This document shows positions 1 to 46,651 of a stretch of DNA of 46,651 nt, piece after piece. The DNA is from Escherichia phage vB_EcoS-733R5, in sequence record ON470608.1. One strand, written 5' to 3'. Positions within the stretch are counted from its first letter, which is position 1. The number at the start of each line of letters is the position of its first letter. The position numbers were made by a program, and so were the translations under genes. The notes beneath the pieces are model-generated. The model ran no database searches and was not told the DNA's origin. It saw only the letters and a program-made list of their open reading frames with translations.

Positions 1-933
1 ATGGACAACGACAAAATTGATCAACACAGCGACGAAATTGAAGTTGAGAGCGAAGAAAAAGAGCGCGGCAAAAAAATAGAAATAGATGAAGACCGACTCC
101 CCTCCCGGGCGATGGCAATTCATGAGCATATCCGCCAGGATGGTGAAAAAGAGCTGGAACGCGACGCAATGGCGCTACTGTGGTCAGCCATTGCGGCGGG
201 TCTGTCGATGGGCGCTTCGTTACTGGCAAAAGGGATATTTCAAGTCGAACTGGAAGGTGTGCCGGGCAGCTTCTTGCTGGAGAATCTCGGTTATACCTTT
301 GGTTTTATTATCGTCATTATGGCCCGCCAGCAATTATTTACCGAAAATACCGTGACTGCGGTACTACCCGTCATGCAAAAACCGACAATGAGCAACGTCG
401 GCTTACTTATGCGATTATGGGGCGTCGTGCTGCTGGGTAATATTCTCGGGACAGGTATTGCTGCATGGGCATTTGAATATATGCCTATCTTCAATGAAGA
501 AACTCGCGATGCATTTGTCAAAATCGGCATGGATGTGATGAAGAACACCCCCAGCGAGATGTTTGCCAACGCGATCATTTCCGGCTGGCTGATCGCCACT
601 ATGGTTTGGATGTTTCCTGCTGCGGGTGCGGCAAAGATTGTGGTGATTATATTGATGACCTGGCTTATTGCACTGGGTGACACCACCCACATCGTTGTCG
701 GTTCTGTTGAAATCCTCTATCTGGTGTTTAACGGCACGCTGCACTGGAGCGATTTCATCTGGCCCTTCGCACTACCTACTTTAGCCGGGAACATCTGCGG
801 CGGCACCTTTATCTTCGCGTTAATGAGTCATGCACAGATTCGTAACGACATGAGCAACAAGCGTAAAGCAGAAGCACGCCAAAAAGCAGAACGTGCGGAA
901 AACATTAAGAAAAATGATAAAAACCCAGCATAA
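1..933 (+). CDS. yfdC: Formate/nitrite transporter (FNT) family inner-membrane protein YfdC
   Basis: 310-aa ORF with multiple hydrophobic helices; recognised from memory as the E. coli YfdC protein that neighbours argW. ATG falls at window position 1. Confidence 0.75.
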   Translation: MDNDKIDQHSDEIEVESEEKERGKKIEIDEDRLPSRAMAIHEHIRQDGEKELERDAMALLWSAIAAGLSMGASLLAKGIFQVELEGVPGSFLLENLGYTFGFIIVIMARQQLFTENTVTAVLPVMQKPTMSNVGLLMRLWGVVLLGNILGTGIAAWAFEYMPIFNEETRDAFVKIGMDVMKNTPSEMFANAIISGWLIATMVWMFPAAGAAKIVVIILMTWLIALGDTTHIVVGSVEILYLVFNGTLHWSDFIWPFALPTLAGNICGGTFIFALMSHAQIRNDMSNKRKAEARQKAERAENIKKNDKNPA

Positions 934-1008
934 ATGGCGAGGGTTTAAGCAATCGAGCGGCAGCGTACTTACCCCGCAGTCCATTAGCGGGTATACTCAT
1001 GCCGCATT

Positions 1009-1035
1009 GTCCTCTTAGTTAAATGGATATAACGA
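1009..1035. repeat. 27-bp direct repeat of the tRNA-Arg 5' end (one mismatch); candidate attL core
   Basis: gtcctcttagttaaatggatataacga here versus gtccccttagttaaatggatataacga at 42243..42269; it lies about 75 bp after the yfdC stop and marks the transition into AT-rich accessory DNA. Confidence 0.7.
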
Positions 1036-1346
1036 CTACAAATATAACCAACTGTTTTAAATGATAAAAAAAATTTCAATAAACTCCACCTGTACACATA
1101 ACTGCACACACTTTTGTTAGGTTGTATCCATATATGTATGGGTATTAAAAGTTGTCGGCATTTCGACTTTTTGAGACTGTGGGCGGTACTCTTTCTATCA
1201 TAAATACTCTATAGTTTGTTCAATGATGTTTCATGTTGTTCGATGGATGCCTACATGCTGTCTGTTACATCTTCCTTGGTTCGAAGATGTTGCTTAAAAA
1301 ATCAGTTCAAGTATGATTCTCATCCATAAAAGGGAAGAACTTCAAA

Positions 1347-1643
1347 ATGACAAACTCAGACAAAAATGTTAAAGCCGCACCGTTTGGCGTAACGAAAATC
1401 GAAAATGCTGAACATTTTCATGACGTTTTCGCAGACATAACTGGTGTTACTGAGTACAACATTGATGGCACTGTTTACGTAAACTTATCTTTCTTAAGTC
1501 ATCGCGTTTTTCCATACGCAGATGAGAGCGGTCATCCGTCAAGTTCAAGAGTCGACATCAAACGAGTTGCATCAGTAACTCTTACGCGTGACAAAGCAAT
1601 AGCCTTACGTAACGCACTTAATGCTAACCTATCAGATGAATAG
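1347..1643 (+). CDS. Hypothetical protein, first gene of an AT-rich three-gene cargo operon
   Basis: 98-aa ORF with a Shine-Dalgarno-like aaggga upstream of the ATG; AT-rich context; no family recognised. Confidence 0.5.
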   Translation: MTNSDKNVKAAPFGVTKIENAEHFHDVFADITGVTEYNIDGTVYVNLSFLSHRVFPYADESGHPSSSRVDIKRVASVTLTRDKAIALRNALNANLSDE

Positions 1644-1663
1644 TAAAATATGGGGCTAAAATA

Positions 1664-1909
1664 ATGACTATCAACACTATGTTTATGGTCTCTACATTTT
1701 CAACACCTACTGGCATAAGCACTGTCAACGCTGTTGATTTCGTAGCCTCTGAAGTCGCAAATGCGACACGAACTAACTTTACTAGCAGAGATACCTTTGC
1801 TGACTATCCCATGGATGAGATCTGTGCTTCTCTTGCTTCTGCTGACATCCTCATCCCGTCTCAACTCGCTACCGCTGATGAGATTGATGCATGGCTAATG
1901 GATCTGTAG
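1664..1909 (+). CDS. Hypothetical protein, second gene of the cargo operon
   Basis: 81-aa ORF starting 21 bp after the first gene; acidic C-terminus; no family recognised. Confidence 0.45.
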   Translation: MTINTMFMVSTFSTPTGISTVNAVDFVASEVANATRTNFTSRDTFADYPMDEICASLASADILIPSQLATADEIDAWLMDL

Positions 1910-2277
1910 ACGTTTCCGTCACTGCACACTTTAGAGCCAGATACAGGCAATTTCCTCCTAAAAGTAGGCAGAGGATTAGTACCTTTATCAACGAAGTCAT
2001 GAAAAACGGGTTTGCAAATCTTGAAGGTAGAAATAAGTTTTCCGATGATGTAAGCCCGGATGATCCTGATTTCAGAGCAAAAGTGCAGTTTGTAAACGAG
2101 CATTGCCTTTGGCACTACCATGTCGGCATTCATGATTATGAAATGGATAAGCCTTATGGTGATAGAACATCAATGTTCGTTTTACATTATAAAAGACATA
2201 ATCCTGCGAGCATTAGTGTGAACCACTTATCGCCGCACCCTCCATTCACGTTGCCTACGTTGGAAATGTTTACTTAA
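1891..2277 (+). CDS. Hypothetical protein, third gene of the cargo operon (start uncertain)
   Basis: 128-aa ORF overlapping the preceding gene by 19 nt, suggesting translational coupling; His-rich stretch WHYHVGIHDYE; ends immediately before a strong terminator. Confidence 0.45.
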   Translation: MANGSVDVSVTAHFRARYRQFPPKSRQRISTFINEVMKNGFANLEGRNKFSDDVSPDDPDFRAKVQFVNEHCLWHYHVGIHDYEMDKPYGDRTSMFVLHYKRHNPASISVNHLSPHPPFTLPTLEMFT

Positions 2278-2307
2278 AAAACCAGCCATTTATGGCTGGT
2301 TTTTTTA
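2276..2307. terminator. Bidirectional rho-independent terminator
   Basis: aaaaaaccagccatttatggctggttttttt: a GC stem flanked by an A-run and a T-run, between the convergent + operon and the - strand gene ending at 2342. Confidence 0.7.
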
Positions 2308-2341
2308 TATTGATTAGGTACTTATACAATTAACTATTGTT

Positions 2342-2668
2342 TTATATAACCGGGCATCCATCATCAGTAGGCCATGCGCGATTGATGTCGAATGTCACCA
2401 CCCCGACAACTGTAACATCATCCAAAGCCTCTCCTTCCAGAGTCTCACCGTCTCTTGTAATAAATGCCCGGCCCATAATTTTTGCAAAATCTGTGCCTCC
2501 GCCGTATTGAATTAAAACGGTATCTCCTTGCTTTGGTTTACCGGAGACATCGACTACGGTGTAACCAGTTTCTGTTTGCACGATCCGAGTATTAGGGCCG
2601 GTACCGCAGAGTTTATCGACGGTAAGCCGTCCTTCCACAAAGTCTGCTGCTGGCGATGGAAAGCCCAC
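2342..2668 (-). CDS. UmuD'-like / peptidase S24-like domain protein, apparently lacking the canonical Ser-Lys dyad
   Basis: N-terminus GFPSPAADFVEGRLTVDKL closely matches the UmuD segment GFPSPAADYVEQRIDLNQL that follows the autocleavage site; the C-terminal VVGVV resembles the S24 beta-core; the SGxSM catalytic motif is not evident. GTG start 2 nt after the upstream stop. Confidence 0.5.
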   Translation of the reverse strand: MGFPSPAADFVEGRLTVDKLCGTGPNTRIVQTETGYTVVDVSGKPKQGDTVLIQYGGGTDFAKIMGRAFITRDGETLEGEALDDVTVVGVVTFDINRAWPTDDGCPVI

Positions 2669-2670
2669 GA

Positions 2671-2910
2671 TTACAGCCCTCCATTTGGGTTGTAAAGCTG
2701 GAACGTGCGATCGTCACCTTCCTGCGTTGAGACGTCGCGGAATGTTGTCACGTAGCCCTCTATCCACTGATTAGCCTGCCGTGGCGACCAGTGCCAGTTA
2801 TATCTCTCCAGTTCCTGCAGAAATCGCCTGGTGGTGAGGATGCGCTTTCCGTTAGGCAGGATATCTATTGCCTTACGGCAGGCCGTCTCGATTTCGTATA
2901 AACGCGGCAT
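2671..2910 (-). CDS. Hypothetical small protein paired upstream of the UmuD'-like gene
   Basis: 79 aa from the ATG preceded by gggggaag; stop is 2 nt before the downstream GTG start; no family recognised. Confidence 0.4.
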   Translation of the reverse strand: MPRLYEIETACRKAIDILPNGKRILTTRRFLQELERYNWHWSPRQANQWIEGYVTTFRDVSTQEGDDRTFQLYNPNGGL

Positions 2911-3048
2911 ACTTCCCCCTGTCAAACTTACTGTATATAAACACAGTAAATGCATGTGTGCAGCAGATCAATATTGGCAGTGGCTATCAATGATCGGCGC
3001 TGACGTAACGCATTGATGCCTCAATTCGACTGGCAACATTGAGCAGGG

Positions 3049-3095
3049 AAATATTTATAAATCGTCTTCACCCCCCTCATATTACATCGGCTACC
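3049..3095. repeat. Copy A of an approximately 45-bp repeat encoding a serine-recombinase C-terminus
   Basis: The minus strand encodes ...GVKTIYKYFP...; direct repeat of the sequences at 3258..3304 and 3838..3882. Confidence 0.6.
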
Positions 3096-3257
3096 GACCC
3101 AATGTTTTAACTGCTCAGACCAGAAATATCTGGAAGCTTTAGGCATCTTCTTGGAAGATAGATGAGCGCAAAGACGCACACAGCAATGATGTTATGTAGT
3201 ATTTTCCCCTTGAGTGTGCCTGCTCAAGGGGATTTTTTATCGCCGTATTGTACTGGC

Positions 3258-3304
3258 AAATATTTGTAAATCGTCTTCACTCCCACGCCTGTCACATAGG
3301 CCAC
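3258..3304. repeat. Copy B of the recombinase 3'-end repeat
   Basis: aaatatttgtaaatcgtcttcactcccacgcctgtcacataggccac; the minus strand encodes ...VTGVGVKTIYKYLPV... Confidence 0.6.
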
Positions 3305-3322
3305 ACGCTACTGGACAGGCGC

Positions 3323-3745
3323 TTAGTCCGGTATGTTTCTCGCGCTACTACTGCTTACGTTAACGTCTGGTAATGCTCTAGCGGCGCGACGTAAAGCGGC
3401 GTTGAAAGCAATTATAGTGACCGGCCGGCGATGGTACTTCACACGGTTAGAATGACTCTGAAATAAATAAACATCTTCTGGATAGCGTTCTCTTCTACGA
3501 GCAATCATCGCCTCCACTGGAGGGGTTGATTTAACACGTAGCTCCTTCAGGTGACCCTGTTTTCGTATCAGTATCAAGTCACCATCAATATCATCATATC
3601 GAATACTCAGCAGCCTTCCAGCGCTTAAACCCGTGTGAAAAATTAACGCCCACAAGTCAGCCCATGTATCTGAGATGGAAACAAGATTGCTGTTAATAGT
3701 TAAAAATTGCTCAAAACTTATTGTTTTCTTACCGTTCACGAACAA
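3323..3745 (-). pseudogene. Tyrosine-recombinase-like fragment, apparently truncated before box II
   Basis: 140-aa ORF containing HTGLSAGRLLSIRYDDID (box-I-like); it terminates before any HxxR...Y region and runs directly into repeat copy B. Confidence 0.4.
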
Positions 3746-3822
3746 CCCAAACTGTTTTCAAAGCTGAATGAATTGATTAAGCCAAACGTAACATATCAGG
3801 AAAAGTAGTGAAATCTTTGTCT

Positions 3823-4054
3823 TCAAGTCGCCGGGAGGTACTTGTAGATTGTTTTCACGTCCACGCCTGTCACATCGGCTACCTGCTGCCGGGTTGCGCC
3901 CGTACCCAACATCCTGCGGCATCGCTCCACAACCTCAGTGGTCATTACCCGGCGCCGTCCACCTACTCTCCCCTGCTCCCTCGCTGCGGCTAAACCGGCG
4001 CGGGTACGCTCGACAATCAGCTCTCGTTCCATCTCTGCCATTATCCACAGTCGG
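3823..4054 (-). pseudogene. Serine recombinase (Hin/Gin/Pin-type DNA invertase) C-terminal fragment
   Basis: AEMERELIVERTRAGLAAAREQGRVGGRRR...QQVADVTGVDVKTIYKYL matches the invertase catalytic-domain end plus HTH; the N-terminal ~120 aa are absent; the 3' end is repeat copy C (3838..3882). Confidence 0.7.
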
Positions 4055-4229
4055 TTTTCGCTGTGATCCAGCGCGCTATCGACGAAATACGATTTTTTCC
4101 CGTGCGATCCAGGAATTCGCCTCCACCTCGGATAAGTGGATGCCGCACCGGCGCAGCGCTGACACAAAATCCTTTGTGTGCAGGTATTGAAAACCTTTGG
4201 AGTTGCGCAATACCGACTCGCGGAATGCC

Positions 4230-6183
4230 TGATTGATATCTGACTGACAGTGCATGATCTGCCCTCTGATAAACGTCGCGGTAGGGATACCCGTTACCGG
4301 GTACCCCCCGCACAGATCCCGGCGTGCGCTATTCACGCACCGGGCTCCTGCCTTGGGTGTCTGGCGGTGAACCGCTCCACAGGCCATGGATGCAGAACCC
4401 GAACCTTCGGCAGCCATACGGCTGCCAGTCTGTTTGCTTTCGTCCATGTCGTATCATCCTGCTGGCTCCTGCGCCTCAGCGCCCGTCGCCAGAGGTCTGT
4501 TACGTATATCCTGAACTTCCGCATCATGGGATAGTTGCCCGGGACTGAGTGGTAGTTCAGGTATCCCTGAACCACTCTCCTGAGCCATTTTCCCTGTTCG
4601 GGGATTGAGTAATGCCAGCGCTTTCGTAGTCCGTCCTTGATCGCTTTCAGTGTCGCCGTCATCCTGTCCCGGCGTGTCTTTCGTATCAGCATGAACCTGC
4701 CACTACGATCTTTCCCACTGATATGCGTGAACCCGAGGAAGTTGAACGTTTCTGGTTTACCTTTTCCCCTGCTGGCGCGGTTTTCGGCTGCGAAGCGGCC
4801 GAACTCCGTCAGTCGGGTTTTCTTCGGATGTACCGTGAGTCCGAACTCCTTCAGTCTGCGCTGCATGGCTATACGAAAGCATTGAGCGTCGATTCGCTTG
4901 TCGAACCCGATGACTATGTCATCTGCGTATCTGACCATGACCACATTGCCTGTGGCATGGCGGCGTCGCCACTGATGCGCCCACAGATCGAAGACATAGT
5001 GGAGGTAGATGTTTGCCAGCAGCGGCGAGATAACCGCACCCTGTGGGGTGCCTTCCTCCGATGCCCGCCATTCTCCTTCCTCTGAGGTCCCGGCTGTGAG
5101 CCACTTTCGTATGAGCCTGATTACCCTCTGGTCGCCGATTCTGTGTTCTATGAACCTGATTAGCCATTCATGGCTTACCTTGTCGAAGAACTGACTGATA
5201 TCGGCATCCAGTACCCAGTTTACATTGGTCCGAACCAGCCCTGTGGCCAGTGCGTCCAGCGCATTGTGCTGGTTTCGCCCGGGTCTGAACCCGTATGAAA
5301 ACCCCATAAAGTCATTTTCGTAGACTGCATTCAGGATCTTAACCAGCGCATACTGGACGATTTTGTCCTCCAGTGAGGCGATGCCGAGCGGGCGCTGTTT
5401 TCCATCCGCTTTCGGGATGTAGTGCCGCCTGCCGGGCTGAGCCCTGTAACTACCCTGATGAAGCCTCCGGTGCAGATCTGCTATGTTGACCTTCAGGTTT
5501 TCGGCGTAGTCCTTCCACCTGACACCATCAACTCCGGCAGCCGCTTTCCTGCTCAGGGAGAGGAATGCGTTCTCCAGTGCCTCTGCTGTCAGGAGGTGGA
5601 ACAATGCGGTAAACCGTTCTTTCTTCCGCTGCTTCGCAGCTTCCCGCACGCGTGACAGCCTCTGTGACATACTTTCCCGGCTCTGCGTCCGGCGCATGTG
5701 TGGCTGTTCCGCGTTTCCCTTGGCCCCGCTCCTTCGCTCCACTGACTCCGCTCCTTGCGGATTGTTCGCCAGATTCGCAGCTACTATGAGCGAGTCCGAC
5801 TTCTCCTCTCCGTACATCACCGGCTTCGGCTCCTCGCCTTCCCGGTGCGGGCCATCTCCGGCACTGGCAGATGGTCAGAGGGGAGATCTCCCGGTTCCCG
5901 CGTAAAGATCGTATTGACATGCCAGGGTCTCAGACCCCGCCGGGTCCATATGGCACTCGCAGTAACGCACCCTATGATGTTGCCTTCCGTAAACAGTACA
6001 ACGTCGGCACCCGGGAATTTAATATACATTTCGTGGCTCAATGGCTGGCCTGTCAACACCCCTGTCAACGCTTCGCCCCATACCTCACGGTATACAACGC
6101 ATGACTCGGGGACCCTGTGGATTGCTGGTCCTTCAATGGTCGGGGACTTTCACCCCTTGATCTTTACCGGTCTCCCGGCGCAC
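4230..6183 (-). mobile_element. Group II intron (3' boundary approximate)
   Basis: The minus strand begins GTGCGCCGGGAGACCGG (5' consensus GUGCG) at 6183, contains the RT/maturase ORF, and has a domain-V-like hairpin with a GTAA tetraloop at about 4278..4311. Confidence 0.7.
4333..5820 (-). CDS. Group II intron-encoded reverse transcriptase/maturase (LtrA-like)
   Basis: 495 aa with RT motifs (FxGxxxGxxxSPLLANIYL, YADD active site) followed by a maturase X-like domain. Confidence 0.85.
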   Translation of the reverse strand: MMYGEEKSDSLIVAANLANNPQGAESVERRSGAKGNAEQPHMRRTQSRESMSQRLSRVREAAKQRKKERFTALFHLLTAEALENAFLSLSRKAAAGVDGVRWKDYAENLKVNIADLHRRLHQGSYRAQPGRRHYIPKADGKQRPLGIASLEDKIVQYALVKILNAVYENDFMGFSYGFRPGRNQHNALDALATGLVRTNVNWVLDADISQFFDKVSHEWLIRFIEHRIGDQRVIRLIRKWLTAGTSEEGEWRASEEGTPQGAVISPLLANIYLHYVFDLWAHQWRRRHATGNVVMVRYADDIVIGFDKRIDAQCFRIAMQRRLKEFGLTVHPKKTRLTEFGRFAAENRASRGKGKPETFNFLGFTHISGKDRSGRFMLIRKTRRDRMTATLKAIKDGLRKRWHYSIPEQGKWLRRVVQGYLNYHSVPGNYPMMRKFRIYVTDLWRRALRRRSQQDDTTWTKANRLAAVWLPKVRVLHPWPVERFTARHPRQEPGA

Positions 6184-6252
6184 ACTGTTTTTATATACAG
6201 TAGTTATCGTCGCGAGATCATTCAAGCATTTTTGCCTTCCATGGCGTCAGTG

Positions 6253-9200
6253 CTACTGGTTGTTATCCAGCCAGTATTGCATCCATGCGTCAGCCATAAT
6301 ATTGCAGGCAAAGGTATATTCTGAGAATGTCGTTGAAATTTCTGAGAAGAAATCCAGATCCCACAGCTTAATCTGCCCATTGGTATTTGACCCACCGTAC
6401 TCATCAAAAGCATCCAGCAGGCGCTCAGCTGCTTCGAGGCAGGAGTTATCACCAGAATGCAGAAGAGGGTACAGCAGGAATCCAACCGTTGTCGGCTGCC
6501 CGCGGCGCGACTCCGCGATGCAGTAGTCCACTTCCTTCAGCCCACCGTAACCCGATACAGCATTTAACGCATAGGTTTCCATGTTTAGGACCGATGCCCG
6601 TCCCGCTGCTTTGCATCCGATCAGGTAGTTGTTCCAGGCATACACCTGATAATGCAGATAGCGACGCTTCGGAACATTCTCAGTGACGTTATCGGTAATA
6701 ATGTTTTTCACCCCGGCAAAATACGTACTGGATGAAAACTGACCGTCAACCATCGTCATCGCCGTAGCGTAGCTCCCGGAGGTATCCAGACCAGCAGCAT
6801 ACGCCATCGCCCAGGAACGGAACGCAGCAGCATAGAAGTTGCTGTTTGCCGAACCGACCGTACCGAATGCTGAATAGCAGTCTGCTGCCAGATTGCCGAT
6901 GGCCACTTTCAGTTCGGTTTGTTTTGCCGTGTCACCATTCAGCACCGCGAGCTTATAGAGCCACCACAGCGGAGGGAGTACCAGGCGGGAGGCAAACTGC
7001 AGCGACTTGGAATCAGCTGCGTTTCCGAGGTGAATGTTGCCGATACTTCCGTACCACGTTGTCGCCCACGCGGAGAACTTCGCATACACCGTCTCAAACG
7101 AGCCGATTTTCAGATGCAGCATGCGCACAATATCGCCGGCAATGGTGTTGAACATCCCGTTGCCGTTGTCGGTACTTGTCGCATCCAGCGTATTCCAGGC
7201 CGCAATACCGCTAATGACATCCCCCAGACGGCTGGCCAGTTTAGCCTGGCGGACGCGTGGGTACACAGATGACAGTGAAGCGAACCCAACAACAGGATTA
7301 AGTTCGACGTTAGACAATGCCGTAGTATCAGAAATGCTCTCGTTAAGGTTCATAGTGAATGAGACAGGCCACGCCCAACCCGCAGGAGCACCAAGGGTCG
7401 TTGTGGTCGATCCATATGTTCCTGCCGTCCACCCACCATCGAAACGTACATAGGATGTGGTTACTGTCAGCCCGGCGACTGGCGGCCTGTTACCAACAGT
7501 AGACGCTTCAGCAGAATCACGAATAGTATCGCCGCCTGCGTTACGGATAGACACAGAACGCAATACTGAATTGTCAGTCCAGATCGCGTTGTACTCGTTA
7601 CGATATGCTTTGGTCGCCGTTGAGTTAAGCTGAATGCGCGTCATACATGCAAACAGGGCATTAGCTGCCAGCGCAGATTGCAGGCGAGCCACAGCATCAA
7701 TCTGTACATACCCGTTTTTGAATACCCGAGTACGGTAGGTATGTTTAATCAACCGCGCCGCAATGGCCACGTTACCGGTAAGAGCGCCATTGTAGAAGAT
7801 AGTTTCTATTTCGGTGAATACCGGACCATCACTGATAATTTTGTACGCGTAGTCCGTATAACCCGCCGCGACCGTCGACCAGGCGGTGCCGGTTACCGTC
7901 GCATACAACTGCTGACAGATATTGGTATAGGTGATGCTGTCCCGCGTCAGTTTGTACGGCAGCCAGCCTACCACGCTGTCAAAACGCACCTGAGTCCCGT
8001 CATCGGCGGTTACCAGCAGACTGGTTGCGGTTTCCCGGTTCGTTCTGGTGTAGGAGGACGCATCCTGCGGTGTCGGGTAGGCCTTCAGCAGGTATTTTTT
8101 GGACGAGTTAGCCGGGATATTATCGAGGATAAGCAAATCCCCGCTGCGCAGGGAGCCATCAGCCCAGTAACTCAGGTTACGCCCCCGGCGCGGGTTAAAG
8201 TCTCCCTCTCCCGCCCACTGGGAGGGATATACCGTTCCGTCCGCATCCGTCACCACAATACAGCGGTCAGTCGGTACCTCACCCGCCTGGAATTTGCATT
8301 TTATCGCTACAGGGCGGCTTCCTGTTGCGTAATCAGTTGTGTTTTTAACCACAACCTCATAGCGGCGATACGTCGTTAAATCGTCAGTTGTCATTTTGGG
8401 CCCGTTGAACGTACCGGTTAATGTTACGTTTCCGTCAGTCGTCAGGGTGACGGCACCGGCGGCGAGTTTAAAAAGGTTGCAGAAGGTTTTTGTTGCGGAT
8501 ACAGATGTGACCTGACTGAACACGTAGCCTGCCAGCTTATCCACCACATACTGAATAATCCCCGCAGTGGTCAGCGCATAGCCTGCTGCCGTGACGTCCG
8601 CATTCAGGACAGCCAGAATCAGCATGCCCGTTGAGGCGTTGTAGGTGATGCCCCGTGTGGTTCCCCCGGCAATCGTGGTGGGAGTGAAGGCGTCAAACAC
8701 TCCTGCGCGGTCACGAATGATGCGGGTGGTGTCAGATGGCAGAGCACCGGGCAGCGTGACCGGGATGTTCATCGTCGTGCGACCGGTGGTCGTGTTGATA
8801 CCCAGGCCGTTGATACCCGCTGGCTGCAGCACAAAATCGACATACGGCGTTGTCAGGACGGCGCCGGCGGTAGATTCGCCTTCCAGCAGAGCTATGCTCT
8901 GTGAAGTACCAAGTCCGTCGGTCATCGTCATGACCAGGCGGCGCACGTTCGTGGAAAGGGACAGCTTATTCAGCGTGAAAATACTGCCGCCGCTCATCGT
9001 GGCACTGTAAGCCACCTGTGACCCATAGTTACCTACGGAGCCGATATTGGTCTGGTAGTCCCGGAGTTCGAGATTCAGCGCCCGCAACCTGTCAGCGGCA
9101 TACGCCTGAGCATTTGCAGCAATATTCACGGCATTGGCGTTTGACTGCATTTTCCCAACATCAAGAGACAGTTTTTTTGTCACCTGAATAGTCGCCGTAC

Positions 9201-10290
9201 AGTTCTGGTCGGTGACCGCTGTCACCGCCCCCGCCTCTGAGAAAAACAGGGTGTATTCAGGCAGCGTCTGAGAAGCGGTGGATTTCTGGCTGAGGATAAT
9301 CCCGCCGTAAGTATCCCAGAAATACTTCTGCGCCCCTTCCGTTGTGTCGGCATACCCAGCTGCAATCATCACCGTACGTGATACAGCGACATATAGCAGA
9401 TCGTTAGCGGCATCAAAAGCAAGCGTATCTACAGTGTAGGTATATGCAGACGATGCTATGCCGATAGGGATTCTGTTTTTACGGTCGCGCAGCACGCGCG
9501 CCTCTGTAGCAGAAAAAGCCCGTGGGAGTTTAATTGACCCTTTCAACACCCAGGTGTTAAACGTACTGGCGGAAACACTATCAACAATGAACTGGCGCAT
9601 TGCCACGTCATAATACAGGGTTGTCAAAACACCATCGGTCAGCGTTTCCCCGTCAAAAAACCCCTGACTGAACAGCGTCCTTCCCGCTCCCGTTAGCGTC
9701 AGCGTACATGCGGCTGTAGCAAAAGATGTGGAGAAAGAGGAAATGGACAGCAACACGCGATCCGCATAAGTCGCCGATCCGTTCAGTGCCGATGATCCGC
9801 CGGAAGAAAACGCATCCAGATACTGGGTAAAGTCTGCAGCCAGCGTACGCCGGTCTGGCATACTCATTCCGTGTAACTGGTTATCACGGACAGAGGAAGC
9901 GGTTGCTACCTGACCAGCTGCAATCAGTGCCTGGTTAACTGAATTCTGCGACGGCATTTTCCGCCCGGTAGGCTGCAGCGTCCCGGCGTTGTTAATGACC
10001 TCGATAGCCAGCGCAGAATCATCAGGGCTACGGTAATACGTGGTCGAGCCTACCGGAATATTCGCGATGTCCGCCTGTGCCGCCGCCAGCGTCGCATACT
10101 GTTTACTGAGCGGGATCAGGTTCTGCCTGACCTCATCGTTTTTCGCCATCATCTGGCGCCACGAATAGAGTGGATCGCCACCACGGTCGGGAACATCAGC
10201 GGCTGGCCCATTGACCAGCTTATCCAGGCGCTCGGCATTATCGAGCAGCACAGCGGGAGACGTGCTCCCCAGCTCCGGGTTAAAGGCCAT
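6253..10290 (-). CDS. Phage tail fibre / tailspike protein (1,345 aa from the SD-supported ATG)
   Basis: Very large Ser/Thr/Gly/Ala-rich ORF last in the tail operon; ggag lies 9 nt upstream of the ATG at 10290; the C-terminal ~300 aa form a distinct domain. Confidence 0.7.
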   Translation of the reverse strand: MAFNPELGSTSPAVLLDNAERLDKLVNGPAADVPDRGGDPLYSWRQMMAKNDEVRQNLIPLSKQYATLAAAQADIANIPVGSTTYYRSPDDSALAIEVINNAGTLQPTGRKMPSQNSVNQALIAAGQVATASSVRDNQLHGMSMPDRRTLAADFTQYLDAFSSGGSSALNGSATYADRVLLSISSFSTSFATAACTLTLTGAGRTLFSQGFFDGETLTDGVLTTLYYDVAMRQFIVDSVSASTFNTWVLKGSIKLPRAFSATEARVLRDRKNRIPIGIASSAYTYTVDTLAFDAANDLLYVAVSRTVMIAAGYADTTEGAQKYFWDTYGGIILSQKSTASQTLPEYTLFFSEAGAVTAVTDQNCTATIQVTKKLSLDVGKMQSNANAVNIAANAQAYAADRLRALNLELRDYQTNIGSVGNYGSQVAYSATMSGGSIFTLNKLSLSTNVRRLVMTMTDGLGTSQSIALLEGESTAGAVLTTPYVDFVLQPAGINGLGINTTTGRTTMNIPVTLPGALPSDTTRIIRDRAGVFDAFTPTTIAGGTTRGITYNASTGMLILAVLNADVTAAGYALTTAGIIQYVVDKLAGYVFSQVTSVSATKTFCNLFKLAAGAVTLTTDGNVTLTGTFNGPKMTTDDLTTYRRYEVVVKNTTDYATGSRPVAIKCKFQAGEVPTDRCIVVTDADGTVYPSQWAGEGDFNPRRGRNLSYWADGSLRSGDLLILDNIPANSSKKYLLKAYPTPQDASSYTRTNRETATSLLVTADDGTQVRFDSVVGWLPYKLTRDSITYTNICQQLYATVTGTAWSTVAAGYTDYAYKIISDGPVFTEIETIFYNGALTGNVAIAARLIKHTYRTRVFKNGYVQIDAVARLQSALAANALFACMTRIQLNSTATKAYRNEYNAIWTDNSVLRSVSIRNAGGDTIRDSAEASTVGNRPPVAGLTVTTSYVRFDGGWTAGTYGSTTTTLGAPAGWAWPVSFTMNLNESISDTTALSNVELNPVVGFASLSSVYPRVRQAKLASRLGDVISGIAAWNTLDATSTDNGNGMFNTIAGDIVRMLHLKIGSFETVYAKFSAWATTWYGSIGNIHLGNAADSKSLQFASRLVLPPLWWLYKLAVLNGDTAKQTELKVAIGNLAADCYSAFGTVGSANSNFYAAAFRSWAMAYAAGLDTSGSYATAMTMVDGQFSSSTYFAGVKNIITDNVTENVPKRRYLHYQVYAWNNYLIGCKAAGRASVLNMETYALNAVSGYGGLKEVDYCIAESRRGQPTTVGFLLYPLLHSGDNSCLEAAERLLDAFDEYGGSNTNGQIKLWDLDFFSEISTTFSEYTFACNIMADAWMQYWLDNNQ

Positions 10291-10365
10291 GTTTTTTGCT
10301 CCAAAACGGTGTTCGCCCAAACGAGGGTTTGAGCGAAAGAAAAGTTGAAAGGGATTTTTTTGGTA

Positions 10366-13300
10366 TTAAGCGACGTCGCCGGGGTATGTGGCGTCGTCGT
10401 ACTGGTAGAACGATTCGAGGTATTCTTTAGCGGTGACCTGACAGGTTCCGTCAGACTGCGGGGCGATCTCCTCTACAATGGCGTCGTAGACATGGCGCGT
10501 TGAGCCGCAGAACACCAGGCGGATCGGCTCAATGGTTGCCGACGACAGGTCAACCTTCATCGGATCATCAAACTCACTCAGGTGCGGGACTGACAGCTGA
10601 AAATCACCCACCCTGCTTGCCACCATCAGCCCGGATGCAGAGCCATCCTGATAGCGGATCAGCGCTCGAGGGTTTTCGAAAGACCAGTCCAGCGGCTCCG
10701 TAACGGTGAACGTTGTCACGCCACCAGCCGTTGTCATCGCCTCCACCAGACAGGAAATCGTGTTGTTACCCGGAATATCATCCGTGAGCACAATGCGATC
10801 GCCCGTGTTGTAGCACAGCGCGTCCAGCTCTGTAGTGGCCTGGAACGTCACCCGCTGCAGCAGGTATTTCATCAGGCGACGCATGCCGATCTGATAGGCG
10901 TGGTCCTGATTGAGTACCCCATCGAGTTTATAATTCTCGATCTTCACTGGCGTCGGATTGTCCGGCGTCCGGCATTTAACGGTCTCCTCTGCCCAGGTAG
11001 TCCCGTTGATGTACGTCACGTCGACGCCATCAAAATCATCGTCGGACGGTACGGTAAATCCGCTCTGCAGCTCCTCCACCATCTCATGCGGAGTGATCAT
11101 GCCAGTCCAGGGCTTAATCCCCTCACGGTTGACCGTCGCCAGGCCATCACTCAGCAGAAAACGTGACTTCCCGGCATTGGCTATCTTCTGCAGCATTTCC
11201 AGCGCTGAGATACTGTCGCCCGTGGCGAAATCGAAATTTTCGCCCCGTGGCGTCCAGTACGCGGATTCCAGCGCGTTGATGGTGTCGACGTCCATCTCCA
11301 GCCCCAGCGAGTTCCCGACATGCAGCAGCGCCCCCGAAATGGTTCTGGCGGTTCCTGAGTCATAGGCGCGCGTGGCCACAACGTTTACGCGGCGGTCCGA
11401 CTGCGCCGCCAATTTGCCCCCCGTCTCAACGGTCACCGCCATCAGCGACACGCCGGGATAGGATGAAGGGCGCGTCAGCAGTCGCCCGCGCAGTGCCTGC
11501 CAGTACATCGTATCTCTGGCATTATCCTGCCCCTGTTCATTTTTCCGGCGACACCGGACCTCAACGAGGCCTGGTGAAGGCAGAGTGATACGCTCAGTAA
11601 ATCCAAGTCCGTTAATATTTTTTAACTTGTAAAATCCGTCGCGCGTTTCCCATCCTCCCCCTGAGCCGTAAATACGGTATTGAATTACCCAGCCAACCCA
11701 CCACGCTTCTTTCTTGCCCTTCTTGTTGAATCCACAGATACCACTCGGGAAAGAGAAATTTACTTCGAAAGCGTCAATCTTTTCGTTCTCAGGGCAGGCA
11801 AGAAATGGTCCCATCCAGGTATCATTATCGTTTATCCCGGTAGCCTCATAGTCGATCATCGTCCTGGCTATGAATCCCGGCCATGACTCATCAATAACAC
11901 CGTTAACCAGACGCGCCACCGTTGCCGTCGCGCCGTCGGCAGAGGCGATCTGGTATTCATTGCCTCGGTGGGCAAGTGAAAGCCGCTGCACCCCCTCCGG
12001 CATCCCGGAGAATGCGGTGCCCGTGGCGCTGTTATAGGCGAGTGTCACATTCGCCGTTACCGCCGGGCTGCCGCCAGTTGATGCCGTGCCGGAGGTGTAA
12101 ACCGGGGCATCACCGAAAACAGCTGCAGGCAGCGAAGAGGACGTGATCGCCCCACCCGCGAACGGACTGGCCGCCTCTGTTATCAGTACAGTGCCGCCGT
12201 TGTCCTGCGCAACCAGGCCGGATCCGGTGAGTTCCTCGGTGATGGCCGCCAGCAGTCCCGACATCGAGACGTAGTTAGCCACCAGCGACACCGGGTAGGT
12301 AACCCCCTGCCAGGTGATCGTGAACGCGCTGGAGCTGGTCGAAAAATCGTAGGTGGTCGGGGCCGCACTGGCCTGGACTTTTGCCGCACTCCCCCCCGTG
12401 CCGGGCACTGCAACCTGACCGGGGGTATATGACGCGATAAACAGATCGTAATCGACAGAGTTAAACCCCAGCGTCACCGGCATACCTACTACCGGCGCGA
12501 TCTCCGTCAGCAGCGGGCTTGCGATAACGCTGTATCCAGCCGCCGTGGTGATCTGGTAGTTCGCCGGGGCTTTAAGTTCGACCACGGCGCCAGCGACCCA
12601 GCTGGGCGGCAGTGCGTTATCGTTCTCGTCATTATCGTCATCATCATCCGTATCCAGCCCCGTAAACGTCACGCTCGATCCGGAGACGGTCATGCTGTCT
12701 GCGATAATGTCGTCTGCGTCCGGCGACGTCTGGGCCATATCCAGCCCGGTGCCGGATGACGTCCCGCCAACTTCGGTGGAGTTGACCCAGTTTTCGCTGC
12801 GCTCATCACCGGAAACGTCCGCGCCTGGCGGGTAATGGGTGCTGCTAAATCCAGGTAGCGTTGAAGCTGGCGTACTGCCAACCCTGATATCGCCATTGGT
12901 ATAAATCAAATCACCGACACCGAGACACAGCAGCATCTGGACGCGCATTTTCGTAGGATCGGCGGCATCAAACCGGGTAACCGGCTGCACCACATAATCA
13001 GGGTAGATACGCACCCGGCCAAATACCTCACGAATGGCATCACCGAGTTTTGCGCTGTTTGCTTTAGCGGGGTTCAGGTCGAGGCTTCGACCTGTGGATG
13101 ATGTATAGCCGCCGGCATCAATGTTACTCATCATGAACAATGAATAAGCCGCAGATGCGACGGCAATGCCCACTCCTATCCAGGCAATTGTCGCGGCCTC
13201 AAGCCCGAAAGGCACCGGATAAAGCCTGACATCACTATCAGGGCGAATCACACACTTAGCCCACTCGACTGGCGGAATTAACAGCCCCTCAACCTCAACG

Positions 13301-13434
13301 GTCAGCGGTGGGACATCCCGATCCTCGTAGCCTTCAACATTTTCCACCAGCCAGCTTCGAATGCTGGTTACACCATGCTCATGCGTTTCGAGTGGTTCAC
13401 CGGGAAGCCGGGACGGGTAAAAACGAATGGTCAT
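10366..13434 (-). CDS. Tail tip / host-specificity protein (J-like or GTA gp15-like)
   Basis: 1,022-aa ORF directly after the NlpC/P60-like tail gene and before the tail fibre; acidic DTDDDDDNDENDN linker. Confidence 0.6.
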   Translation of the reverse strand: MTIRFYPSRLPGEPLETHEHGVTSIRSWLVENVEGYEDRDVPPLTVEVEGLLIPPVEWAKCVIRPDSDVRLYPVPFGLEAATIAWIGVGIAVASAAYSLFMMSNIDAGGYTSSTGRSLDLNPAKANSAKLGDAIREVFGRVRIYPDYVVQPVTRFDAADPTKMRVQMLLCLGVGDLIYTNGDIRVGSTPASTLPGFSSTHYPPGADVSGDERSENWVNSTEVGGTSSGTGLDMAQTSPDADDIIADSMTVSGSSVTFTGLDTDDDDDNDENDNALPPSWVAGAVVELKAPANYQITTAAGYSVIASPLLTEIAPVVGMPVTLGFNSVDYDLFIASYTPGQVAVPGTGGSAAKVQASAAPTTYDFSTSSSAFTITWQGVTYPVSLVANYVSMSGLLAAITEELTGSGLVAQDNGGTVLITEAASPFAGGAITSSSLPAAVFGDAPVYTSGTASTGGSPAVTANVTLAYNSATGTAFSGMPEGVQRLSLAHRGNEYQIASADGATATVARLVNGVIDESWPGFIARTMIDYEATGINDNDTWMGPFLACPENEKIDAFEVNFSFPSGICGFNKKGKKEAWWVGWVIQYRIYGSGGGWETRDGFYKLKNINGLGFTERITLPSPGLVEVRCRRKNEQGQDNARDTMYWQALRGRLLTRPSSYPGVSLMAVTVETGGKLAAQSDRRVNVVATRAYDSGTARTISGALLHVGNSLGLEMDVDTINALESAYWTPRGENFDFATGDSISALEMLQKIANAGKSRFLLSDGLATVNREGIKPWTGMITPHEMVEELQSGFTVPSDDDFDGVDVTYINGTTWAEETVKCRTPDNPTPVKIENYKLDGVLNQDHAYQIGMRRLMKYLLQRVTFQATTELDALCYNTGDRIVLTDDIPGNNTISCLVEAMTTAGGVTTFTVTEPLDWSFENPRALIRYQDGSASGLMVASRVGDFQLSVPHLSEFDDPMKVDLSSATIEPIRLVFCGSTRHVYDAIVEEIAPQSDGTCQVTAKEYLESFYQYDDATYPGDVA

Positions 13435-13811
13435 TGCCAGAACTCCACTTTGACAAATCGCCGCTTAAACCGCGGCAACGGCAGAAAGGTGACGTTCGTT
13501 CCCGGATTGCATTCCGCCACATGCAGCAGACCATCGATACTGACCACGATCCCTACGTGGGTGACAGTCGACCCGGAATAACAGGCCACCCCGGCCCCTT
13601 CGCAGGGTTCGCAGCGCTCAAGGGTAAGCATCATCCTGCGCGCTTCCCGGTCGAGGCCGCCGTCGTCTTTGGTGACCCCTGCAAAATCGGGCCAGACGGG
13701 TAAATTCAGGTCGCGGCGTATCTCGTTCACAATGCCGAAACAGTCGAGTTGCGGGTATACGCGCCCGCCCTTCAGCCAGGTGACTGAACGGTATTTATCA
13801 GGGTTAAACAT
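13431..13811 (-). CDS. NlpC/P60-family tail-associated peptidase (gpK-like)
   Basis: 126 aa with a candidate Cys (DCFGIV) and His (VTHVGIV) pair; position in the tail tip module; aaggaa SD. Confidence 0.5.
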   Translation of the reverse strand: MFNPDKYRSVTWLKGGRVYPQLDCFGIVNEIRRDLNLPVWPDFAGVTKDDGGLDREARRMMLTLERCEPCEGAGVACYSGSTVTHVGIVVSIDGLLHVAECNPGTNVTFLPLPRFKRRFVKVEFWQ

Positions 13812-13820
13812 TGGGATTCC

Positions 13821-14303
13821 TTAGCTGATATAACGCAGTCCGGGGAATACAGGGAGCGTGTAGCGGTATCGCGGCCAGGCGGTATCGAGGATATTCATGT
13901 AGCCCGCAGTGATCTGCACCTCTGTCGCCGTCCAGGAGCCCGACTTGATTTTCAGCGTATACGGCACTTCCGCAGGGGCCGCTAAATCCGTGGAGATATA
14001 ACGCCGGTACGTCAGAAATGCAGACAGACGGTTAGCCAGCGCATTGCGGATCGCCGTGGACACAACACCATCGATATTGCACAGGGCAAATTTGAGGTCC
14101 TGCGTGCCGTCCGCATTGCGCGCCGGAAGAGCAATGTCTATCGCACAGGAGGTAAACGTTACGGTATCGCCGTTCTCCGTCGTTGCCGTAATACCCTCGT
14201 AGCCCTGGCACAGATAATGGACGTCAGAACCAATGGTGATCTGCAGCGTCTCAATGATCACCTCCGGGCCGCTGCTGGCGTAGAGGCGTTTAATCTGCGT
14301 CAT
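13821..14303 (-). CDS. Minor tail protein
   Basis: 160-aa ORF in the tail tip module between the tape measure and the NlpC/P60-like gene. Confidence 0.45.
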   Translation of the reverse strand: MTQIKRLYASSGPEVIIETLQITIGSDVHYLCQGYEGITATTENGDTVTFTSCAIDIALPARNADGTQDLKFALCNIDGVVSTAIRNALANRLSAFLTYRRYISTDLAAPAEVPYTLKIKSGSWTATEVQITAGYMNILDTAWPRYRYTLPVFPGLRYIS

Positions 14304-14769
14304 GCTTCGGCCACTCCTTATTCAGGGCGATATCAAGCAACGAACTTCCGACTATCCATTCCGGGTAATGCCCCCATCCAGACGGCGGCAATGGGCGCTC
14401 CCAGAGTTCTACTGGCGCGGTATATCTCCAGTAAAATCCGCCTTCTGGCGTGGGGCCTTTATAAATATCCGTGAAACGACACACGTAATTTTTCAGCCCT
14501 ACAGGCGTTAATAACGGTATGTTGAACCACGCCGCCCCATCTGATAACTCATCCCGAAACCATGCCTCAAAAGCCTGCGCCTGGGCGTCAGAAAAAATCC
14601 AGGCCAGATCTGTTTGGGTTGGTGTCGAGGTGTAGGCACGCCGCTGCCGTCCCCGGCCAGTTACCATCTGAGTACGTTTCAGAGGAGATACAGGAGTTAA
14701 ACCAAAACCCTCTTTAAGCGGTCCAGGCAGGTATGCGGAGGGGTAATAAAGCGTTGTGGTGATAGCCAT
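14290..14769 (-). CDS. Minor tail protein (distal-tail-like)
   Basis: 159-aa ORF whose start overlaps the tape-measure stop. Confidence 0.45.
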   Translation of the reverse strand: MAITTTLYYPSAYLPGPLKEGFGLTPVSPLKRTQMVTGRGRQRRAYTSTPTQTDLAWIFSDAQAQAFEAWFRDELSDGAAWFNIPLLTPVGLKNYVCRFTDIYKGPTPEGGFYWRYTAPVELWERPLPPSGWGHYPEWIVGSSLLDIALNKEWPKHDAD

Positions 14770-17306
14770 CAGCTAATTTTCCTCCCCGAGGTAGTTTTCC
14801 CCATCAGAGCCTTATGTAAATCACCCTGACCGCTTGCGACTGAGTTAACCGCCTTCCGGTATCCCCTTTCTGCCCCCTCATCTGCAGCTTTACGGACCAG
14901 CGCCAACGTTGCATCGGAAGGGTTACCATTGATGGGGATAGTGATCTTGGGAGAATAAATAGTTCCACCACCGGTTGACTGGTTTGCTACTCGATCCAGA
15001 GTGGCATCAAGTTTGGCGCTGGTCGCTGCGGTGGTCACCCGCTCTCCTTTTTGAAGCAACCAGGTACCTGTTTCAGGAACTGCATCGATCCCATCGTGGG
15101 CCATGCCAGAAAGGGAAGCGGCAGAAATAGCAGCAACCATAGGTTCTGTTATAGCCGCTGCAGCAGCCATCGCGGCTGGAGCTAATCCCGGTCCGACAAT
15201 TGGGATTGCGGCAGTTGATGCGAAAGCAGCAAGTTGAGCCTGTAAGGCTGTAGCCTGAGCATTAGCGATCATTGAAGGAATAGCAGAGGCTTGGGCACTT
15301 TTATTAACCAGCATCTGAACACCTTGATACACGATCCATTGTGCAGCCATATCAACCAGAGCTTTTATCACTGACTTCCCGAGGTCTGAAAAAATTCCCT
15401 TTATTGCTTCACCCATTGATTCAGTACCGCTGATAACATCGTATAAATGTTCAGAAATTGAATCAGTTGCAGAACCTAATATTGATGTCATTGCATCAGC
15501 CGCTTGCTGATAATAATCACTTGAACTATCCGCGAAATCAGATAATGCGCTTGATATGCCCGACTCCCAGTCATTACGTAAACCATCAGACTCATGATAA
15601 TAATCTTCTTGAATCTGCAGGCGCTCTTCAAGTGACGATTTTAACGCATCAGTTTCAGACTCATAAAGTGACTTGGTAATATCACCAGATTGATACTGTT
15701 TTAATAAATCAGCTTGTTTATATTCAAAGTCCTGTTGAATGTTGTTTAATTCACGCATTCGGCTACGGTCTTTTAATCCCAATGATCGACCAGCCAGATC
15801 ATTGTCATACCCTTGCCTTATTATTTTATTCTGCCTATCAAGGCCAGAAACAAATTCAGCTAACTTTGCGTTTTCCTGATTTAGCCGTAACTCTTCTTTT
15901 TTTGAGTCAATGATTTTAGCCGCATACCGGAGCTGCTCTTTTTGCGCTTCTGATAATGCTTTTAAGTTACCACTGGTAATATCAAAGTTTACTTTTTCAA
16001 GCTCTGTTACTTCTGCAGTTTTTTTGCCTGTCGTCTCAATAAGTGCTGCTTGCTTTTGCAGATCAAGAAGCCTGCTTTTAAAAGCATTGTCGGTTGGATT
16101 GCTTTTTGTGGTTATTTTCTGATTTGATTCACCTTTTCCTAATTTATAATTATTATCAGTTGGCGACAATCCCATATCAGAAAGGAGTGATGATAATCCT
16201 TTGGCTCCTCTTTCGACTTCCTCTGGGGTCATACTTGACTTAATCGCCCGAAGAAATTGAAGACGTTTAGATAAAAACTCTAATTCATCCTTTTGTTCCT
16301 TACTTTGGTCACCTCGCTTGTTAAGAAACTCAATGCGCTGTGCAATGTCACTTTCATCAGCAGCATTATAATTGCCAGATACAGCACCTATCCGCGACCG
16401 TGTATAGGTAGCAATAGCCCCCAAACCACCAGCAATACGACCTACGACACCGGCAAGGCTAATAGCCTCGCCTACGAGGTCTGATAACCCCTGAAGAATA
16501 GCAGGGTCGGTGAAAACATCACGAATGTCATCTAACCCATCCTGCAATGGCGAAAGGTCCACCTTAGCCAGCCCAGAGGCAATTTCCATTTTAAGACCAC
16601 GGGCACTAGTCTCTATATCCTGAAAAAATTGATTAACCTTAACGAGGTTATCAATATCTTCTTGCGGCGGTGCGATACCAAAATCCTTTGATAACTGGAT
16701 GAACTGTTTCAGCTTCTCATTGTTATTATCAAACAACGGCAGCATTTTTGACAGGTCATTGCCCAAGCTTTCAAGAATATTTGTTTTACCTGCCTGGGAA
16801 GGTATCTTTTGTAAAGCTGAACTAATAGCCAGTAACTGCTTATCAGGGGATTGCTGGGACAGCTTCTCAGCCGAAAGTCCGAGCGTATCTAATGCCTGAG
16901 CGGCCTCACCTGATTTATTCAGTACCGCATCACCAACTTTATCATTAATGTCTTTAAATATATCTGCAATATTATCGCCGGTTAGCCCAGCTTGTTCAGC
17001 TGCATATTGCCATGCAAGTAAGTCCTGAGTGGACATTTTAAGAGATTTTGCCCAGCGGTCAGCCTCTGTTACCTGCTGTGCTGTATTTTTCACAACTGCT
17101 AAACCTGCGGCACCAATCCCTACAGCTGCAGTGGCAGCTGCTGCACCAATTGCAACAATAGAAGCACCAACTTCTTTGGCGTCTTTTTTTACTTGAGCAC
17201 TCCATTTTTGCGAGGCTCTTTCAGCCTTATCCATTCCCTGAACAAATCCACCAACCTTTGCGATTAGGTCAATTGTTAATGTACCAAGGGACTTGCCAGC
17301 CATCAT
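14769..17306 (-). CDS. Tail tape measure protein
   Basis: 845 aa, Ala/Gln/Lys-rich with predicted coiled-coil and Gly-rich hydrophobic stretches; follows the G/GT chaperone genes. Confidence 0.8.
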   Translation of the reverse strand: MMAGKSLGTLTIDLIAKVGGFVQGMDKAERASQKWSAQVKKDAKEVGASIVAIGAAAATAAVGIGAAGLAVVKNTAQQVTEADRWAKSLKMSTQDLLAWQYAAEQAGLTGDNIADIFKDINDKVGDAVLNKSGEAAQALDTLGLSAEKLSQQSPDKQLLAISSALQKIPSQAGKTNILESLGNDLSKMLPLFDNNNEKLKQFIQLSKDFGIAPPQEDIDNLVKVNQFFQDIETSARGLKMEIASGLAKVDLSPLQDGLDDIRDVFTDPAILQGLSDLVGEAISLAGVVGRIAGGLGAIATYTRSRIGAVSGNYNAADESDIAQRIEFLNKRGDQSKEQKDELEFLSKRLQFLRAIKSSMTPEEVERGAKGLSSLLSDMGLSPTDNNYKLGKGESNQKITTKSNPTDNAFKSRLLDLQKQAALIETTGKKTAEVTELEKVNFDITSGNLKALSEAQKEQLRYAAKIIDSKKEELRLNQENAKLAEFVSGLDRQNKIIRQGYDNDLAGRSLGLKDRSRMRELNNIQQDFEYKQADLLKQYQSGDITKSLYESETDALKSSLEERLQIQEDYYHESDGLRNDWESGISSALSDFADSSSDYYQQAADAMTSILGSATDSISEHLYDVISGTESMGEAIKGIFSDLGKSVIKALVDMAAQWIVYQGVQMLVNKSAQASAIPSMIANAQATALQAQLAAFASTAAIPIVGPGLAPAAMAAAAAITEPMVAAISAASLSGMAHDGIDAVPETGTWLLQKGERVTTAATSAKLDATLDRVANQSTGGGTIYSPKITIPINGNPSDATLALVRKAADEGAERGYRKAVNSVASGQGDLHKALMGKTTSGRKIS

Positions 17307-17321
17307 ATTTCTCCGAGGAAT

Positions 17322-17348
17322 AAAAAACCCGCCTAAGCGGGTTTATAT
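17322..17348. terminator. Rho-independent terminator insulating the moron (bidirectional form)
   Basis: aaaaaacccgcctaagcgggtttatattt: GC stem with flanking A/T runs, between the moron stop and the tape-measure SD. Confidence 0.6.
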
Positions 17349-17351
17349 TTA

Positions 17352-17729
17352 TCAGAACTTATTCTGTTTCGGTGGCTTGCTTATTTTGCAGTCGGAGACT
17401 TCAGAGTGAGTAGTATTACTCATCTCGCTATAAGTAGTTCTCTTCAAAACAAGTGTTGCTCTATCAACTGAATAAGTTTGCTTATATTTTGTCGAATCCT
17501 TACGCCACGTTACCTCAGATGGCCCAAATGCAGCAGGAGCTGTAAAATTTAATCCGCTTCCCATAGATGGCGACTGAAGAGATGCTGACCCATTGTTTTG
17601 GTCAAGCACAACGATAAGATCAGGTGCTCTTTCATCTAAATAAGGACAAGATAAATAAGTAATTTTTGCAGTTGCAAGACTTGAAAAGCCTATTAAAGAA
17701 ATGCACAACCCTAGTAAAAGATTCTTCAT
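17352..17729 (-). CDS. Secreted protein with signal peptide; moron inside the tail operon
   Basis: 125 aa; N-terminal MKNLLLGLCISLIGFSSLATA is signal-peptide-like; AT-rich; its own SD and a candidate promoter upstream; terminator downstream. Confidence 0.6.
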   Translation of the reverse strand: MKNLLLGLCISLIGFSSLATAKITYLSCPYLDERAPDLIVVLDQNNGSASLQSPSMGSGLNFTAPAAFGPSEVTWRKDSTKYKQTYSVDRATLVLKRTTYSEMSNTTHSEVSDCKISKPPKQNKF

Positions 17730-17787
17730 TGAGAGACCTCACAGACTCATTTCCGTTTGAGTGCCCAACAATACAATAAACCTAAGA

Positions 17788-18051
17788 CTAGACCCAACTT
17801 TTCATAGCTTCTTCCAGAGAAAGCGGCGCTTCGTTGATGTGCGGTGCAAAGTCACTAACCTTGAACGGAGGCGTGTTCTTTGCCTTATTGATGTTAGCTA
17901 GGACAGAAGCCACCAGCGAAGCCCCCCACTCGGTTCGCATTATGACATTAAGCTGACCATACTTATTACGGTACTTTACCCACACCTGAAACTCACGAAG
18001 GCTCATTCGCTCCTGAGCCTCCGCTATGGTCCGCCCACCGATGCCGTTCAT
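17788..18051 (-). CDS. Tail assembly chaperone T segment (expressed as a G-T fusion by -1 frameshift)
   Basis: ORF in the -1 frame relative to G; the frame is open back to the slippery site at 18096..18102. Confidence 0.6.
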   Translation of the reverse strand: MNGIGGRTIAEAQERMSLREFQVWVKYRNKYGQLNVIMRTEWGASLVASVLANINKAKNTPPFKVSDFAPHINEAPLSLEEAMKSWV

Positions 18052-18053
18052 GA

Positions 18054-18437
18054 CTAACTCACACCAGAACTCGTCTTCTCCTGTGAGTTCGTAGTCTTTC
18101 CCAGATCGTTGACTTCCTGGATGACGGCCAGCAAAGCAATAACGATCGGCCCATCGAGCGCGCCACGATCTGGGGTAGCAGTTCCAAGAATGTCAGCCGC
18201 GGTAAACACTGGGGCGCCGTCCTGATCGCAAATATGCGCCGCAATGCGCTCAGCAATCGGGTCCGATTTCCCGTTATACGCCAGCAGTTCAGCTTTAGTG
18301 GTGTGGTAGCCCATCGGGCGCACATAGACGGTTGCAATATGCTCTTTCCCGTCACGCCCTTTCCACTTAATTTCTTTTTCCACGGGACGCCCGGTAAAAG
18401 CACCTGTTTCTTTTAACGTATCGAGAGTAAGTTGCAT
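18054..18437 (-). CDS. Tail assembly chaperone G
   Basis: 127-aa ORF between the major tail and tape-measure genes; contains an in-frame G GGA AAG heptamer near its 3' end. Confidence 0.7.
   Translation of the reverse strand: MQLTLDTLKETGAFTGRPVEKEIKWKGRDGKEHIATVYVRPMGYHTTKAELLAYNGKSDPIAERIAAHICDQDGAPVFTAADILGTATPDRGALDGPIVIALLAVIQEVNDLGKTTNSQEKTSSGVS
18096..18102 (-). other. Programmed -1 ribosomal frameshift slippery heptamer GGGAAAG
   Basis: Minus-strand ctg gga aag in the G frame, identical to the lambda G/GT slippery sequence; the -1 frame is open through T. Confidence 0.6.
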
Positions 18438-18451
18438 TTCAGCTCCTGAAT

Positions 18452-18473
18452 AGAAAAGCCCGGATAACCGGGC
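18452..18473 (-). terminator. Partial terminator after the major tail gene
   Basis: Minus strand GCCCGGTTATCCGGGC followed by TTTTCT. Confidence 0.5.
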
Positions 18474-18480
18474 ATATTAA

Positions 18481-18972
18481 TTACGCTGCGGCCTTCGGCA
18501 CCCATACGGAAGAGCCAGACCGCTGGATCGTGGCGGAGGTCGTCACAACAGCGTTACCCTGAAAATCAAACGGGAAATCGGAAACGTAACCCTGGAAAAT
18601 GAACCAGGTGCGGTCCGATGGCAGTACCAGGCCATCAACAGCATCCTCAGCGCCAGAAGCGGCGGCTGTCGGGACACTGGTTCCATCTGACCAGCCAACC
18701 GCAAAAGTTAACGGCGTCTGGTCATTCGCTTCAGCGAGGCCATGCAACATAATGTGGCTGGCGTTCGTCGGATCAGCGTTAAGCCCGACGGTTGCGGCCG
18801 CAGGCGTTTTAAGCCCCTTTTTGTAGGTTCTGGAATCCCGCTCACTCAGACAGGTATCTTCAATCTGATCGGCAGGGTTCCCGCCGGGGTTGAAACTGGT
18901 GATGCATTCAACCTCGCTGACCACGCCAGACTTGAGCACAAAAAACTGCGTGCCTTGCGTTAATACAGACAT
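18481..18972 (-). CDS. Major tail (tube) protein
   Basis: About 163 aa from MSVLTQ; ggaga SD; position upstream of the G/GT chaperones; flanked by hairpins, typical of highly expressed structural genes. Confidence 0.65.
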
Positions 18973-19029
18973 GTTTTGTCTCCATAAAAGAAAAAACCCG
19001 CACAAGGCGGGTCAGTTTGGGGTTGTTGG

Positions 19030-19395
19030 TTATCTGGTCGTTATCCAGTCAACATCGAAGGAATAGCGGTATCGCATTGTTTCAGGATCGCGGCTTTGTT
19101 CACCCCATCGGGTGATATAGGCCTTGCCCTCAATTGAGTCGCGTAAAGCACGGGCAGCAGCGATCACGTCGGTGTCAGTATCGCCATAGACATCAACCTG
19201 CAGAGAATAGTGATCTGCATCTGGCCGCTGGTTTAGATAATTTTCAGGGTTGCCACCTATGTTTTGCCAGACTGCATAGGGGTAAACGATATTATCGTCC
19301 TGCATACCGAACGGATAAAGCCGCACGGGATTAGAACCTAACAAATCCCTGACTGCCTGGCTGGCTGCGCAAACTGCAAATATTGGAGAAATCAT
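19030..19395 (-). CDS. Tail terminator / tail completion protein (gpU/DUF3168-like)
   Basis: 121-aa ORF immediately upstream of the major tail gene. Confidence 0.5.
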   Translation of the reverse strand: MISPIFAVCAASQAVRDLLGSNPVRLYPFGMQDDNIVYPYAVWQNIGGNPENYLNQRPDADHYSLQVDVYGDTDTDVIAAARALRDSIEGKAYITRWGEQSRDPETMRYRYSFDVDWITTR

Positions 19396-19931
19396 ACCGG
19401 CGTTCCTTTTTTAGCCGCCCGTCGCACAGCGCGATCAATGGACTTTTCCAGCTCCAAAGCAAAAACGTTAATCACATCGGCATCGACCCCATTCAGTGCA
19501 GGCCTAATTATTGGCCTCGCTGCAGCATGTTCTGTGCCGAACTCCAGGAATCGCCAGTACCAGGTATCCCCGCCGGGATTACCTTTATCTCCGGCAGTGT
19601 TATAACTTTTACCCGCCCTGCCTTTTCGGACATTGGCCTTTGTATTGGCGTATTGCCTGGCTCCGCCCATCACCCCGACACGAAACGTCGGGTCGCCGGT
19701 TCTGCGAAACGCCTTGCTGCTGAAGCTGACCACAATGTTTTTGTAGATAGCCTCTTTGGTGAGAGGATCATCAACCCGCGCGGCATTATTGCGCGCTCTG
19801 TCCCTGATGACGTTTGCCGCTTTACGCAGCGCTGCACGACCGGATTTATCGCGAGTGACCTGTGAGACGGCATCCAGTTTCCCCAGGACGGAATCGAGGC
19901 CGGTCAGGTTTACTTCTACGCCATCAGCCAT
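19392..19931 (-). CDS. HK97 gp10-family head-tail joining protein
   Basis: 179-aa ORF in the neck module; overlapping start and stop with its neighbours. Confidence 0.55.
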   Translation of the reverse strand: MADGVEVNLTGLDSVLGKLDAVSQVTRDKSGRAALRKAANVIRDRARNNAARVDDPLTKEAIYKNIVVSFSSKAFRRTGDPTFRVGVMGGARQYANTKANVRKGRAGKSYNTAGDKGNPGGDTWYWRFLEFGTEHAAARPIIRPALNGVDADVINVFALELEKSIDRAVRRAAKKGTPV

Positions 19932-20256
19932 CGTTAGCCCCCTCTGAACAAGGCAGTGTCAGGTATTCCCTGCCGCTCCGTGGATCAGGTAAAACGCCCT
20001 CAATGTTGTAGATGCGGCCACGAAACAGGATCCGATGTTTGCGGGTAACACCCTCACGGTAACGAATCGTTATCCGGGTGGTAACTTCGCCCTGAGAGGC
20101 CTGGGCGGCGATAAACTCACGTGCGGATAAAGGAGCGACTTCGGCCCAAAGGGTTGCGACATCGCGCCAGGTATTAATTACGGCTCCCGTTGTCGGGTTC
20201 TGTTCTTTGACCGGTTCCTGCAGGGTGATCCTGTGACGCAATTTTCCGGCCTGCAT
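19924..20256 (-). CDS. Head-tail adaptor / head closure protein
   Basis: 110-aa ORF in the neck module between the connector and gp10-like genes. Confidence 0.55.
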   Translation of the reverse strand: MQAGKLRHRITLQEPVKEQNPTTGAVINTWRDVATLWAEVAPLSAREFIAAQASQGEVTTRITIRYREGVTRKHRILFRGRIYNIEGVLPDPRSGREYLTLPCSEGANDG

Positions 20257-20257
20257 A

Positions 20258-20455
20258 TCACCCCCTGGGTTTCCCGCTCAGATAGGTTTGCTGCTCTGGC
20301 GCCTCATCGAGATCGCCGGCAAGCGACTGGATAATTACATCGGACAGGGCGACGTTAGACTCAGCCAGGCGGTTTATCGCTTCCGTCTGCTCTCGCTGTG
20401 CTGCTGTTTGTTCTCTCAGCGCTGCTATCAGCGCATTTACCAGTTGCTCGTTCAT
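20258..20455 (-). CDS. Hypothetical small protein
   Basis: 65-aa ORF abutting the next gene; weak SD. Confidence 0.3.
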   Translation of the reverse strand: MNEQLVNALIAALREQTAAQREQTEAINRLAESNVALSDVIIQSLAGDLDEAPEQQTYLSGKPRG

Positions 20456-20524
20456 AGGCTATTTTCGTCCACTTTTTTAACCATTCACGCCGACGGAGAC
20501 ACCCTTCACAGGCCATAAATCACC

Positions 20525-20842
20525 TCAAAGTGGGATATATCGGTAGGGTTCAAGCAACGAAGTGAAGCCGAAGGGGATGCTCATTTTATTTACATCGGAA
20601 GCTTCTTCCCTGCTGTTGAACCAATGCCCAACAAGAAGCATCAGCGCCAGGAGGATATCGTCAGCAATTTTTAACCCGTCTGGATCGGTATCAGGCACAG
20701 AGTCTTCATGCAGTTTCCGATTAATGAAGTTCTCTGCGCGACGCCGAGCAGCTGTGAAATACAGCGTCAGCAGTTCATCTTCGGTTGCATCGTCAATATC
20801 GATCCGACACTGCGCCCGCAACATCTCAATCGTTGTGCTCAT
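20525..20842 (-). CDS. gp6-like head-tail connector protein
   Basis: 105-aa ORF directly after the major capsid gene. Confidence 0.6.
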   Translation of the reverse strand: MSTTIEMLRAQCRIDIDDATEDELLTLYFTAARRRAENFINRKLHEDSVPDTDPDGLKIADDILLALMLLVGHWFNSREEASDVNKMSIPFGFTSLLEPYRYIPL

Positions 20843-20919
20843 GTATTTTCCCTGGCCCGCAGCGAACTGCGGGCATAAAAAAACCGCCGGAGCGGTGGAG
20901 GTTGAAGCTGATTATTGCC

Positions 20920-22158
20920 TTAGCCGCCAGATGCCGGTTTACCCACCAGCGCCTTAATCGCGCCGGTATCTTCCAGTACGCAGTCGAAGCGGTGGAAGGC
21001 CAGGAAGCCAGTCTGATCGTACTCTGCGTAACGCTCAACCAGCCGTTTCAGCGTCATGTAAGTGACGCGACGAACGATAAAGCGGTTAAAATCGCCGAAG
21101 TAGGCAAATTTGGCACCAGCCGCGATATCAGGAATAGCTTGGTCAACGACATACGGCACCTGCAGAACAGTAGCAGGTGCGCCACCGATAATGTTCGGTA
21201 ACCAGAGCGGGCGGCCCTGTCCATCCTCCATTTCCTCCACCAGCTGCAACGTTGCATCGTTAAAGGCCCAGCGCACCTTTGGACCGTTACGGTATGCCGG
21301 GTCGACAGAGTGCTTCAGGGCGTTCAGCTCTTTCCAGGTAAAGGTGGTCGCTGCTGCGGTATTTTTGGTGCCAGTTACCGACGCAGCCAGCCCTTTAGGC
21401 TGCAGCGGGGTGCCGGTGCCGGTCCCTAATACCAGATACTTCGCTTCACCACGTCCGATGCGAGTGGCGATACGCGCGGCCAGGAACGCCTCGATATCTA
21501 CGCCGCTGTCCTGGAGCAGTTCATTGGATACGCGAATGATTTTAGAGGACAGTTTTTTAGCCCCCAGCGTTGCACCGCCGAAAGACACGTCTTCTTCACT
21601 GGTTTCAGTGTTTTCGCCCAGCAGTTCACCTTCTTCAGTGGTACCGTCAGAGGTTGCCCAGTCAATGTCCTGGCCGTTGGCGGTATTCAGAATTTGCGCC
21701 ACACTGGCAATTCCACCGTAATCTTTCAGTGCTTCGACGATCTTATTGCGGAACTGGGTTGGTACGGTGTAACCCCCTTTTTCATCCGGCGTCGTGCCCT
21801 GTGCACGCAGCTCCTTTAAAGCCTGGCGTTCTTCAGCGCTCATCTCGCCAAGACCACGGCGCAAAAACGCATTAAACGCCGCAGCACGGCGTTCGTTAGC
21901 CTGTGCTTCCGGGTTTGCTGGATCACGATTCTGCTGCTGGCGCTGTTCCGGCTCGTTTTCGTGGATATAGTCCTGATCCTGGCGGCGCAGTTCCTCTTCG
22001 CGTGCAATACGCTCATCAAGGGCGTCAAGCTCCGATTTTGCAGCGTTCCACTGAGTACGCTGCTCATCGGTCCAGGGTGTATCACCAATTTTGTCATGCA
22101 GGGCACGCATATCTTTGGCGATGATGTTACGTTTTTGCTTCATTTCATGCAGTTTCAT
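20920..22158 (-). CDS. Major capsid protein, HK97 family
   Basis: 412 aa with a charged coiled-coil N-terminal (delta/scaffold-like) region followed by the capsid domain; follows the prohead protease. Confidence 0.8.
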   Translation of the reverse strand: MKLHEMKQKRNIIAKDMRALHDKIGDTPWTDEQRTQWNAAKSELDALDERIAREEELRRQDQDYIHENEPEQRQQQNRDPANPEAQANERRAAAFNAFLRRGLGEMSAEERQALKELRAQGTTPDEKGGYTVPTQFRNKIVEALKDYGGIASVAQILNTANGQDIDWATSDGTTEEGELLGENTETSEEDVSFGGATLGAKKLSSKIIRVSNELLQDSGVDIEAFLAARIATRIGRGEAKYLVLGTGTGTPLQPKGLAASVTGTKNTAAATTFTWKELNALKHSVDPAYRNGPKVRWAFNDATLQLVEEMEDGQGRPLWLPNIIGGAPATVLQVPYVVDQAIPDIAAGAKFAYFGDFNRFIVRRVTYMTLKRLVERYAEYDQTGFLAFHRFDCVLEDTGAIKALVGKPASGG

Positions 22159-22167
22159 GATTTTTCC

Positions 22168-22767
22168 TTACGCGTTAAGAAGGGTCAGCAGGCGCTCACG
22201 CGCCATTCGTTGATTAATGGCGTTCTTTAGCGCACCGCTGTCGCGCGCCTCCTGCCAGGCTTTCATCGATCGGACGCCGGAGTCGGCCTCCTGATATGCG
22301 GGATAAGTCACCGGACTGACATCAAACAGCCGGGAAAACTTCGATATTTCACGAATAACGATCCCTTCATCGTCCTGGTACCAATTTTCACCGTCATGGG
22401 ATACCCGGAAGGCAAAAGATGACTGGTTAATGTCACCGCGCATCATCGGCGCCAGCACCAGATCGCGGATAGTTTGCGTATCCGGAGCTGTAATGTCGTA
22501 ACGCAGGCCGCGCTCATCGACAGACAGGGATAGCGTCCCGGCAGCGCTCCGTCCGAGAATAAAGTTGGGGTCATGGTTAAACAGCCCGCGAACATCATCA
22601 TTCAGCACATCGTCAAATGCTCCGGGCTTGATGATTTCACGGAATCCCCACAGGGGTTCAGAACGGCTGTTGAACACCGAGCCATAGCCCAGAATGCGGG
22701 TAGGTTCATCGGTGCGTTGCTCGGCTCTGACCTCCCCGCTGTAACAGCGCGTTTCACGGTCATTCAT
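22168..22767 (-). CDS. Prohead protease, HK97 family
   Basis: 199-aa ORF between portal and capsid; S78-type context. Confidence 0.75.
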   Translation of the reverse strand: MNDRETRCYSGEVRAEQRTDEPTRILGYGSVFNSRSEPLWGFREIIKPGAFDDVLNDDVRGLFNHDPNFILGRSAAGTLSLSVDERGLRYDITAPDTQTIRDLVLAPMMRGDINQSSFAFRVSHDGENWYQDDEGIVIREISKFSRLFDVSPVTYPAYQEADSGVRSMKAWQEARDSGALKNAINQRMARERLLTLLNA

Positions 22768-23986
22768 TGGGCTTTTCCTCGTCGGTTTTAGGTGCCTTAA
22801 AATCGTCTGCGGGGTTCGCGGCGTTAACGCTCACCAGCATTTCATCCAGGCCATCTACCGGATTCATGTCTTCGAAGGCTCGCGCTTCATTGCGGCTCAT
22901 CCAGCCATCAGTGATCGCAAAGTGGTAGAACTGAGCACGTTCCTGCGGGGTCCCGCGTAGCAGGCCTGTCAGGTTAAACCTGACGTAATATCCGGCGGCC
23001 AGTTCAGCACGGGTGAACAGACGGCGATTGAGTTCCTGTTCCCAGTTCGTTACCCACGGCATGATCGTGTAGCGGACAAACTGAATGGCCTGCTGCGTAA
23101 TATTTGAGAAAGTGGCTTTTTCGAGATCGTTAATCATGTGCGCCGGTACATTAAATATCCCGGCAATCATCGACCGATTCAGCTTCGACATATCAATGAT
23201 CTGGGCATCAACCGGGGAAACGGTGAGCGCTTTGTAATCCAGCTCTGCCGGGAGAAGCATTGTTTTATTCTCCTGGCTGCGCAAAGCAGCTGTAGCTTTT
23301 TGCCACATGCTTTTTAAACGCCCCCAGCTTTCTTCATTCAGCTGGCTTTTCACCGAAATAATGCCAGCGGGTCGCGCATTACCGTTGAAGAATGAACTGG
23401 TATAAGCCTGCCCACTCATCCCCATTCCTATCGTCTCGGCATGCTGCATAATTGGGCTAAGCCCCATTTTCTGGTTGTTACCCAGCGCCCGGATATGCAC
23501 CATATCGTCGGGATTGACGGCAAACGCCCCCTCTTCGTTGTAAACGCCATAGGTATACCGACCACCCGTGTTAAGCAGTGTCGTTTCCCAGGGCATGCAG
23601 CATTCCAGCCCGGAAACTTCACCACGACGGGAACGCTTCACCCAGGTGTAACCATTCCCCCAGCCCAAAATATGACGCTGTTTTAGCTCACGCCACTTAT
23701 AGCTGGTCTGCCACATATTCGGCTCATCGTGAACCAGGTAAAACACAGGGTGATCGCGGGCAGCTTCAACCTTGTTATTGGTTTTCCGCATAACATGCAG
23801 TGGCATCTGAGCGATATTCGAAGAGATAACGTAAATACAGGCATACACCGCAGCCAGCTTCATCGCCGTTTGCGGGCTGACAAATACGTCCTGGGCAAAC
23901 ACGTTATCTGTTTCTGCCGACTCACTCGTGATCGGCGTAGCCGGGTTTTCCAGTGGTTCACTGCGAAAAAGAGCATCAAGCAGCAT
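22760..23986 (-). CDS. Portal protein, HK97 family
   Basis: 408-aa ORF following the large terminase gene. Confidence 0.8.
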   Translation of the reverse strand: MLLDALFRSEPLENPATPITSESAETDNVFAQDVFVSPQTAMKLAAVYACIYVISSNIAQMPLHVMRKTNNKVEAARDHPVFYLVHDEPNMWQTSYKWRELKQRHILGWGNGYTWVKRSRRGEVSGLECCMPWETTLLNTGGRYTYGVYNEEGAFAVNPDDMVHIRALGNNQKMGLSPIMQHAETIGMGMSGQAYTSSFFNGNARPAGIISVKSQLNEESWGRLKSMWQKATAALRSQENKTMLLPAELDYKALTVSPVDAQIIDMSKLNRSMIAGIFNVPAHMINDLEKATFSNITQQAIQFVRYTIMPWVTNWEQELNRRLFTRAELAAGYYVRFNLTGLLRGTPQERAQFYHFAITDGWMSRNEARAFEDMNPVDGLDEMLVSVNAANPADDFKAPKTDEEKPNE

Positions 23987-24137
23987 TATTCCCCCTCATT
24001 GCCGCTAACAGCGCATAAATGAGTAGCAGGGTTCCCGACATCATCAGAGACATCGCCAGCCCGAACTGGAGATACACGCCAGCAGCAAGCGAACCGAACC
24101 CGGTAAGCCCGATAGCATCAGTGATTAAAGTTTTCAT
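23976..24137 (-). CDS. Small hydrophobic protein (not in the ORF track)
   Basis: 53 aa, MKTLITDAIGLTGFGSLAAGVYLQFGLAMSLMMSGTLLLIYALLAAMRGNNAA; start overlaps the TerL stop and end overlaps the portal start. Confidence 0.3.
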   Translation of the reverse strand: MKTLITDAIGLTGFGSLAAGVYLQFGLAMSLMMSGTLLLIYALLAAMRGNNAA

Positions 24138-25885
24138 AGAAGTAAAAGGTCTTCGTCAGGGTCGATAGTGGACAGGAAGTCAACTTCACCACCACCGTTA
24201 ACAAGCAGGCGACTCATCGCAATAAACATCGCGACAGGGCCGTCAATTTTGTTTTCTGGAGTGGCCTTGTTGGGGAAAATATTCTCGTTTTTGTCTGGTT
24301 TGACGGTGACGTTTGACATCATCCAGGTCATTACCGGATTACCGTCGTGATGAAAACGCCCGGCGTAAATCTTGGCCTCGACTTCCTTCATCGCTTCTGA
24401 CAGGTTTTTCACCGTCTGAGGGACTTCAACAATCGGTATTCCTTCAGCTGCTACCGACAAAGCAAACTGAGTGGCACTCCAGGGGTCGTACGCGAATTCA
24501 TTCAGTGATTCACCGCGTGCCCACTCGATCGTTTCCTCTTTAATCACGGCATGGTCAATAACATCCCCATCAGTAAATTCCAGATATCCCGCTTGATTCC
24601 ATTTACGGTAAAGTTCCGCCTGCTGTTTTGTGCAGGCTTCCAGCCGTCCCTCAGGTATCCAGAATCGGGAACGCGCGTAAACATCACCATTTGGGGCAAG
24701 CCATACTTTAACCGCGGCTGAAATATCAATTTTGTTGGAAAGATCAACGCCGAGCCACATTGACCAGCTGGCCGTAGTTGAGTCATCCCAGGTATCGCGG
24801 CATTTTTCCCAGCGCGCCATATCCATCCACGCTTTTTCACCCTGCACCCAGATATTGAGATGCTTGGTAAAAAATCCGACCCGCGCTGCCACCTGCTCTT
24901 TCGCCTTTTTAGCCAGGCGACGCATATCATCCCATCGCTTACAAACACCCAGACCGGGATTTGCTTTCGGCCAGTTTGCCTCGTCGAAAGGATCGTCACC
25001 CTCATCCAGGGTATAAATCAGTGCGAAATAGCTATCATCTTTCGGTGATAGAGGGTCCGGGTTGTCAAAATTTTTCAGCAACTTAATGGCATAATCACGC
25101 TGCTCGTAACAAATACCCTCTTTATTAAATCCCGCAGTAGTGATCGCGAAGATAAGAGACTGTAGTCGGGCGCCGGTTGCCGTTTCGAGAACTTCCCAGA
25201 CATCTCGGGTTTTATGCGCATGGAGCTCATCAACAATCCCGCAGTGAATATTCAGACCGTCGAGGTTGTTCGCATCACTGGCTACAGGTTCAAACTTAGA
25301 GCCTGTCCGCTCCTGGTGAATATTCAGCTTATTGCTGCCAAATAACCGCCCCAGAGTTTTCGGGGCCAGCTTAATCATGCGTTTGGCATCATCAAACACA
25401 ATGCGGGCCTGATCCCGGGTGGTTGCAGCGGAATAAACCTCAGCGCCGCCCTCACCATCAGCGCCAGCCATATAAAGGCCGATTCCAGATGAAAGCGTTG
25501 ATTTTGCATTCTTACGGGCTACTTCGTCATAAGCGGTACGAAACCGCCGTACAAACATGGGTTCGCCGTCGTCATCCAGAACTCCTTCACACGTAATTTC
25601 ATCTATCAGCGGGACGACAAACCCAAAAAGATTTATCAGGATAAAAACGTGCCAGTCCATCAGCTCGATCGGCTTGCCGGTCAAATGCCCCTTCACGTGG
25701 GGAACAAAGTTATAGAAATCGAGAACGTGCTGGGCGCGGCCTTCATCAAAATAAACACCGCGCGCCGGGCCGTGTTCTAAATCATGAAAGAACCGCTGGC
25801 ACGCAAGACGCACCAGCTCGCCAGCAACGATATCGCCAGATACCACGCGCTCGGCGTAGCGAAATCCATCTGCAACGGTTGCCAT
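24134..25885 (-). CDS. Terminase large subunit
   Basis: 583-aa ORF with an N-terminal ATPase region and C-terminal nuclease-type acidic residues; follows TerS. Confidence 0.85.
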   Translation of the reverse strand: MATVADGFRYAERVVSGDIVAGELVRLACQRFFHDLEHGPARGVYFDEGRAQHVLDFYNFVPHVKGHLTGKPIELMDWHVFILINLFGFVVPLIDEITCEGVLDDDGEPMFVRRFRTAYDEVARKNAKSTLSSGIGLYMAGADGEGGAEVYSAATTRDQARIVFDDAKRMIKLAPKTLGRLFGSNKLNIHQERTGSKFEPVASDANNLDGLNIHCGIVDELHAHKTRDVWEVLETATGARLQSLIFAITTAGFNKEGICYEQRDYAIKLLKNFDNPDPLSPKDDSYFALIYTLDEGDDPFDEANWPKANPGLGVCKRWDDMRRLAKKAKEQVAARVGFFTKHLNIWVQGEKAWMDMARWEKCRDTWDDSTTASWSMWLGVDLSNKIDISAAVKVWLAPNGDVYARSRFWIPEGRLEACTKQQAELYRKWNQAGYLEFTDGDVIDHAVIKEETIEWARGESLNEFAYDPWSATQFALSVAAEGIPIVEVPQTVKNLSEAMKEVEAKIYAGRFHHDGNPVMTWMMSNVTVKPDKNENIFPNKATPENKIDGPVAMFIAMSRLLVNGGGEVDFLSTIDPDEDLLLL

Positions 25886-25888
25886 TCA

Positions 25889-26386
25889 TCATTTGCGCTT
25901 TTTAAGAAATTCTTCCAGTGGGTCGGCTTCTGCCGGGACTTTTGCACCAACCTTTGATCGGCTGGCAGGTGTCATGCCGAATTCGCTCAGCATCGCTCTG
26001 ATCCGTTTCCACGCGTCAGCCTTCATGACTGCTGCAGGGTGCGGTTTTATCATTCTGATTTCCCGCTCCCCTCCTTCATCTGAATCATCTTCGCTGTAGA
26101 CGGCATAGGTGTAACCTTCACGTTCAAGCGTGTCGCAGTGATGCCGGTATTCAACATAGGCTTCGATCAACAACTCCAGCGCTTTAGCATCCAGCGTGGT
26201 CAACACGCCGACGGCATCAAGTTCCTCACCAATACGCTTGAACCAGTACTTACCCTGTTTATCGAAATGTTTCGGTATTGGGGGGACCCCTGACGGGGGT
26301 TTTGGCTCGTTCTTATTGATCGGGCGCTTGGATGGGTTCCCCTTCACTAAAGCCAGATGTGTCGGGGTTTTCGGTGGTCCTGGCAT
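25889..26386 (-). CDS. Terminase small subunit (P27 family-like)
   Basis: 165-aa ORF with aggag SD, immediately upstream of TerL and downstream of the HNH gene. Confidence 0.7.
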   Translation of the reverse strand: MPGPPKTPTHLALVKGNPSKRPINKNEPKPPSGVPPIPKHFDKQGKYWFKRIGEELDAVGVLTTLDAKALELLIEAYVEYRHHCDTLEREGYTYAVYSEDDSDEGGEREIRMIKPHPAAVMKADAWKRIRAMLSEFGMTPASRSKVGAKVPAEADPLEEFLKKRK

Positions 26387-26542
26387 AATCGAAAACTCCT
26401 ATTAATCATTGGATGGGGGACCCCAAAAAAAAGTTTTCTAACCTGCGGCGGTGTGAAAAAAGGTTGGGCGGCGGTCCTTTTGGCCTTTGCCGTCAGGGAT
26501 TTGACCCCGCCCCCTCTGCCACGGCTCAAATGAGAATCGATA

Positions 26543-26893
26543 TCACTTGATGCGTTCGCGCCCGGTTTTCGTTCGATGGCAGGGCCAACACAGGCTTTCG
26601 AGGTTCGAATCGTCATCGGTACCCCCATGAGCCTTGGCCTTGATGTGGTCAACCGTCTTTGCTGCGACAGCTCGCCCGCTGCGGAGGCAATTCTGGCACA
26701 AATGGTTGTCGCGTTTCAGGATGCGCGCACGCCTGATATCCCACTGGCTACCGTAGCCACGCTCGTGGCGATTCTTTCCCTGTTGATGCTGTTGCCAGCC
26801 TTCATTGCGGTGCTTCTCGCAGAAGCCTGAGCGGTCTGTGGTAGTTCCAGGGCATCCGCGCTTACGGCAGGCTCGGGGTATTAGCGAGGGCAT
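26543..26893 (-). CDS. HNH endonuclease (terminase-associated)
   Basis: Cys-rich ORF with CxxC...HxxxH (CQNCLRSG...DHIKAKAHGG...CWPCH); canonical position next to the terminase in cos-type HK97-like phages. Confidence 0.8.
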   Translation of the reverse strand: MPSLIPRACRKRGCPGTTTDRSGFCEKHRNEGWQQHQQGKNRHERGYGSQWDIRRARILKRDNHLCQNCLRSGRAVAAKTVDHIKAKAHGGTDDDSNLESLCWPCHRTKTGRERIK

Positions 26894-27114
26894 CGCTCTA
26901 TCCTTACCTGACCTAACAGCGTCTGCCGCTTAACCTCACCGTTCTCGGCAGTGAGATAACCCCGGCTATCAAGCACGGCGGCAATCACCTCGCCTTTATC
27001 ATCGTCAGCAGAAAAAACGTGCTTTACCTCTACGCTATTGAGATAAACCGTAATACGTTCGTGACCGGGTTCGATACGTTCACCCGGATCGTCGTCGAGG
27101 ACTGTCAGGCGCAT
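26881..27114 (-). CDS. Hypothetical phage protein
   Basis: 77-aa ORF with a strong ggagg SD. Confidence 0.45.
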   Translation of the reverse strand: MRLTVLDDDPGERIEPGHERITVYLNSVEVKHVFSADDDKGEVIAAVLDSRGYLTAENGEVKRQTLLGQVRIERCPR

Positions 27115-27168
27115 ATTACCTCCATAAAAAAAACCCCGCCGTAGCGAGGTTTTAAAGAAACTTAACAG

Positions 27169-27366
27169 CTATTTTTTTTCAAGAACAGCCTGTATTGCAT
27201 CTACTGTATCAGCTAATTTGCTTTGAATATGGTTAAGGGAGTTTTGTACTCCGGTATTTACGGCGCCAGAGTTTACAATCTCCAATACAGCAGCGACAAC
27301 AATTTCTCTTTTAATTTCTTCTTTTTGAGCTAAGCCATTTACATCATAGAAATAATTTTTAATCAC
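27169..27366 (-). CDS. Hypothetical small protein (GTG start)
   Basis: aaggagg SD 5 nt upstream of the GTG; about 66 aa. Confidence 0.4.
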   Translation of the reverse strand: MIKNYFYDVNGLAQKEEIKREIVVAAVLEIVNSGAVNTGVQNSLNHIQSKLADTVDAIQAVLEKK

Positions 27367-27463
27367 GATGACCTCCTTTTTTAATGGAGTTATCAGCATA
27401 TTGGTAACGCCAACAAAAATGAAGCATTATCACAGGCACTCAATGAATGCCTGCTGTAATGCC

Positions 27464-27709
27464 TTAGCTCGCCTGCTCTGCACCGGTATCAAACAGCGCA
27501 AGCGCTTCGGTCGCTTCCTGAATCGCTTTACGGGTCTTCGAGACAATCTCGCTTTCCGTGAAAACACGATCAAATGAGTCTGCGAAAAGCTCAGACTTCA
27601 GATAGCTGTCGCCTACCCAGTCAATGGCCAGCTTGGCCGCTGCGGTGTCGTAGTTAACTTTCTTGATGATATCCAGGCGGATTTGCTCGGATGCGGTGAT
27701 CTCTGACAT
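27464..27709 (-). CDS. Hypothetical phage protein
   Basis: 81-aa ORF; agaggtaag SD. Confidence 0.45.
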   Translation of the reverse strand: MSEITASEQIRLDIIKKVNYDTAAAKLAIDWVGDSYLKSELFADSFDRVFTESEIVSKTRKAIQEATEALALFDTGAEQAS

Positions 27710-28043
27710 GTCTTACCTCTGTGCGATGTGGGGAGCATTATCGAAGCCACTCGGCGAATGGCTCCTGTAATGCTTTGCCACTTCCCGGAGTGGCCACGCT
27801 TATGCCCTTGAGTCGCTGTCGCATCATCGCCGCTTATAACCGGTGCGCGTCTGGCACTCGCGCTGCTTTACCGGAGCTTCTTTTGATATAAGAACCTTGA
27901 CCCGTCGCTACACAGGCTCGCTCAATGGCGACTCAGGGGAGCATCACGACTGCTCCATTGCCTTTCAGCTGCGGTCTATCCGCTTATTGCTTCATTGGTT
28001 TATCCTCGACTGGGGATAGTTGGTGATTTATCCCTTGGTGGGG

Positions 28044-28337
28044 TTAACAGTCAGCATCTGGCCGGGCAACTGCGCGGCATGCCCACATACAGGCTTCCTG
28101 CATTTTGGTGCGCGCGAGTGCCTGGCAGCGCATAGCTTCATCAATCTCCCGTGCCTGCTCAGCGCTTAACATTGCCGGTCCATTGCGGACAGCCAACAAT
28201 TCACCTCGCTCTGTATCGAGCAGACTGCAAAAATGCCGGCTGACACCTTTGAGGCGGTTCATCCGCTCAATGTCGCCATCGGTTAATGTGCGGTAGCCTT
28301 TTACAGTGCTGCCATCCTGCGGTTTTGCTTCACTCAT
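28044..28337 (-). CDS. Hypothetical phage protein
   Basis: About 97 aa from the ATG at 28337; Cys-containing C-terminus. Confidence 0.4.
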   Translation of the reverse strand: MSEAKPQDGSTVKGYRTLTDGDIERMNRLKGVSRHFCSLLDTERGELLAVRNGPAMLSAEQAREIDEAMRCQALARTKMQEACMWACRAVARPDADC

Positions 28338-28567
28338 TTCGTAGCCTTTTCGGTTGATTGTGGGCAATTGGCCAGCACAGATTTGTTGTGTGCCAGAATG
28401 TCTCGCTTGGTCTGACGGTCCATCACGTCAATATCGTGGTCGGTCAGGTAGATGACCCTCACCCAGCTGCAGGCCGTATCAACGACTACCGGGGCGGGTA
28501 AATCTTTCGCGCAGCTCGCGATCAACATAGTCATCACCCATACGCTTAACGTCTTCCTGTACATCAC
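28334..28567 (-). CDS. o-spanin (outer-membrane lipoprotein, Rz1-like)
   Basis: MYRKTLSVWVMTMLIASC lipoprotein signal with lipobox IASC; the ORF overlaps the 3' end of the i-spanin gene in a different frame. Confidence 0.55.
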   Translation of the reverse strand: MMYRKTLSVWVMTMLIASCAKDLPAPVVVDTACSWVRVIYLTDHDIDVMDRQTKRDILAHNKSVLANCPQSTEKATK

Positions 28568-28754
28568 TGGCCCCTTTCGTGACTTCAGCACGGCGTTCTG
28601 CCGCGGCGACAGTAGCAGCGGCGTTTTCTTCGGTACGCTGCTGTTCGGCTTTAGCTTCCGCCTTACTTGTTCCGCGAGCATGACCGATGCCAAACGCGCC
28701 AGCGATAGCGCCCAGGATGACGACCACCAGCCCAGCAATAATTTCGAAGCTCAT
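28479..28754 (-). CDS. i-spanin (Rz-like)
   Basis: N-terminal transmembrane helix followed by a charged Ala/Glu/Lys-rich helical region; overlapped by the lipoprotein ORF. Confidence 0.55.
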   Translation of the reverse strand: MSFEIIAGLVVVILGAIAGAFGIGHARGTSKAEAKAEQQRTEENAAATVAAAERRAEVTKGASDVQEDVKRMGDDYVDRELRERFTRPGSR

Positions 28755-29098
28755 TGCTGCGGCTCCTTCAGTTCGTCGGCCTTATCTTTCAATGCTGGCT
28801 GGCGCACGTATTGCGAAAGCACCGCCAGTACCACCAGCGCCGGGCTAATCAGTGCAACGATGTTTGGCGGCAGGAGGTTTTTAATATCCGGCGGCAGCAT
28901 CGCCCAGGCGTGCAGCGCAGCATCCGGGAACGACTGCGCCCATACGCCAATCAGCGCGCCGATAGCTCCCAGCTTTACAGACCATGTTTTCAGCAGCAGG
29001 CTGGCATGGCCAACGAACTCCAGCCGGGTATATTTGCGCAGGAGTAACAGAACGAGCACAGCCACCAGCACGAGCAAAGCGAAAATGATCATCTTCAC
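28751..29098 (-). CDS. Lysis-cassette membrane protein
   Basis: 115 aa with several hydrophobic helices; ATGA overlaps with the endolysin and i-spanin genes. Confidence 0.45.
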   Translation of the reverse strand: MKMIIFALLVLVAVLVLLLLRKYTRLEFVGHASLLLKTWSVKLGAIGALIGVWAQSFPDAALHAWAMLPPDIKNLLPPNIVALISPALVVLAVLSQYVRQPALKDKADELKEPQQ

Positions 29099-29634
29099 AG
29101 GACACGCTCCTTAACCCAGCCGTAGAGAAAATCCTCGTTGGCTTCGCGGCCCTCAGCTAGTTCGAGATATCTGGCACCCTGGCTGCAGTTCAGCGCACGC
29201 AACAGAACCTGTTCACCCTCTTTCCCGCGGGCGGAAAGATATCCCTTAAGCGCAGTGATGGTTCGGGGGCCAATGGCTCCATCCGGGATAAGATCGGGAT
29301 AAAGCTTCCCGCGGACATTCATTGCCGTCAGCCAGCGCTGGAAAAACTTACTGGCAACCGATGGCCCCATGTTCACCCCAGTGTCGCAAAGCTCATCTGC
29401 CAGTAACGTAGACAAACTCGCCACCTGGTCGAACCGGGGGCCAGTCCAGTAATCGCTCAGCAGGATTTGCTTTGCTGTTTCCCTGGGCAGGTTTCGCATA
29501 TCACCGGTGTAGCCATGTGCGCGAGCTGTGGTTTGCGTGATGCCCCAGCGGGTTGGCCCTCCTTTATCAGAGGGGTGATCGACATAACCACCCTCTTTTC
29601 CGAGGATCCCCTCGATAATCTGGTCTGCTGTCAT
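29095..29634 (-). CDS. Endolysin (GH108-like N-terminus with a peptidoglycan-binding region)
   Basis: EGGYVDHPSDKGGPTRWGIT is the characteristic GH108 motif; follows the holin. Confidence 0.75.
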   Translation of the reverse strand: MTADQIIEGILGKEGGYVDHPSDKGGPTRWGITQTTARAHGYTGDMRNLPRETAKQILLSDYWTGPRFDQVASLSTLLADELCDTGVNMGPSVASKFFQRWLTAMNVRGKLYPDLIPDGAIGPRTITALKGYLSARGKEGEQVLLRALNCSQGARYLELAEGREANEDFLYGWVKERVL

Positions 29635-29942
29635 TGTGCTTTCACTCCGGTGATTCGTTCCCAGAAATACGTGAGCGCTACGGAACCCATAGCACCACTA
29701 ATACCGGCAGTAGCCAGTATCATGTAAATACTCAGGCCACCTTCAATGCTGATGAGCCCACCAATAACCCCGGTAAAAGCCGAAACCACAATCTGCGCAA
29801 AAGCATTTATCCAGCTCCATTTTGCTTTGCCCTGCTTCACATCCATCAGGAATCGGACAAGGCCGCCCCAGCCAGCAATGATCAGCAGAGCCAGCCAGGT
29901 GATTCCGGCCATGCTTTCTTTGTCTTGCATATGCTTTGCCAT
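29631..29942 (-). CDS. Holin with a dual-start motif
   Basis: 103 aa with transmembrane helices and an MAKHM N-terminus; first gene of the lysis cassette. Confidence 0.7.
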   Translation of the reverse strand: MAKHMQDKESMAGITWLALLIIAGWGGLVRFLMDVKQGKAKWSWINAFAQIVVSAFTGVIGGLISIEGGLSIYMILATAGISGAMGSVALTYFWERITGVKAQ

Positions 29943-30045
29943 AGGTTCACCTCCGGGTTAACGGGGTGCTGTGTGTTTGAAAGGGTCAGGCCCATCGGGC
30001 TGATTTAACAACGATCTTTATCGATGATGATTCCCGTGAGCCTGA

Positions 30046-30082
30046 AAAAAAGAAAGGCCACCCGTAGGCAGCCTTTGAATGC
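30046..30082 (-). terminator. Candidate late-leader terminator (tR'-like) upstream of the holin
   Basis: Minus strand AAAGGCTGCCTACGGGTGGCCTTT followed by CTTTTTTT. Confidence 0.4.
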
Positions 30083-30185
30083 TGTAAGCCTCTGCAAATT
30101 GAGGCCTAGGTATCGTTTTAAGTCCGTGGCATAGAAACCACTCTTAACATGCTACATAATAAAATGCGGACCGCGCAAAACTTTT

Positions 30186-30220
30186 TTGATAAATTAAAGG
30201 TCCACAGCATATTAAGGTTC
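30186..30220 (+). promoter_or_regulatory. Candidate sigma70 promoter for the cargo cassette
   Basis: ttgata, a 17-bp spacer, then atatta, about 35 bp upstream of the cassette SD. Confidence 0.35.
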
Positions 30221-30252
30221 AATTGTTAACTATTAGTGTACTAAGGAATGTT

Positions 30253-31194
30253 ATGACGAGTGCAGTTGCGGTAAAAAAACCCAAAAAACTACGAATTGGC
30301 TTCTATACGAGTAGTTCTGGAACCATTCGAAGCAACTCTGTTGCCAAAGCTGCGATCGATAGCCTTTACAGCACTTGCGTGAATGTAACTAACAATCATT
30401 TCGATACTACATATAAAAATAAAAAGTTGAAAATTGCGTTTATAAATAAAGACACTAATGCCAAATATTATTTTGGCTATATGTCTTGCTCAAGAGAAGA
30501 GTACCTCCTTCCTTATATTGGCGATGAGCACTGGAAAGAACACAACATCCCATTGGATGATAAAAAATACATTGTCGAGCGTACTTATTTTTTATATTAC
30601 TATGAAAGCGACATTTTGATCCTTACGCAAAACCATCTTGGTCCAAAGGAATCTGATCTCGCTTATCTTCTTTATAGCCAAAGTGGACAGCCTGGAAACA
30701 ATTTTTCTTTCCAAGCCATTTGGAAGAAAGAAAGTATTAAAGAACTTCTCGAAACAGGAAGTACACTTAGAAGCTGCGAACTTATCCTAGCTGCTCCACG
30801 AAACTTCGATGTGACTAATTATCAGTTAGATAGTTCTTTTTCGAAAGAACTATTAAATATGATGATTGGTCTTGGTGGTACGCATTTAAAAATCAATCTT
30901 AGAGGGAGAGCTTCTGGAAGAGTTAAAGTTAAAGGCTACCTTTCGGATGTGGTAAAAGATGGTATTAAAGAATTATTAGAAAAAATACCGAATATTGTCA
31001 AAAAAGCAGCAGTAACACAGCCAAAAAACACTGCTGAGCAGAGTCTGCTTGAACAGGTTCTCATCTCGGAAAAAAATATACATACCGTAAACGGCTATGG
31101 CACAGATAGCGATGTGCTCCAAGCGATGATTTCTGCTAAAATTGATAATAATGGTTACCTTATGCAGTACGACATAAGCATTAAGAAGGTATAG
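30253..31194 (+). CDS. Cargo protein A: soluble ~313-aa protein (possible RexA-like sensor)
   Basis: AT-rich gene antisense to the late operon; aggaa SD; N-terminal GFYTSSSG; Lys-rich; no confident family assignment. Confidence 0.55.
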   Translation: MTSAVAVKKPKKLRIGFYTSSSGTIRSNSVAKAAIDSLYSTCVNVTNNHFDTTYKNKKLKIAFINKDTNAKYYFGYMSCSREEYLLPYIGDEHWKEHNIPLDDKKYIVERTYFLYYYESDILILTQNHLGPKESDLAYLLYSQSGQPGNNFSFQAIWKKESIKELLETGSTLRSCELILAAPRNFDVTNYQLDSSFSKELLNMMIGLGGTHLKINLRGRASGRVKVKGYLSDVVKDGIKELLEKIPNIVKKAAVTQPKNTAEQSLLEQVLISEKNIHTVNGYGTDSDVLQAMISAKIDNNGYLMQYDISIKKV

Positions 31195-31197
31195 TTT

Positions 31198-31641
31198 ATG
31201 TTATTGAGATATATAGCAAATATAATAGGAAGCATTTTTTTGACATACTTGTTATTGAAGTATGTTCCTTTAATGCAACATAATGACATTCTCACATCAG
31301 CAGGGGTCATCTCTACTGTTTCAGGAATCTTGTTTGGTTTTGTGCTTGCTACTATTTCGATTTTCAGTGCAGCTAGCGCCAATTCAAATGGGGTCTTGAA
31401 AGCTTTAAAAAACAACAACATACTTCAAGGTATAGTAACTAATTTATTAGCTGCTGGAGCGACACTAATTACAGCATGCTTAATTTCACTTATTGCCATG
31501 TTTGCCAGCGAGCAATTAATTTACAATGACAAAAAAATAGAGTTCATATTCATCATTCAATCATTATCACTATTGATAGTAGCAATTATAATGTTTGGGT
31601 TTACTTGGCGTAAAATTAATTGGATTTTACCATATATTTAA
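31198..31641 (+). CDS. Cargo protein B: ~147-aa membrane protein with about four TM helices (possible RexB-like effector)
   Basis: Starts 3 nt after gene A with an aagaagg SD; four hydrophobic segments; followed by a terminator. Confidence 0.55.
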   Translation: MLLRYIANIIGSIFLTYLLLKYVPLMQHNDILTSAGVISTVSGILFGFVLATISIFSAASANSNGVLKALKNNNILQGIVTNLLAAGATLITACLISLIAMFASEQLIYNDKKIEFIFIIQSLSLLIVAIIMFGFTWRKINWILPYI

Positions 31642-31664
31642 AAGGGCGTCCGTGCCCTTTTTTT
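31642..31664 (+). terminator. Rho-independent terminator of the cargo cassette
   Basis: aagggcgtccgtgccc followed by ttttttt immediately after the gene B stop; it abuts the Q stop codon on the opposite strand. Confidence 0.7.
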
Positions 31665-32026
31665 CAATCCATATCTAATCGTACGTCTAACATAGACAAA
31701 CAACCATCTATGAAACCTTCAGCCATCTGTATTTCAATACGTATCAGCTTCTCGTCCTTCTTTCGCGCTTTAGCAATTTTCCGTTTCGAGATACCATATA
31801 GATAATGCGCAACCAACAGCGAATGCTCATAGGGCTTACGTTTTTGAAGACGCGCTAAGCATCCCTCAATAATAAGAGCGTCATCGTCAGTACATGATTG
31901 ACGGGATTTGCTTGTTGGGGGAAGAAGTCCTTTGAAACCAGCGGCTATTGATGAGTAATCGACTCCGGAACTATCATTCGCAGCCCATCCACCCCAACGC
32001 TCTAAAACTATCTGAATATCACGCAT
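31664..32026 (-). CDS. Late-gene antiterminator Q (phage 82 Q-like)
   Basis: MRDIQIVLERWGGWAA...SIAAGFKGLL...LLVAHYLYG...AEGFIDGCLSMLDVRLDMD resembles the phage 82/21-type Q proteins as recalled; ggaga SD; the last gene before the lysis region. Confidence 0.7.
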   Translation of the reverse strand: MRDIQIVLERWGGWAANDSSGVDYSSIAAGFKGLLPPTSKSRQSCTDDDALIIEGCLARLQKRKPYEHSLLVAHYLYGISKRKIAKARKKDEKLIRIEIQMAEGFIDGCLSMLDVRLDMD

Positions 32027-32040
32027 GTTTTCTCCACTGT

Positions 32041-33021
32041 TCATGCTAAGACGCCGATTGCCAGCGCACGATCCAGAAATCGAAACAGCAGCTCCAGCTG
32101 TGAGCCGTGCTTCTCCTCAAATGCCACGGTGTCAGCGTGCAACTCGTCGTGATGCGCTCTGCAAAGCGGCAACACAAACAGGTCATGCGCTTTTGTTCCC
32201 ATTCCACCTTGCCCGTGGCCTATCAGGTGATGGGGATCATCTGCTTGTTTGTTACAGCAGACACACGGCTGGGACTTAACCCAGCGCGTCCAGCTCTCGT
32301 TTACCCAGCGGCGGCGCTTTGGTCGCAGCATGAATGATTCCGGCGTTTCAGGATCTACGCGAAGACCGAGAATCTTTTTCTGCACCACTTCGCTCGCCGC
32401 TGGCTCCGGCACAATATCGCTCTCCTTCATCACCGGCTGATGCTTAATTTCCGGCAATCGCAGGGCTTTTCGGGCCAGCGATTCAGGGATGACGTGCGCC
32501 AGATTGTTTATAACCAGCCACCAGCACAACTCGGGGATCGTCAGTTGATGGTCTTCGTTGAACCCCAGCTGTGAGCGGATGACCGTTATCAGCCAGGATA
32601 CCAGGTTCTCACGCGCAATGCCTGCCAGCGTCTCTGTGTACTGATCACGCACCAGGTTATCGCAGGCCCAGCAAAGGCGGATGCTGCCAGGCTCATGCCG
32701 GAACAACGTAAAATTTTCGCTGTGCCATGAGCCGTGGGGATACTGGCATTCAAAACGACGCTCCAGCTCGGCCTCCAGCGAGCTGATACCACCCGCGCGT
32801 AGAATGACGTCTTTGTTTTCGAAGACTGGCTTCAAAACCGGGTCTTCTGCCAGTGGCTGCGTGGCGGGAGGGATGGCTCCGGTTGCGTAGTCGCTGTATT
32901 TTTCCGGTGCAGGCTCAATCAGTACCCGCCCTCTCCTGAACATCGGCATGAGATCAGCACCTGGGCGAAGAAGAACAACGCCCATGCGTGGGGCAATCTC
33001 AGGGGTTAGTAGTGCTCTCAT
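32041..33021 (-). CDS. HNH-motif protein (DUF968-like) in the nin-region position
   Basis: C-terminal CVCCNKQADDPHHL...LCRAHHDELH, a Cys/His-rich HNH-like motif; located between rusA and Q. Confidence 0.5.
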   Translation of the reverse strand: MRALLTPEIAPRMGVVLLRPGADLMPMFRRGRVLIEPAPEKYSDYATGAIPPATQPLAEDPVLKPVFENKDVILRAGGISSLEAELERRFECQYPHGSWHSENFTLFRHEPGSIRLCWACDNLVRDQYTETLAGIARENLVSWLITVIRSQLGFNEDHQLTIPELCWWLVINNLAHVIPESLARKALRLPEIKHQPVMKESDIVPEPAASEVVQKKILGLRVDPETPESFMLRPKRRRWVNESWTRWVKSQPCVCCNKQADDPHHLIGHGQGGMGTKAHDLFVLPLCRAHHDELHADTVAFEEKHGSQLELLFRFLDRALAIGVLA

Positions 33022-33033
33022 ATCATCTCCACG

Positions 33034-33411
33034 TCAGGCAACTGCACGAAAACGTCGGATGGTGATTTCTACTTTCCCTTTCTTCACGATGTTCCCCCAC
33101 TCCACCAGCATGCGCTTAACCTGACTGTCGTCTTCCCAGACGCCTGTTAGAGTCAGGGCATCGAACAGCGCTTTGTTGTAGTTATCGATATCCCGACGGC
33201 GCTGATCCGGCGGATACAACACTATATGAACCTCAGCCAGATCAGTGGATGGCCGGGGAACGGCCCGCAGTTGCTCAATAATCGCCGCTCTCGCTGCCTG
33301 CTGGAACTTGCGCCCTGTCTCGCTTACCAGATGCCTGCCTTTCAGCGGTCCCTTGCTCGGGGCGCGCCAGTAACTATTTACGCTCGGTGGAAATGGTAAA
33401 GTCAGTTTCAT
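33034..33411 (-). CDS. rusA: Holliday-junction resolvase RusA
   Basis: 125 aa; LPFPPSVNSYWR...RRRDIDNYNKALFDALT matches the RusA motifs as recalled. Confidence 0.8.
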   Translation of the reverse strand: MKLTLPFPPSVNSYWRAPSKGPLKGRHLVSETGRKFQQAARAAIIEQLRAVPRPSTDLAEVHIVLYPPDQRRRDIDNYNKALFDALTLTGVWEDDSQVKRMLVEWGNIVKKGKVEITIRRFRAVA

Positions 33412-33420
33412 TTAGCCCCC

Positions 33421-34230
33421 TTAAAGGATCGCTACAACGTCTTTTGCGACTTCCCGCGTACTGCTTTTGCAGGAGATCGAACGGCGCGCGTTGATGAATT
33501 GCAGGTTAAAACCATGTTCCCGGTACAGGTCGAGAACCTTCGGTGCAGATGAGTTTGAAATTACTACCCGAGCCCCACGGTGAAAGGCAGATACACATTG
33601 CTTCGCCAGGTCTACCTGGTTCTCCCAGTTAAAACCACCAGCGGCGTAGGCGGTGAATCCGGTTGTTCCCGGCATCGGTTCGTAAGGCGGATCGCAGTAA
33701 ACCACATCCCCTTTCCCGGCCAGGCTGATTGTCCGGCGGTAATCAGCGGTCATGAATACGCAGTTATGCGCCATATCCGCGAAGGCTTTCATCTCATCCA
33801 TCGGGTAATACGGGGCCTTGTAGCCTCCCCAGCCCACATTAAACTTGTTCGCCTGGTTGTAGCGCATCAGGCCATTGAAGCAATGCCGGTTGAGATACAG
33901 GAATGCAGCTGCGCGTTCAGTAGCATCCAGCGTCTGAGCGTTGAACTCGGAACGGATCAGTTCATAGCCATCTGGTGACCGCATGTGCTCAAACATCCAG
34001 CGGGCCTTTAATTCCACTTCATCCGGCACCACCGCTAACATCTGATACAGATTAATCAGGTCCGGATTAACGTCCGCCAGCAGGTAATCTGCGTGCTTTT
34101 CGCTGTTCAGGAATACCGACCCACCACCAACGAATGGCTCTATCAGGCGTTTGCCTGCCGGGATATGCACGAACAGGTCAGCCAGCTGGGTATACTTTCC
34201 ACCAGCCCATTTGAGAAATGGCTTGCTCAT
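33421..34230 (-). CDS. DNA adenine methyltransferase (Dam-like, N6-A MTase)
   Basis: FLKWAGGK (SAM binding) and DPPY catalytic motif; 269 aa; no adjacent restriction gene. Confidence 0.85.
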   Translation of the reverse strand: MSKPFLKWAGGKYTQLADLFVHIPAGKRLIEPFVGGGSVFLNSEKHADYLLADVNPDLINLYQMLAVVPDEVELKARWMFEHMRSPDGYELIRSEFNAQTLDATERAAAFLYLNRHCFNGLMRYNQANKFNVGWGGYKAPYYPMDEMKAFADMAHNCVFMTADYRRTISLAGKGDVVYCDPPYEPMPGTTGFTAYAAGGFNWENQVDLAKQCVSAFHRGARVVISNSSAPKVLDLYREHGFNLQFINARRSISCKSSTREVAKDVVAIL

Positions 34231-35210
34231 GTGCGGAACCCCGAGTTTTCTGGCAATGAGTAATCAACCCCGTCGAAACTGGCTCGCGAAATGGACGCCT
34301 CCTGGCGGGAGCTATTGAGTGGAGCAGATAGTTTTAACGACAGCTCATCCCATTTTTCCCGAAGCTTCGACGGGCTGAGTACGTTTTTACACCAGAACGA
34401 ATCTTTGTTGGCGCGCTTAAAAAGTGAGCAAATTTGTTTATGAGTTCTCCCGTCCTGCATCACCATCAGGCGAACCTCATTCGCCCATGCGGTCCAGTTT
34501 GGTTCTTTAGGGCGAACTACCTCTCCATCACTTTCAGCAGCCAGTTCGTACATGCTGATAATTTTTCCCCAAATGAACTCGGCGCAGGTTAAATCGTCCT
34601 GGCTGCCCCACTGCCGCTTTGCAGCGCTGTACACCACCGCGTCAGGATGTCGTGACAGAAATTCATCAGCAGAGCCCTGTTCGTCCGGTTGCGAAGCGTC
34701 CGGACAAGAAGGATTTATATCTGATGGATCAGTAGTTGATTTTACTGACGGATCCCCACCAGATTCTGACGGGTCAAAACTGGTTTTTTTGATGGATTCC
34801 GACGCCTCAAATTTTGAGGGGTCAATTTTTGACGCATCAGATTTTGACGCATCAGATTTTGACGTGTCAGATTTTGACGTGTCAGATTTTGATGTGTCAG
34901 AAACTGACAGGTGAGAAAATGCCGCTTTCTGTAGTTTGGAAACGTTGAGCTGGTAGACGTTCGATGCATTACGGTTGCCGTTGCGGCGCTGTGTGCGAGT
35001 GAGCCACCCCTCTTTCTCAAGTGCAGCTATCGCCGTTCTGACAGTACTTTCACCAGCGCCAATCTGACGGGATATGGTCGCAATAGAAGGCCAGCTAACA
35101 CCCTCATCGTTGCTGAAGTCAGCCAGGCGCGCCATGATTGCCACGCTGGATAGCTTCATCCCCGAAGATGCACAAGCGTCCCAGACGTATCCTGTTAATT
35201 TAGTGCTCAT
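34227..35210 (-). CDS. Replication initiation protein with internal iterons
   Basis: N-terminal winged-helix-like region, central SDTSK pentapeptide repeats encoded by 15-bp DNA repeats, and a C-terminal domain; lambda O-like organisation. Confidence 0.65.
   Translation of the reverse strand: MSTKLTGYVWDACASSGMKLSSVAIMARLADFSNDEGVSWPSIATISRQIGAGESTVRTAIAALEKEGWLTRTQRRNGNRNASNVYQLNVSKLQKAAFSHLSVSDTSKSDTSKSDTSKSDASKSDASKIDPSKFEASESIKKTSFDPSESGGDPSVKSTTDPSDINPSCPDASQPDEQGSADEFLSRHPDAVVYSAAKRQWGSQDDLTCAEFIWGKIISMYELAAESDGEVVRPKEPNWTAWANEVRLMVMQDGRTHKQICSLFKRANKDSFWCKNVLSPSKLREKWDELSLKLSAPLNSSRQEASISRASFDGVDYSLPENSGFRT
34801..34905. repeat. Iteron array (about seven tandem 15-bp repeats, gacgtgtcagatttt-type); candidate ori
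   Basis: Directly visible tandem repeats inside the replication initiator gene. Confidence 0.7.
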
Positions 35211-35219
35211 GATCGTCCT

Positions 35220-35555
35220 TTATTTCTCTGAATTTACGTCTGAATTGCTCGAGGGGGCTAAAGCATTCATGCTCGTACCCTTCACGCAGGTATATAACGC
35301 GCTGTGTCTGGGGCTCCCAGCGTATGACCCTGACCGGGACACCGTAGTGATCTCTGAACCATCGGTTGAGCTCTCGCATACTTTCTCCGCCTGGCCGTTA
35401 AAGTCCCCTACCACCCACTGAGCAAACTGGTAGCAGACAGGCTCGAACCCGCCTGGTACTCTTACCCCATACACGAACTGCACCGGTCCTGCTCCACCAG
35501 GAACTGGCCGCGCTACAAGTTGCGACCTGCGGTATTGTGTTGATAAACTGTTCAT
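35220..35555 (-). CDS. Hypothetical protein
   Basis: 111-aa ORF with a ggaga SD between the cII-like and replication genes; unusual composition. Confidence 0.3.
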   Translation of the reverse strand: MNSLSTQYRRSQLVARPVPGGAGPVQFVYGVRVPGGFEPVCYQFAQWVVGDFNGQAEKVCESSTDGSEITTVSRSGSYAGSPRHSALYTCVKGTSMNALAPSSNSDVNSEK

Positions 35556-35579
35556 GCGTTAGTAATCTCCACTGATAAC

Positions 35580-35628
35580 GACACGCCACGACGCCAGGAG
35601 CTGCAACTCGCTGGCGTCACTTCTTTTT
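35580..35628 (+). ncRNA. Candidate oop-like antisense RNA overlapping the 3' end of the cII-like gene
   Basis: Plus-strand hairpin GACGCCAG...CTGGCGTC followed by acttcttttt, with a possible promoter (ttgata/agtaat) about 50 nt upstream. Confidence 0.35.
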
Positions 35629-36078
35629 GCGTGAAAATAACGTGATAATTGCGGCAATCTCTTCTTCCCGAGCTGCCAGGTGGCGGCGGTGATGCACCAT
35701 GATTTCTTCGGCCTCATGCCTTTCAATAACGCCATCTTCAAGTGCCTGTTCGATAATCTGATCAACCTGCCCCCTGGCGGCAGAGGTACGCATTGCCCGG
35801 CTAAACAAGTCCACTCGGTCCAGTTCTTCCAGGTGCGGAACATCCACCAGCAGAGCACCACGGCGGCGAGCGAAGTAATCAGCCAGTAACGACGTATTGG
35901 AAATGTCCTCCATCGCTTCCAGCTCGCTGACTTCGAAGAAACGACAGCCGTTTTTCTCGTAAAGGTTGTTGTTAAACTGCGTCACCGTCATTCCCAGTGC
36001 GCCAGCCATTGCTTCGCGCCCACCTGGATATGCTTTGCACATCGCTTTGACGGCTTCTTTGAGGTTTGGCTCTACCAT
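35617..36078 (-). CDS. CII-like regulatory protein
   Basis: 153-aa ORF immediately downstream of cro in the early-right operon; the family assignment is tentative. Confidence 0.4.
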   Translation of the reverse strand: MVEPNLKEAVKAMCKAYPGGREAMAGALGMTVTQFNNNLYEKNGCRFFEVSELEAMEDISNTSLLADYFARRRGALLVDVPHLEELDRVDLFSRAMRTSAARGQVDQIIEQALEDGVIERHEAEEIMVHHRRHLAAREEEIAAIITLFSRKKK

Positions 36079-36103
36079 ATTGATTTTCCTTTTGTAGTTA
36101 CTT

Positions 36104-36301
36104 TCAAGCAGCTGAATCTGTAGCCTTTTGGTAAAGGCTGGCGTCGTACTTCAGCTTGCCTTTCGTAATTCGTTCGATGACGAATGCTTGTTTTTGAGGG
36201 ATGACTTCACCCCATCGGCAAACTGCCGGGTGGGAAATACCAAGAACACTTGCGGTTTTTGATACGCCTCCGAAGTGTTCGATAACTTCTGATTTACGCA
36301 T
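36104..36301 (-). CDS. Cro-like HTH repressor
   Basis: 65 aa with HTH (VSKTASVLGISHPAVCRW); divergent from the cI-like gene. Confidence 0.7.
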   Translation of the reverse strand: MRKSEVIEHFGGVSKTASVLGISHPAVCRWGEVIPQKQAFVIERITKGKLKYDASLYQKATDSAA

Positions 36302-36330
36302 GGTTCCTCCTGGTTAACTTACGCCTTAAA

Positions 36331-36397
36331 GGTAACAAAAGGTACATTAAATAGCAAACAACAGTTACAAGGATTCCATGTAACATTGGTTACATGA
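36331..36397. promoter_or_regulatory. Immunity operator region (OR-like)
   Basis: A GGTAACAAAAGGTACAT site at 36331..36348 and the perfect palindrome CATGTAACattgGTTACATG at 36378..36397 overlapping the cI start codon. Confidence 0.55.
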
Positions 36398-37053
36398 AAA
36401 CAGAGATGAAAGACCGAATAAGATCCCGTCGAGTCCAGCTCGACATAACACAGCAGACCCTAGCTAAACGCTTGGGGGTAAGCCGTGTTTCCGTAACAAA
36501 ATGGGAGAGCGGCACTACTAAACCTGATGGTGAGAATCTCCATCAGCTGGCGGTGGCGCTGCAGACAACTCCAGAATGGATTCTTTACGGTCGAGGTGAG
36601 GAAACGCCGGATGATACAAAAGTTATTCCGTTCCTTAAGCCACCCACGGCAGTTCCTATTATCTCCGCTGTTCAAGCTGGGATGTGGACTGATACTTATG
36701 CATGCTCAAGGCTTTCTGATGTGATTTCATGGACGCAAACCACTGCAAACGTTTCTAATGAAGCATTCGGACTGGTAGTTCGCGGGGAGTCTATGACTAA
36801 CCCTCATGGTCTGCCATCCATCCCAGAAGGATCGATCGTTATTGTTGAACCGCACTATGGTCAATTGGATGACCTTTACGGAAAAATTGTAGTGGCAATA
36901 CTCGACGGCTCTGCTGAAGCTACCGTTAAAAAGCTGGTATGGGATAGCCCTTTCGCATACTTGATGCCACTTAACCCTGCCTTTAAACCCATCCCGATAG
37001 ATGGTAATTGCCGGATTGTTGGTAAAGTGGTTCAGATTACCCAAAACATTTAA
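36394..37053 (+). CDS. CI-like repressor (HTH-XRE plus S24 LexA-like peptidase domain)
   Basis: N-terminal HTH (QQTLAKRLGVSRVSVTKWESG) and C-terminal S24 domain with Ser (RGESM) and Lys (VKKL). Confidence 0.85.
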   Translation: MKTEMKDRIRSRRVQLDITQQTLAKRLGVSRVSVTKWESGTTKPDGENLHQLAVALQTTPEWILYGRGEETPDDTKVIPFLKPPTAVPIISAVQAGMWTDTYACSRLSDVISWTQTTANVSNEAFGLVVRGESMTNPHGLPSIPEGSIVIVEPHYGQLDDLYGKIVVAILDGSAEATVKKLVWDSPFAYLMPLNPAFKPIPIDGNCRIVGKVVQITQNI

Positions 37054-37066
37054 GTTACTCATTTCT

Positions 37067-37095
37067 AAAGCCAGATCTCCTTCTGGCTTTTTTTT
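37067..37095 (+). terminator. Rho-independent terminator after the cI-like gene
   Basis: agccagatctccttctggct followed by tttttttt. Confidence 0.7.
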
Positions 37096-37102
37096 CAATC
37101 CT

Positions 37103-37156
37103 CAGGTAACAAAAAGTACATAGCTCTCTTGACCATATTGGTAACTAAAGGTACAT
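37103..37156. promoter_or_regulatory. Two further operator-like sites (OL-like)
   Basis: aggtaacaaaaagtacata and ggtaactaaaggtacattt repeat the 17-bp site seen near cro. Confidence 0.5.
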
Positions 37157-37599
37157 TTAAATCACATCACGAGTACCGGTAGTTACATACTCTGGTGTGG
37201 TAGTGAGCATTACGGCATATGGCACATGTGCCGCAGCGGCCTGAGAATCCCTTTATCCATGCCTCTCAGAACAACCGGAATGTGCAAGCTAAGTGTTCAG
37301 GCACGACGTGCGCCCCACCAGCGCGGAGAAAAGGTGTGACACCTCGGAAGAGACGAGGACACAACCAAAAGAGCGCTGGCATGCAAAAAACATCTCGCAG
37401 CCGTTGCGGTACCAAAAGCCAGGATGGAACGGCAGAACGCGGTAGTGCTCTTTTTGTTGTGTGGAGAACTAACGTACCGCCATTGCAGTGGCGGTCCCCT
37501 ATCAGCAAGAAATTTTTACCAGCTATTCACCCACTCTCATGGGTTGGGTTGCTGCACCCTAAATTTACGCGTTGCAGCGCGTCAGATGGAGAACAAAAG

Positions 37600-37899
37600 A
37601 TGGCTAAGACAGCAAAACAACTGATTAAACAGGCGTACGAAATAGCCAAAACTATGCCACCAGAACAGGCAGCAATCATCAAGGAACTGGCTACCGTCCT
37701 CGATGTTTCGAATGTAGCTCTGCGCCAGACGCGCACCGAACGTGACGACCTTCTCGCAGAGGTCAAATCCTGGGCGAAGGAGTGTGATCGTCTGACCGAG
37801 CGACACACCAAGAAGCGCACAAATCTGCATGTCCTCGAAGCAATGCGCGATTTGAAAGCAATTTGCCCCACCAGCTTCCGTAACGTGGAGGCTCTCTGA
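37600..37899 (+). CDS. Hypothetical early protein
   Basis: 99 aa from the ATG preceded by ggaga; predicted helical; the ORF track extends the frame upstream, but that part looks non-coding. Confidence 0.45.
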   Translation: MAKTAKQLIKQAYEIAKTMPPEQAAIIKELATVLDVSNVALRQTRTERDDLLAEVKSWAKECDRLTERHTKKRTNLHVLEAMRDLKAICPTSFRNVEAL

Positions 37900-38684
37900 T
37901 GGCTAAAGACTCAAAGCTGGTATATGGCGCGAGTGGCAAAACGAACGTTTTGACGTTCGAACCTGAAAATCTGCACTTGGTCACCGACAAAACGCACCCG
38001 CTTTACGATGAGCGTATCCACCTGCCTATCAGCGAGGCAATGGTGCTGAACATCATGGACCAGGGCGTTCTTGAGCCGATTATCGTCTGGAAAGACCCGG
38101 AGACAGGGCTGTCTTGTGTAGTCGATGGTCGCCAGCGTGTGCGCCATACACTGGAAGCCAACAAGCGACTGTTGAAAGAGGGTAAAGAACCGTTACTGGT
38201 TCCAGCAGTCGCTAAACGTGGCTCCGCCGTTCGCATGGCGCAGGCGATGGTAAGTGCTAACGAAATCCGCCAGGCAGATACGCCACTGGGCCGAGCAAAG
38301 AAAATGGCTGATGCGCTGGAGCGCGGGCACGACGAGGACGATTTAGCGCTGATGTTTGGCTGCAGCGTTCAGACCGTTCGAGCAACGCTCTCCCTTCTCG
38401 ATGCCACCCAGGCCGTCAGGGAAGCGGTGGAGGCAGGCACAGTTACCGTTACCCAGGCGCGTCAGCTGGCATCTCTTAAACCCGAAGAGCAGCGGGAGAA
38501 GGTCTCTGAAATAGAAGCGGCAACTGCTGGCACAACAGGCCATGAAAAAGCCCGGCGTCAGCGTCAGATCCTCGGTGATGCAAAGCCGCGCCTGAAAACC
38601 CGCAAAGAAATCATCAAAGCCCTGGAATCAGCCGAGGGTGAGTATGCAAGCGCACTTCGTTGGGTACTTGGGGAGGCGGTATGA
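37899..38684 (+). CDS. ParB-like nuclease domain protein
   Basis: 261 aa; the N-terminal region with VVDGRQR resembles the ParB/sulfiredoxin motif; an HTH-like segment follows. Confidence 0.6.
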   Translation: MAKDSKLVYGASGKTNVLTFEPENLHLVTDKTHPLYDERIHLPISEAMVLNIMDQGVLEPIIVWKDPETGLSCVVDGRQRVRHTLEANKRLLKEGKEPLLVPAVAKRGSAVRMAQAMVSANEIRQADTPLGRAKKMADALERGHDEDDLALMFGCSVQTVRATLSLLDATQAVREAVEAGTVTVTQARQLASLKPEEQREKVSEIEAATAGTTGHEKARRQRQILGDAKPRLKTRKEIIKALESAEGEYASALRWVLGEAV

Positions 38685-38815
38685 ATATTGATCCTGAGAA
38701 TTACAGCAAATACACCCTACGTCGGTTCGCCGCCCTGTTAGATGTGATCTGCTGGGTGCTGATTGCCGTAGTAACCGTTGGTATCTGCATGTTTATTGAA
38801 TGGTGGGCAGCATGA
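38681..38815 (+). CDS. Small membrane protein (not in the ORF track)
   Basis: 44 aa with a hydrophobic core (ALLDVICWVLIAVVTVGICMFIEWW); ATGA overlaps on both sides. Confidence 0.35.
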   Translation: MNIDPENYSKYTLRRFAALLDVICWVLIAVVTVGICMFIEWWAA

Positions 38816-39156
38816 GTAAATCACTGAACGCACGTTGCATCCGCCGCTGGGAAGTTGAATTTAAACCATTCTGCGACTCAAAGCGCAATCCGTACTGGCG
38901 CAAGCGTGACCTTCGTGGGTATATCCGCGAAGCGGCGCTTACCACCGCTTACAGCATGGTCGAGAGCATGGCTGAACGTAACGCCAAAGTTGACTTTGAC
39001 GGCTCCCTACAAGGCTGGACTCCTGAGTTCTCAGAATGGTACCGGGAGCGTCGTGAAGTGTATCTCAAAGAAGCCCGCGACCAACTGAATGAAGAAGCTA
39101 CCAACGACGAGATCGACGAAGAAATAGAGAACGAGCTGGAGGCCTGGAATGACTGA
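38812..39156 (+). CDS. Hypothetical phage protein
   Basis: About 114 aa from MSKSL; translationally coupled to its neighbours. Confidence 0.45.
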   Translation: MSKSLNARCIRRWEVEFKPFCDSKRNPYWRKRDLRGYIREAALTTAYSMVESMAERNAKVDFDGSLQGWTPEFSEWYRERREVYLKEARDQLNEEATNDEIDEEIENELEAWND

Positions 39157-39706
39157 TATCGCCACATTCACTAATGAGCAATTAATCGCCGTGTGCCGTG
39201 CTGACGTGGCGGAAATGTCGAAGTTTTTAAAAGAGGGTGAATTCAGCAATCCGTCCCGCGCAGCTATGTATTTTCGTATTACTGAAATCGCATTGGCAGC
39301 GCTGATGGGGGAGTTCTCATTTGCTCGCAATCAGGTTCGCCGTGAACACGCTGAATGGTCACAGGCTACCTTCGGCAATGTGGGCCCGGTTGGCCCGCTG
39401 AAACACCTCAGCAAAGAAGCGCTGGAAGCTGCAGCAGAGCCTGGTGACCTCTCCGAGTGGGCTGATATGCAATTCCTGATGTGGGATGCCCAGCGTCGTG
39501 CCGGTATCACCGACGAACAGATTACCCAGGCGATGATCGAAAAGCTGGCAGTGAACAAACAGCGCGAATGGCCGGAACCAAAAGATGGGGAGCCAAGGCT
39601 GCACATCAAAGAACAACTTCGTAAAAAAGTTGACCGCTGTGATGTTTGTACTGAAGGGGCTCGCGGCGGGTGTGGGACATGTATTTTTAACGGTAATTTT
39701 GAATGA
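39149..39706 (+). CDS. MazG-like / DUF550-type nucleotide pyrophosphohydrolase
   Basis: 185-aa ORF; family recognised by overall resemblance only; C-terminal CxxC...CGxC. Confidence 0.45.
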   Translation: MTDIATFTNEQLIAVCRADVAEMSKFLKEGEFSNPSRAAMYFRITEIALAALMGEFSFARNQVRREHAEWSQATFGNVGPVGPLKHLSKEALEAAAEPGDLSEWADMQFLMWDAQRRAGITDEQITQAMIEKLAVNKQREWPEPKDGEPRLHIKEQLRKKVDRCDVCTEGARGGCGTCIFNGNFE

Positions 39707-39713
39707 GGTGCTT

Positions 39714-39899
39714 ATGACTTCTAAGGATTTTATGGAAGAGAAAGAAGTATTCGAATTGCTGGGGAAGAAAAAAACAGCTGTGTGGCGTTTACGTAAAGAG
39801 CATGGTTTTCCTCAACCTGTTCTCACCTATCCAACACGCTATAGCAGGAAAGCAGTTTCAGAATGGTTGGAGAGAGGTGGAGTTAATAGCCACAGATAA
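39714..39899 (+). CDS. AlpA-family HTH regulator / excisionase-like protein
   Basis: 61 aa; EVFELLGKKKTAVWRLRKEHGFPQPV resembles the AlpA/Xis-type HTH. Confidence 0.55.
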   Translation: MTSKDFMEEKEVFELLGKKKTAVWRLRKEHGFPQPVLTYPTRYSRKAVSEWLERGGVNSHR

Positions 39900-39996
39900 A
39901 TTAACAAAAAGTGAAACACAATGGCTTTAAGTATGTTTAGTTACATTTAAAGCCATACAGAACACTAACCTATTATATTTCAATATATACCCATCA

Positions 39997-40857
39997 CTAT
40001 TCTTCCATCCCACCTTCATTTATTAAGCCCTGAGACAACCCATAGGTTGCTAACAGTTCTTTTATACTACCCTTTGTTTTTTGAAAATCCAAAGCAAGCC
40101 TTTCTGCAGACTTTGTATCATTGATCATATTGTTTTCACCAATCAACTCACTCCTAAGCTTATTTAATACATCGGTATAAAAGTAATTGTGCCAATTATA
40201 AATATAAATCTCACCAAATTTATCAAAACCTTCCTTTGAAGCAGGAATCACCTCAATTATTTTTTTGCTTATCTCTCCTTCATTTAGAATGTTGTGTTTT
40301 CTAGCTAAGGGGATTGACAAAAAACGAAGAGATATTAGAGCAAACAAAGATATTGATTCATATATTTCAAAAGATTTAAGTGTGCTTTCACTCAAATATA
40401 ATTTCATAGTATCCTTATCAAAACCATTATACTCTTCTAACTTTTCATTTATTTTTAATGGCCTTGTGATAGCTTCCATAAAGTCATTAAGTCTTTGGTC
40501 ATCTCCCATTTTCATTATCTCTTTGACATTAAGCATCTGCATATATTGCACCGCCATAGATAAACCAATTAGGTATTTACGAATCTTAATTAAATTCTCA
40601 GCTGATTCGAATCTTTTTGACTGGAGAACAGAATCCCTGCTTGTTCTCACATTGGAAAGATAATTCCTTATTTGCTCCAGTTCTTTCTCGCCCTCTCTCA
40701 CTTCAGATTTAAATTTTTCAAGTTTTGTATCAAACTTGTGTTCAATAGATTTTGTAAGAAATTTTCCAATACTATCTCTAAATAAGTAGCCAACTCCAGA
40801 GATAAATGCTGCTGATGTAACGATACTAACAAGCCATTTTAATAATTCGCTATTCAT
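39997..40857 (-). CDS. AT-rich cargo protein with an N-terminal hydrophobic helix
   Basis: 286-aa ORF between the excisionase-like gene and the integrase; Lys/Glu/Ile-rich; no family recognised. Confidence 0.5.
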   Translation of the reverse strand: MNSELLKWLVSIVTSAAFISGVGYLFRDSIGKFLTKSIEHKFDTKLEKFKSEVREGEKELEQIRNYLSNVRTSRDSVLQSKRFESAENLIKIRKYLIGLSMAVQYMQMLNVKEIMKMGDDQRLNDFMEAITRPLKINEKLEEYNGFDKDTMKLYLSESTLKSFEIYESISLFALISLRFLSIPLARKHNILNEGEISKKIIEVIPASKEGFDKFGEIYIYNWHNYFYTDVLNKLRSELIGENNMINDTKSAERLALDFQKTKGSIKELLATYGLSQGLINEGGMEE

Positions 40858-40887
40858 GATGACCTCGACAAACCTAACAAAAAGAAT

Positions 40888-42056
40888 TTATCTTAACTTA
40901 TTTACTTGCCAAAATATTTTGTCCGCGTACTTTTCGTATGCTTCCTTCTGCTCCACCAGCCAATCGTGTTTGTTATAAACCGCCATCACTCCCCCTAACT
41001 CATGCCCCAGCATCTTTTCAGTGACGTGAGGCATAACCCCTTCCCCTGATAAATTCGTCACCAGCGAACGCCTGAAGTCATGTGTTCGCCACTCTGGTAT
41101 ATCAATTTTATCCCTTAATTTTTTCATATAGAGATTTGCTGACGAGCGATCTATAGGCTTGTCGAGTTCCTGGCCGGGAAACAGAACATCATTTCCAGCA
41201 TTGAGGAGCCTTTCAACAAAAGGTTTCACCTGGTCAAACACCGGGCGACGGATTACGTTACCCATCTTTGAATGTTCTGCTGGAGTCGTCCAGATAAGAT
41301 CATCCATATTGAACTCACTGGCAGTAGCAAGGCGCAGCTCTGATAGCCTGGCTCCCCAAAGCAAAAGCAGCTGATGAAGCACCTTGTTGGAGGTAACGAT
41401 CTTGTTGTTCTCCAGCGCCAGCCAGATTTTAGCCAACTCGGTATACGTGAGAACACGGCTACCCACATCAGGTTTTTTTCCAATGGTCTTAACACTTAGC
41501 TTCAGGACTTCGCACGATGGGATCAACTGGCGACTGATACACCAGTTCATGACGGAACGTAGCTGCAGAAGAAGCACCCTGGCCTTTTTGCTGTTCTTCT
41601 TTTCCTGCTTATCAAAGAAACGCACCCATGCCGAAACAGGAATGTTTACTACCGGAGCGTCCGGGAATTCTGTGTACATCGTGTTGTACACAACTGACTT
41701 GTACAGCGTCTGAGTGTTCGGCTTCAGCGTTTCAACATACTTGCCCCACCACTGATCCAGGCACTCTTTGAGAGTCAGCTCGCCATCTTCTTTGGCAAAA
41801 TAATTTTTCGGGTTTAGCCCCTTGAGGTACAATTCGCGCATCTCACCGACGACAACGCGCGCCTCCTTGAGAGACATAGCGGGATAGCGGCCAATGGAGA
41901 GGCGAACGGGCTTACCGTTCCAGCGATAACGAAACTGGAATGTGATCGTGCCTGTGGGAGTTATGCGTACACTCAGCCCGTCACCATCTGTGACCTCAGC
42001 TGCGCCGCTGTATGGCTTAGCATTGATGCTACGGAGTTTGGTATCACTAAGGGCCA
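40888..42056 (-). CDS. Tyrosine integrase (P4-like family), likely GTG start
   Basis: N-terminal ALSDTKLR...PYSGAAEVTDGDGLSVRITP and C-terminal HDFRRS...VMAVYNKH are integrase hallmarks; there is no ATG near the conserved N-terminus, so the GTG at 42056 is proposed. Confidence 0.75.
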
Positions 42057-42242
42057 CGGCTCTGTATCCTGTACACACTGAAATTCTGCATTCTGTACTC
42101 AATGTGTACGCAATGGCAAGTGAACGAAGTGATTTTCTAAGCGAATCGATGCGAACGGAAAGGAAATAAAAGGAATGAAATGCTTGATGGTACGGGGAAT
42201 GATAGGATAACATGCAACACAAGCTGAACGCTTAAAAATCAG

Positions 42243-42317
42243 TAAGTTCTATGTCCCCTTAGTTAAATGGATATAACGAGCCCCTCCTAAGGGCTAATTG
42301 CAGGTTCGATTCCTGCA
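42243..42317 (+). tRNA. argW: tRNA-Arg (anticodon CCU)
   Basis: 75-nt cloverleaf-compatible sequence with a GTCCCCT/AGGGGAC acceptor stem, CCU in the anticodon loop, a GTTCGATTC T-loop and a 3' CCA. Confidence 0.9.
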
Positions 42318-42768
42318 GGGGACACCAGATACCCTTCAAACGAAATCTACCTTCACCCCGTAAAAGATGGGTTTGGCAGCACACTTGCCTTATATCTACT
42401 CATTTTTACTGCAACAGGTTGAAATCTCAGCACTGTCAGAAAGCGCTGATGACTAAACAGCCCTGGGCCGGGCGATGTAACCATCACACAGAATCCTGAT
42501 AGCGAAATATGGCGTGACTCGATACTTCACTCCGCAATGCATTCCTTGATGAATTCGCAGGACCGTGATACACGGGACAGGTCACTGAATGACGACAATG
42601 TCCTGGAAATCAGCGAACCGCGCATCTGAAGTACATTTGAGCGACTGTACCAGAACATGAATGAGGCGTTTGGATTAGGCGATTATTAGCAGGGCTAAGC
42701 ATTTTACTATTATTATTTTCCGGTTGAGGGATATAGAGCTATCGACAACAACCGGAAAAAGTTTACGT

Positions 42769-44016
42769 CTATATTGCTGAAGGTACAGGCGTTTCCATAA
42801 CTATTTGCTCGCGTTTTTTACTCAAGAAGAAAATGCCAAATAGCAACATCAGGCAGACAATACCCGAAATTGCGAAGAAAACTGTCTGGTAGCCTGCGTG
42901 GTCAAAGAGTATCCCAGTCGGCGTTGAAAGCAGCACAATCCCAAGCGAACTGGCAATTTGAAAACCAATCAGAAAGATCGTCGACGACAGGCGCTTATCA
43001 AAGTTTGCCACGCTGTATTTGAAGACGGATATGACACAAAGTGGAACCTCAATGGCATGTAACAACTTCACTAATGAAATAATCCAGGGGTTAACGAACA
43101 GCGCGCAGGAAAGGATACGCAACGCCATAATCACAACTCCGATAAGTAATGCATTTTTTGGCCCTACCCGATTCACAAAGAAAGGAATAATCGCCATGCA
43201 CAGCGCTTCGAGTACCACCTGGAATGAGTTGAGATAACCATACAGGCGCGTTCCTACATCGTGTGATTCGAATAAACCTGCATAAAAGACAGGAAAAAGT
43301 TGTTGATCAAAAATGTTATAGAAAGACCACGTCCCCACAATAAATATGACGAAAACCCAGAAGTTTCGATCCTTGAAAACTGCGATAAAATCCTCTTTTT
43401 TTACCCCTCCCGCATCTGCCGCTACGCACTGGTGATCCTTATCTTTAAAACGCATGTTGATCATCATAAATACAGCGCCAAATAGCGAGACCAACCAGAA
43501 GTTGATATGGGGACTGATACTAAAAAATATGCCGGCAAAGAACGCGCCAATAGCATAGCCAAAAGATCCCCAGGCGCGCGCTGTTCCATATTCGAAATGA
43601 AAATTTCGCGCCATTTTTTCGGTGAAGCTATCAAGCAAACCGCATCCCGCCAGATACCCCAAGCCAAAAAATAGCGCCCCCAGAATTAGACCTACAGAAA
43701 AATTGCTTTGCAGTAACGGTTCATAAACGTAAATCATAAACGGTCCGGTCAAGACCAGGATGAAACTCATACACCAGATGAGCGGTTTCTTCAGACCGAG
43801 TTTATCCTGAACGATGCCGTAGAACATCATAAATAGAATGCTGGTAAACTGGTTGACCGAATAAAGTGTACCTAATTCCGTCCCTGTCAACCCTAGATGT
43901 CCTTTCAGCCAAATAGCGTATAACGACCACCACAGCGACCAGGAAATAAAAAAGAGAAATGAGTAACTGGATGCAAAACGATAGTACGCATTTCTGAATG
44001 GAATATTCAGTGCCAT
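42769..44016 (-). CDS. cscB: Sucrose:H+ symporter (LacY-like MFS permease)
   Basis: 415 aa with 12 predicted TM helices; LacY-like N-terminus; adjacent to cscK and cscA. Confidence 0.8.
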   Translation of the reverse strand: MALNIPFRNAYYRFASSYSFLFFISWSLWWSLYAIWLKGHLGLTGTELGTLYSVNQFTSILFMMFYGIVQDKLGLKKPLIWCMSFILVLTGPFMIYVYEPLLQSNFSVGLILGALFFGLGYLAGCGLLDSFTEKMARNFHFEYGTARAWGSFGYAIGAFFAGIFFSISPHINFWLVSLFGAVFMMINMRFKDKDHQCVAADAGGVKKEDFIAVFKDRNFWVFVIFIVGTWSFYNIFDQQLFPVFYAGLFESHDVGTRLYGYLNSFQVVLEALCMAIIPFFVNRVGPKNALLIGVVIMALRILSCALFVNPWIISLVKLLHAIEVPLCVISVFKYSVANFDKRLSSTIFLIGFQIASSLGIVLLSTPTGILFDHAGYQTVFFAISGIVCLMLLFGIFFLSKKREQIVMETPVPSAI

Positions 44017-44087
44017 AATTACCTGCCTGTCGTTAAAAAATTCACGTCCTATTTAGAGATAAGAGCGACTTCGCCGTTTACTTCTCA

Positions 44088-45002
44088 CTATTCCAGTTCT
44101 TGTCGACATGGCAGCGCTGTCATTGCCCCTTTCGCCGTTACTGCAAGCGCTCCGCAACGTTGAGCGAGATCGATAATTCGTCGCATTTCTCTCTCATCTG
44201 TAGATAATCCCGTAGAGGACAGACCTGTGAGTAACCCGGCAACGAACGCATCTCCCGCCCCCGTGCTATCGACACAATTCACAGACATTCCAGCAAAATG
44301 GTGAACTTGTCCTCGATAACAGACCACCACACCTTCTGCACCTTTAGTCACCAACAGCATGGCGATCTCATACTCTTTTGCCAGGGCGCATATATCCCGA
44401 TCGTTCTGTGTTTTTCCACTGATAAGTCGCCATTCTTCTTCCGAGAGCTTGACGACATCCGCCAGTTGTAGCGCCTGCCGCAAACACAAGCGGAGCAAAT
44501 GCTCGTCTTGCCATAGATCTTCACGAATATTAGGATCGAAGCTGACAAAACCTCCGGCATGCCGGATCGCCGTCATCGCAGTAAATGCGCTGGTACGCGA
44601 AGGCTCGGCAGACAACGCAATTGAACAGAGATGTAACCATTCGCCATGTCGCCAGCAGGGCAAGTCTGTCGTCTCTAAAAAAAGATCGGCACTGGGGCGG
44701 ACCATAAACGTAAATGAACGTTCCCCTTGATCGTTCAGATCGACAAGCACCGTGGATGTCCGGTGCCATTCATCTTGCTTCAGATACGTGATATCGACTC
44801 CCTCAGTTAGCAGCGTTCTTTGCATTAACGCACCAAAAGGATCATCCCCCACCCGACCTATAAACCCACTTGTTCCGCCTAATCTGGCGATTCCCACCGC
44901 AACGTTAGCTGGCGCGCCGCCAGGACAAGGCAGTAGGCGCCCGTCTGATTCTGGCAAGAGATCTACGACCGCATCCCCTAAAACCCATACTTTGGCTGAC
45001 AT
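44088..45002 (-). CDS. cscK: Fructokinase (ROK/pfkB-like sugar kinase)
   Basis: 304 aa with VLGDAVVD and GAGDAF sugar-kinase motifs. Confidence 0.8.
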   Translation of the reverse strand: MSAKVWVLGDAVVDLLPESDGRLLPCPGGAPANVAVGIARLGGTSGFIGRVGDDPFGALMQRTLLTEGVDITYLKQDEWHRTSTVLVDLNDQGERSFTFMVRPSADLFLETTDLPCWRHGEWLHLCSIALSAEPSRTSAFTAMTAIRHAGGFVSFDPNIREDLWQDEHLLRLCLRQALQLADVVKLSEEEWRLISGKTQNDRDICALAKEYEIAMLLVTKGAEGVVVCYRGQVHHFAGMSVNCVDSTGAGDAFVAGLLTGLSSTGLSTDEREMRRIIDLAQRCGALAVTAKGAMTALPCRQELE

Positions 45003-45107
45003 TTTTTTCCCTTAAATTCATCTGAGTTACGCATAGTGATAAACCTCTTTTTCGCAAAATCGTCATGGATTTACTAAAACATGCATATTCGATCACAAAA
45101 CGTCATA

Positions 45108-45183
45108 GTTAACGTTAACATTTGTGATATTCATCGCATTTATGAAAGTAAGGGACTTTATTTTTATAAAAGTTAACGTTAAC
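45108..45183. promoter_or_regulatory. Divergent csc promoter region with two GTTAACGTTAAC palindromes (candidate CscR operators)
   Basis: Perfect 12-bp palindromes at 45108..45119 and 45172..45183 in the AT-rich cscK/cscA intergenic region. Confidence 0.5.
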
Positions 45184-45217
45184 AATTCACCAAATTTGCT
45201 TAACCAGGATGATTAAA

Positions 45218-46651
45218 ATGACGCAATCTCGATTGCATGCGGCGCAAAACGCCCTAGCAAAACTTCATGAGCACCGGGGTAACACTTTCTATCCCCATTT
45301 TCACCTCGCGCCTCCTGCCGGGTGGATGAACGATCCAAACGGCCTGATCTGGTTTAACGATCGTTATCACGCGTTTTATCAACATCATCCGATGAGCGAA
45401 CACTGGGGGCCAATGCACTGGGGACATGCCACCAGCGACGATATGATCCACTGGCAGCATGAGCCTATTGCGTTAGCGCCAGGAGACGATAATGACAAAG
45501 ACGGGTGTTTTTCAGGTAGTGCTGTCGATGACAATGGTGTCCTCTCACTTATCTACACCGGACACGTCTGGCTCGATGGTGCAGGTAATGACGATGCAAT
45601 TCGCGAAGTACAATGTCTGGCTACCAGTCGGGATGGTATTCATTTCGAGAAACAGGGTGTGATCCTCACTCCACCAGAAGGAATCATGCACTTCCGCGAT
45701 CCTAAAGTGTGGCGTGAAGCCGACACATGGTGGATGGTAGTCGGGGCGAAAGATCCAGGCAACACGGGGCAGATCCTGCTTTATCGCGGCAGTTCGTTGC
45801 GTGAATGGACCTTCGATCGCGTACTGGCCCACGCTGATGCGGGTGAAAGCTATATGTGGGAATGTCCGGACTTTTTCAGCCTTGGCGATCAGCATTATCT
45901 GATGTTTTCCCCGCAGGGAATGAATGCCGAGGGATACAGTTACCGAAATCGCTTTCAAAGTGGCGTAATACCCGGAATGTGGTCGCCAGGACGACTTTTT
46001 GCACAATCCGGGCATTTTACTGAACTTGATAACGGGCATGACTTTTATGCACCACAAAGCTTTTTAGCGAAGGATGGTCGGCGTATTGTTATCGGCTGGA
46101 TGGATATGTGGGAATCGCCAATGCCCTCAAAACGTGAAGGATGGGCAGGCTGCATGACGCTGGCGCGCGAGCTATCAGAGAGCAATGGCAAACTTCTACA
46201 ACGCCCGGTACACGAAGCTGAGTCGTTACGCCAGCAGCATCAATCTGTCTCTCCCCGCACAATCAGCAATAAATATGTTTTGCAGGAAAACGCGCAAGCA
46301 GTTGAGATTCAGTTGCAGTGGGCGCTGAAGAACAGTGATGCCGAACATTACGGATTACAGCTCGGCACTGGAATGCGGCTGTATATTGATAACCAATCTG
46401 AGCGACTTGTTTTGTGGCGGTATTACCCACACGAGAATTTAGACGGCTACCGTAGTATTCCCCTCCCGCAGCGTGACACGCTCGCCCTAAGGATATTTAT
46501 CGATACATCATCCGTGGAAGTATTTATTAACGACGGGGAAGCGGTGATGAGTAGTCGAATCTATCCGCAGCCAGAAGAACGGGAACTGTCGCTTTATGCC
46601 TCCCACGGAGTGGCTGTGCTGCAACATGGAGCACTCTGGCTACTGGGTTAA
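45218..46651 (+). CDS. cscA: Sucrose-6-phosphate hydrolase / invertase (GH32)
   Basis: WMNDPNG and FRDP motifs with an EC catalytic pair (MWECPDF); agga SD 9 nt before the MTQSRL start. Confidence 0.85.
   Translation: MTQSRLHAAQNALAKLHEHRGNTFYPHFHLAPPAGWMNDPNGLIWFNDRYHAFYQHHPMSEHWGPMHWGHATSDDMIHWQHEPIALAPGDDNDKDGCFSGSAVDDNGVLSLIYTGHVWLDGAGNDDAIREVQCLATSRDGIHFEKQGVILTPPEGIMHFRDPKVWREADTWWMVVGAKDPGNTGQILLYRGSSLREWTFDRVLAHADAGESYMWECPDFFSLGDQHYLMFSPQGMNAEGYSYRNRFQSGVIPGMWSPGRLFAQSGHFTELDNGHDFYAPQSFLAKDGRRIVIGWMDMWESPMPSKREGWAGCMTLARELSESNGKLLQRPVHEAESLRQQHQSVSPRTISNKYVLQENAQAVEIQLQWALKNSDAEHYGLQLGTGMRLYIDNQSERLVLWRYYPHENLDGYRSIPLPQRDTLALRIFIDTSSVEVFINDGEAVMSSRIYPQPEERELSLYASHGVAVLQHGALWLLG

Follow-up and report, generated by a model that had tools for sequence, protein, structure and literature searches.

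The prophage region recorded as Escherichia phage vB_EcoS-733R5 (ON470608.1) raises a simple question. Between the antiterminator gene Q and the holin gene lie two genes, ORF1 and ORF2, which are read antisense to Q and the lysis genes. What are they, and what might they do for the prophage or for its host? An earlier note, made from the letters of the whole stretch of 46,651 nucleotides (hereafter the window), described an AT-rich antisense cassette coding for a soluble protein and a small four-helix membrane protein, and likened the pair to RexA and RexB of phage lambda, although homology could not be confirmed by eye. We consider it fairly likely that the two genes form a phage-exclusion (abortive infection) module of the RexAB type, with two components, and that the prophage carries it as exchangeable cargo. 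Since the pair appears to be a very distant relative of RexA and RexB, it probably protects the host against other phages. The features on which we rely are collected in Table 1.

Table 1. Features of the cassette and its neighbours (positions in the window)
Feature	Position	Strand	Description
Holin gene	29631-29942	-	Lysozyme gene also on the minus strand
Terminator-like hairpin	30053-30076	-	Upstream of the holin gene; found by terminator scan; -15.5 kcal/mol; left boundary of the exchangeable unit
Upstream region	30082-30252	+	Two weak sigma-70-like candidates and a 60-nt island (30137-30196)
ORF1	30253-31194	+	313 aa from ATG; soluble; DUF6731; RexA-like fold; proposed DNA-binding sensor
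ORF2	31198-31641	+	147 aa; four-helix membrane protein of RexB-like size and layout; proposed membrane effector
Bidirectional intrinsic terminator	31640-31664	.	Hairpin 31640-31661 and T-run; ORF2 and Q converge on it
Q antiterminator gene	31664-32044	-	Pfam PF06530, E 8e-54; convergent with the cassette; its stop codon is the right boundary

The cassette and its setting

The layout proposed in the earlier note holds. GenBank and RefSeq give both genes the same coordinates as our open reading frames, which confirms the sizes of about 313 and 147 amino acids as well as the antisense orientation relative to Q, holin and lysozyme. The spacing of 3 nt is also as described (TAG stop of ORF1 at 31192-31194, ATG of ORF2 at 31198), and each start is preceded by a Shine-Dalgarno-like sequence, AAGGA at 30243-30247 for ORF1 and AAGAAGG at 31183-31189 for ORF2. 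A TTG codon at 30223 offers a longer alternative for ORF1 (323 amino acids). The cassette is indeed AT-rich, with a GC content of 34.9% against 50.2% in the whole window and 54% in the holin-lysozyme segment, and so low a value (35%, with about 54% on either side) identifies it as foreign cargo. In comparison with the allele in phage cdtI, pN/pS is approximately 0.10 for ORF1 and 0.24 for ORF2, at saturated synonymous sites; both are therefore real genes under purifying selection.

The site itself behaves as a place of exchange. When the window is aligned with the related viral contig L056, identity in the flanks is 92-94% up to position 30081 and again from 31666, while the cassette between them is 66% identical or cannot be aligned. 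The homology of the flanks to related prophages stops at 30074-30081, which puts the left breakpoint at about 30081, and the exchangeable unit has the hairpin at 30053-30076 as its left border and the stop codon of Q as its right. Escherichia coli p10A (NZ_CP049081) shares the same backbone and carries at its Q-holin site an unrelated antisense cargo of three genes (L111, 4678-6553). Their products have 366, 105 and 153 amino acids; the second is a STAS-like DUF4325 protein, and Pfam gives no function beyond DUF4325. This three-gene cargo is a candidate for an uncharacterised defence system. Because related prophages hold either a diverged allele or unrelated cargo at this place, the Q-holin junction is a swappable hotspot, as expected from the earlier proposal that cargo sits here between Q and the lysis genes.

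The transcription signals differ in quality. A clean terminator had been claimed, and a hairpin with a T-run behind it does occupy the 22 nt that separate the stop codons of ORF2 and Q; its folding energy is -10.9 kcal/mol on one strand and -11.4 kcal/mol on the other (z about -3.7). Since it folds equally well on either strand, we regard it as bidirectional. The consensus terminator scan did not pick it up because its GC core is short. Directly 3' of ORF2, a GC-rich hairpin of differing sequence is found in 10 of the 13 cassette alleles printed (L052 and L004 are ambiguous). On the other side, the hairpin upstream of the holin gene is probably a tR'-type terminator that is read through by Q. 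The promoter is the least supported element of the cassette. A candidate promoter had been suggested, and two candidates are present, TTGATA-16-CATATT at 30186-30213 and TAGAAA-17-CATAAT at 30132-30160, but each matches the consensus at only 9 of 12 positions, and the region as a whole is not clearly enriched (11 sigma-70-like sites, compared with 6.2 +/- 2.5 expected). Within it, the 60-nt island retains 80% identity across cassette alleles whose remaining sequence is 66% identical or cannot be aligned. It is kept when Q is conserved and lost where the C-terminus of Q differs. The island may be a minus-strand late promoter/qut rather than a promoter of the cassette. If so, a late promoter would lie between cassette and holin, and late transcription need not cross the cassette.

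Several observations concern the record and its other genes. The reverse complement of Escherichia phage vB_EcoS-716R3 (GenBank ON470622) is 100% identical to the window. The window includes host flanks, with yfdC at the 1-934 end and an integrase gene, tRNA-Arg-CCT and the csc sucrose-utilisation genes at 40888-46651, so it is a prophage region excised in silico and not a packaged genome. In ON470622 the product of ORF1 is called "portal (connector) protein." We rejected this assignment: ORF1 has no portal-family match and the true portal is a separate gene beside the terminase (22665-23891 of that record), which makes the label a misannotation. Just downstream of the lysis genes, at 28044-28337 on the minus strand, a 97 amino acid long product matches the Acb2/Tad1 hairpin domain (PF24729, E 1e-17), a family of anti-CBASS/anti-Thoeris sponges; with it the prophage would combine a gene for counter-defence with a defence-like cassette. 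A gene annotated in GenBank as a retron-type reverse transcriptase lies at 4334-5818 on the minus strand (40834-42318 of ON470622); upstream of it is a 4-kb tail-fibre-like gene, and a Pin-type invertase fragment is close by. The locus may encode a retron used in defence, or else a diversity-generating retroelement that acts on the fibre.

Linkage and genomic contexts of the pair

Are the two genes found together elsewhere? At all 89 loci scored with both profiles, the ORF1 homologue is followed by a co-directional ORF2 homologue, in most cases no more than about 30 nt away. The pair is likewise adjacent in each of 8 further complete loci of distant relatives, and at three more distinct metagenomic loci (five contigs) the small downstream gene scores with the ORF2 profile. 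The neighbourhood is often shared too. A convergent Q of the same family begins 17-44 nt after ORF2 in 72 of 80 viral loci, and at one further viral locus, where ORF2 is truncated, it is 125 nt away. This placement persists at an ORF1 identity of 42-45%, with Q typically at 80-93%.

Other contexts lie outside this arrangement. A primase-bearing integrative element of Klebsiella carries the pair beside an Imm_superinfect gene. In a 14.6-kb Vibrio element of the Vinavirales (Tectiliviricetes; PQ189356), the pair at 1389-2896 adjoins the integrase gene and ORF1 is 37% identical, which indicates that the cassette moves between viral realms. In Pseudomonas phage AUS531phi the pair stands immediately after the CI repressor gene on the same strand, the layout of lambda cI-rexA-rexB. 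Closer to the window, orf54/orf53 of phage cdtI are the same cassette (ORF1 87% identical). Of 5426 complete E. coli genomes, 11 carry the cassette region at an identity of 99.9-100%. Up to about 3% (169) have a detectable allele of some kind, and 36 have most of the cassette. ORF1 is truncated or frameshifted in several viral contigs (L040, L043-L047, L051, L063), and ORF2 is full length in all of these except L051. Such broken copies beside a mostly intact partner suggest that the sensor gene undergoes occasional decay.

Relation of the two proteins to RexA and RexB

ORF1 belongs to Pfam family DUF6731 (PF20505; E 7.8e-11, with 42.4 bits for a cut-off of 27). RefSeq names it a "DUF6731 family protein", and it also matches phrog_7651. 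PADLOC, NCBIfam and PHROGs offer no functional name for ORF1 or ORF2, and a full-text literature search for "DUF6731" returned no paper. We know of no phenotype for any DUF6731 pair. An exhaustive profile search collected 229 relatives of ORF1 at E <= 0.001, mostly 280-310 amino acids long. Of 146 that were aligned, 129 match Pfam DUF6731 and none matches Pfam RexA.

The AlphaFold2 model of ORF1 (40 homologues, pLDDT 82) was compared with the structures of RexA (8TWQ) and RdgC (2OWL). Strands and helices succeed one another in the model as they do in RexA, in which a globular domain is split by an inserted four-strand, helix-bearing dimerisation domain (PMC11077077), and the ORF1 model has this split domain with its insertion. 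The structural match to RexA (12.5) is far higher than that to RdgC (6.9), at about 13% identity to RexA across the structural alignment. With hhalign, the 146-sequence DUF6731 profile aligns with a RexA profile that is shallow (5 sequences) over 249 co-linear columns, at P 7.9e-4 and a probability of only 25%. This alignment pairs ORF1 15-308 with RexA 3-271, shares a GP..SDL..L core and sets IGFYTSS opposite NGFYATY, so that the GFY motif pointed out in the earlier note does fall on its counterpart in RexA. A narrow ORF1 profile gave a 46-column patch only (P 0.048) against the same RexA profile.

Conventional searches do not reach this far. Pfam RexA (PF15969) found nothing at E <= 10 in 40 relatives of ORF1 and nothing at E <= 1 in the 146, and the PADLOC RexA model does not match ORF1, though it finds lambda RexA at 9e-110. 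BLASTP of ORF1 and ORF2 against lambda RexA and RexB gave nothing significant. Profile searches of the PDB sequences with the narrow ORF1, broad DUF6731 and ORF2 profiles did not reach 8TWQ, and lambda RexA and RexB are absent from the top 50 Foldseek matches of either model in BFVD. Contig scans with lambda RexA or the AUS531phi protein as query returned only near-identical loci. From the secondary-structure order and the 249-column alignment, which support a RexA-like reading of ORF1, we take DUF6731 to be a probable remote offshoot of the RexA superfamily that lies outside the RexA Pfam family.

What of the membrane partner? The division into a soluble and a four-helix protein is confirmed by hydropathy, which finds no hydrophobic segment in ORF1 and four in ORF2 (approximately 1-20, 31-62, 78-109 and 112-140, compared with 3-30, 42-69, 80-111 and 112-139 in RexB), and by an AlphaFold2 model of ORF2 with four long helices. 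ORF2 thus resembles the RexB type, an inner-membrane protein of about 144 amino acids with four transmembrane helices encoded directly after a RexA-like gene. It matches phrog_8552 and no curated family. Residues M26, H28, G43-F48 and W137-R138 are invariant among its relatives.

The evidence for common descent with RexB is indirect. Neither Pfam RexB (PF15968) nor the PADLOC RexB model matches ORF2 or 32 relatives, and a direct hhalign comparison of the ORF2 family with the RexB profile was negative (probability 0.3%). A bridging profile (A9), built from small genes downstream of distant DUF6731 members, matches the ORF2 family with a probability of 98.8% (E 8e-17) and RexB with a probability of 69% (P 4.5e-5). 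The latter match covers 72 columns of the N-terminal half only (columns 9-81 versus 12-84), spanning TM1, an H.D loop, TM2 and the basic central loop; among the controls, reversal gave P 0.3, and the lowest value from 60 column shuffles was P 0.021. Three DUF6731 partners score 16.0, 13.5 and 13.0 bits with the RexB HMM, and none of about 1200 shuffled or reversed controls exceeds 10.9. By way of such intermediates, a common origin of ORF2 and RexB is plausible but not established. Of the RexB-like reading put forward earlier, the size and four-helix layout therefore stand, while a direct profile relation does not and homology is moderately supported by way of the intermediates. In the Foldseek search of BFVD, the top matches of the ORF1 and ORF2 models come from one and the same metagenomic phage, and the second match of ORF2 is a 165 amino acid long Sbash protein of the same length as gp31.

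One further likeness concerns the mechanism. In 18 of 32 relatives of ORF2, the MotA/ExbB/TolQ family (PF01618) appears below threshold (10-14 bits against a cut-off of 22.9), with residues 28-107 matching profile positions 45-118 over the TM2-TM3 hairpin. Several RexB homologues bear legacy "ExbB" names in NCBI; NCBIfam models give no ExbB-type match to support this naming. The AF3 model of the P. putida effector RexBpp is best as a pentamer (PMC12894663). From these three hints it is tempting to speculate, as a long shot, that RexB-type effectors including ORF2 are remote stator-type relatives of MotA/ExbB/TolQ, forming ring-shaped, ion-conducting pentamers with a RexA-like DNA clamp as their gate. 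If true, this would provide a structural mechanism for RexB and link Rex to Zorya-like stator defences.

Proposed function and comparison with known systems

The fold of ORF1, the topology of ORF2, their strict linkage, purifying selection, the foreign composition, the hotspot and the post-CI position in one relative come from the present analysis. DNA binding, signalling from ORF1 to ORF2, membrane damage and protection against phages we infer from lambda RexAB, Sbash gp30/31 and RexABpp. By this analogy, the pair would have a promoter of its own that is active in the lysogen and reads antisense to the phage late genes, and terminators on both ends would insulate the cassette. ORF1, a cytoplasmic protein of the predicted RexA/RdgC-type fold, would act as a DNA-binding sensor that activates ORF2. 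Once triggered, ORF2, a putative RexB-like inner-membrane protein, would depolarise or permeabilise the membrane, and the infected cell would be arrested before the cycle of the invader is completed.

A RexA-type fold alone is no proof of defence, because lambda RexA has a non-defence role as well: it acts at the CI/Cro switch (PMC11077077). There it biases the decision toward lysis, and RexB antagonises it. By extension, and given its fixed position beside Q, the pair might mainly serve the life cycle of its own phage, tuning commitment to late gene expression. The documented regulatory function of lambda RexA (PMC11077077), the constancy of the convergent Q at 72 of 80 viral loci even at 42-45% ORF1 identity, and the 60-nt island between cassette and holin, conserved when Q is, speak for this reading. 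Yet the cassette also occurs away from Q, in the Klebsiella and Vibrio elements and after CI in the Pseudomonas phage; a related prophage holds unrelated cargo at the same site; a terminator hairpin separates cassette and Q in those 10 of 13 printed alleles; and low GC marks the cassette as foreign. We give this role in the life cycle a small chance.

Strict coupling of a small four-helix membrane protein to a soluble partner would also suit a prophage-stabilising toxin/antidote pair or a membrane superinfection-exclusion device, with ORF2 toxic or entry-blocking and ORF1 as its regulator, and with no abortive-infection sensing. The Imm_superinfect gene that adjoins the pair in one context fits such a device. 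We think it unlikely: the modelled fold of ORF1 appears to be of the RexA DNA-binding type and not that of an antitoxin, no PADLOC or Pfam toxin-antitoxin family was matched, and in RexABpp surplus RexA-like protein triggers the toxicity of the effector and does not neutralise it (PMC12894663). The resemblance of the ORF1 fold to RdgC raises the idea that ORF1 is an RdgC-like recombination modulator and ORF2 an unrelated membrane protein co-transcribed by chance. This is highly improbable in view of the much better match to RexA and the lack of a match to Pfam RdgC; chance co-transcription moreover fails as an explanation, because ORF1 is always accompanied by the membrane partner, in different hosts and in two viral realms.

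If the pair is a RexAB-type exclusion module, as we favour, Pfam DUF6731 and its unnamed membrane partner gain a testable function. The pair is carried by prophages of Enterobacterales (phage cdtI among them), by an integrative element of Klebsiella, by a Pseudomonas phage and by a Vibrio element of the Vinavirales. It would extend the Rex family well past the reach of the current Pfam and PADLOC RexA/RexB HMMs; PADLOC misses it. In this prophage lineage the Q-holin junction emerges as a defence/cargo hotspot with precise exchange boundaries. The bridging sequences may tie divergent four-helix effectors to RexB, a protein whose mode of action has been an enigma for decades, ever since rII exclusion was described.

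How does the pair compare with named systems? Kiwa (KwaA/KwaB) likewise joins a four-helix membrane protein to a soluble protein of about 300 amino acids, which binds DNA. A search with PADLOC 2.0, including Kiwa and the CBASS/Pycsar TM effectors among others, returned no family for ORF1 or ORF2 at E <= 1, and we excluded Kiwa and the other PADLOC families on this basis. RdgC is a chromosomal housekeeping protein that, unlike ORF1, has no membrane partner. From lambda RexAB the pair differs in sequence, as it matches neither the PF15969 nor the PF15968 HMM, and in position: lambda RexAB is co-transcribed with cI in the immunity region, whereas here the two genes stand between Q and holin, run antisense to both, and have a putative promoter and terminator to themselves.

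The closest parallels are experimentally studied pairs. Sequence-divergent pairs of a RexA-fold protein and a four-TM protein have been shown to defend against phage (PMC6426596; PMC12894663). RexABpp of P. putida prophage P1 (PP_5643/PP_5644) lies near a CI-like repressor gene and, compared by description, has larger proteins (a RexA-like protein of about 37.5 kDa including the His tag and an effector of more than 181 amino acids; PMC12894663). In gp30/gp31 of mycobacteriophage Sbash (KP027201) and gp44/gp43 of Gordonia phage CarolAnn, as here, a soluble RexA-like protein is followed by a four-helix membrane protein; both pairs confer demonstrated prophage-mediated defence with a proposed loss of membrane potential, and Sbash gp31 is a validated RexB-like effector (PMC6426596). 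These phages differ in having actinobacterial hosts. Sbash gp30 is a protein of 372 amino acids with a DUF4747 motif instead of DUF6731, and hhalign against the single sequences of gp30 and gp31 found no similarity to either. The pair described here is a conserved mobile module and probably a new branch, at the level of sequence, of the already known RexAB kind.

Follow-up and report, generated by a model that had tools for sequence, protein, structure and literature searches.

The initiator gene and its neighbours

The sequence analysed here (the window) is a stretch of 46,651 nt from Escherichia phage vB_EcoS-733R5. On its minus strand, the ORF at 34227..35210 encodes a protein of 327 aa, which starts with MSTKLTGYVWD and matches phrog_391, "replication initiation O-like" (1e-113). 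In the GenBank record ON470622, the CDS (11517..12425) was given a start 25 codons later; the equivalent of our start methionine is used in all 23 homologues of alignment A1. The N-terminal domain (34917..35210, minus strand; aa 1-98) is a predicted winged helix according to Pfam (HTH_36) and an AF2 model with pLDDT of 71-87. The HTH_36 (PF13730) match covers aa 23-70 (E 1.2e-9, 38.3 bits vs. a curated cut-off of 25), and the putative recognition helix lies around S55-T-V-R58-T-A-I61. In a Foldseek search, this domain resembled MarR-type dimeric winged-helix proteins bound to DNA (E ~3e-3), and with the full model, fold searches gave only winged-helix matches, all to the N-terminal domain. The linker at aa 103-180 holds repeats and is predicted to be disordered (AF2 pLDDT <40). 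Furthermore, the C-terminal helical domain (34323..34670, minus strand; aa 181-296) is homologous to those of lambda O (initiator residues 188-308, 38% identity, E 8e-19) and phi80 gp15 (36% identity, E 2e-26). A PDB sequence search with the C-terminal half gave no result, and no NCBIfam model was found for the initiator family. The protein ends with a tail predicted to be disordered (34230..34322, minus strand; aa 297-327; pLDDT <50), whose last residues are ...FDGVDYSLPENSGFRT. These matches support the initial annotation, which had taken the ORF to be a replication initiator in a lambda O-like arrangement. Of 5426 complete E. coli genomes, 1537 contain a match to the gene, which is partial in most cases.

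A small DUF4222 gene (35200..35379, minus strand; Pfam 7.9e-19) lies directly upstream and overlaps the initiator start by 11 nt. Further upstream are a cII-like gene (35617-36078, minus strand; Pfam Phage_CP76, 3.4e-15), cro (36104-36301, minus strand; Pfam P22_Cro, 3.2e-23), and the divergent cI (36394-37053, plus strand; Pfam Peptidase_S24 and HTH_3). Pfam and PHROGs together give the order cI, cro, cII, small gene(s), initiator, and the presence of the cII-like gene and cro upstream places the initiator in the early-right operon. On the other side, a Dam-type N6-adenine methyltransferase gene (33421..34230, minus strand; Pfam MethyltransfD12 of the D12 class, 2.6e-51) overlaps the initiator stop codon with its start and is followed by RusA (33034-33411, minus strand; Pfam 5.6e-16). 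This is the order given in the initial annotation, and dam occupies the place that gene P has in lambda.

The same annotation had stated that no separate helicase or loader gene follows the initiator. We found this to hold for the whole window: P, a DnaC-like gene or any other recognisable helicase or loader was absent according to Pfam and the deposited annotation, and a tblastn search of the window gave zero matches when four P and two DnaC proteins were used as queries. In addition, PADLOC returned zero matches for the unassigned neighbour genes, and no oop-like or other RNA was found near the initiator gene using Rfam.

The putative iteron array and the adjoining elements

Tandem Repeats Finder (TRF) located a tandem array at 34801..34901 with a period of 15, 6.7 copies, 86% matches, and no indels (score 118; consensus GACGCGTCAGATTTT). 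It outranks every other tandem repeat across the 46.6-kb window, and TRF found no second repeat array in the early region. The repeat analysis that had been suggested as a check thus recovered the in-frame 15-bp repeats with SDTSK-type peptides that the initial annotation had placed at 34801-34905. The number of iterons rises from about seven, as first proposed, to eight when degenerate units are included. These eight 15-bp units lie head-to-tail and in register at 34797..34916 on the minus strand (TRF, pattern search, and codon view), and the best five of them span 34827-34901. On the coding strand, the unit reads TCTGAYRCGTCAAAA and has the core dyad TGAC-NN-GTCA. The array is in frame within the initiator ORF and encodes SDTSK three times, SDASK twice, IDPSK, and FEASE (aa 104-138), and a degenerate unit for SHLSV (TCTCACCTGTCAGTT) ahead of these completes the eight (aa 99-138), which sit between the N-terminal and C-terminal domains. 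The dyad is TGAC-NN-GTCA in the SDTSK units and weaker, TGA-NNNN-TCA, in the SDASK units. Since the 15-bp period is a multiple of three, gain or loss of a unit leaves the reading frame intact.

The pattern GACGYRTCAGATTTT with up to two mismatches occurred five times, always within the array and nowhere else in the window; 0.46 occurrences were expected from shuffles, and none of 100 shuffles reached five. In addition, the last two units form a 23-bp palindrome at 34801..34823 (GACGCCTCAAA T TTTGAGGGGTC; repeat-pair search, 91% complementary), which includes one TTGACCCCTCAA site of the type found in the Erwinia/Edwardsiella subfamily. Promoter-like and terminator-like matches within the array were rejected as by-products of the repeat.

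After the array comes a short A/T tract of 18 bp (34776..34793; coding strand ATCAAAAAAACCAGTTTT), which by inspection is kept as A6-N5-T4 in class A relatives (SfII AAAAAAGCGGGTTTT, Pantoea AAAAAAGTGAGTTTT). A repeat-pair search further revealed an inverted iteron copy at 34756..34779 (plus strand TCTGACGGGTCAAAA), overlapping the palindrome CCACCAGATTCTGACGG. By inspection, its counterpart in the phi80 origin is the inverted repeat TTCGTCCGAGAATTCTGACGAA, and the corresponding element of the Pantoea relative L007 is a perfect 15-bp palindrome (CGCCAGAATCTGGCG). A candidate unwinding region lies at 34705..34754, where a nearest-neighbour stability scan placed the least stable 45-bp duplex in the coding DNA of 32.0-37.2 kb, although its instability is only moderate (z 2.7, top 2.7% of the window). 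Two GATC sites (34727-34730 and 34751-34754) are found in this stretch within a direct repeat (GATCCGTCAGTA / GATCCATCAGAT), and the GATC pair was present in 16 of the 16 diverse genes checked, with conserved synonymous positions. An AT-rich unwinding element next to the iterons had been named as a further check. No strongly AT-rich block adjoining the array was found (the lowest GC in 60-bp windows, 0.38, falls inside the array itself); there are only the modest 18-bp tract and the moderately unstable stretch at 34705-34749.

Relatives and known lambdoid origins

The iteron unit of the window also occurs in the SfII, Pantoea, and Providencia relatives. Three or more clear units are present in each of the 80 IMG/VR relatives, whose lengths vary by 15-bp steps only. 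Exact 9-mer counts in the linkers were too strict to reveal the arrays, whereas degenerate motifs did show them. Among the homologues, the copy number ranged from ~0 to 9, and three of them in alignment A1 (P0009, P0038, and P0005) are nearly without repeats. The latter are rare alleles, perhaps of defective prophages; alternatively, the array may be dispensable.

In the arrays of Erwinia, Edwardsiella, and Morganella (subfamily B), TTGACCCC(T/C)CAA is found together with its reverse complement TTGAGGGGT(C/T)AA. One 12-mer thus occurs in both orientations within the array, giving IDPSN/IDPPT in one and VEGST/VEGLT in the other. In Providencia, the peptide shifts to SVPSK/PDVSE, and the DNA unit TCTGNNNCNTCAAAA is retained. 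Furthermore, TCA encodes 142 of the 314 serines in the linkers, compared with 55 of 330 in the rest of these genes (Fisher 3e-15). A degenerate motif scan showed that the helix STV-R-TAI goes with the site TGAC-NN-GTCA, the helix STV-I-T with TGAA-CG-T(T/C)CA, where both half-sites are changed symmetrically, and the helix TTVSAAI with TTGACCCCTCAA; in a Haemophilus relative, the unit is 21 bp long and contains GTTCAAATTCTGAAC. In the 21 genes compared, four helix classes match four site classes, and the site classes do not cross the helix classes. The sole blurring consists of one or two class B- or C-like sites in three class A genes (WIN, L007, and L032). The Arg58/Ile swap, together with the symmetric C-to-A change in both half-sites, represents a clean natural change of recognition code. 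Across the flanks (~6 kb per locus), the site motifs gave one class A match in all, and a looser motif was absent from 7.5 kb of flanks. Owing to the dyad, the helix-site covariation, and the use of both orientations in one subfamily, the sequence comparison supports the view that the repeats behave as DNA sites rather than as a peptide motif. The SDTSK/SDASK peptides are a tolerated by-product, and the linker needs merely to be hydrophilic and flexible.

The order of elements in the window (iterons, short A/T tract, inverted iteron with palindrome, and low-stability stretch with two GATC sites) parallels the origins of lambda and phi80. In lambda, as in the window, the initiator gene follows cro and cII in the early-right operon, dyad iterons lie inside the gene between two domains and precede A/T-rich DNA and an inverted repeat, and the origin is translated as a hydrophilic linker. 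However, the N-terminal domain of lambda O is of the Phage_rep_O/TIGR01610 type, whereas that of the window initiator matched HTH_36 and not these models (in the same search, phi80 gp15 matched TIGR01610 at 1.8e-40). Lambda has four ~19-bp sites with spacers instead of eight contiguous 15-bp units, and the A/T tract of the window is much weaker. In addition, lambda has a P gene and an initiator tail ending in ...NTDWIYGVDL, whereas the window has no P gene and a GFRG-type tail. For lambda O, the five C-terminal residues are reported to be essential (PMC6022878). In phi80, the corresponding part of gene 15 has four annotated gp15-binding sites, which are likewise translated in frame as peptide repeats (FPKTGKS...), and A/T-rich DNA and a related palindrome come after them. 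Unlike the window, phi80 has a lambda-type N-terminal domain, a site spacing of 21 bp, an NTDW tail, and the P homologue gp14. Some members of the window initiator's family bear the source name "Replication protein 15".

Gene O of the Stx phages 933W and P27 has the origin in its middle, and iteron numbers differ from phage to phage, with six vs. four in lambda (PMC7466680), which parallels the copy-number variation in the family of the window initiator. These phages have a lambda-type O and a P gene, and the binding and requirement of their iterons were tested by experiment. A similar layout is that of Shigella phage SfII, whose SfII_41 ("O protein family protein") is 70% identical to the window initiator over its full length. 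The gene order of cII, small gene, initiator, dam, rusA, DUF968, and Q is the same, and SfII has four units of TCTGACCCGTCAAAA, a GFRG tail, and no P gene; it differs by fewer units and by a PerC-like gene between the initiator and dam. SfII was isolated as a phage (PMC3772137), and viable phages with the P-less layout of the window do exist. We found no description of the SfII origin in the literature. For P22 gene 18 and phage L gene 18, in-gene repeats are routinely taken as the origin (PMC8022706), but these initiators are unrelated or distant to that of the window and have a DnaB-type helicase of the phage as their partner (gene 12).

From this layout and the comparisons, we infer an origin function for the locus. 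The array very probably represents the initiator-binding sites (iterons) of a lambda-type origin, located in the linker-coding part of the phage's own initiator gene. The lambda O-like arrangement proposed in the initial annotation is supported by the dyad units between the two domains, the helix covariation, and the phi80 parallel. Origins of lambdoid phages are located in the middle of gene O (PMC7466680, PMC8022706), and an origin inside the initiator gene is a known kind, ordinary for such phages. Less ordinary are the missing loader gene and an initiator tail that resembles host DnaT.

The C-terminal tail and its proposed part in helicase loading

We compared tail type and loader gene at 80 related genome loci. 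Initiators with WNxxEAW-type tails were accompanied by a P gene in 18 of 18 cases and those with lambda-type NTDW tails in 12 of 12. For GFRG tails, there were 13 loci without a loader, two with a DnaC-like gene, and one with a remote P fragment; an intact adjacent P gene was never seen. The tail type predicts the P gene across the 80 loci, which is a correlation only; its completeness fits loading by the C-terminal part of the initiator together with host factors.

The motif RDxNxxSxPDxxIPxGFRG is invariant at the C-terminus of DnaT orthologues. The tails of GFRG relatives match E. coli DnaT (E 3e-7 to 4e-8) on residues that are invariant in these orthologues, and four relatives (L035, L039, L043, and L044) have the complete motif. 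The SfII tail is ...SQIPAGFRG. In alignment A1, the window tail aligns with ...VDYSQIPAGFRG of the relatives as a degenerate ...IPxGFRG, and with ...VDYSLPENSGFRT only (SLPENSGFRT) it is the most degenerate DnaT-like form. This degenerate tail is all that host DnaT and the window initiator have in common, since the folded C-terminal domain of the latter is of lambda O type. The DnaT C-terminal domain (PF17948 / NF002770) gave no significant profile or fold match to that of the initiator. Comparisons with DnaT by whole-protein BLASTP and by hhalign of the C-terminal domain likewise fell short of significance and were set aside, the matches being confined to the tails of relatives. In contrast, the initiator of Salmonella phage SPN1S, which has no loader gene, contains a whole DnaT C-terminal domain (63% identity, 94 aa). 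In the host, dnaT adjoins dnaC, and this operon is mirrored in the cases where a loader does accompany a GFRG tail (L031, L039, and phage POCJ13), as that loader is DnaC-like. In published work, the DnaT tail is reported to have only a modest effect on ssDNA binding (PMC4132743) and receives no discussion in PMC13377028, and recruitment of DnaB-DnaC by DnaT or by a P-less initiator is described as unknown (PMC13377028, PMC4132743).

In the mechanism that we propose, an O-some-like complex would arise when dimers of the N-terminal domain occupy the eight sites, which are arranged head-to-tail. The origin would be crossed by transcripts from the early-right promoter, and the DNA may open in the GATC-bearing low-stability stretch at 34705-34754. 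Since P, DnaC-like, and helicase genes are all missing from the phage, the initiator itself would have to recruit the DnaB of the host. In the likeliest route, the C-terminal domain and the DnaT-like tail would act either on DnaB-DnaC of the host or on the PriA/PriB/DnaT primosome. The 15-bp head-to-tail spacing corresponds to ~1.4 helical turns, compared with ~21-24 bp in lambda and phi80, and the architecture of the complex may differ.

Other readings of the locus were also considered. The repeats could be only a low-complexity peptide linker, that is, a flexible or phosphorylatable Ser/Asp/Lys spacer made by slippage and selected at the protein level, with functionless DNA. The predicted disorder (pLDDT <40), the hydrophilic residues, and the copy number of ~0-9, which is typical of slippage-prone repeats, are compatible with such a spacer. 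However, the 12-mer of subfamily B specifies different peptides in its two orientations, and the peptides vary (SDTSK, SVPSK, PDVSE, SERSK, and PETER), whereas the dyad core of the DNA is retained and covaries symmetrically with the recognition helix. Moreover, the serine codons are strongly skewed to TCA, an inverted copy adjoins the array, and the annotated gp15-binding sites of phi80 are in frame as well. We therefore regard a pure peptide linker as extremely improbable. Very unlikely, too, is that the units are true initiator sites used for autoregulation, handcuffing copy control, or exclusion of related phages, with unwinding and helicase loading elsewhere. Plasmid iteron arrays also work in control, and the weak AT-richness beside the array and the rare alleles without it would suit this reading. 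However, the inter-domain position matches the origins of lambda, phi80, and Stx phages, and the array is directly followed by conserved elements (A/T tract, palindrome, and GATC pair). In addition, the unit was found nowhere else in the window (up to two mismatches), the looser motif is absent from 7.5 kb of flanks, and no other repeat array was found in the early region.

It is also unlikely, given a correct origin reading, that helicase loading depends on a phage protein not recognised as a loader, such as an early-left hypothetical protein, the DUF968/HNH protein, or the product of a small upstream gene. The early genes at 37381-37899, 38812-39156, and 39997-40857 are without family assignment, the window tail is degenerate, and the tail-loader link is a correlation, all of which leave room for such a protein. 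On the other hand, the genes 3' of GFRG-tail initiators vary among the loci (PerC-like, ParB-like, DUF977, DUF1627, Dam, and KilA-N), and none is common to all as a candidate. The small upstream genes DUF4222 and phrog_1170 were rejected as stand-ins for P, as they co-occur with GFRG-, lambda-, and Providencia-type tails. Furthermore, the loaders that do occur with GFRG tails (L031, L039, and POCJ13) are DnaC-like.

Within the reading of an initiator that recruits host DnaB, we tentatively suggest that the tail of O-type initiators might be a swappable address label: W-rich tails would direct the initiator to phage P, and IPxGFRG, by copying the end of DnaT, directly to host DnaB-DnaC or to PriA/PriB. 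We consider this possible rather than probable. We found no relevant report in the literature on DnaT-like phage proteins, initiator-solo modules, or lambdoid iterons with replication protein O. Initiator-only modules were reportedly classified in the 2006 review of phage replication modules by Weigel and Seitz. If the address-label reading is true, the window phage, SfII, and SPN1S need no loader gene, and the uncharacterised DnaT tail gains a function. In addition, P-less phage initiators make the recruitment of DnaB-DnaC testable in a simple system. Finally, the iterons place the likely origin of a prophage family, which is of use for annotation and for origin-based vectors, and this likely origin also bears on replication-based exclusion between E. 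coli, Klebsiella, and Shigella prophages.

Iteron array and domain layout of the initiator

By Tandem Repeats Finder, one array spans 34801-34901, with 6.7 copies of a 15-bp period at 86% matches and a score of 118. The repeat pattern of the initial annotation occurred five times at ≤2 mismatches against 0.46 expected, always within the array. In the reading frame of the initiator (327-aa ORF, 34227-35210, minus strand), the 15-bp units (iterons) are TCT GAC ACR TCA AAA (SDTSK, three copies), TCT GAT GCG TCA AAA (SDASK, two copies), ATT GAC CCC TCA AAA (IDPSK, one copy) and TTT GAG GCG TCG GAA (FEASE, one copy). A degenerate unit, TCT CAC CTG TCA GTT, lies ahead of these seven, and with it the array comprises eight units (34797-34916). 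The in-frame repeats were thus confirmed by repeat finding, pattern count and codon reading.

The initiator was assigned to phrog_391, 'replication initiation O-like' (PHROGs, 1e-113), and its sole Pfam match was an HTH_36 winged helix (aa 23-70). Its aa 188-308 showed 38% identity to the lambda-type O C-terminal domain (tblastn against phage genomes, E ~8e-19), and the same part was 36% identical to phi80 gp15 (BLASTP, 2e-26). In the AlphaFold model, a confident winged-helix domain (aa 1-98) is followed by a linker (aa 103-180, pLDDT <40), a helical domain (~aa 200-296) and a disordered tail. Furthermore, the N-terminal domain matched DNA-bound MarR-type dimers (Foldseek). Therefore, the repeat-encoded peptide belongs to the disordered linker that joins the DNA-binding and O-type C-terminal domains; the iterons of lambda and phi80 hold the equivalent position.

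In the phi80 record, four gp15-binding sites are annotated inside gene 15, encoding the in-frame repeats FPKTGKS, FPKSGIT and FPKT. The lambdoid origin, iterons together with an AT-rich tract, has been located midway along gene O; lambda has four of these iterons and the Stx phages six (PMC7466680). Repeats internal to gene 18 have likewise been taken as the origin in both P22 and phage L (PMC8022706). Thus, this kind of feature is well known. The feature in the window differs from the known lambdoid origins in that the N-terminal domain is HTH_36 and not Phage_rep_O, the iterons are contiguous at 15-bp spacing, the A/T tract is weak and P, the lambda-type helicase loader gene, is absent.

In the coding direction, the array ends in two units that together make a 23-bp palindrome (34801-34823, 91% complementary), and is followed by a short A/T tract (34776-34793) and an inverted iteron overlapping a palindrome (34756-34779). 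The latter element is a perfect CGCCAGAATCTGGCG in Pantoea, and by inspection its counterpart in the phi80 origin is TTCGTCCGAGAATTCTGACGAA, after A/T-rich DNA. The last element, within 34705-34754, is a direct repeat, GATCCGTCAGTA ... GATCCATCAGAT, which was found in 16/16 diverse genes checked, with any iteron class, and whose synonymous positions are conserved. The initial annotation had called for an AT-rich unwinding element beside the iterons. The stretch 34705-34754 holds the least stable 45-bp duplex in the coding DNA of 32.0-37.2 kb (z 2.7). It is a candidate unwinding region, although much poorer in A/T than its lambda counterpart. In addition, the direct repeat includes two GATC sites (34727-34730 and 34751-34754) that do not vary among initiator genes ranging from Escherichia to Proteus. 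This pair, with a dam gene directly 3' of the initiator, may indicate methylation or SeqA control of the putative origin.

DNA sites or peptide repeats

The relatives compared were 80 loci (one genome per species), 80 from IMG/VR and 2 obtained by exact protein look-up. A tandem array was found at the equivalent place in every relative with the domain layout of the initiator, and the unit sequence varied. The unit is TCTGAYNCGTCAAAA in the window, SfII, Pantoea and Providencia (class A), TTGACCCC(T/C)CAA in Erwinia, Edwardsiella and Morganella (class B) and TCTGAACGT(T/C)CA in the loci L021, L170 and L169 (class C). In one Haemophilus relative the unit is 21 bp long and includes GTTCAAATTCTGAAC. 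Close relatives carry three to seven units, with length steps of always 15 bp. Across protein clusters the number ranges from zero to nine, low counts and complete absence being confined to rare alleles.

Such repeats could be maintained for the peptide or for the DNA. In class B, one 12-mer occurs in both orientations within a single array, encoding IDPSN/IDPPT one way and VEGST/VEGLT the other; thus, a peptide repeat cannot account for the class B pattern. The unit also follows the recognition helix of the protein: STV-R-TAI pairs with TGAC-NN-GTCA, TTVSAAI with the class B site, and STV-I-T with TGAA-CG-TTCA, in which one half-site has A in place of C and the other T in place of G. This symmetric change is as expected for a dimer that would read the dyad with residue 58. 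Site motifs stay within their own helix class, except that three class A genes (those of the window, L007 and L032) hold one or two class B- or C-like sites, and the flanks (~6 kb per locus) are nearly free, with one class A match overall. Furthermore, TCA makes up 142/314 serine codons in the linkers vs 55/330 elsewhere in the same genes (Fisher 3e-15), and in Providencia the array peptide becomes SVPSK/PDVSE with the DNA unit kept. Synonymous positions are thus constrained. Together, the varying unit, both orientations, helix pairing and codon constraint point to a DNA-level function of the repeats. With the O-type C-terminal domain and the position shared with phi80 and lambda, these results support the earlier proposal of a lambda O-like origin inside the initiator gene, and we consider the feature very probably a lambdoid origin, as predicted from sequence.

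Prophage context and the missing loader

ON470622.1 (Escherichia phage vB_EcoS-716R3) is the window in reverse complement, and the window is a prophage plus flanking bacterial DNA. On the minus strand lie cro (36104-36301), a cII-like gene (35617-36078), one or two small genes (35200-35555), the initiator, a Dam-type methylase gene (33421-34230), rusA (33034-33411), a DUF968/HNH gene (32041-33021) and Q (31664-32044), with cI (36394-37053) divergent from them. This gene set is a lambdoid early-right operon. The early-left genes encode a ParB-like protein, a dATP/dGTP pyrophosphohydrolase, an Xis-like HTH protein, the integrase and three proteins without family (114-286 aa). As the initial annotation had stated, no helicase loader gene follows the initiator: dam overlaps its stop codon, and tblastn queries (four P proteins, DnaC of E. 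coli and one DnaC-like protein from a phage) had no match in the 46.6-kb window. Shigella phage SfII has the same gene order, a 70% identical initiator and no P, and was isolated as a phage (PMC3772137). Therefore, the P-less layout works.

Several other features of the records were observed. A 111-aa ORF (35220-35555, minus; phrog_1170, 6e-35) overlaps in another frame a 59-aa ORF (35200-35379, minus; Pfam DUF4222, 8e-19); RefSeq annotates one member of the pair and GenBank another. In Proteus/Providencia relatives, the N-terminal half of the phrog_1170 ORF and DUF4222 are two separate adjoining small genes, and therefore the 111-aa ORF may be an extended or overlapping form. The ON470622 CDS 11517..12425 ('DNA replication protein O') starts 25 codons 3' of the start of all homologues (MSTKLTGYVWD...), so that the winged-helix domain loses its first helix, and a hypothetical ORF is also annotated there on the opposite strand. 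A group II intron D1-D4-6 domain (5925-6150, minus; Rfam, 184 bits, E 4e-54) adjoins an ORF at ~4334-5818 (minus), deposited as 'retron-type RNA-directed DNA polymerase'; a group II intron together with its maturase/RT, inserted close to where the tail-fibre genes of the prophage end, is the likelier identity of the two. The record, titled a phage 'partial genome', contains host DNA at 42253-46651. Here tRNA-Arg(CCT) (42253-42324), likely the attachment site, adjoins the integrase (40888-42213), and sucrose utilisation genes lie farther out. Between Q and the lysis genes, two opposite-strand genes (30223-31641, plus) encode a 323-aa protein of the DUF6731 family and one of 147 aa, hydrophobic in appearance; the two genes resemble a moron or accessory cassette, and PADLOC gave no match for them.

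Initiator tails and helicase loading

The tails (last 15-30 residues) of the initiators of 80 genome loci were compared with the downstream gene, three loci being re-filed by hand. A P gene followed NTDW tails (lambda and phi80 type) in 12/12 loci and other tails in 4/4, and a Phage_lambda_P gene overlapped the stop codon after WN(S/T)xEAWExxL in 18/18. Among the ...IPxGFRG tails (GFRG type), 13 loci had no loader, two a DnaC-like gene and one a remote P fragment. No loader was found in 19/19 loci with the long Providencia/Proteus tail. These initiators (L016-L023, L034, L045-L059 and L064, from Providencia, Proteus and Morganella) carry an extra C-terminal extension of ~70 residues ending ...RKAWAGIWQQAAEQAA, have P in 0/19 loci, and may represent a second, distinct way to do without P.

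In alignment, the window tail, ...VDYSLPENSGFRT, falls with the GFRG group as a degenerate version. The C-terminal end of E. coli DnaT, ...RDVNTVSEPDSQIPPGFRG, is matched by the GFRG tails, as in L035 (RCVNHISEPDTEIPPGFRG, E 3e-7) and L044 (32 residues at 50% identity, E 4e-8). Among 17 DnaT orthologues (71-87% identity), R161, D162, S167, D170, I173, P174, G176, F177, R178 and G179 are invariant, and the invariant tail positions are retained in the phage tails. The papers on DnaT that were consulted state no role for this tail. A search of phage genomes with the last 40 DnaT residues led to the initiators of SPN1S-like Salmonella phages. That of SPN1S (L167, 2308-3123) ends in the entire DnaT C-terminal domain, 63% identical over 94 aa (3e-41) to residues 86-179 of the E. 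coli protein, and no loader gene was found in SPN1S. Thus, a host restart-primosome domain has been fused to a phage initiator. The search also led to Stx-type phages, in which a gene for a DnaC-like loader comes after that of the GFRG-tail initiator; host dnaT likewise adjoins dnaC. In addition, removal of the last five residues of lambda O reportedly abolishes its activity (PMC6022878). Taken together, these results suggest that the initiator tail is a portable partner-specifying peptide, of which the GFRG version would work with a DnaC-type loader or the primosome.

The initial annotation had suggested loading through the C-terminal part of the initiator and host factors. The correlation of tail type with loader supports this as likely. 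A specific DnaT-mimic mechanism is a more doubtful, though possible, reading, and the folded C-terminal domain of the window initiator showed no detectable likeness to DnaT. We found no characterisation in the literature of a domain-shuffled, P-less O-like initiator of this kind. The initiator is a domain-shuffled O-like protein working without P, a variant that is already common in databases.

Follow-up and report, generated by a model that had tools for sequence, protein, structure and literature searches.

An AT-rich, exchangeable gene beside the integrase gene of an argW prophage encodes a predicted membrane-anchored protein, a candidate phage-exclusion determinant

In Escherichia phage vB_EcoS-733R5 (GenBank accession number ON470608.1), an AT-rich gene separates the integrase gene from an excisionase-like gene, and this raises the question of whether it belongs to the integration machinery or is cargo, and what its product might do. 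The whole 46 651 nt stretch analysed is referred to here as the window, and the gene as X. An original prediction, made from the sequence alone, had placed X in an int-proximal hotspot for defence and superinfection-exclusion genes. The 286-aa ORF it described was confirmed exactly at positions 39997–40857 on the minus strand, with an ATG start and 286 codons; the call is supported by homologues and purifying selection. X is on the same strand as the integrase gene (int), as had been stated, begins 30 nt past the int stop codon and ends 97 nt from the convergent gene for a 61-aa helix-turn-helix (HTH) protein. Its AT-richness relative to its neighbours is evident in a GC content of 0.319 (GC3 0.289), compared with 0.488 for int and 0.506 for the prophage, and X contains the lowest-GC 861 nt stretch of the window. 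The product, correctly described as rich in Lys, Glu and Ile, consists of 11.9 % L, 10.5 % E, 9.8 % K, 9.1 % S and 9.1 % I. In RefSeq it is WP_032412855.1, annotated ‘hypothetical protein’. No description of the family was found in the literature on WP_032412855.1 and similar proteins, and the phage record is mentioned by name in one paper only, a survey of prophages.

The close relatives of X made up 18 clusters from Klebsiella, Citrobacter and Enterobacter with 43–100 % identity over at least 92 % of X, and the same search also gave one 172-aa fragment. An exhaustive HMMER search of 1.84 billion representatives returned 358 representative clusters at E≤1e-3, including 91 at E≤1e-10 and 28 at E≤1e-30. 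Nearly all members are 260–310 aa long and can be aligned over their whole length. Identities to homologues from Mesorhizobium, Ensifer and Bordetella are 42–47 %, and the enterobacterial alleles are as different from each other as they are from these homologues. Going by source names, the host of X is mainly Klebsiella pneumoniae; identical copies were found in 11 E. coli genomes (11 of 5426 complete genomes) and in the phage record ON470622. Between enterobacterial alleles, pairwise dN/dS was about 0.07–0.24 for pairs with an estimable dS. Positive selection on the alleles was not detected, with omega <0.25 where estimable and dS saturated between alleles. By these measures, X is a real, conserved gene under purifying selection. 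Its extreme AT content and an annotation that says merely ‘hypothetical’ might suggest that X is a chance or degenerating ORF within an AT-rich spacer, a view that was ruled out by the conservation data and has a negligible probability: the homologues in the 358 clusters are full-length and keep the length, the transmembrane helix and the motifs, dN/dS is well below 1, a Shine-Dalgarno sequence and ATG are present, and the family alignment yields a confident AlphaFold model.

The sequence of the window is also deposited, as its reverse complement, under GenBank ON470622 (Escherichia phage vB_EcoS-716R3, ‘partial genome’), a record of a predicted prophage that is flanked by chromosomal genes (cscA, cscK, cscB and yfdC). 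Host chromosome is thus present at both ends of this ‘phage genome’, at 1–933 (a yfdC-like inner membrane protein) and 42769–46651 (cscB, cscK and cscA). The tyrosine integrase (P4-type, 389 aa; 40888–42057, minus strand) was assigned from RefSeq and from the Pfam domains Arm-DNA-bind_3 and Phage_integrase in its homologues. On the other side of X, the gene for the 61-aa HTH protein (39714–39899, plus strand; RefSeq ‘helix-turn-helix transcriptional regulator’) is the last gene of the early-left operon. It is called excisionase-like (xis-like) only on the basis of its size, its position and a faint HTH_17 match of a homologue, and it has no relatives among PDB sequences. A 28 nt direct repeat with copies 96 % identical at 1008–1035 (attL, plus strand) and 42252–42279 (attR) delimits the prophage at about 41.2 kb. 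The attR copy includes the first 27 nt of a tRNA-Arg(CCT) gene (argW; 42253–42327, plus strand) detected using ARAGORN and Rfam, and this overlap with the 5′ end of the gene places the prophage family 5′ of argW. The 3′ side of argW is taken up in E. coli EC31 by an intS element of the CPS-53 type, so that two elements flank one tRNA gene.

A group II intron was also found within the prophage (4333–6150, minus strand), with a match to Rfam RF02005 (D1–D4) at 5925–6150 (184 bits). Its reverse transcriptase/maturase ORF (4333–5820) matches group II intron reverse transcriptases in the PDB (E about 1e-42). The GenBank label of this product, ‘retron-type RNA-directed DNA polymerase’, led to its consideration as a defence retron, which was rejected as it is the group II intron maturase. 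Some product names in ON470622 are evidently mislabels of automatic origin, with ‘A-kinase anchor protein 5’, ‘obscurin’, ‘nitrite transporter’ and ‘kinase’ appearing among the tail genes.

The integrase gene of the window was found in 21 E. coli genomes, always at argW, and 11 of the 21 carry X. In those without X, homology ends 7–22 nt from the int stop codon, the exception being strain 720632, in which IS1 replaces the 3′ end of int. Sister prophages with 92–97 % identical integrase DNA at the same tRNA gene have other genes between int and the xis-like gene. The commonest alternative in E. coli, found in five genomes, is an orphan of 437/438 aa (positions 5239–6555 in locus L024, 5241–6554 in L025 and 1611–2924 in L028, all minus strand) with no Pfam or PADLOC match. 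DUF2971 proteins (L026 2217–2906, plus strand; L027 2017–2955, minus strand), a caspase-family protein of 481 aa (L030 1454–2899, minus strand), three small hypothetical genes (in EC31) and IS1 were the further contents of the slot. Two of these occupants, the 438-aa orphan and the first EC31 gene, were compared with the X family profile and found to be unrelated to it. Similar-sized neighbours were considered as paralogues of X and rejected by a test against the same profile. The presence of unrelated genes, DUF2971 and caspase-family proteins among them, in the same slot of sister prophages supports the hotspot premise of the original prediction for this prophage lineage.

Similar arrangements are known. 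P2/P4 hotspots, and GMT (Gamma-Mobile-Trio) islands with their GAPS systems, resemble the X slot in having a fixed, core-flanked position filled with unrelated, mostly single-gene or small cassettes, and many of those cassettes are anti-phage. The X slot differs in lying between int and the xis-like gene of a lambdoid-type siphovirus prophage at argW. GAPS2, 3, 5, 6a, 7a and 8–13 were rejected as identities for X, as hmmsearch with the family profile, covering the first 89–126 residues only, found nothing below E 0.07; GAPS1 and GAPS4 are PD-(D/E)xK proteins. Aristaios, a lactococcal DUF2971 protein, is an experimentally validated single-gene Abi with an ADP-ribosyltransferase-like fold. The family to which it belongs fills the int–xis slot in sister prophages, and its fold is unrelated to that of X; the link is positional only. 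X shares its flanks with unrelated inserts in sister prophages, has a foreign composition and is accompanied by expression signals (at consensus level only), which are the marks of a moron. On this comparative evidence, X is accessory (moron-type) prophage cargo and not integration machinery. Independently of X, the int–xis slot of the argW prophages is a small, well-delimited hotspot, and the 437/438-aa orphan, the caspase-family protein and the three-gene cassette are further candidates from it.

The int and X genes were compared in enterobacterial genomes, IMG/VR contigs and metagenomes, leaving out near-identical copies of the window prophage. Conservation at the int-adjacent position, which the original prediction had proposed as a check, was found in the form of the order int, X, convergent xis in every enterobacterial X locus examined. 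Behind integrases that are 90–98 % identical, the X alleles were only 81, 70, 68, 64, 56, 48, 47, 45, 40 and 38 % identical. When the window was compared with locus L020, dS was 0.13 for int and saturated for X. Nucleotide identity was 0.95–0.98 in int and 0.70–0.72 in X, with xis at 0.85 and the early genes at 0.90, so that the trough is confined to X and its spacers. X-like genes are about 10–17 GC points below their surroundings in nearly all hosts examined, including high-GC alphaproteobacteria; the exceptions were two loci with a gap of only 1–2 points. Judged from these sequences, the variation in X reflects the replacement, between conserved flanks, of one long-diverged allele by another and not recent positive selection, and X is a mobile cassette independent of its companion integrase.

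The strict int–X–xis synteny in all of the enterobacterial loci could alternatively mean that X assists or regulates integration or excision and is inherited together with int and xis. One very distant relative, at an element boundary and three genes away from genes for an HTH_17 protein and a large serine integrase, places the family near such genes again. However, X is missing from related prophages that share the integrase and xis, where unrelated genes take its place, and X and int do not co-evolve, as X is 38–81 % identical where int is 90–98 % identical. Recombinases were found near some of the distant relatives of X, but many have none nearby. The X protein is also predicted to be membrane-anchored (see below) and has no DNA-binding motif, neither an HTH nor any other DNA-binding match being found in it. 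Homology to an integration or regulatory factor, named at the outset as a finding that would count against a defence role, was looked for with a negative result. A role in integration or excision is therefore considered highly improbable.

Signals that could allow expression of X were sought in the sequence around it. A Shine-Dalgarno sequence, GAGG (40863–40866, minus strand), was read from the sequence 5 nt before the ATG. A consensus scan detected the promoter-like sequence TTGGCA-16-TAAATT (40885–40912, minus strand), a consensus match only, with the −35 within the final codons of int and a −10 that overlaps its stop codon. When the 3′ ends of int in loci L003–L041 were compared, a similar arrangement (a TTGGCA-like −35 with TAnnnT 16–18 nt on that often takes in the int stop codon, again called as consensus matches) was present in 12 of 18 related loci, whichever cargo they carried. 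The conserved 3′ codons of int could serve as a built-in promoter for cargo. The X region had no more promoter-like sites than expected from shuffled sequence. Between X and the convergent xis-like gene, RNA folding predicted a terminator-like hairpin with a U-rich tail (39905–39982, minus strand; −19.4 kcal/mol, z=−2.1). As X converges on the early-left operon, it may be possible for X to be transcribed while that operon is repressed.

The family was not recognised in the original prediction, and X was found to belong to no annotated family in Pfam, NCBIfam, PHROGs, PADLOC, PDB sequences or BFVD. There was no significant match to Pfam, NCBIfam 20.0 or PHROGs v4, where only sub-threshold coiled-coil noise was seen. 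The PADLOC check that had been suggested was run and found nothing, with 0 matches at E≤10 to the HMMs of PADLOC-DB v2.0.0. X did not match the annotated Abi_2, Abi_C, AbiEi, holin or Sie families above curated thresholds. When 123 relatives were searched against PADLOC, and singly against Pfam, PHROGs and NCBIfam, matches were scattered and none occurred in more than two members, the best against PADLOC having an E value of 2e-4. The family profile found nothing below E 0.18 among PDB sequences, and BFVD yielded no match to X. None of the libraries searched describes the protein family or its fold arrangement; an int-adjacent, probably defensive prophage moron is of a familiar kind.

An AlphaFold model of X built with 17 sequences was weak (pLDDT 68), and one built with the 123-sequence alignment was confident (pLDDT 93.5, pTM 0.75). 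The latter has one helix from residue 2 to residue 97 followed by a compact helix bundle at residues 100–271, consistent with the long helical body originally predicted. The single hydrophobic N-terminal segment also predicted was located by hydropathy at residues 8–26. Three parts can be distinguished. The transmembrane helix (codons 8–26; 40780–40836, minus strand) was recognised from hydropathy, K+R bias and the residue profile, and the stalk, a continuous helix (codons 27–97; 40567–40779, minus strand), from the AlphaFold model, conservation and the column profile. The remainder is a predicted cytoplasmic head formed by a helical bundle (codons 98–272; 40042–40566, minus strand).

Before the transmembrane helix there is an N-tail of about 7 aa that is acidic or neutral, and W8 is conserved. 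In 121 of 123 relatives there are more K+R in the 15 residues after the helix than in the N-tail (means 3.2 vs 0.3), so that by the positive-inside rule the N-tail should be outside and the whole body cytoplasmic. X is thus predicted to be a bitopic inner-membrane protein, N-out/C-in, with a cytoplasmic stalk and head. The stalk is the most conserved part, with a mean pairwise identity of 0.71 vs about 0.50 for the head among close relatives, and it holds the majority of the family's conserved charged positions. Conserved stalk residues are R27, F42, E47, K50, R74, K81, E84, A85 and E87. A heptad-like hydrophobic stripe runs along the stalk (positions 30, 34, 38, 42, 46, 49, 53, 60, 63 and 67), and small residues (Gly, Ala, Ser and Thr) are overrepresented on one face of the transmembrane helix, at positions 16/17, 20 and 23. 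Both features are typical of helix–helix packing and suggest oligomerisation, and in this model the stalk probably oligomerises as a coiled coil. Neither HEPN nor other catalytic motifs are conserved in the family. Only Y166, P205 and G215 are near-invariant in the head and so no catalytic site is apparent.

The likeness to single-gene Abi proteins noted in the original prediction is, as stated there, one of general character only, in that an N-terminal anchor carries a cytoplasmic body, as in AbiP of Lactococcus and PdpSau of S. aureus prophages. Like X, these are single, partnerless accessory genes for proteins of about 250–300 aa, carried by prophages or plasmids, in which an N-terminal transmembrane helix tethers the cytoplasmic body (a prediction in the case of X). 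The predicted architecture of X also agrees with their logic of a sensor joined to a membrane effector. There is no sequence similarity between them and X. The cytoplasmic part of AbiP and PdpSau has an OB-fold-like nucleic-acid-binding region and a positively charged C-terminus, whereas the model of X (pLDDT 93.5) is all-helical with a coiled-coil-like stalk and has no OB-fold-like region. In addition, pdpSau adjoins the lysis module and X adjoins int. Csx28, a membrane-pore accessory of Cas13b (PDB 8gi1), offers an analogy with how X might work and not a homology; the combination of a specific structural match, a HEPN-like motif and an association with Cas13b, by which a Csx28-like protein would be recognised, was not found in X. 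The four-helix-bundle sensor domains of the chemoreceptors and histidine kinases MCP2201 (LBD), PcaY, TorS, HK9 and NarQ share 2–7 % sequence identity with X. Located in the periplasm, these domains are framed by a pair of transmembrane helices and pass signals to an output domain, whereas in X there is a single transmembrane helix, the body is predicted to be in the cytoplasm and an output domain is lacking. The Pfam four-helix-bundle models matched neither X nor its 123 relatives.

The genes surrounding distant relatives of X were examined in the same light. On a plasmid of Photobacterium damselae, the relative comes directly behind gmtY-gmtZ-gmtX, and the cargo of GMT islands is rich in defence systems. 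In Bordetella, a relative follows an integrase gene and a gene for a Schlafen/AlbA_2 protein matching the PADLOC candidate PDC-S50. A TIR_2 gene was found two genes upstream of the relative in the metagenomic lineage L033. Other contexts included DUF4411 with Peptidase_M78 and DUF4365, an MNT-type nucleotidyltransferase, baeRF family 11 and vapBC. About half of the contexts of distant relatives were housekeeping or uninformative, i.e. not defence-like, and no conserved partner gene of the family was found among the contexts examined. In one lineage a sigma-70 gene is downstream of the relative. A role for X as an anti-sigma factor was considered and rejected, as anti-sigma factors have the topology opposite to that predicted for X and the linkage is limited to one clade. 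In L033, the genes at 1403–4375 (plus strand) form a same-strand run of TIR_2, a 204-aa orphan, the X-like gene (with an overlapping start) and a 276-aa orphan, the run lying beside a tRNA-Thr gene. The 276-aa protein is not a paralogue of X. The run could be a multi-gene system with the X-like protein as one component.

Since many relatives of X have ordinary chromosomal neighbours, X might be mobile-element cargo with no part in defence, such as a membrane-tethered scaffold, a factor in membrane homeostasis or stress, or a lysogenic-conversion or host-fitness function, with the slot being simply an insertion-tolerant site. The conservation of the stalk under purifying selection and the lack of a PADLOC match would agree with this, as would an architecture like that of structural bitopic proteins, and 3 of the 123 relatives weakly match F-ATPase subunit b models. 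We nevertheless regard it as unlikely, given that defence-type genes are found in the same slot and beside relatives in other elements, that X is rare (11 of 5426 E. coli genomes), patchily distributed and of foreign composition in most of the hosts examined, and that highly divergent alleles are exchanged on one backbone.

The variable slot, the exchange of cassettes, the foreign composition, the conflict-related contexts, the architecture and the expression signals were counted in support of a defence role. The reading we prefer, to which we assign a probability of roughly 0.4, is that X is a candidate lysogen-expressed, membrane-anchored, single-gene Abi-like phage-exclusion protein. X would be expressed in the lysogen, driven by a putative promoter in the 3′-terminal part of int or by transcription reading through from that gene, and would act as a single-gene phage-exclusion determinant. 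The head would recognise a protein of the infecting phage at the inner face of the membrane, and the stalk and transmembrane helices would then rearrange or oligomerise, compromising the membrane with an abortive-infection-like outcome. We infer lysogen expression, oligomerisation, sensing, membrane damage and any anti-phage effect, and an Abi-like mechanism is the best fit to a non-enzymatic, variable head, a conserved oligomerisation-prone stalk and a packing face in the transmembrane helix.

A gene that is prophage-borne, oriented for possible expression in the lysogen and predicted to encode a bitopic inner-membrane protein without an enzymatic motif might also confer non-lethal superinfection exclusion, in which infection would be stopped early on, either at DNA translocation or, from the cytoplasmic face, at the use of a transporter in the inner membrane. 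The many divergent alleles on one integrase backbone are as expected of a specificity determinant. Classical exclusion proteins (Imm, Sp, Cor, Llp and HK97 gp15) are small and envelope-acting, whereas the bulk of X is predicted to be cytoplasmic with about 7 residues outside. No PHROG or sequence link to known Sie families was found, and the X family is common outside prophages, making this possibility distinctly unlikely in our view. The Abi-like reading can also be extended to the relatives, and it is conceivable, if somewhat doubtful, that X founds a widespread single-protein anti-phage family in which a variable helical-bundle sensor head, tethered by a coiled-coil stalk, responds at the inner membrane to a phage protein by triggering membrane failure. 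Alleles of this family would be swapped behind an int-borne promoter, with the recombination module as an expression platform for interchangeable defence genes.

If X does protect against phages, it would represent a defence family absent from PADLOC v2.0.0, Pfam, NCBIfam 20.0 and PHROGs v4. The family combines a confidently predicted, non-enzymatic, membrane-anchored architecture with natural allelic series that are suited to specificity mapping. Its carriers are mainly prophages of Klebsiella, Enterobacter and Citrobacter, together with carbapenemase-era clinical isolates of E. coli, and because of such hosts a protective X could affect host range in phage therapy. If X has no phenotype, the finding is one more conserved hypothetical moron.

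A second AT-rich island is present in the window at 30253–31641 (plus strand; GC 0.34–0.37) and contains ORFs of 313 aa and 147 aa, the former wrongly labelled ‘portal’ in GenBank. Neither product has relatives among PDB sequences. The two ORFs run opposite to the flanking antiterminator Q and holin genes, the classic Q–lysis moron position, and the island may be another cargo or defence candidate.
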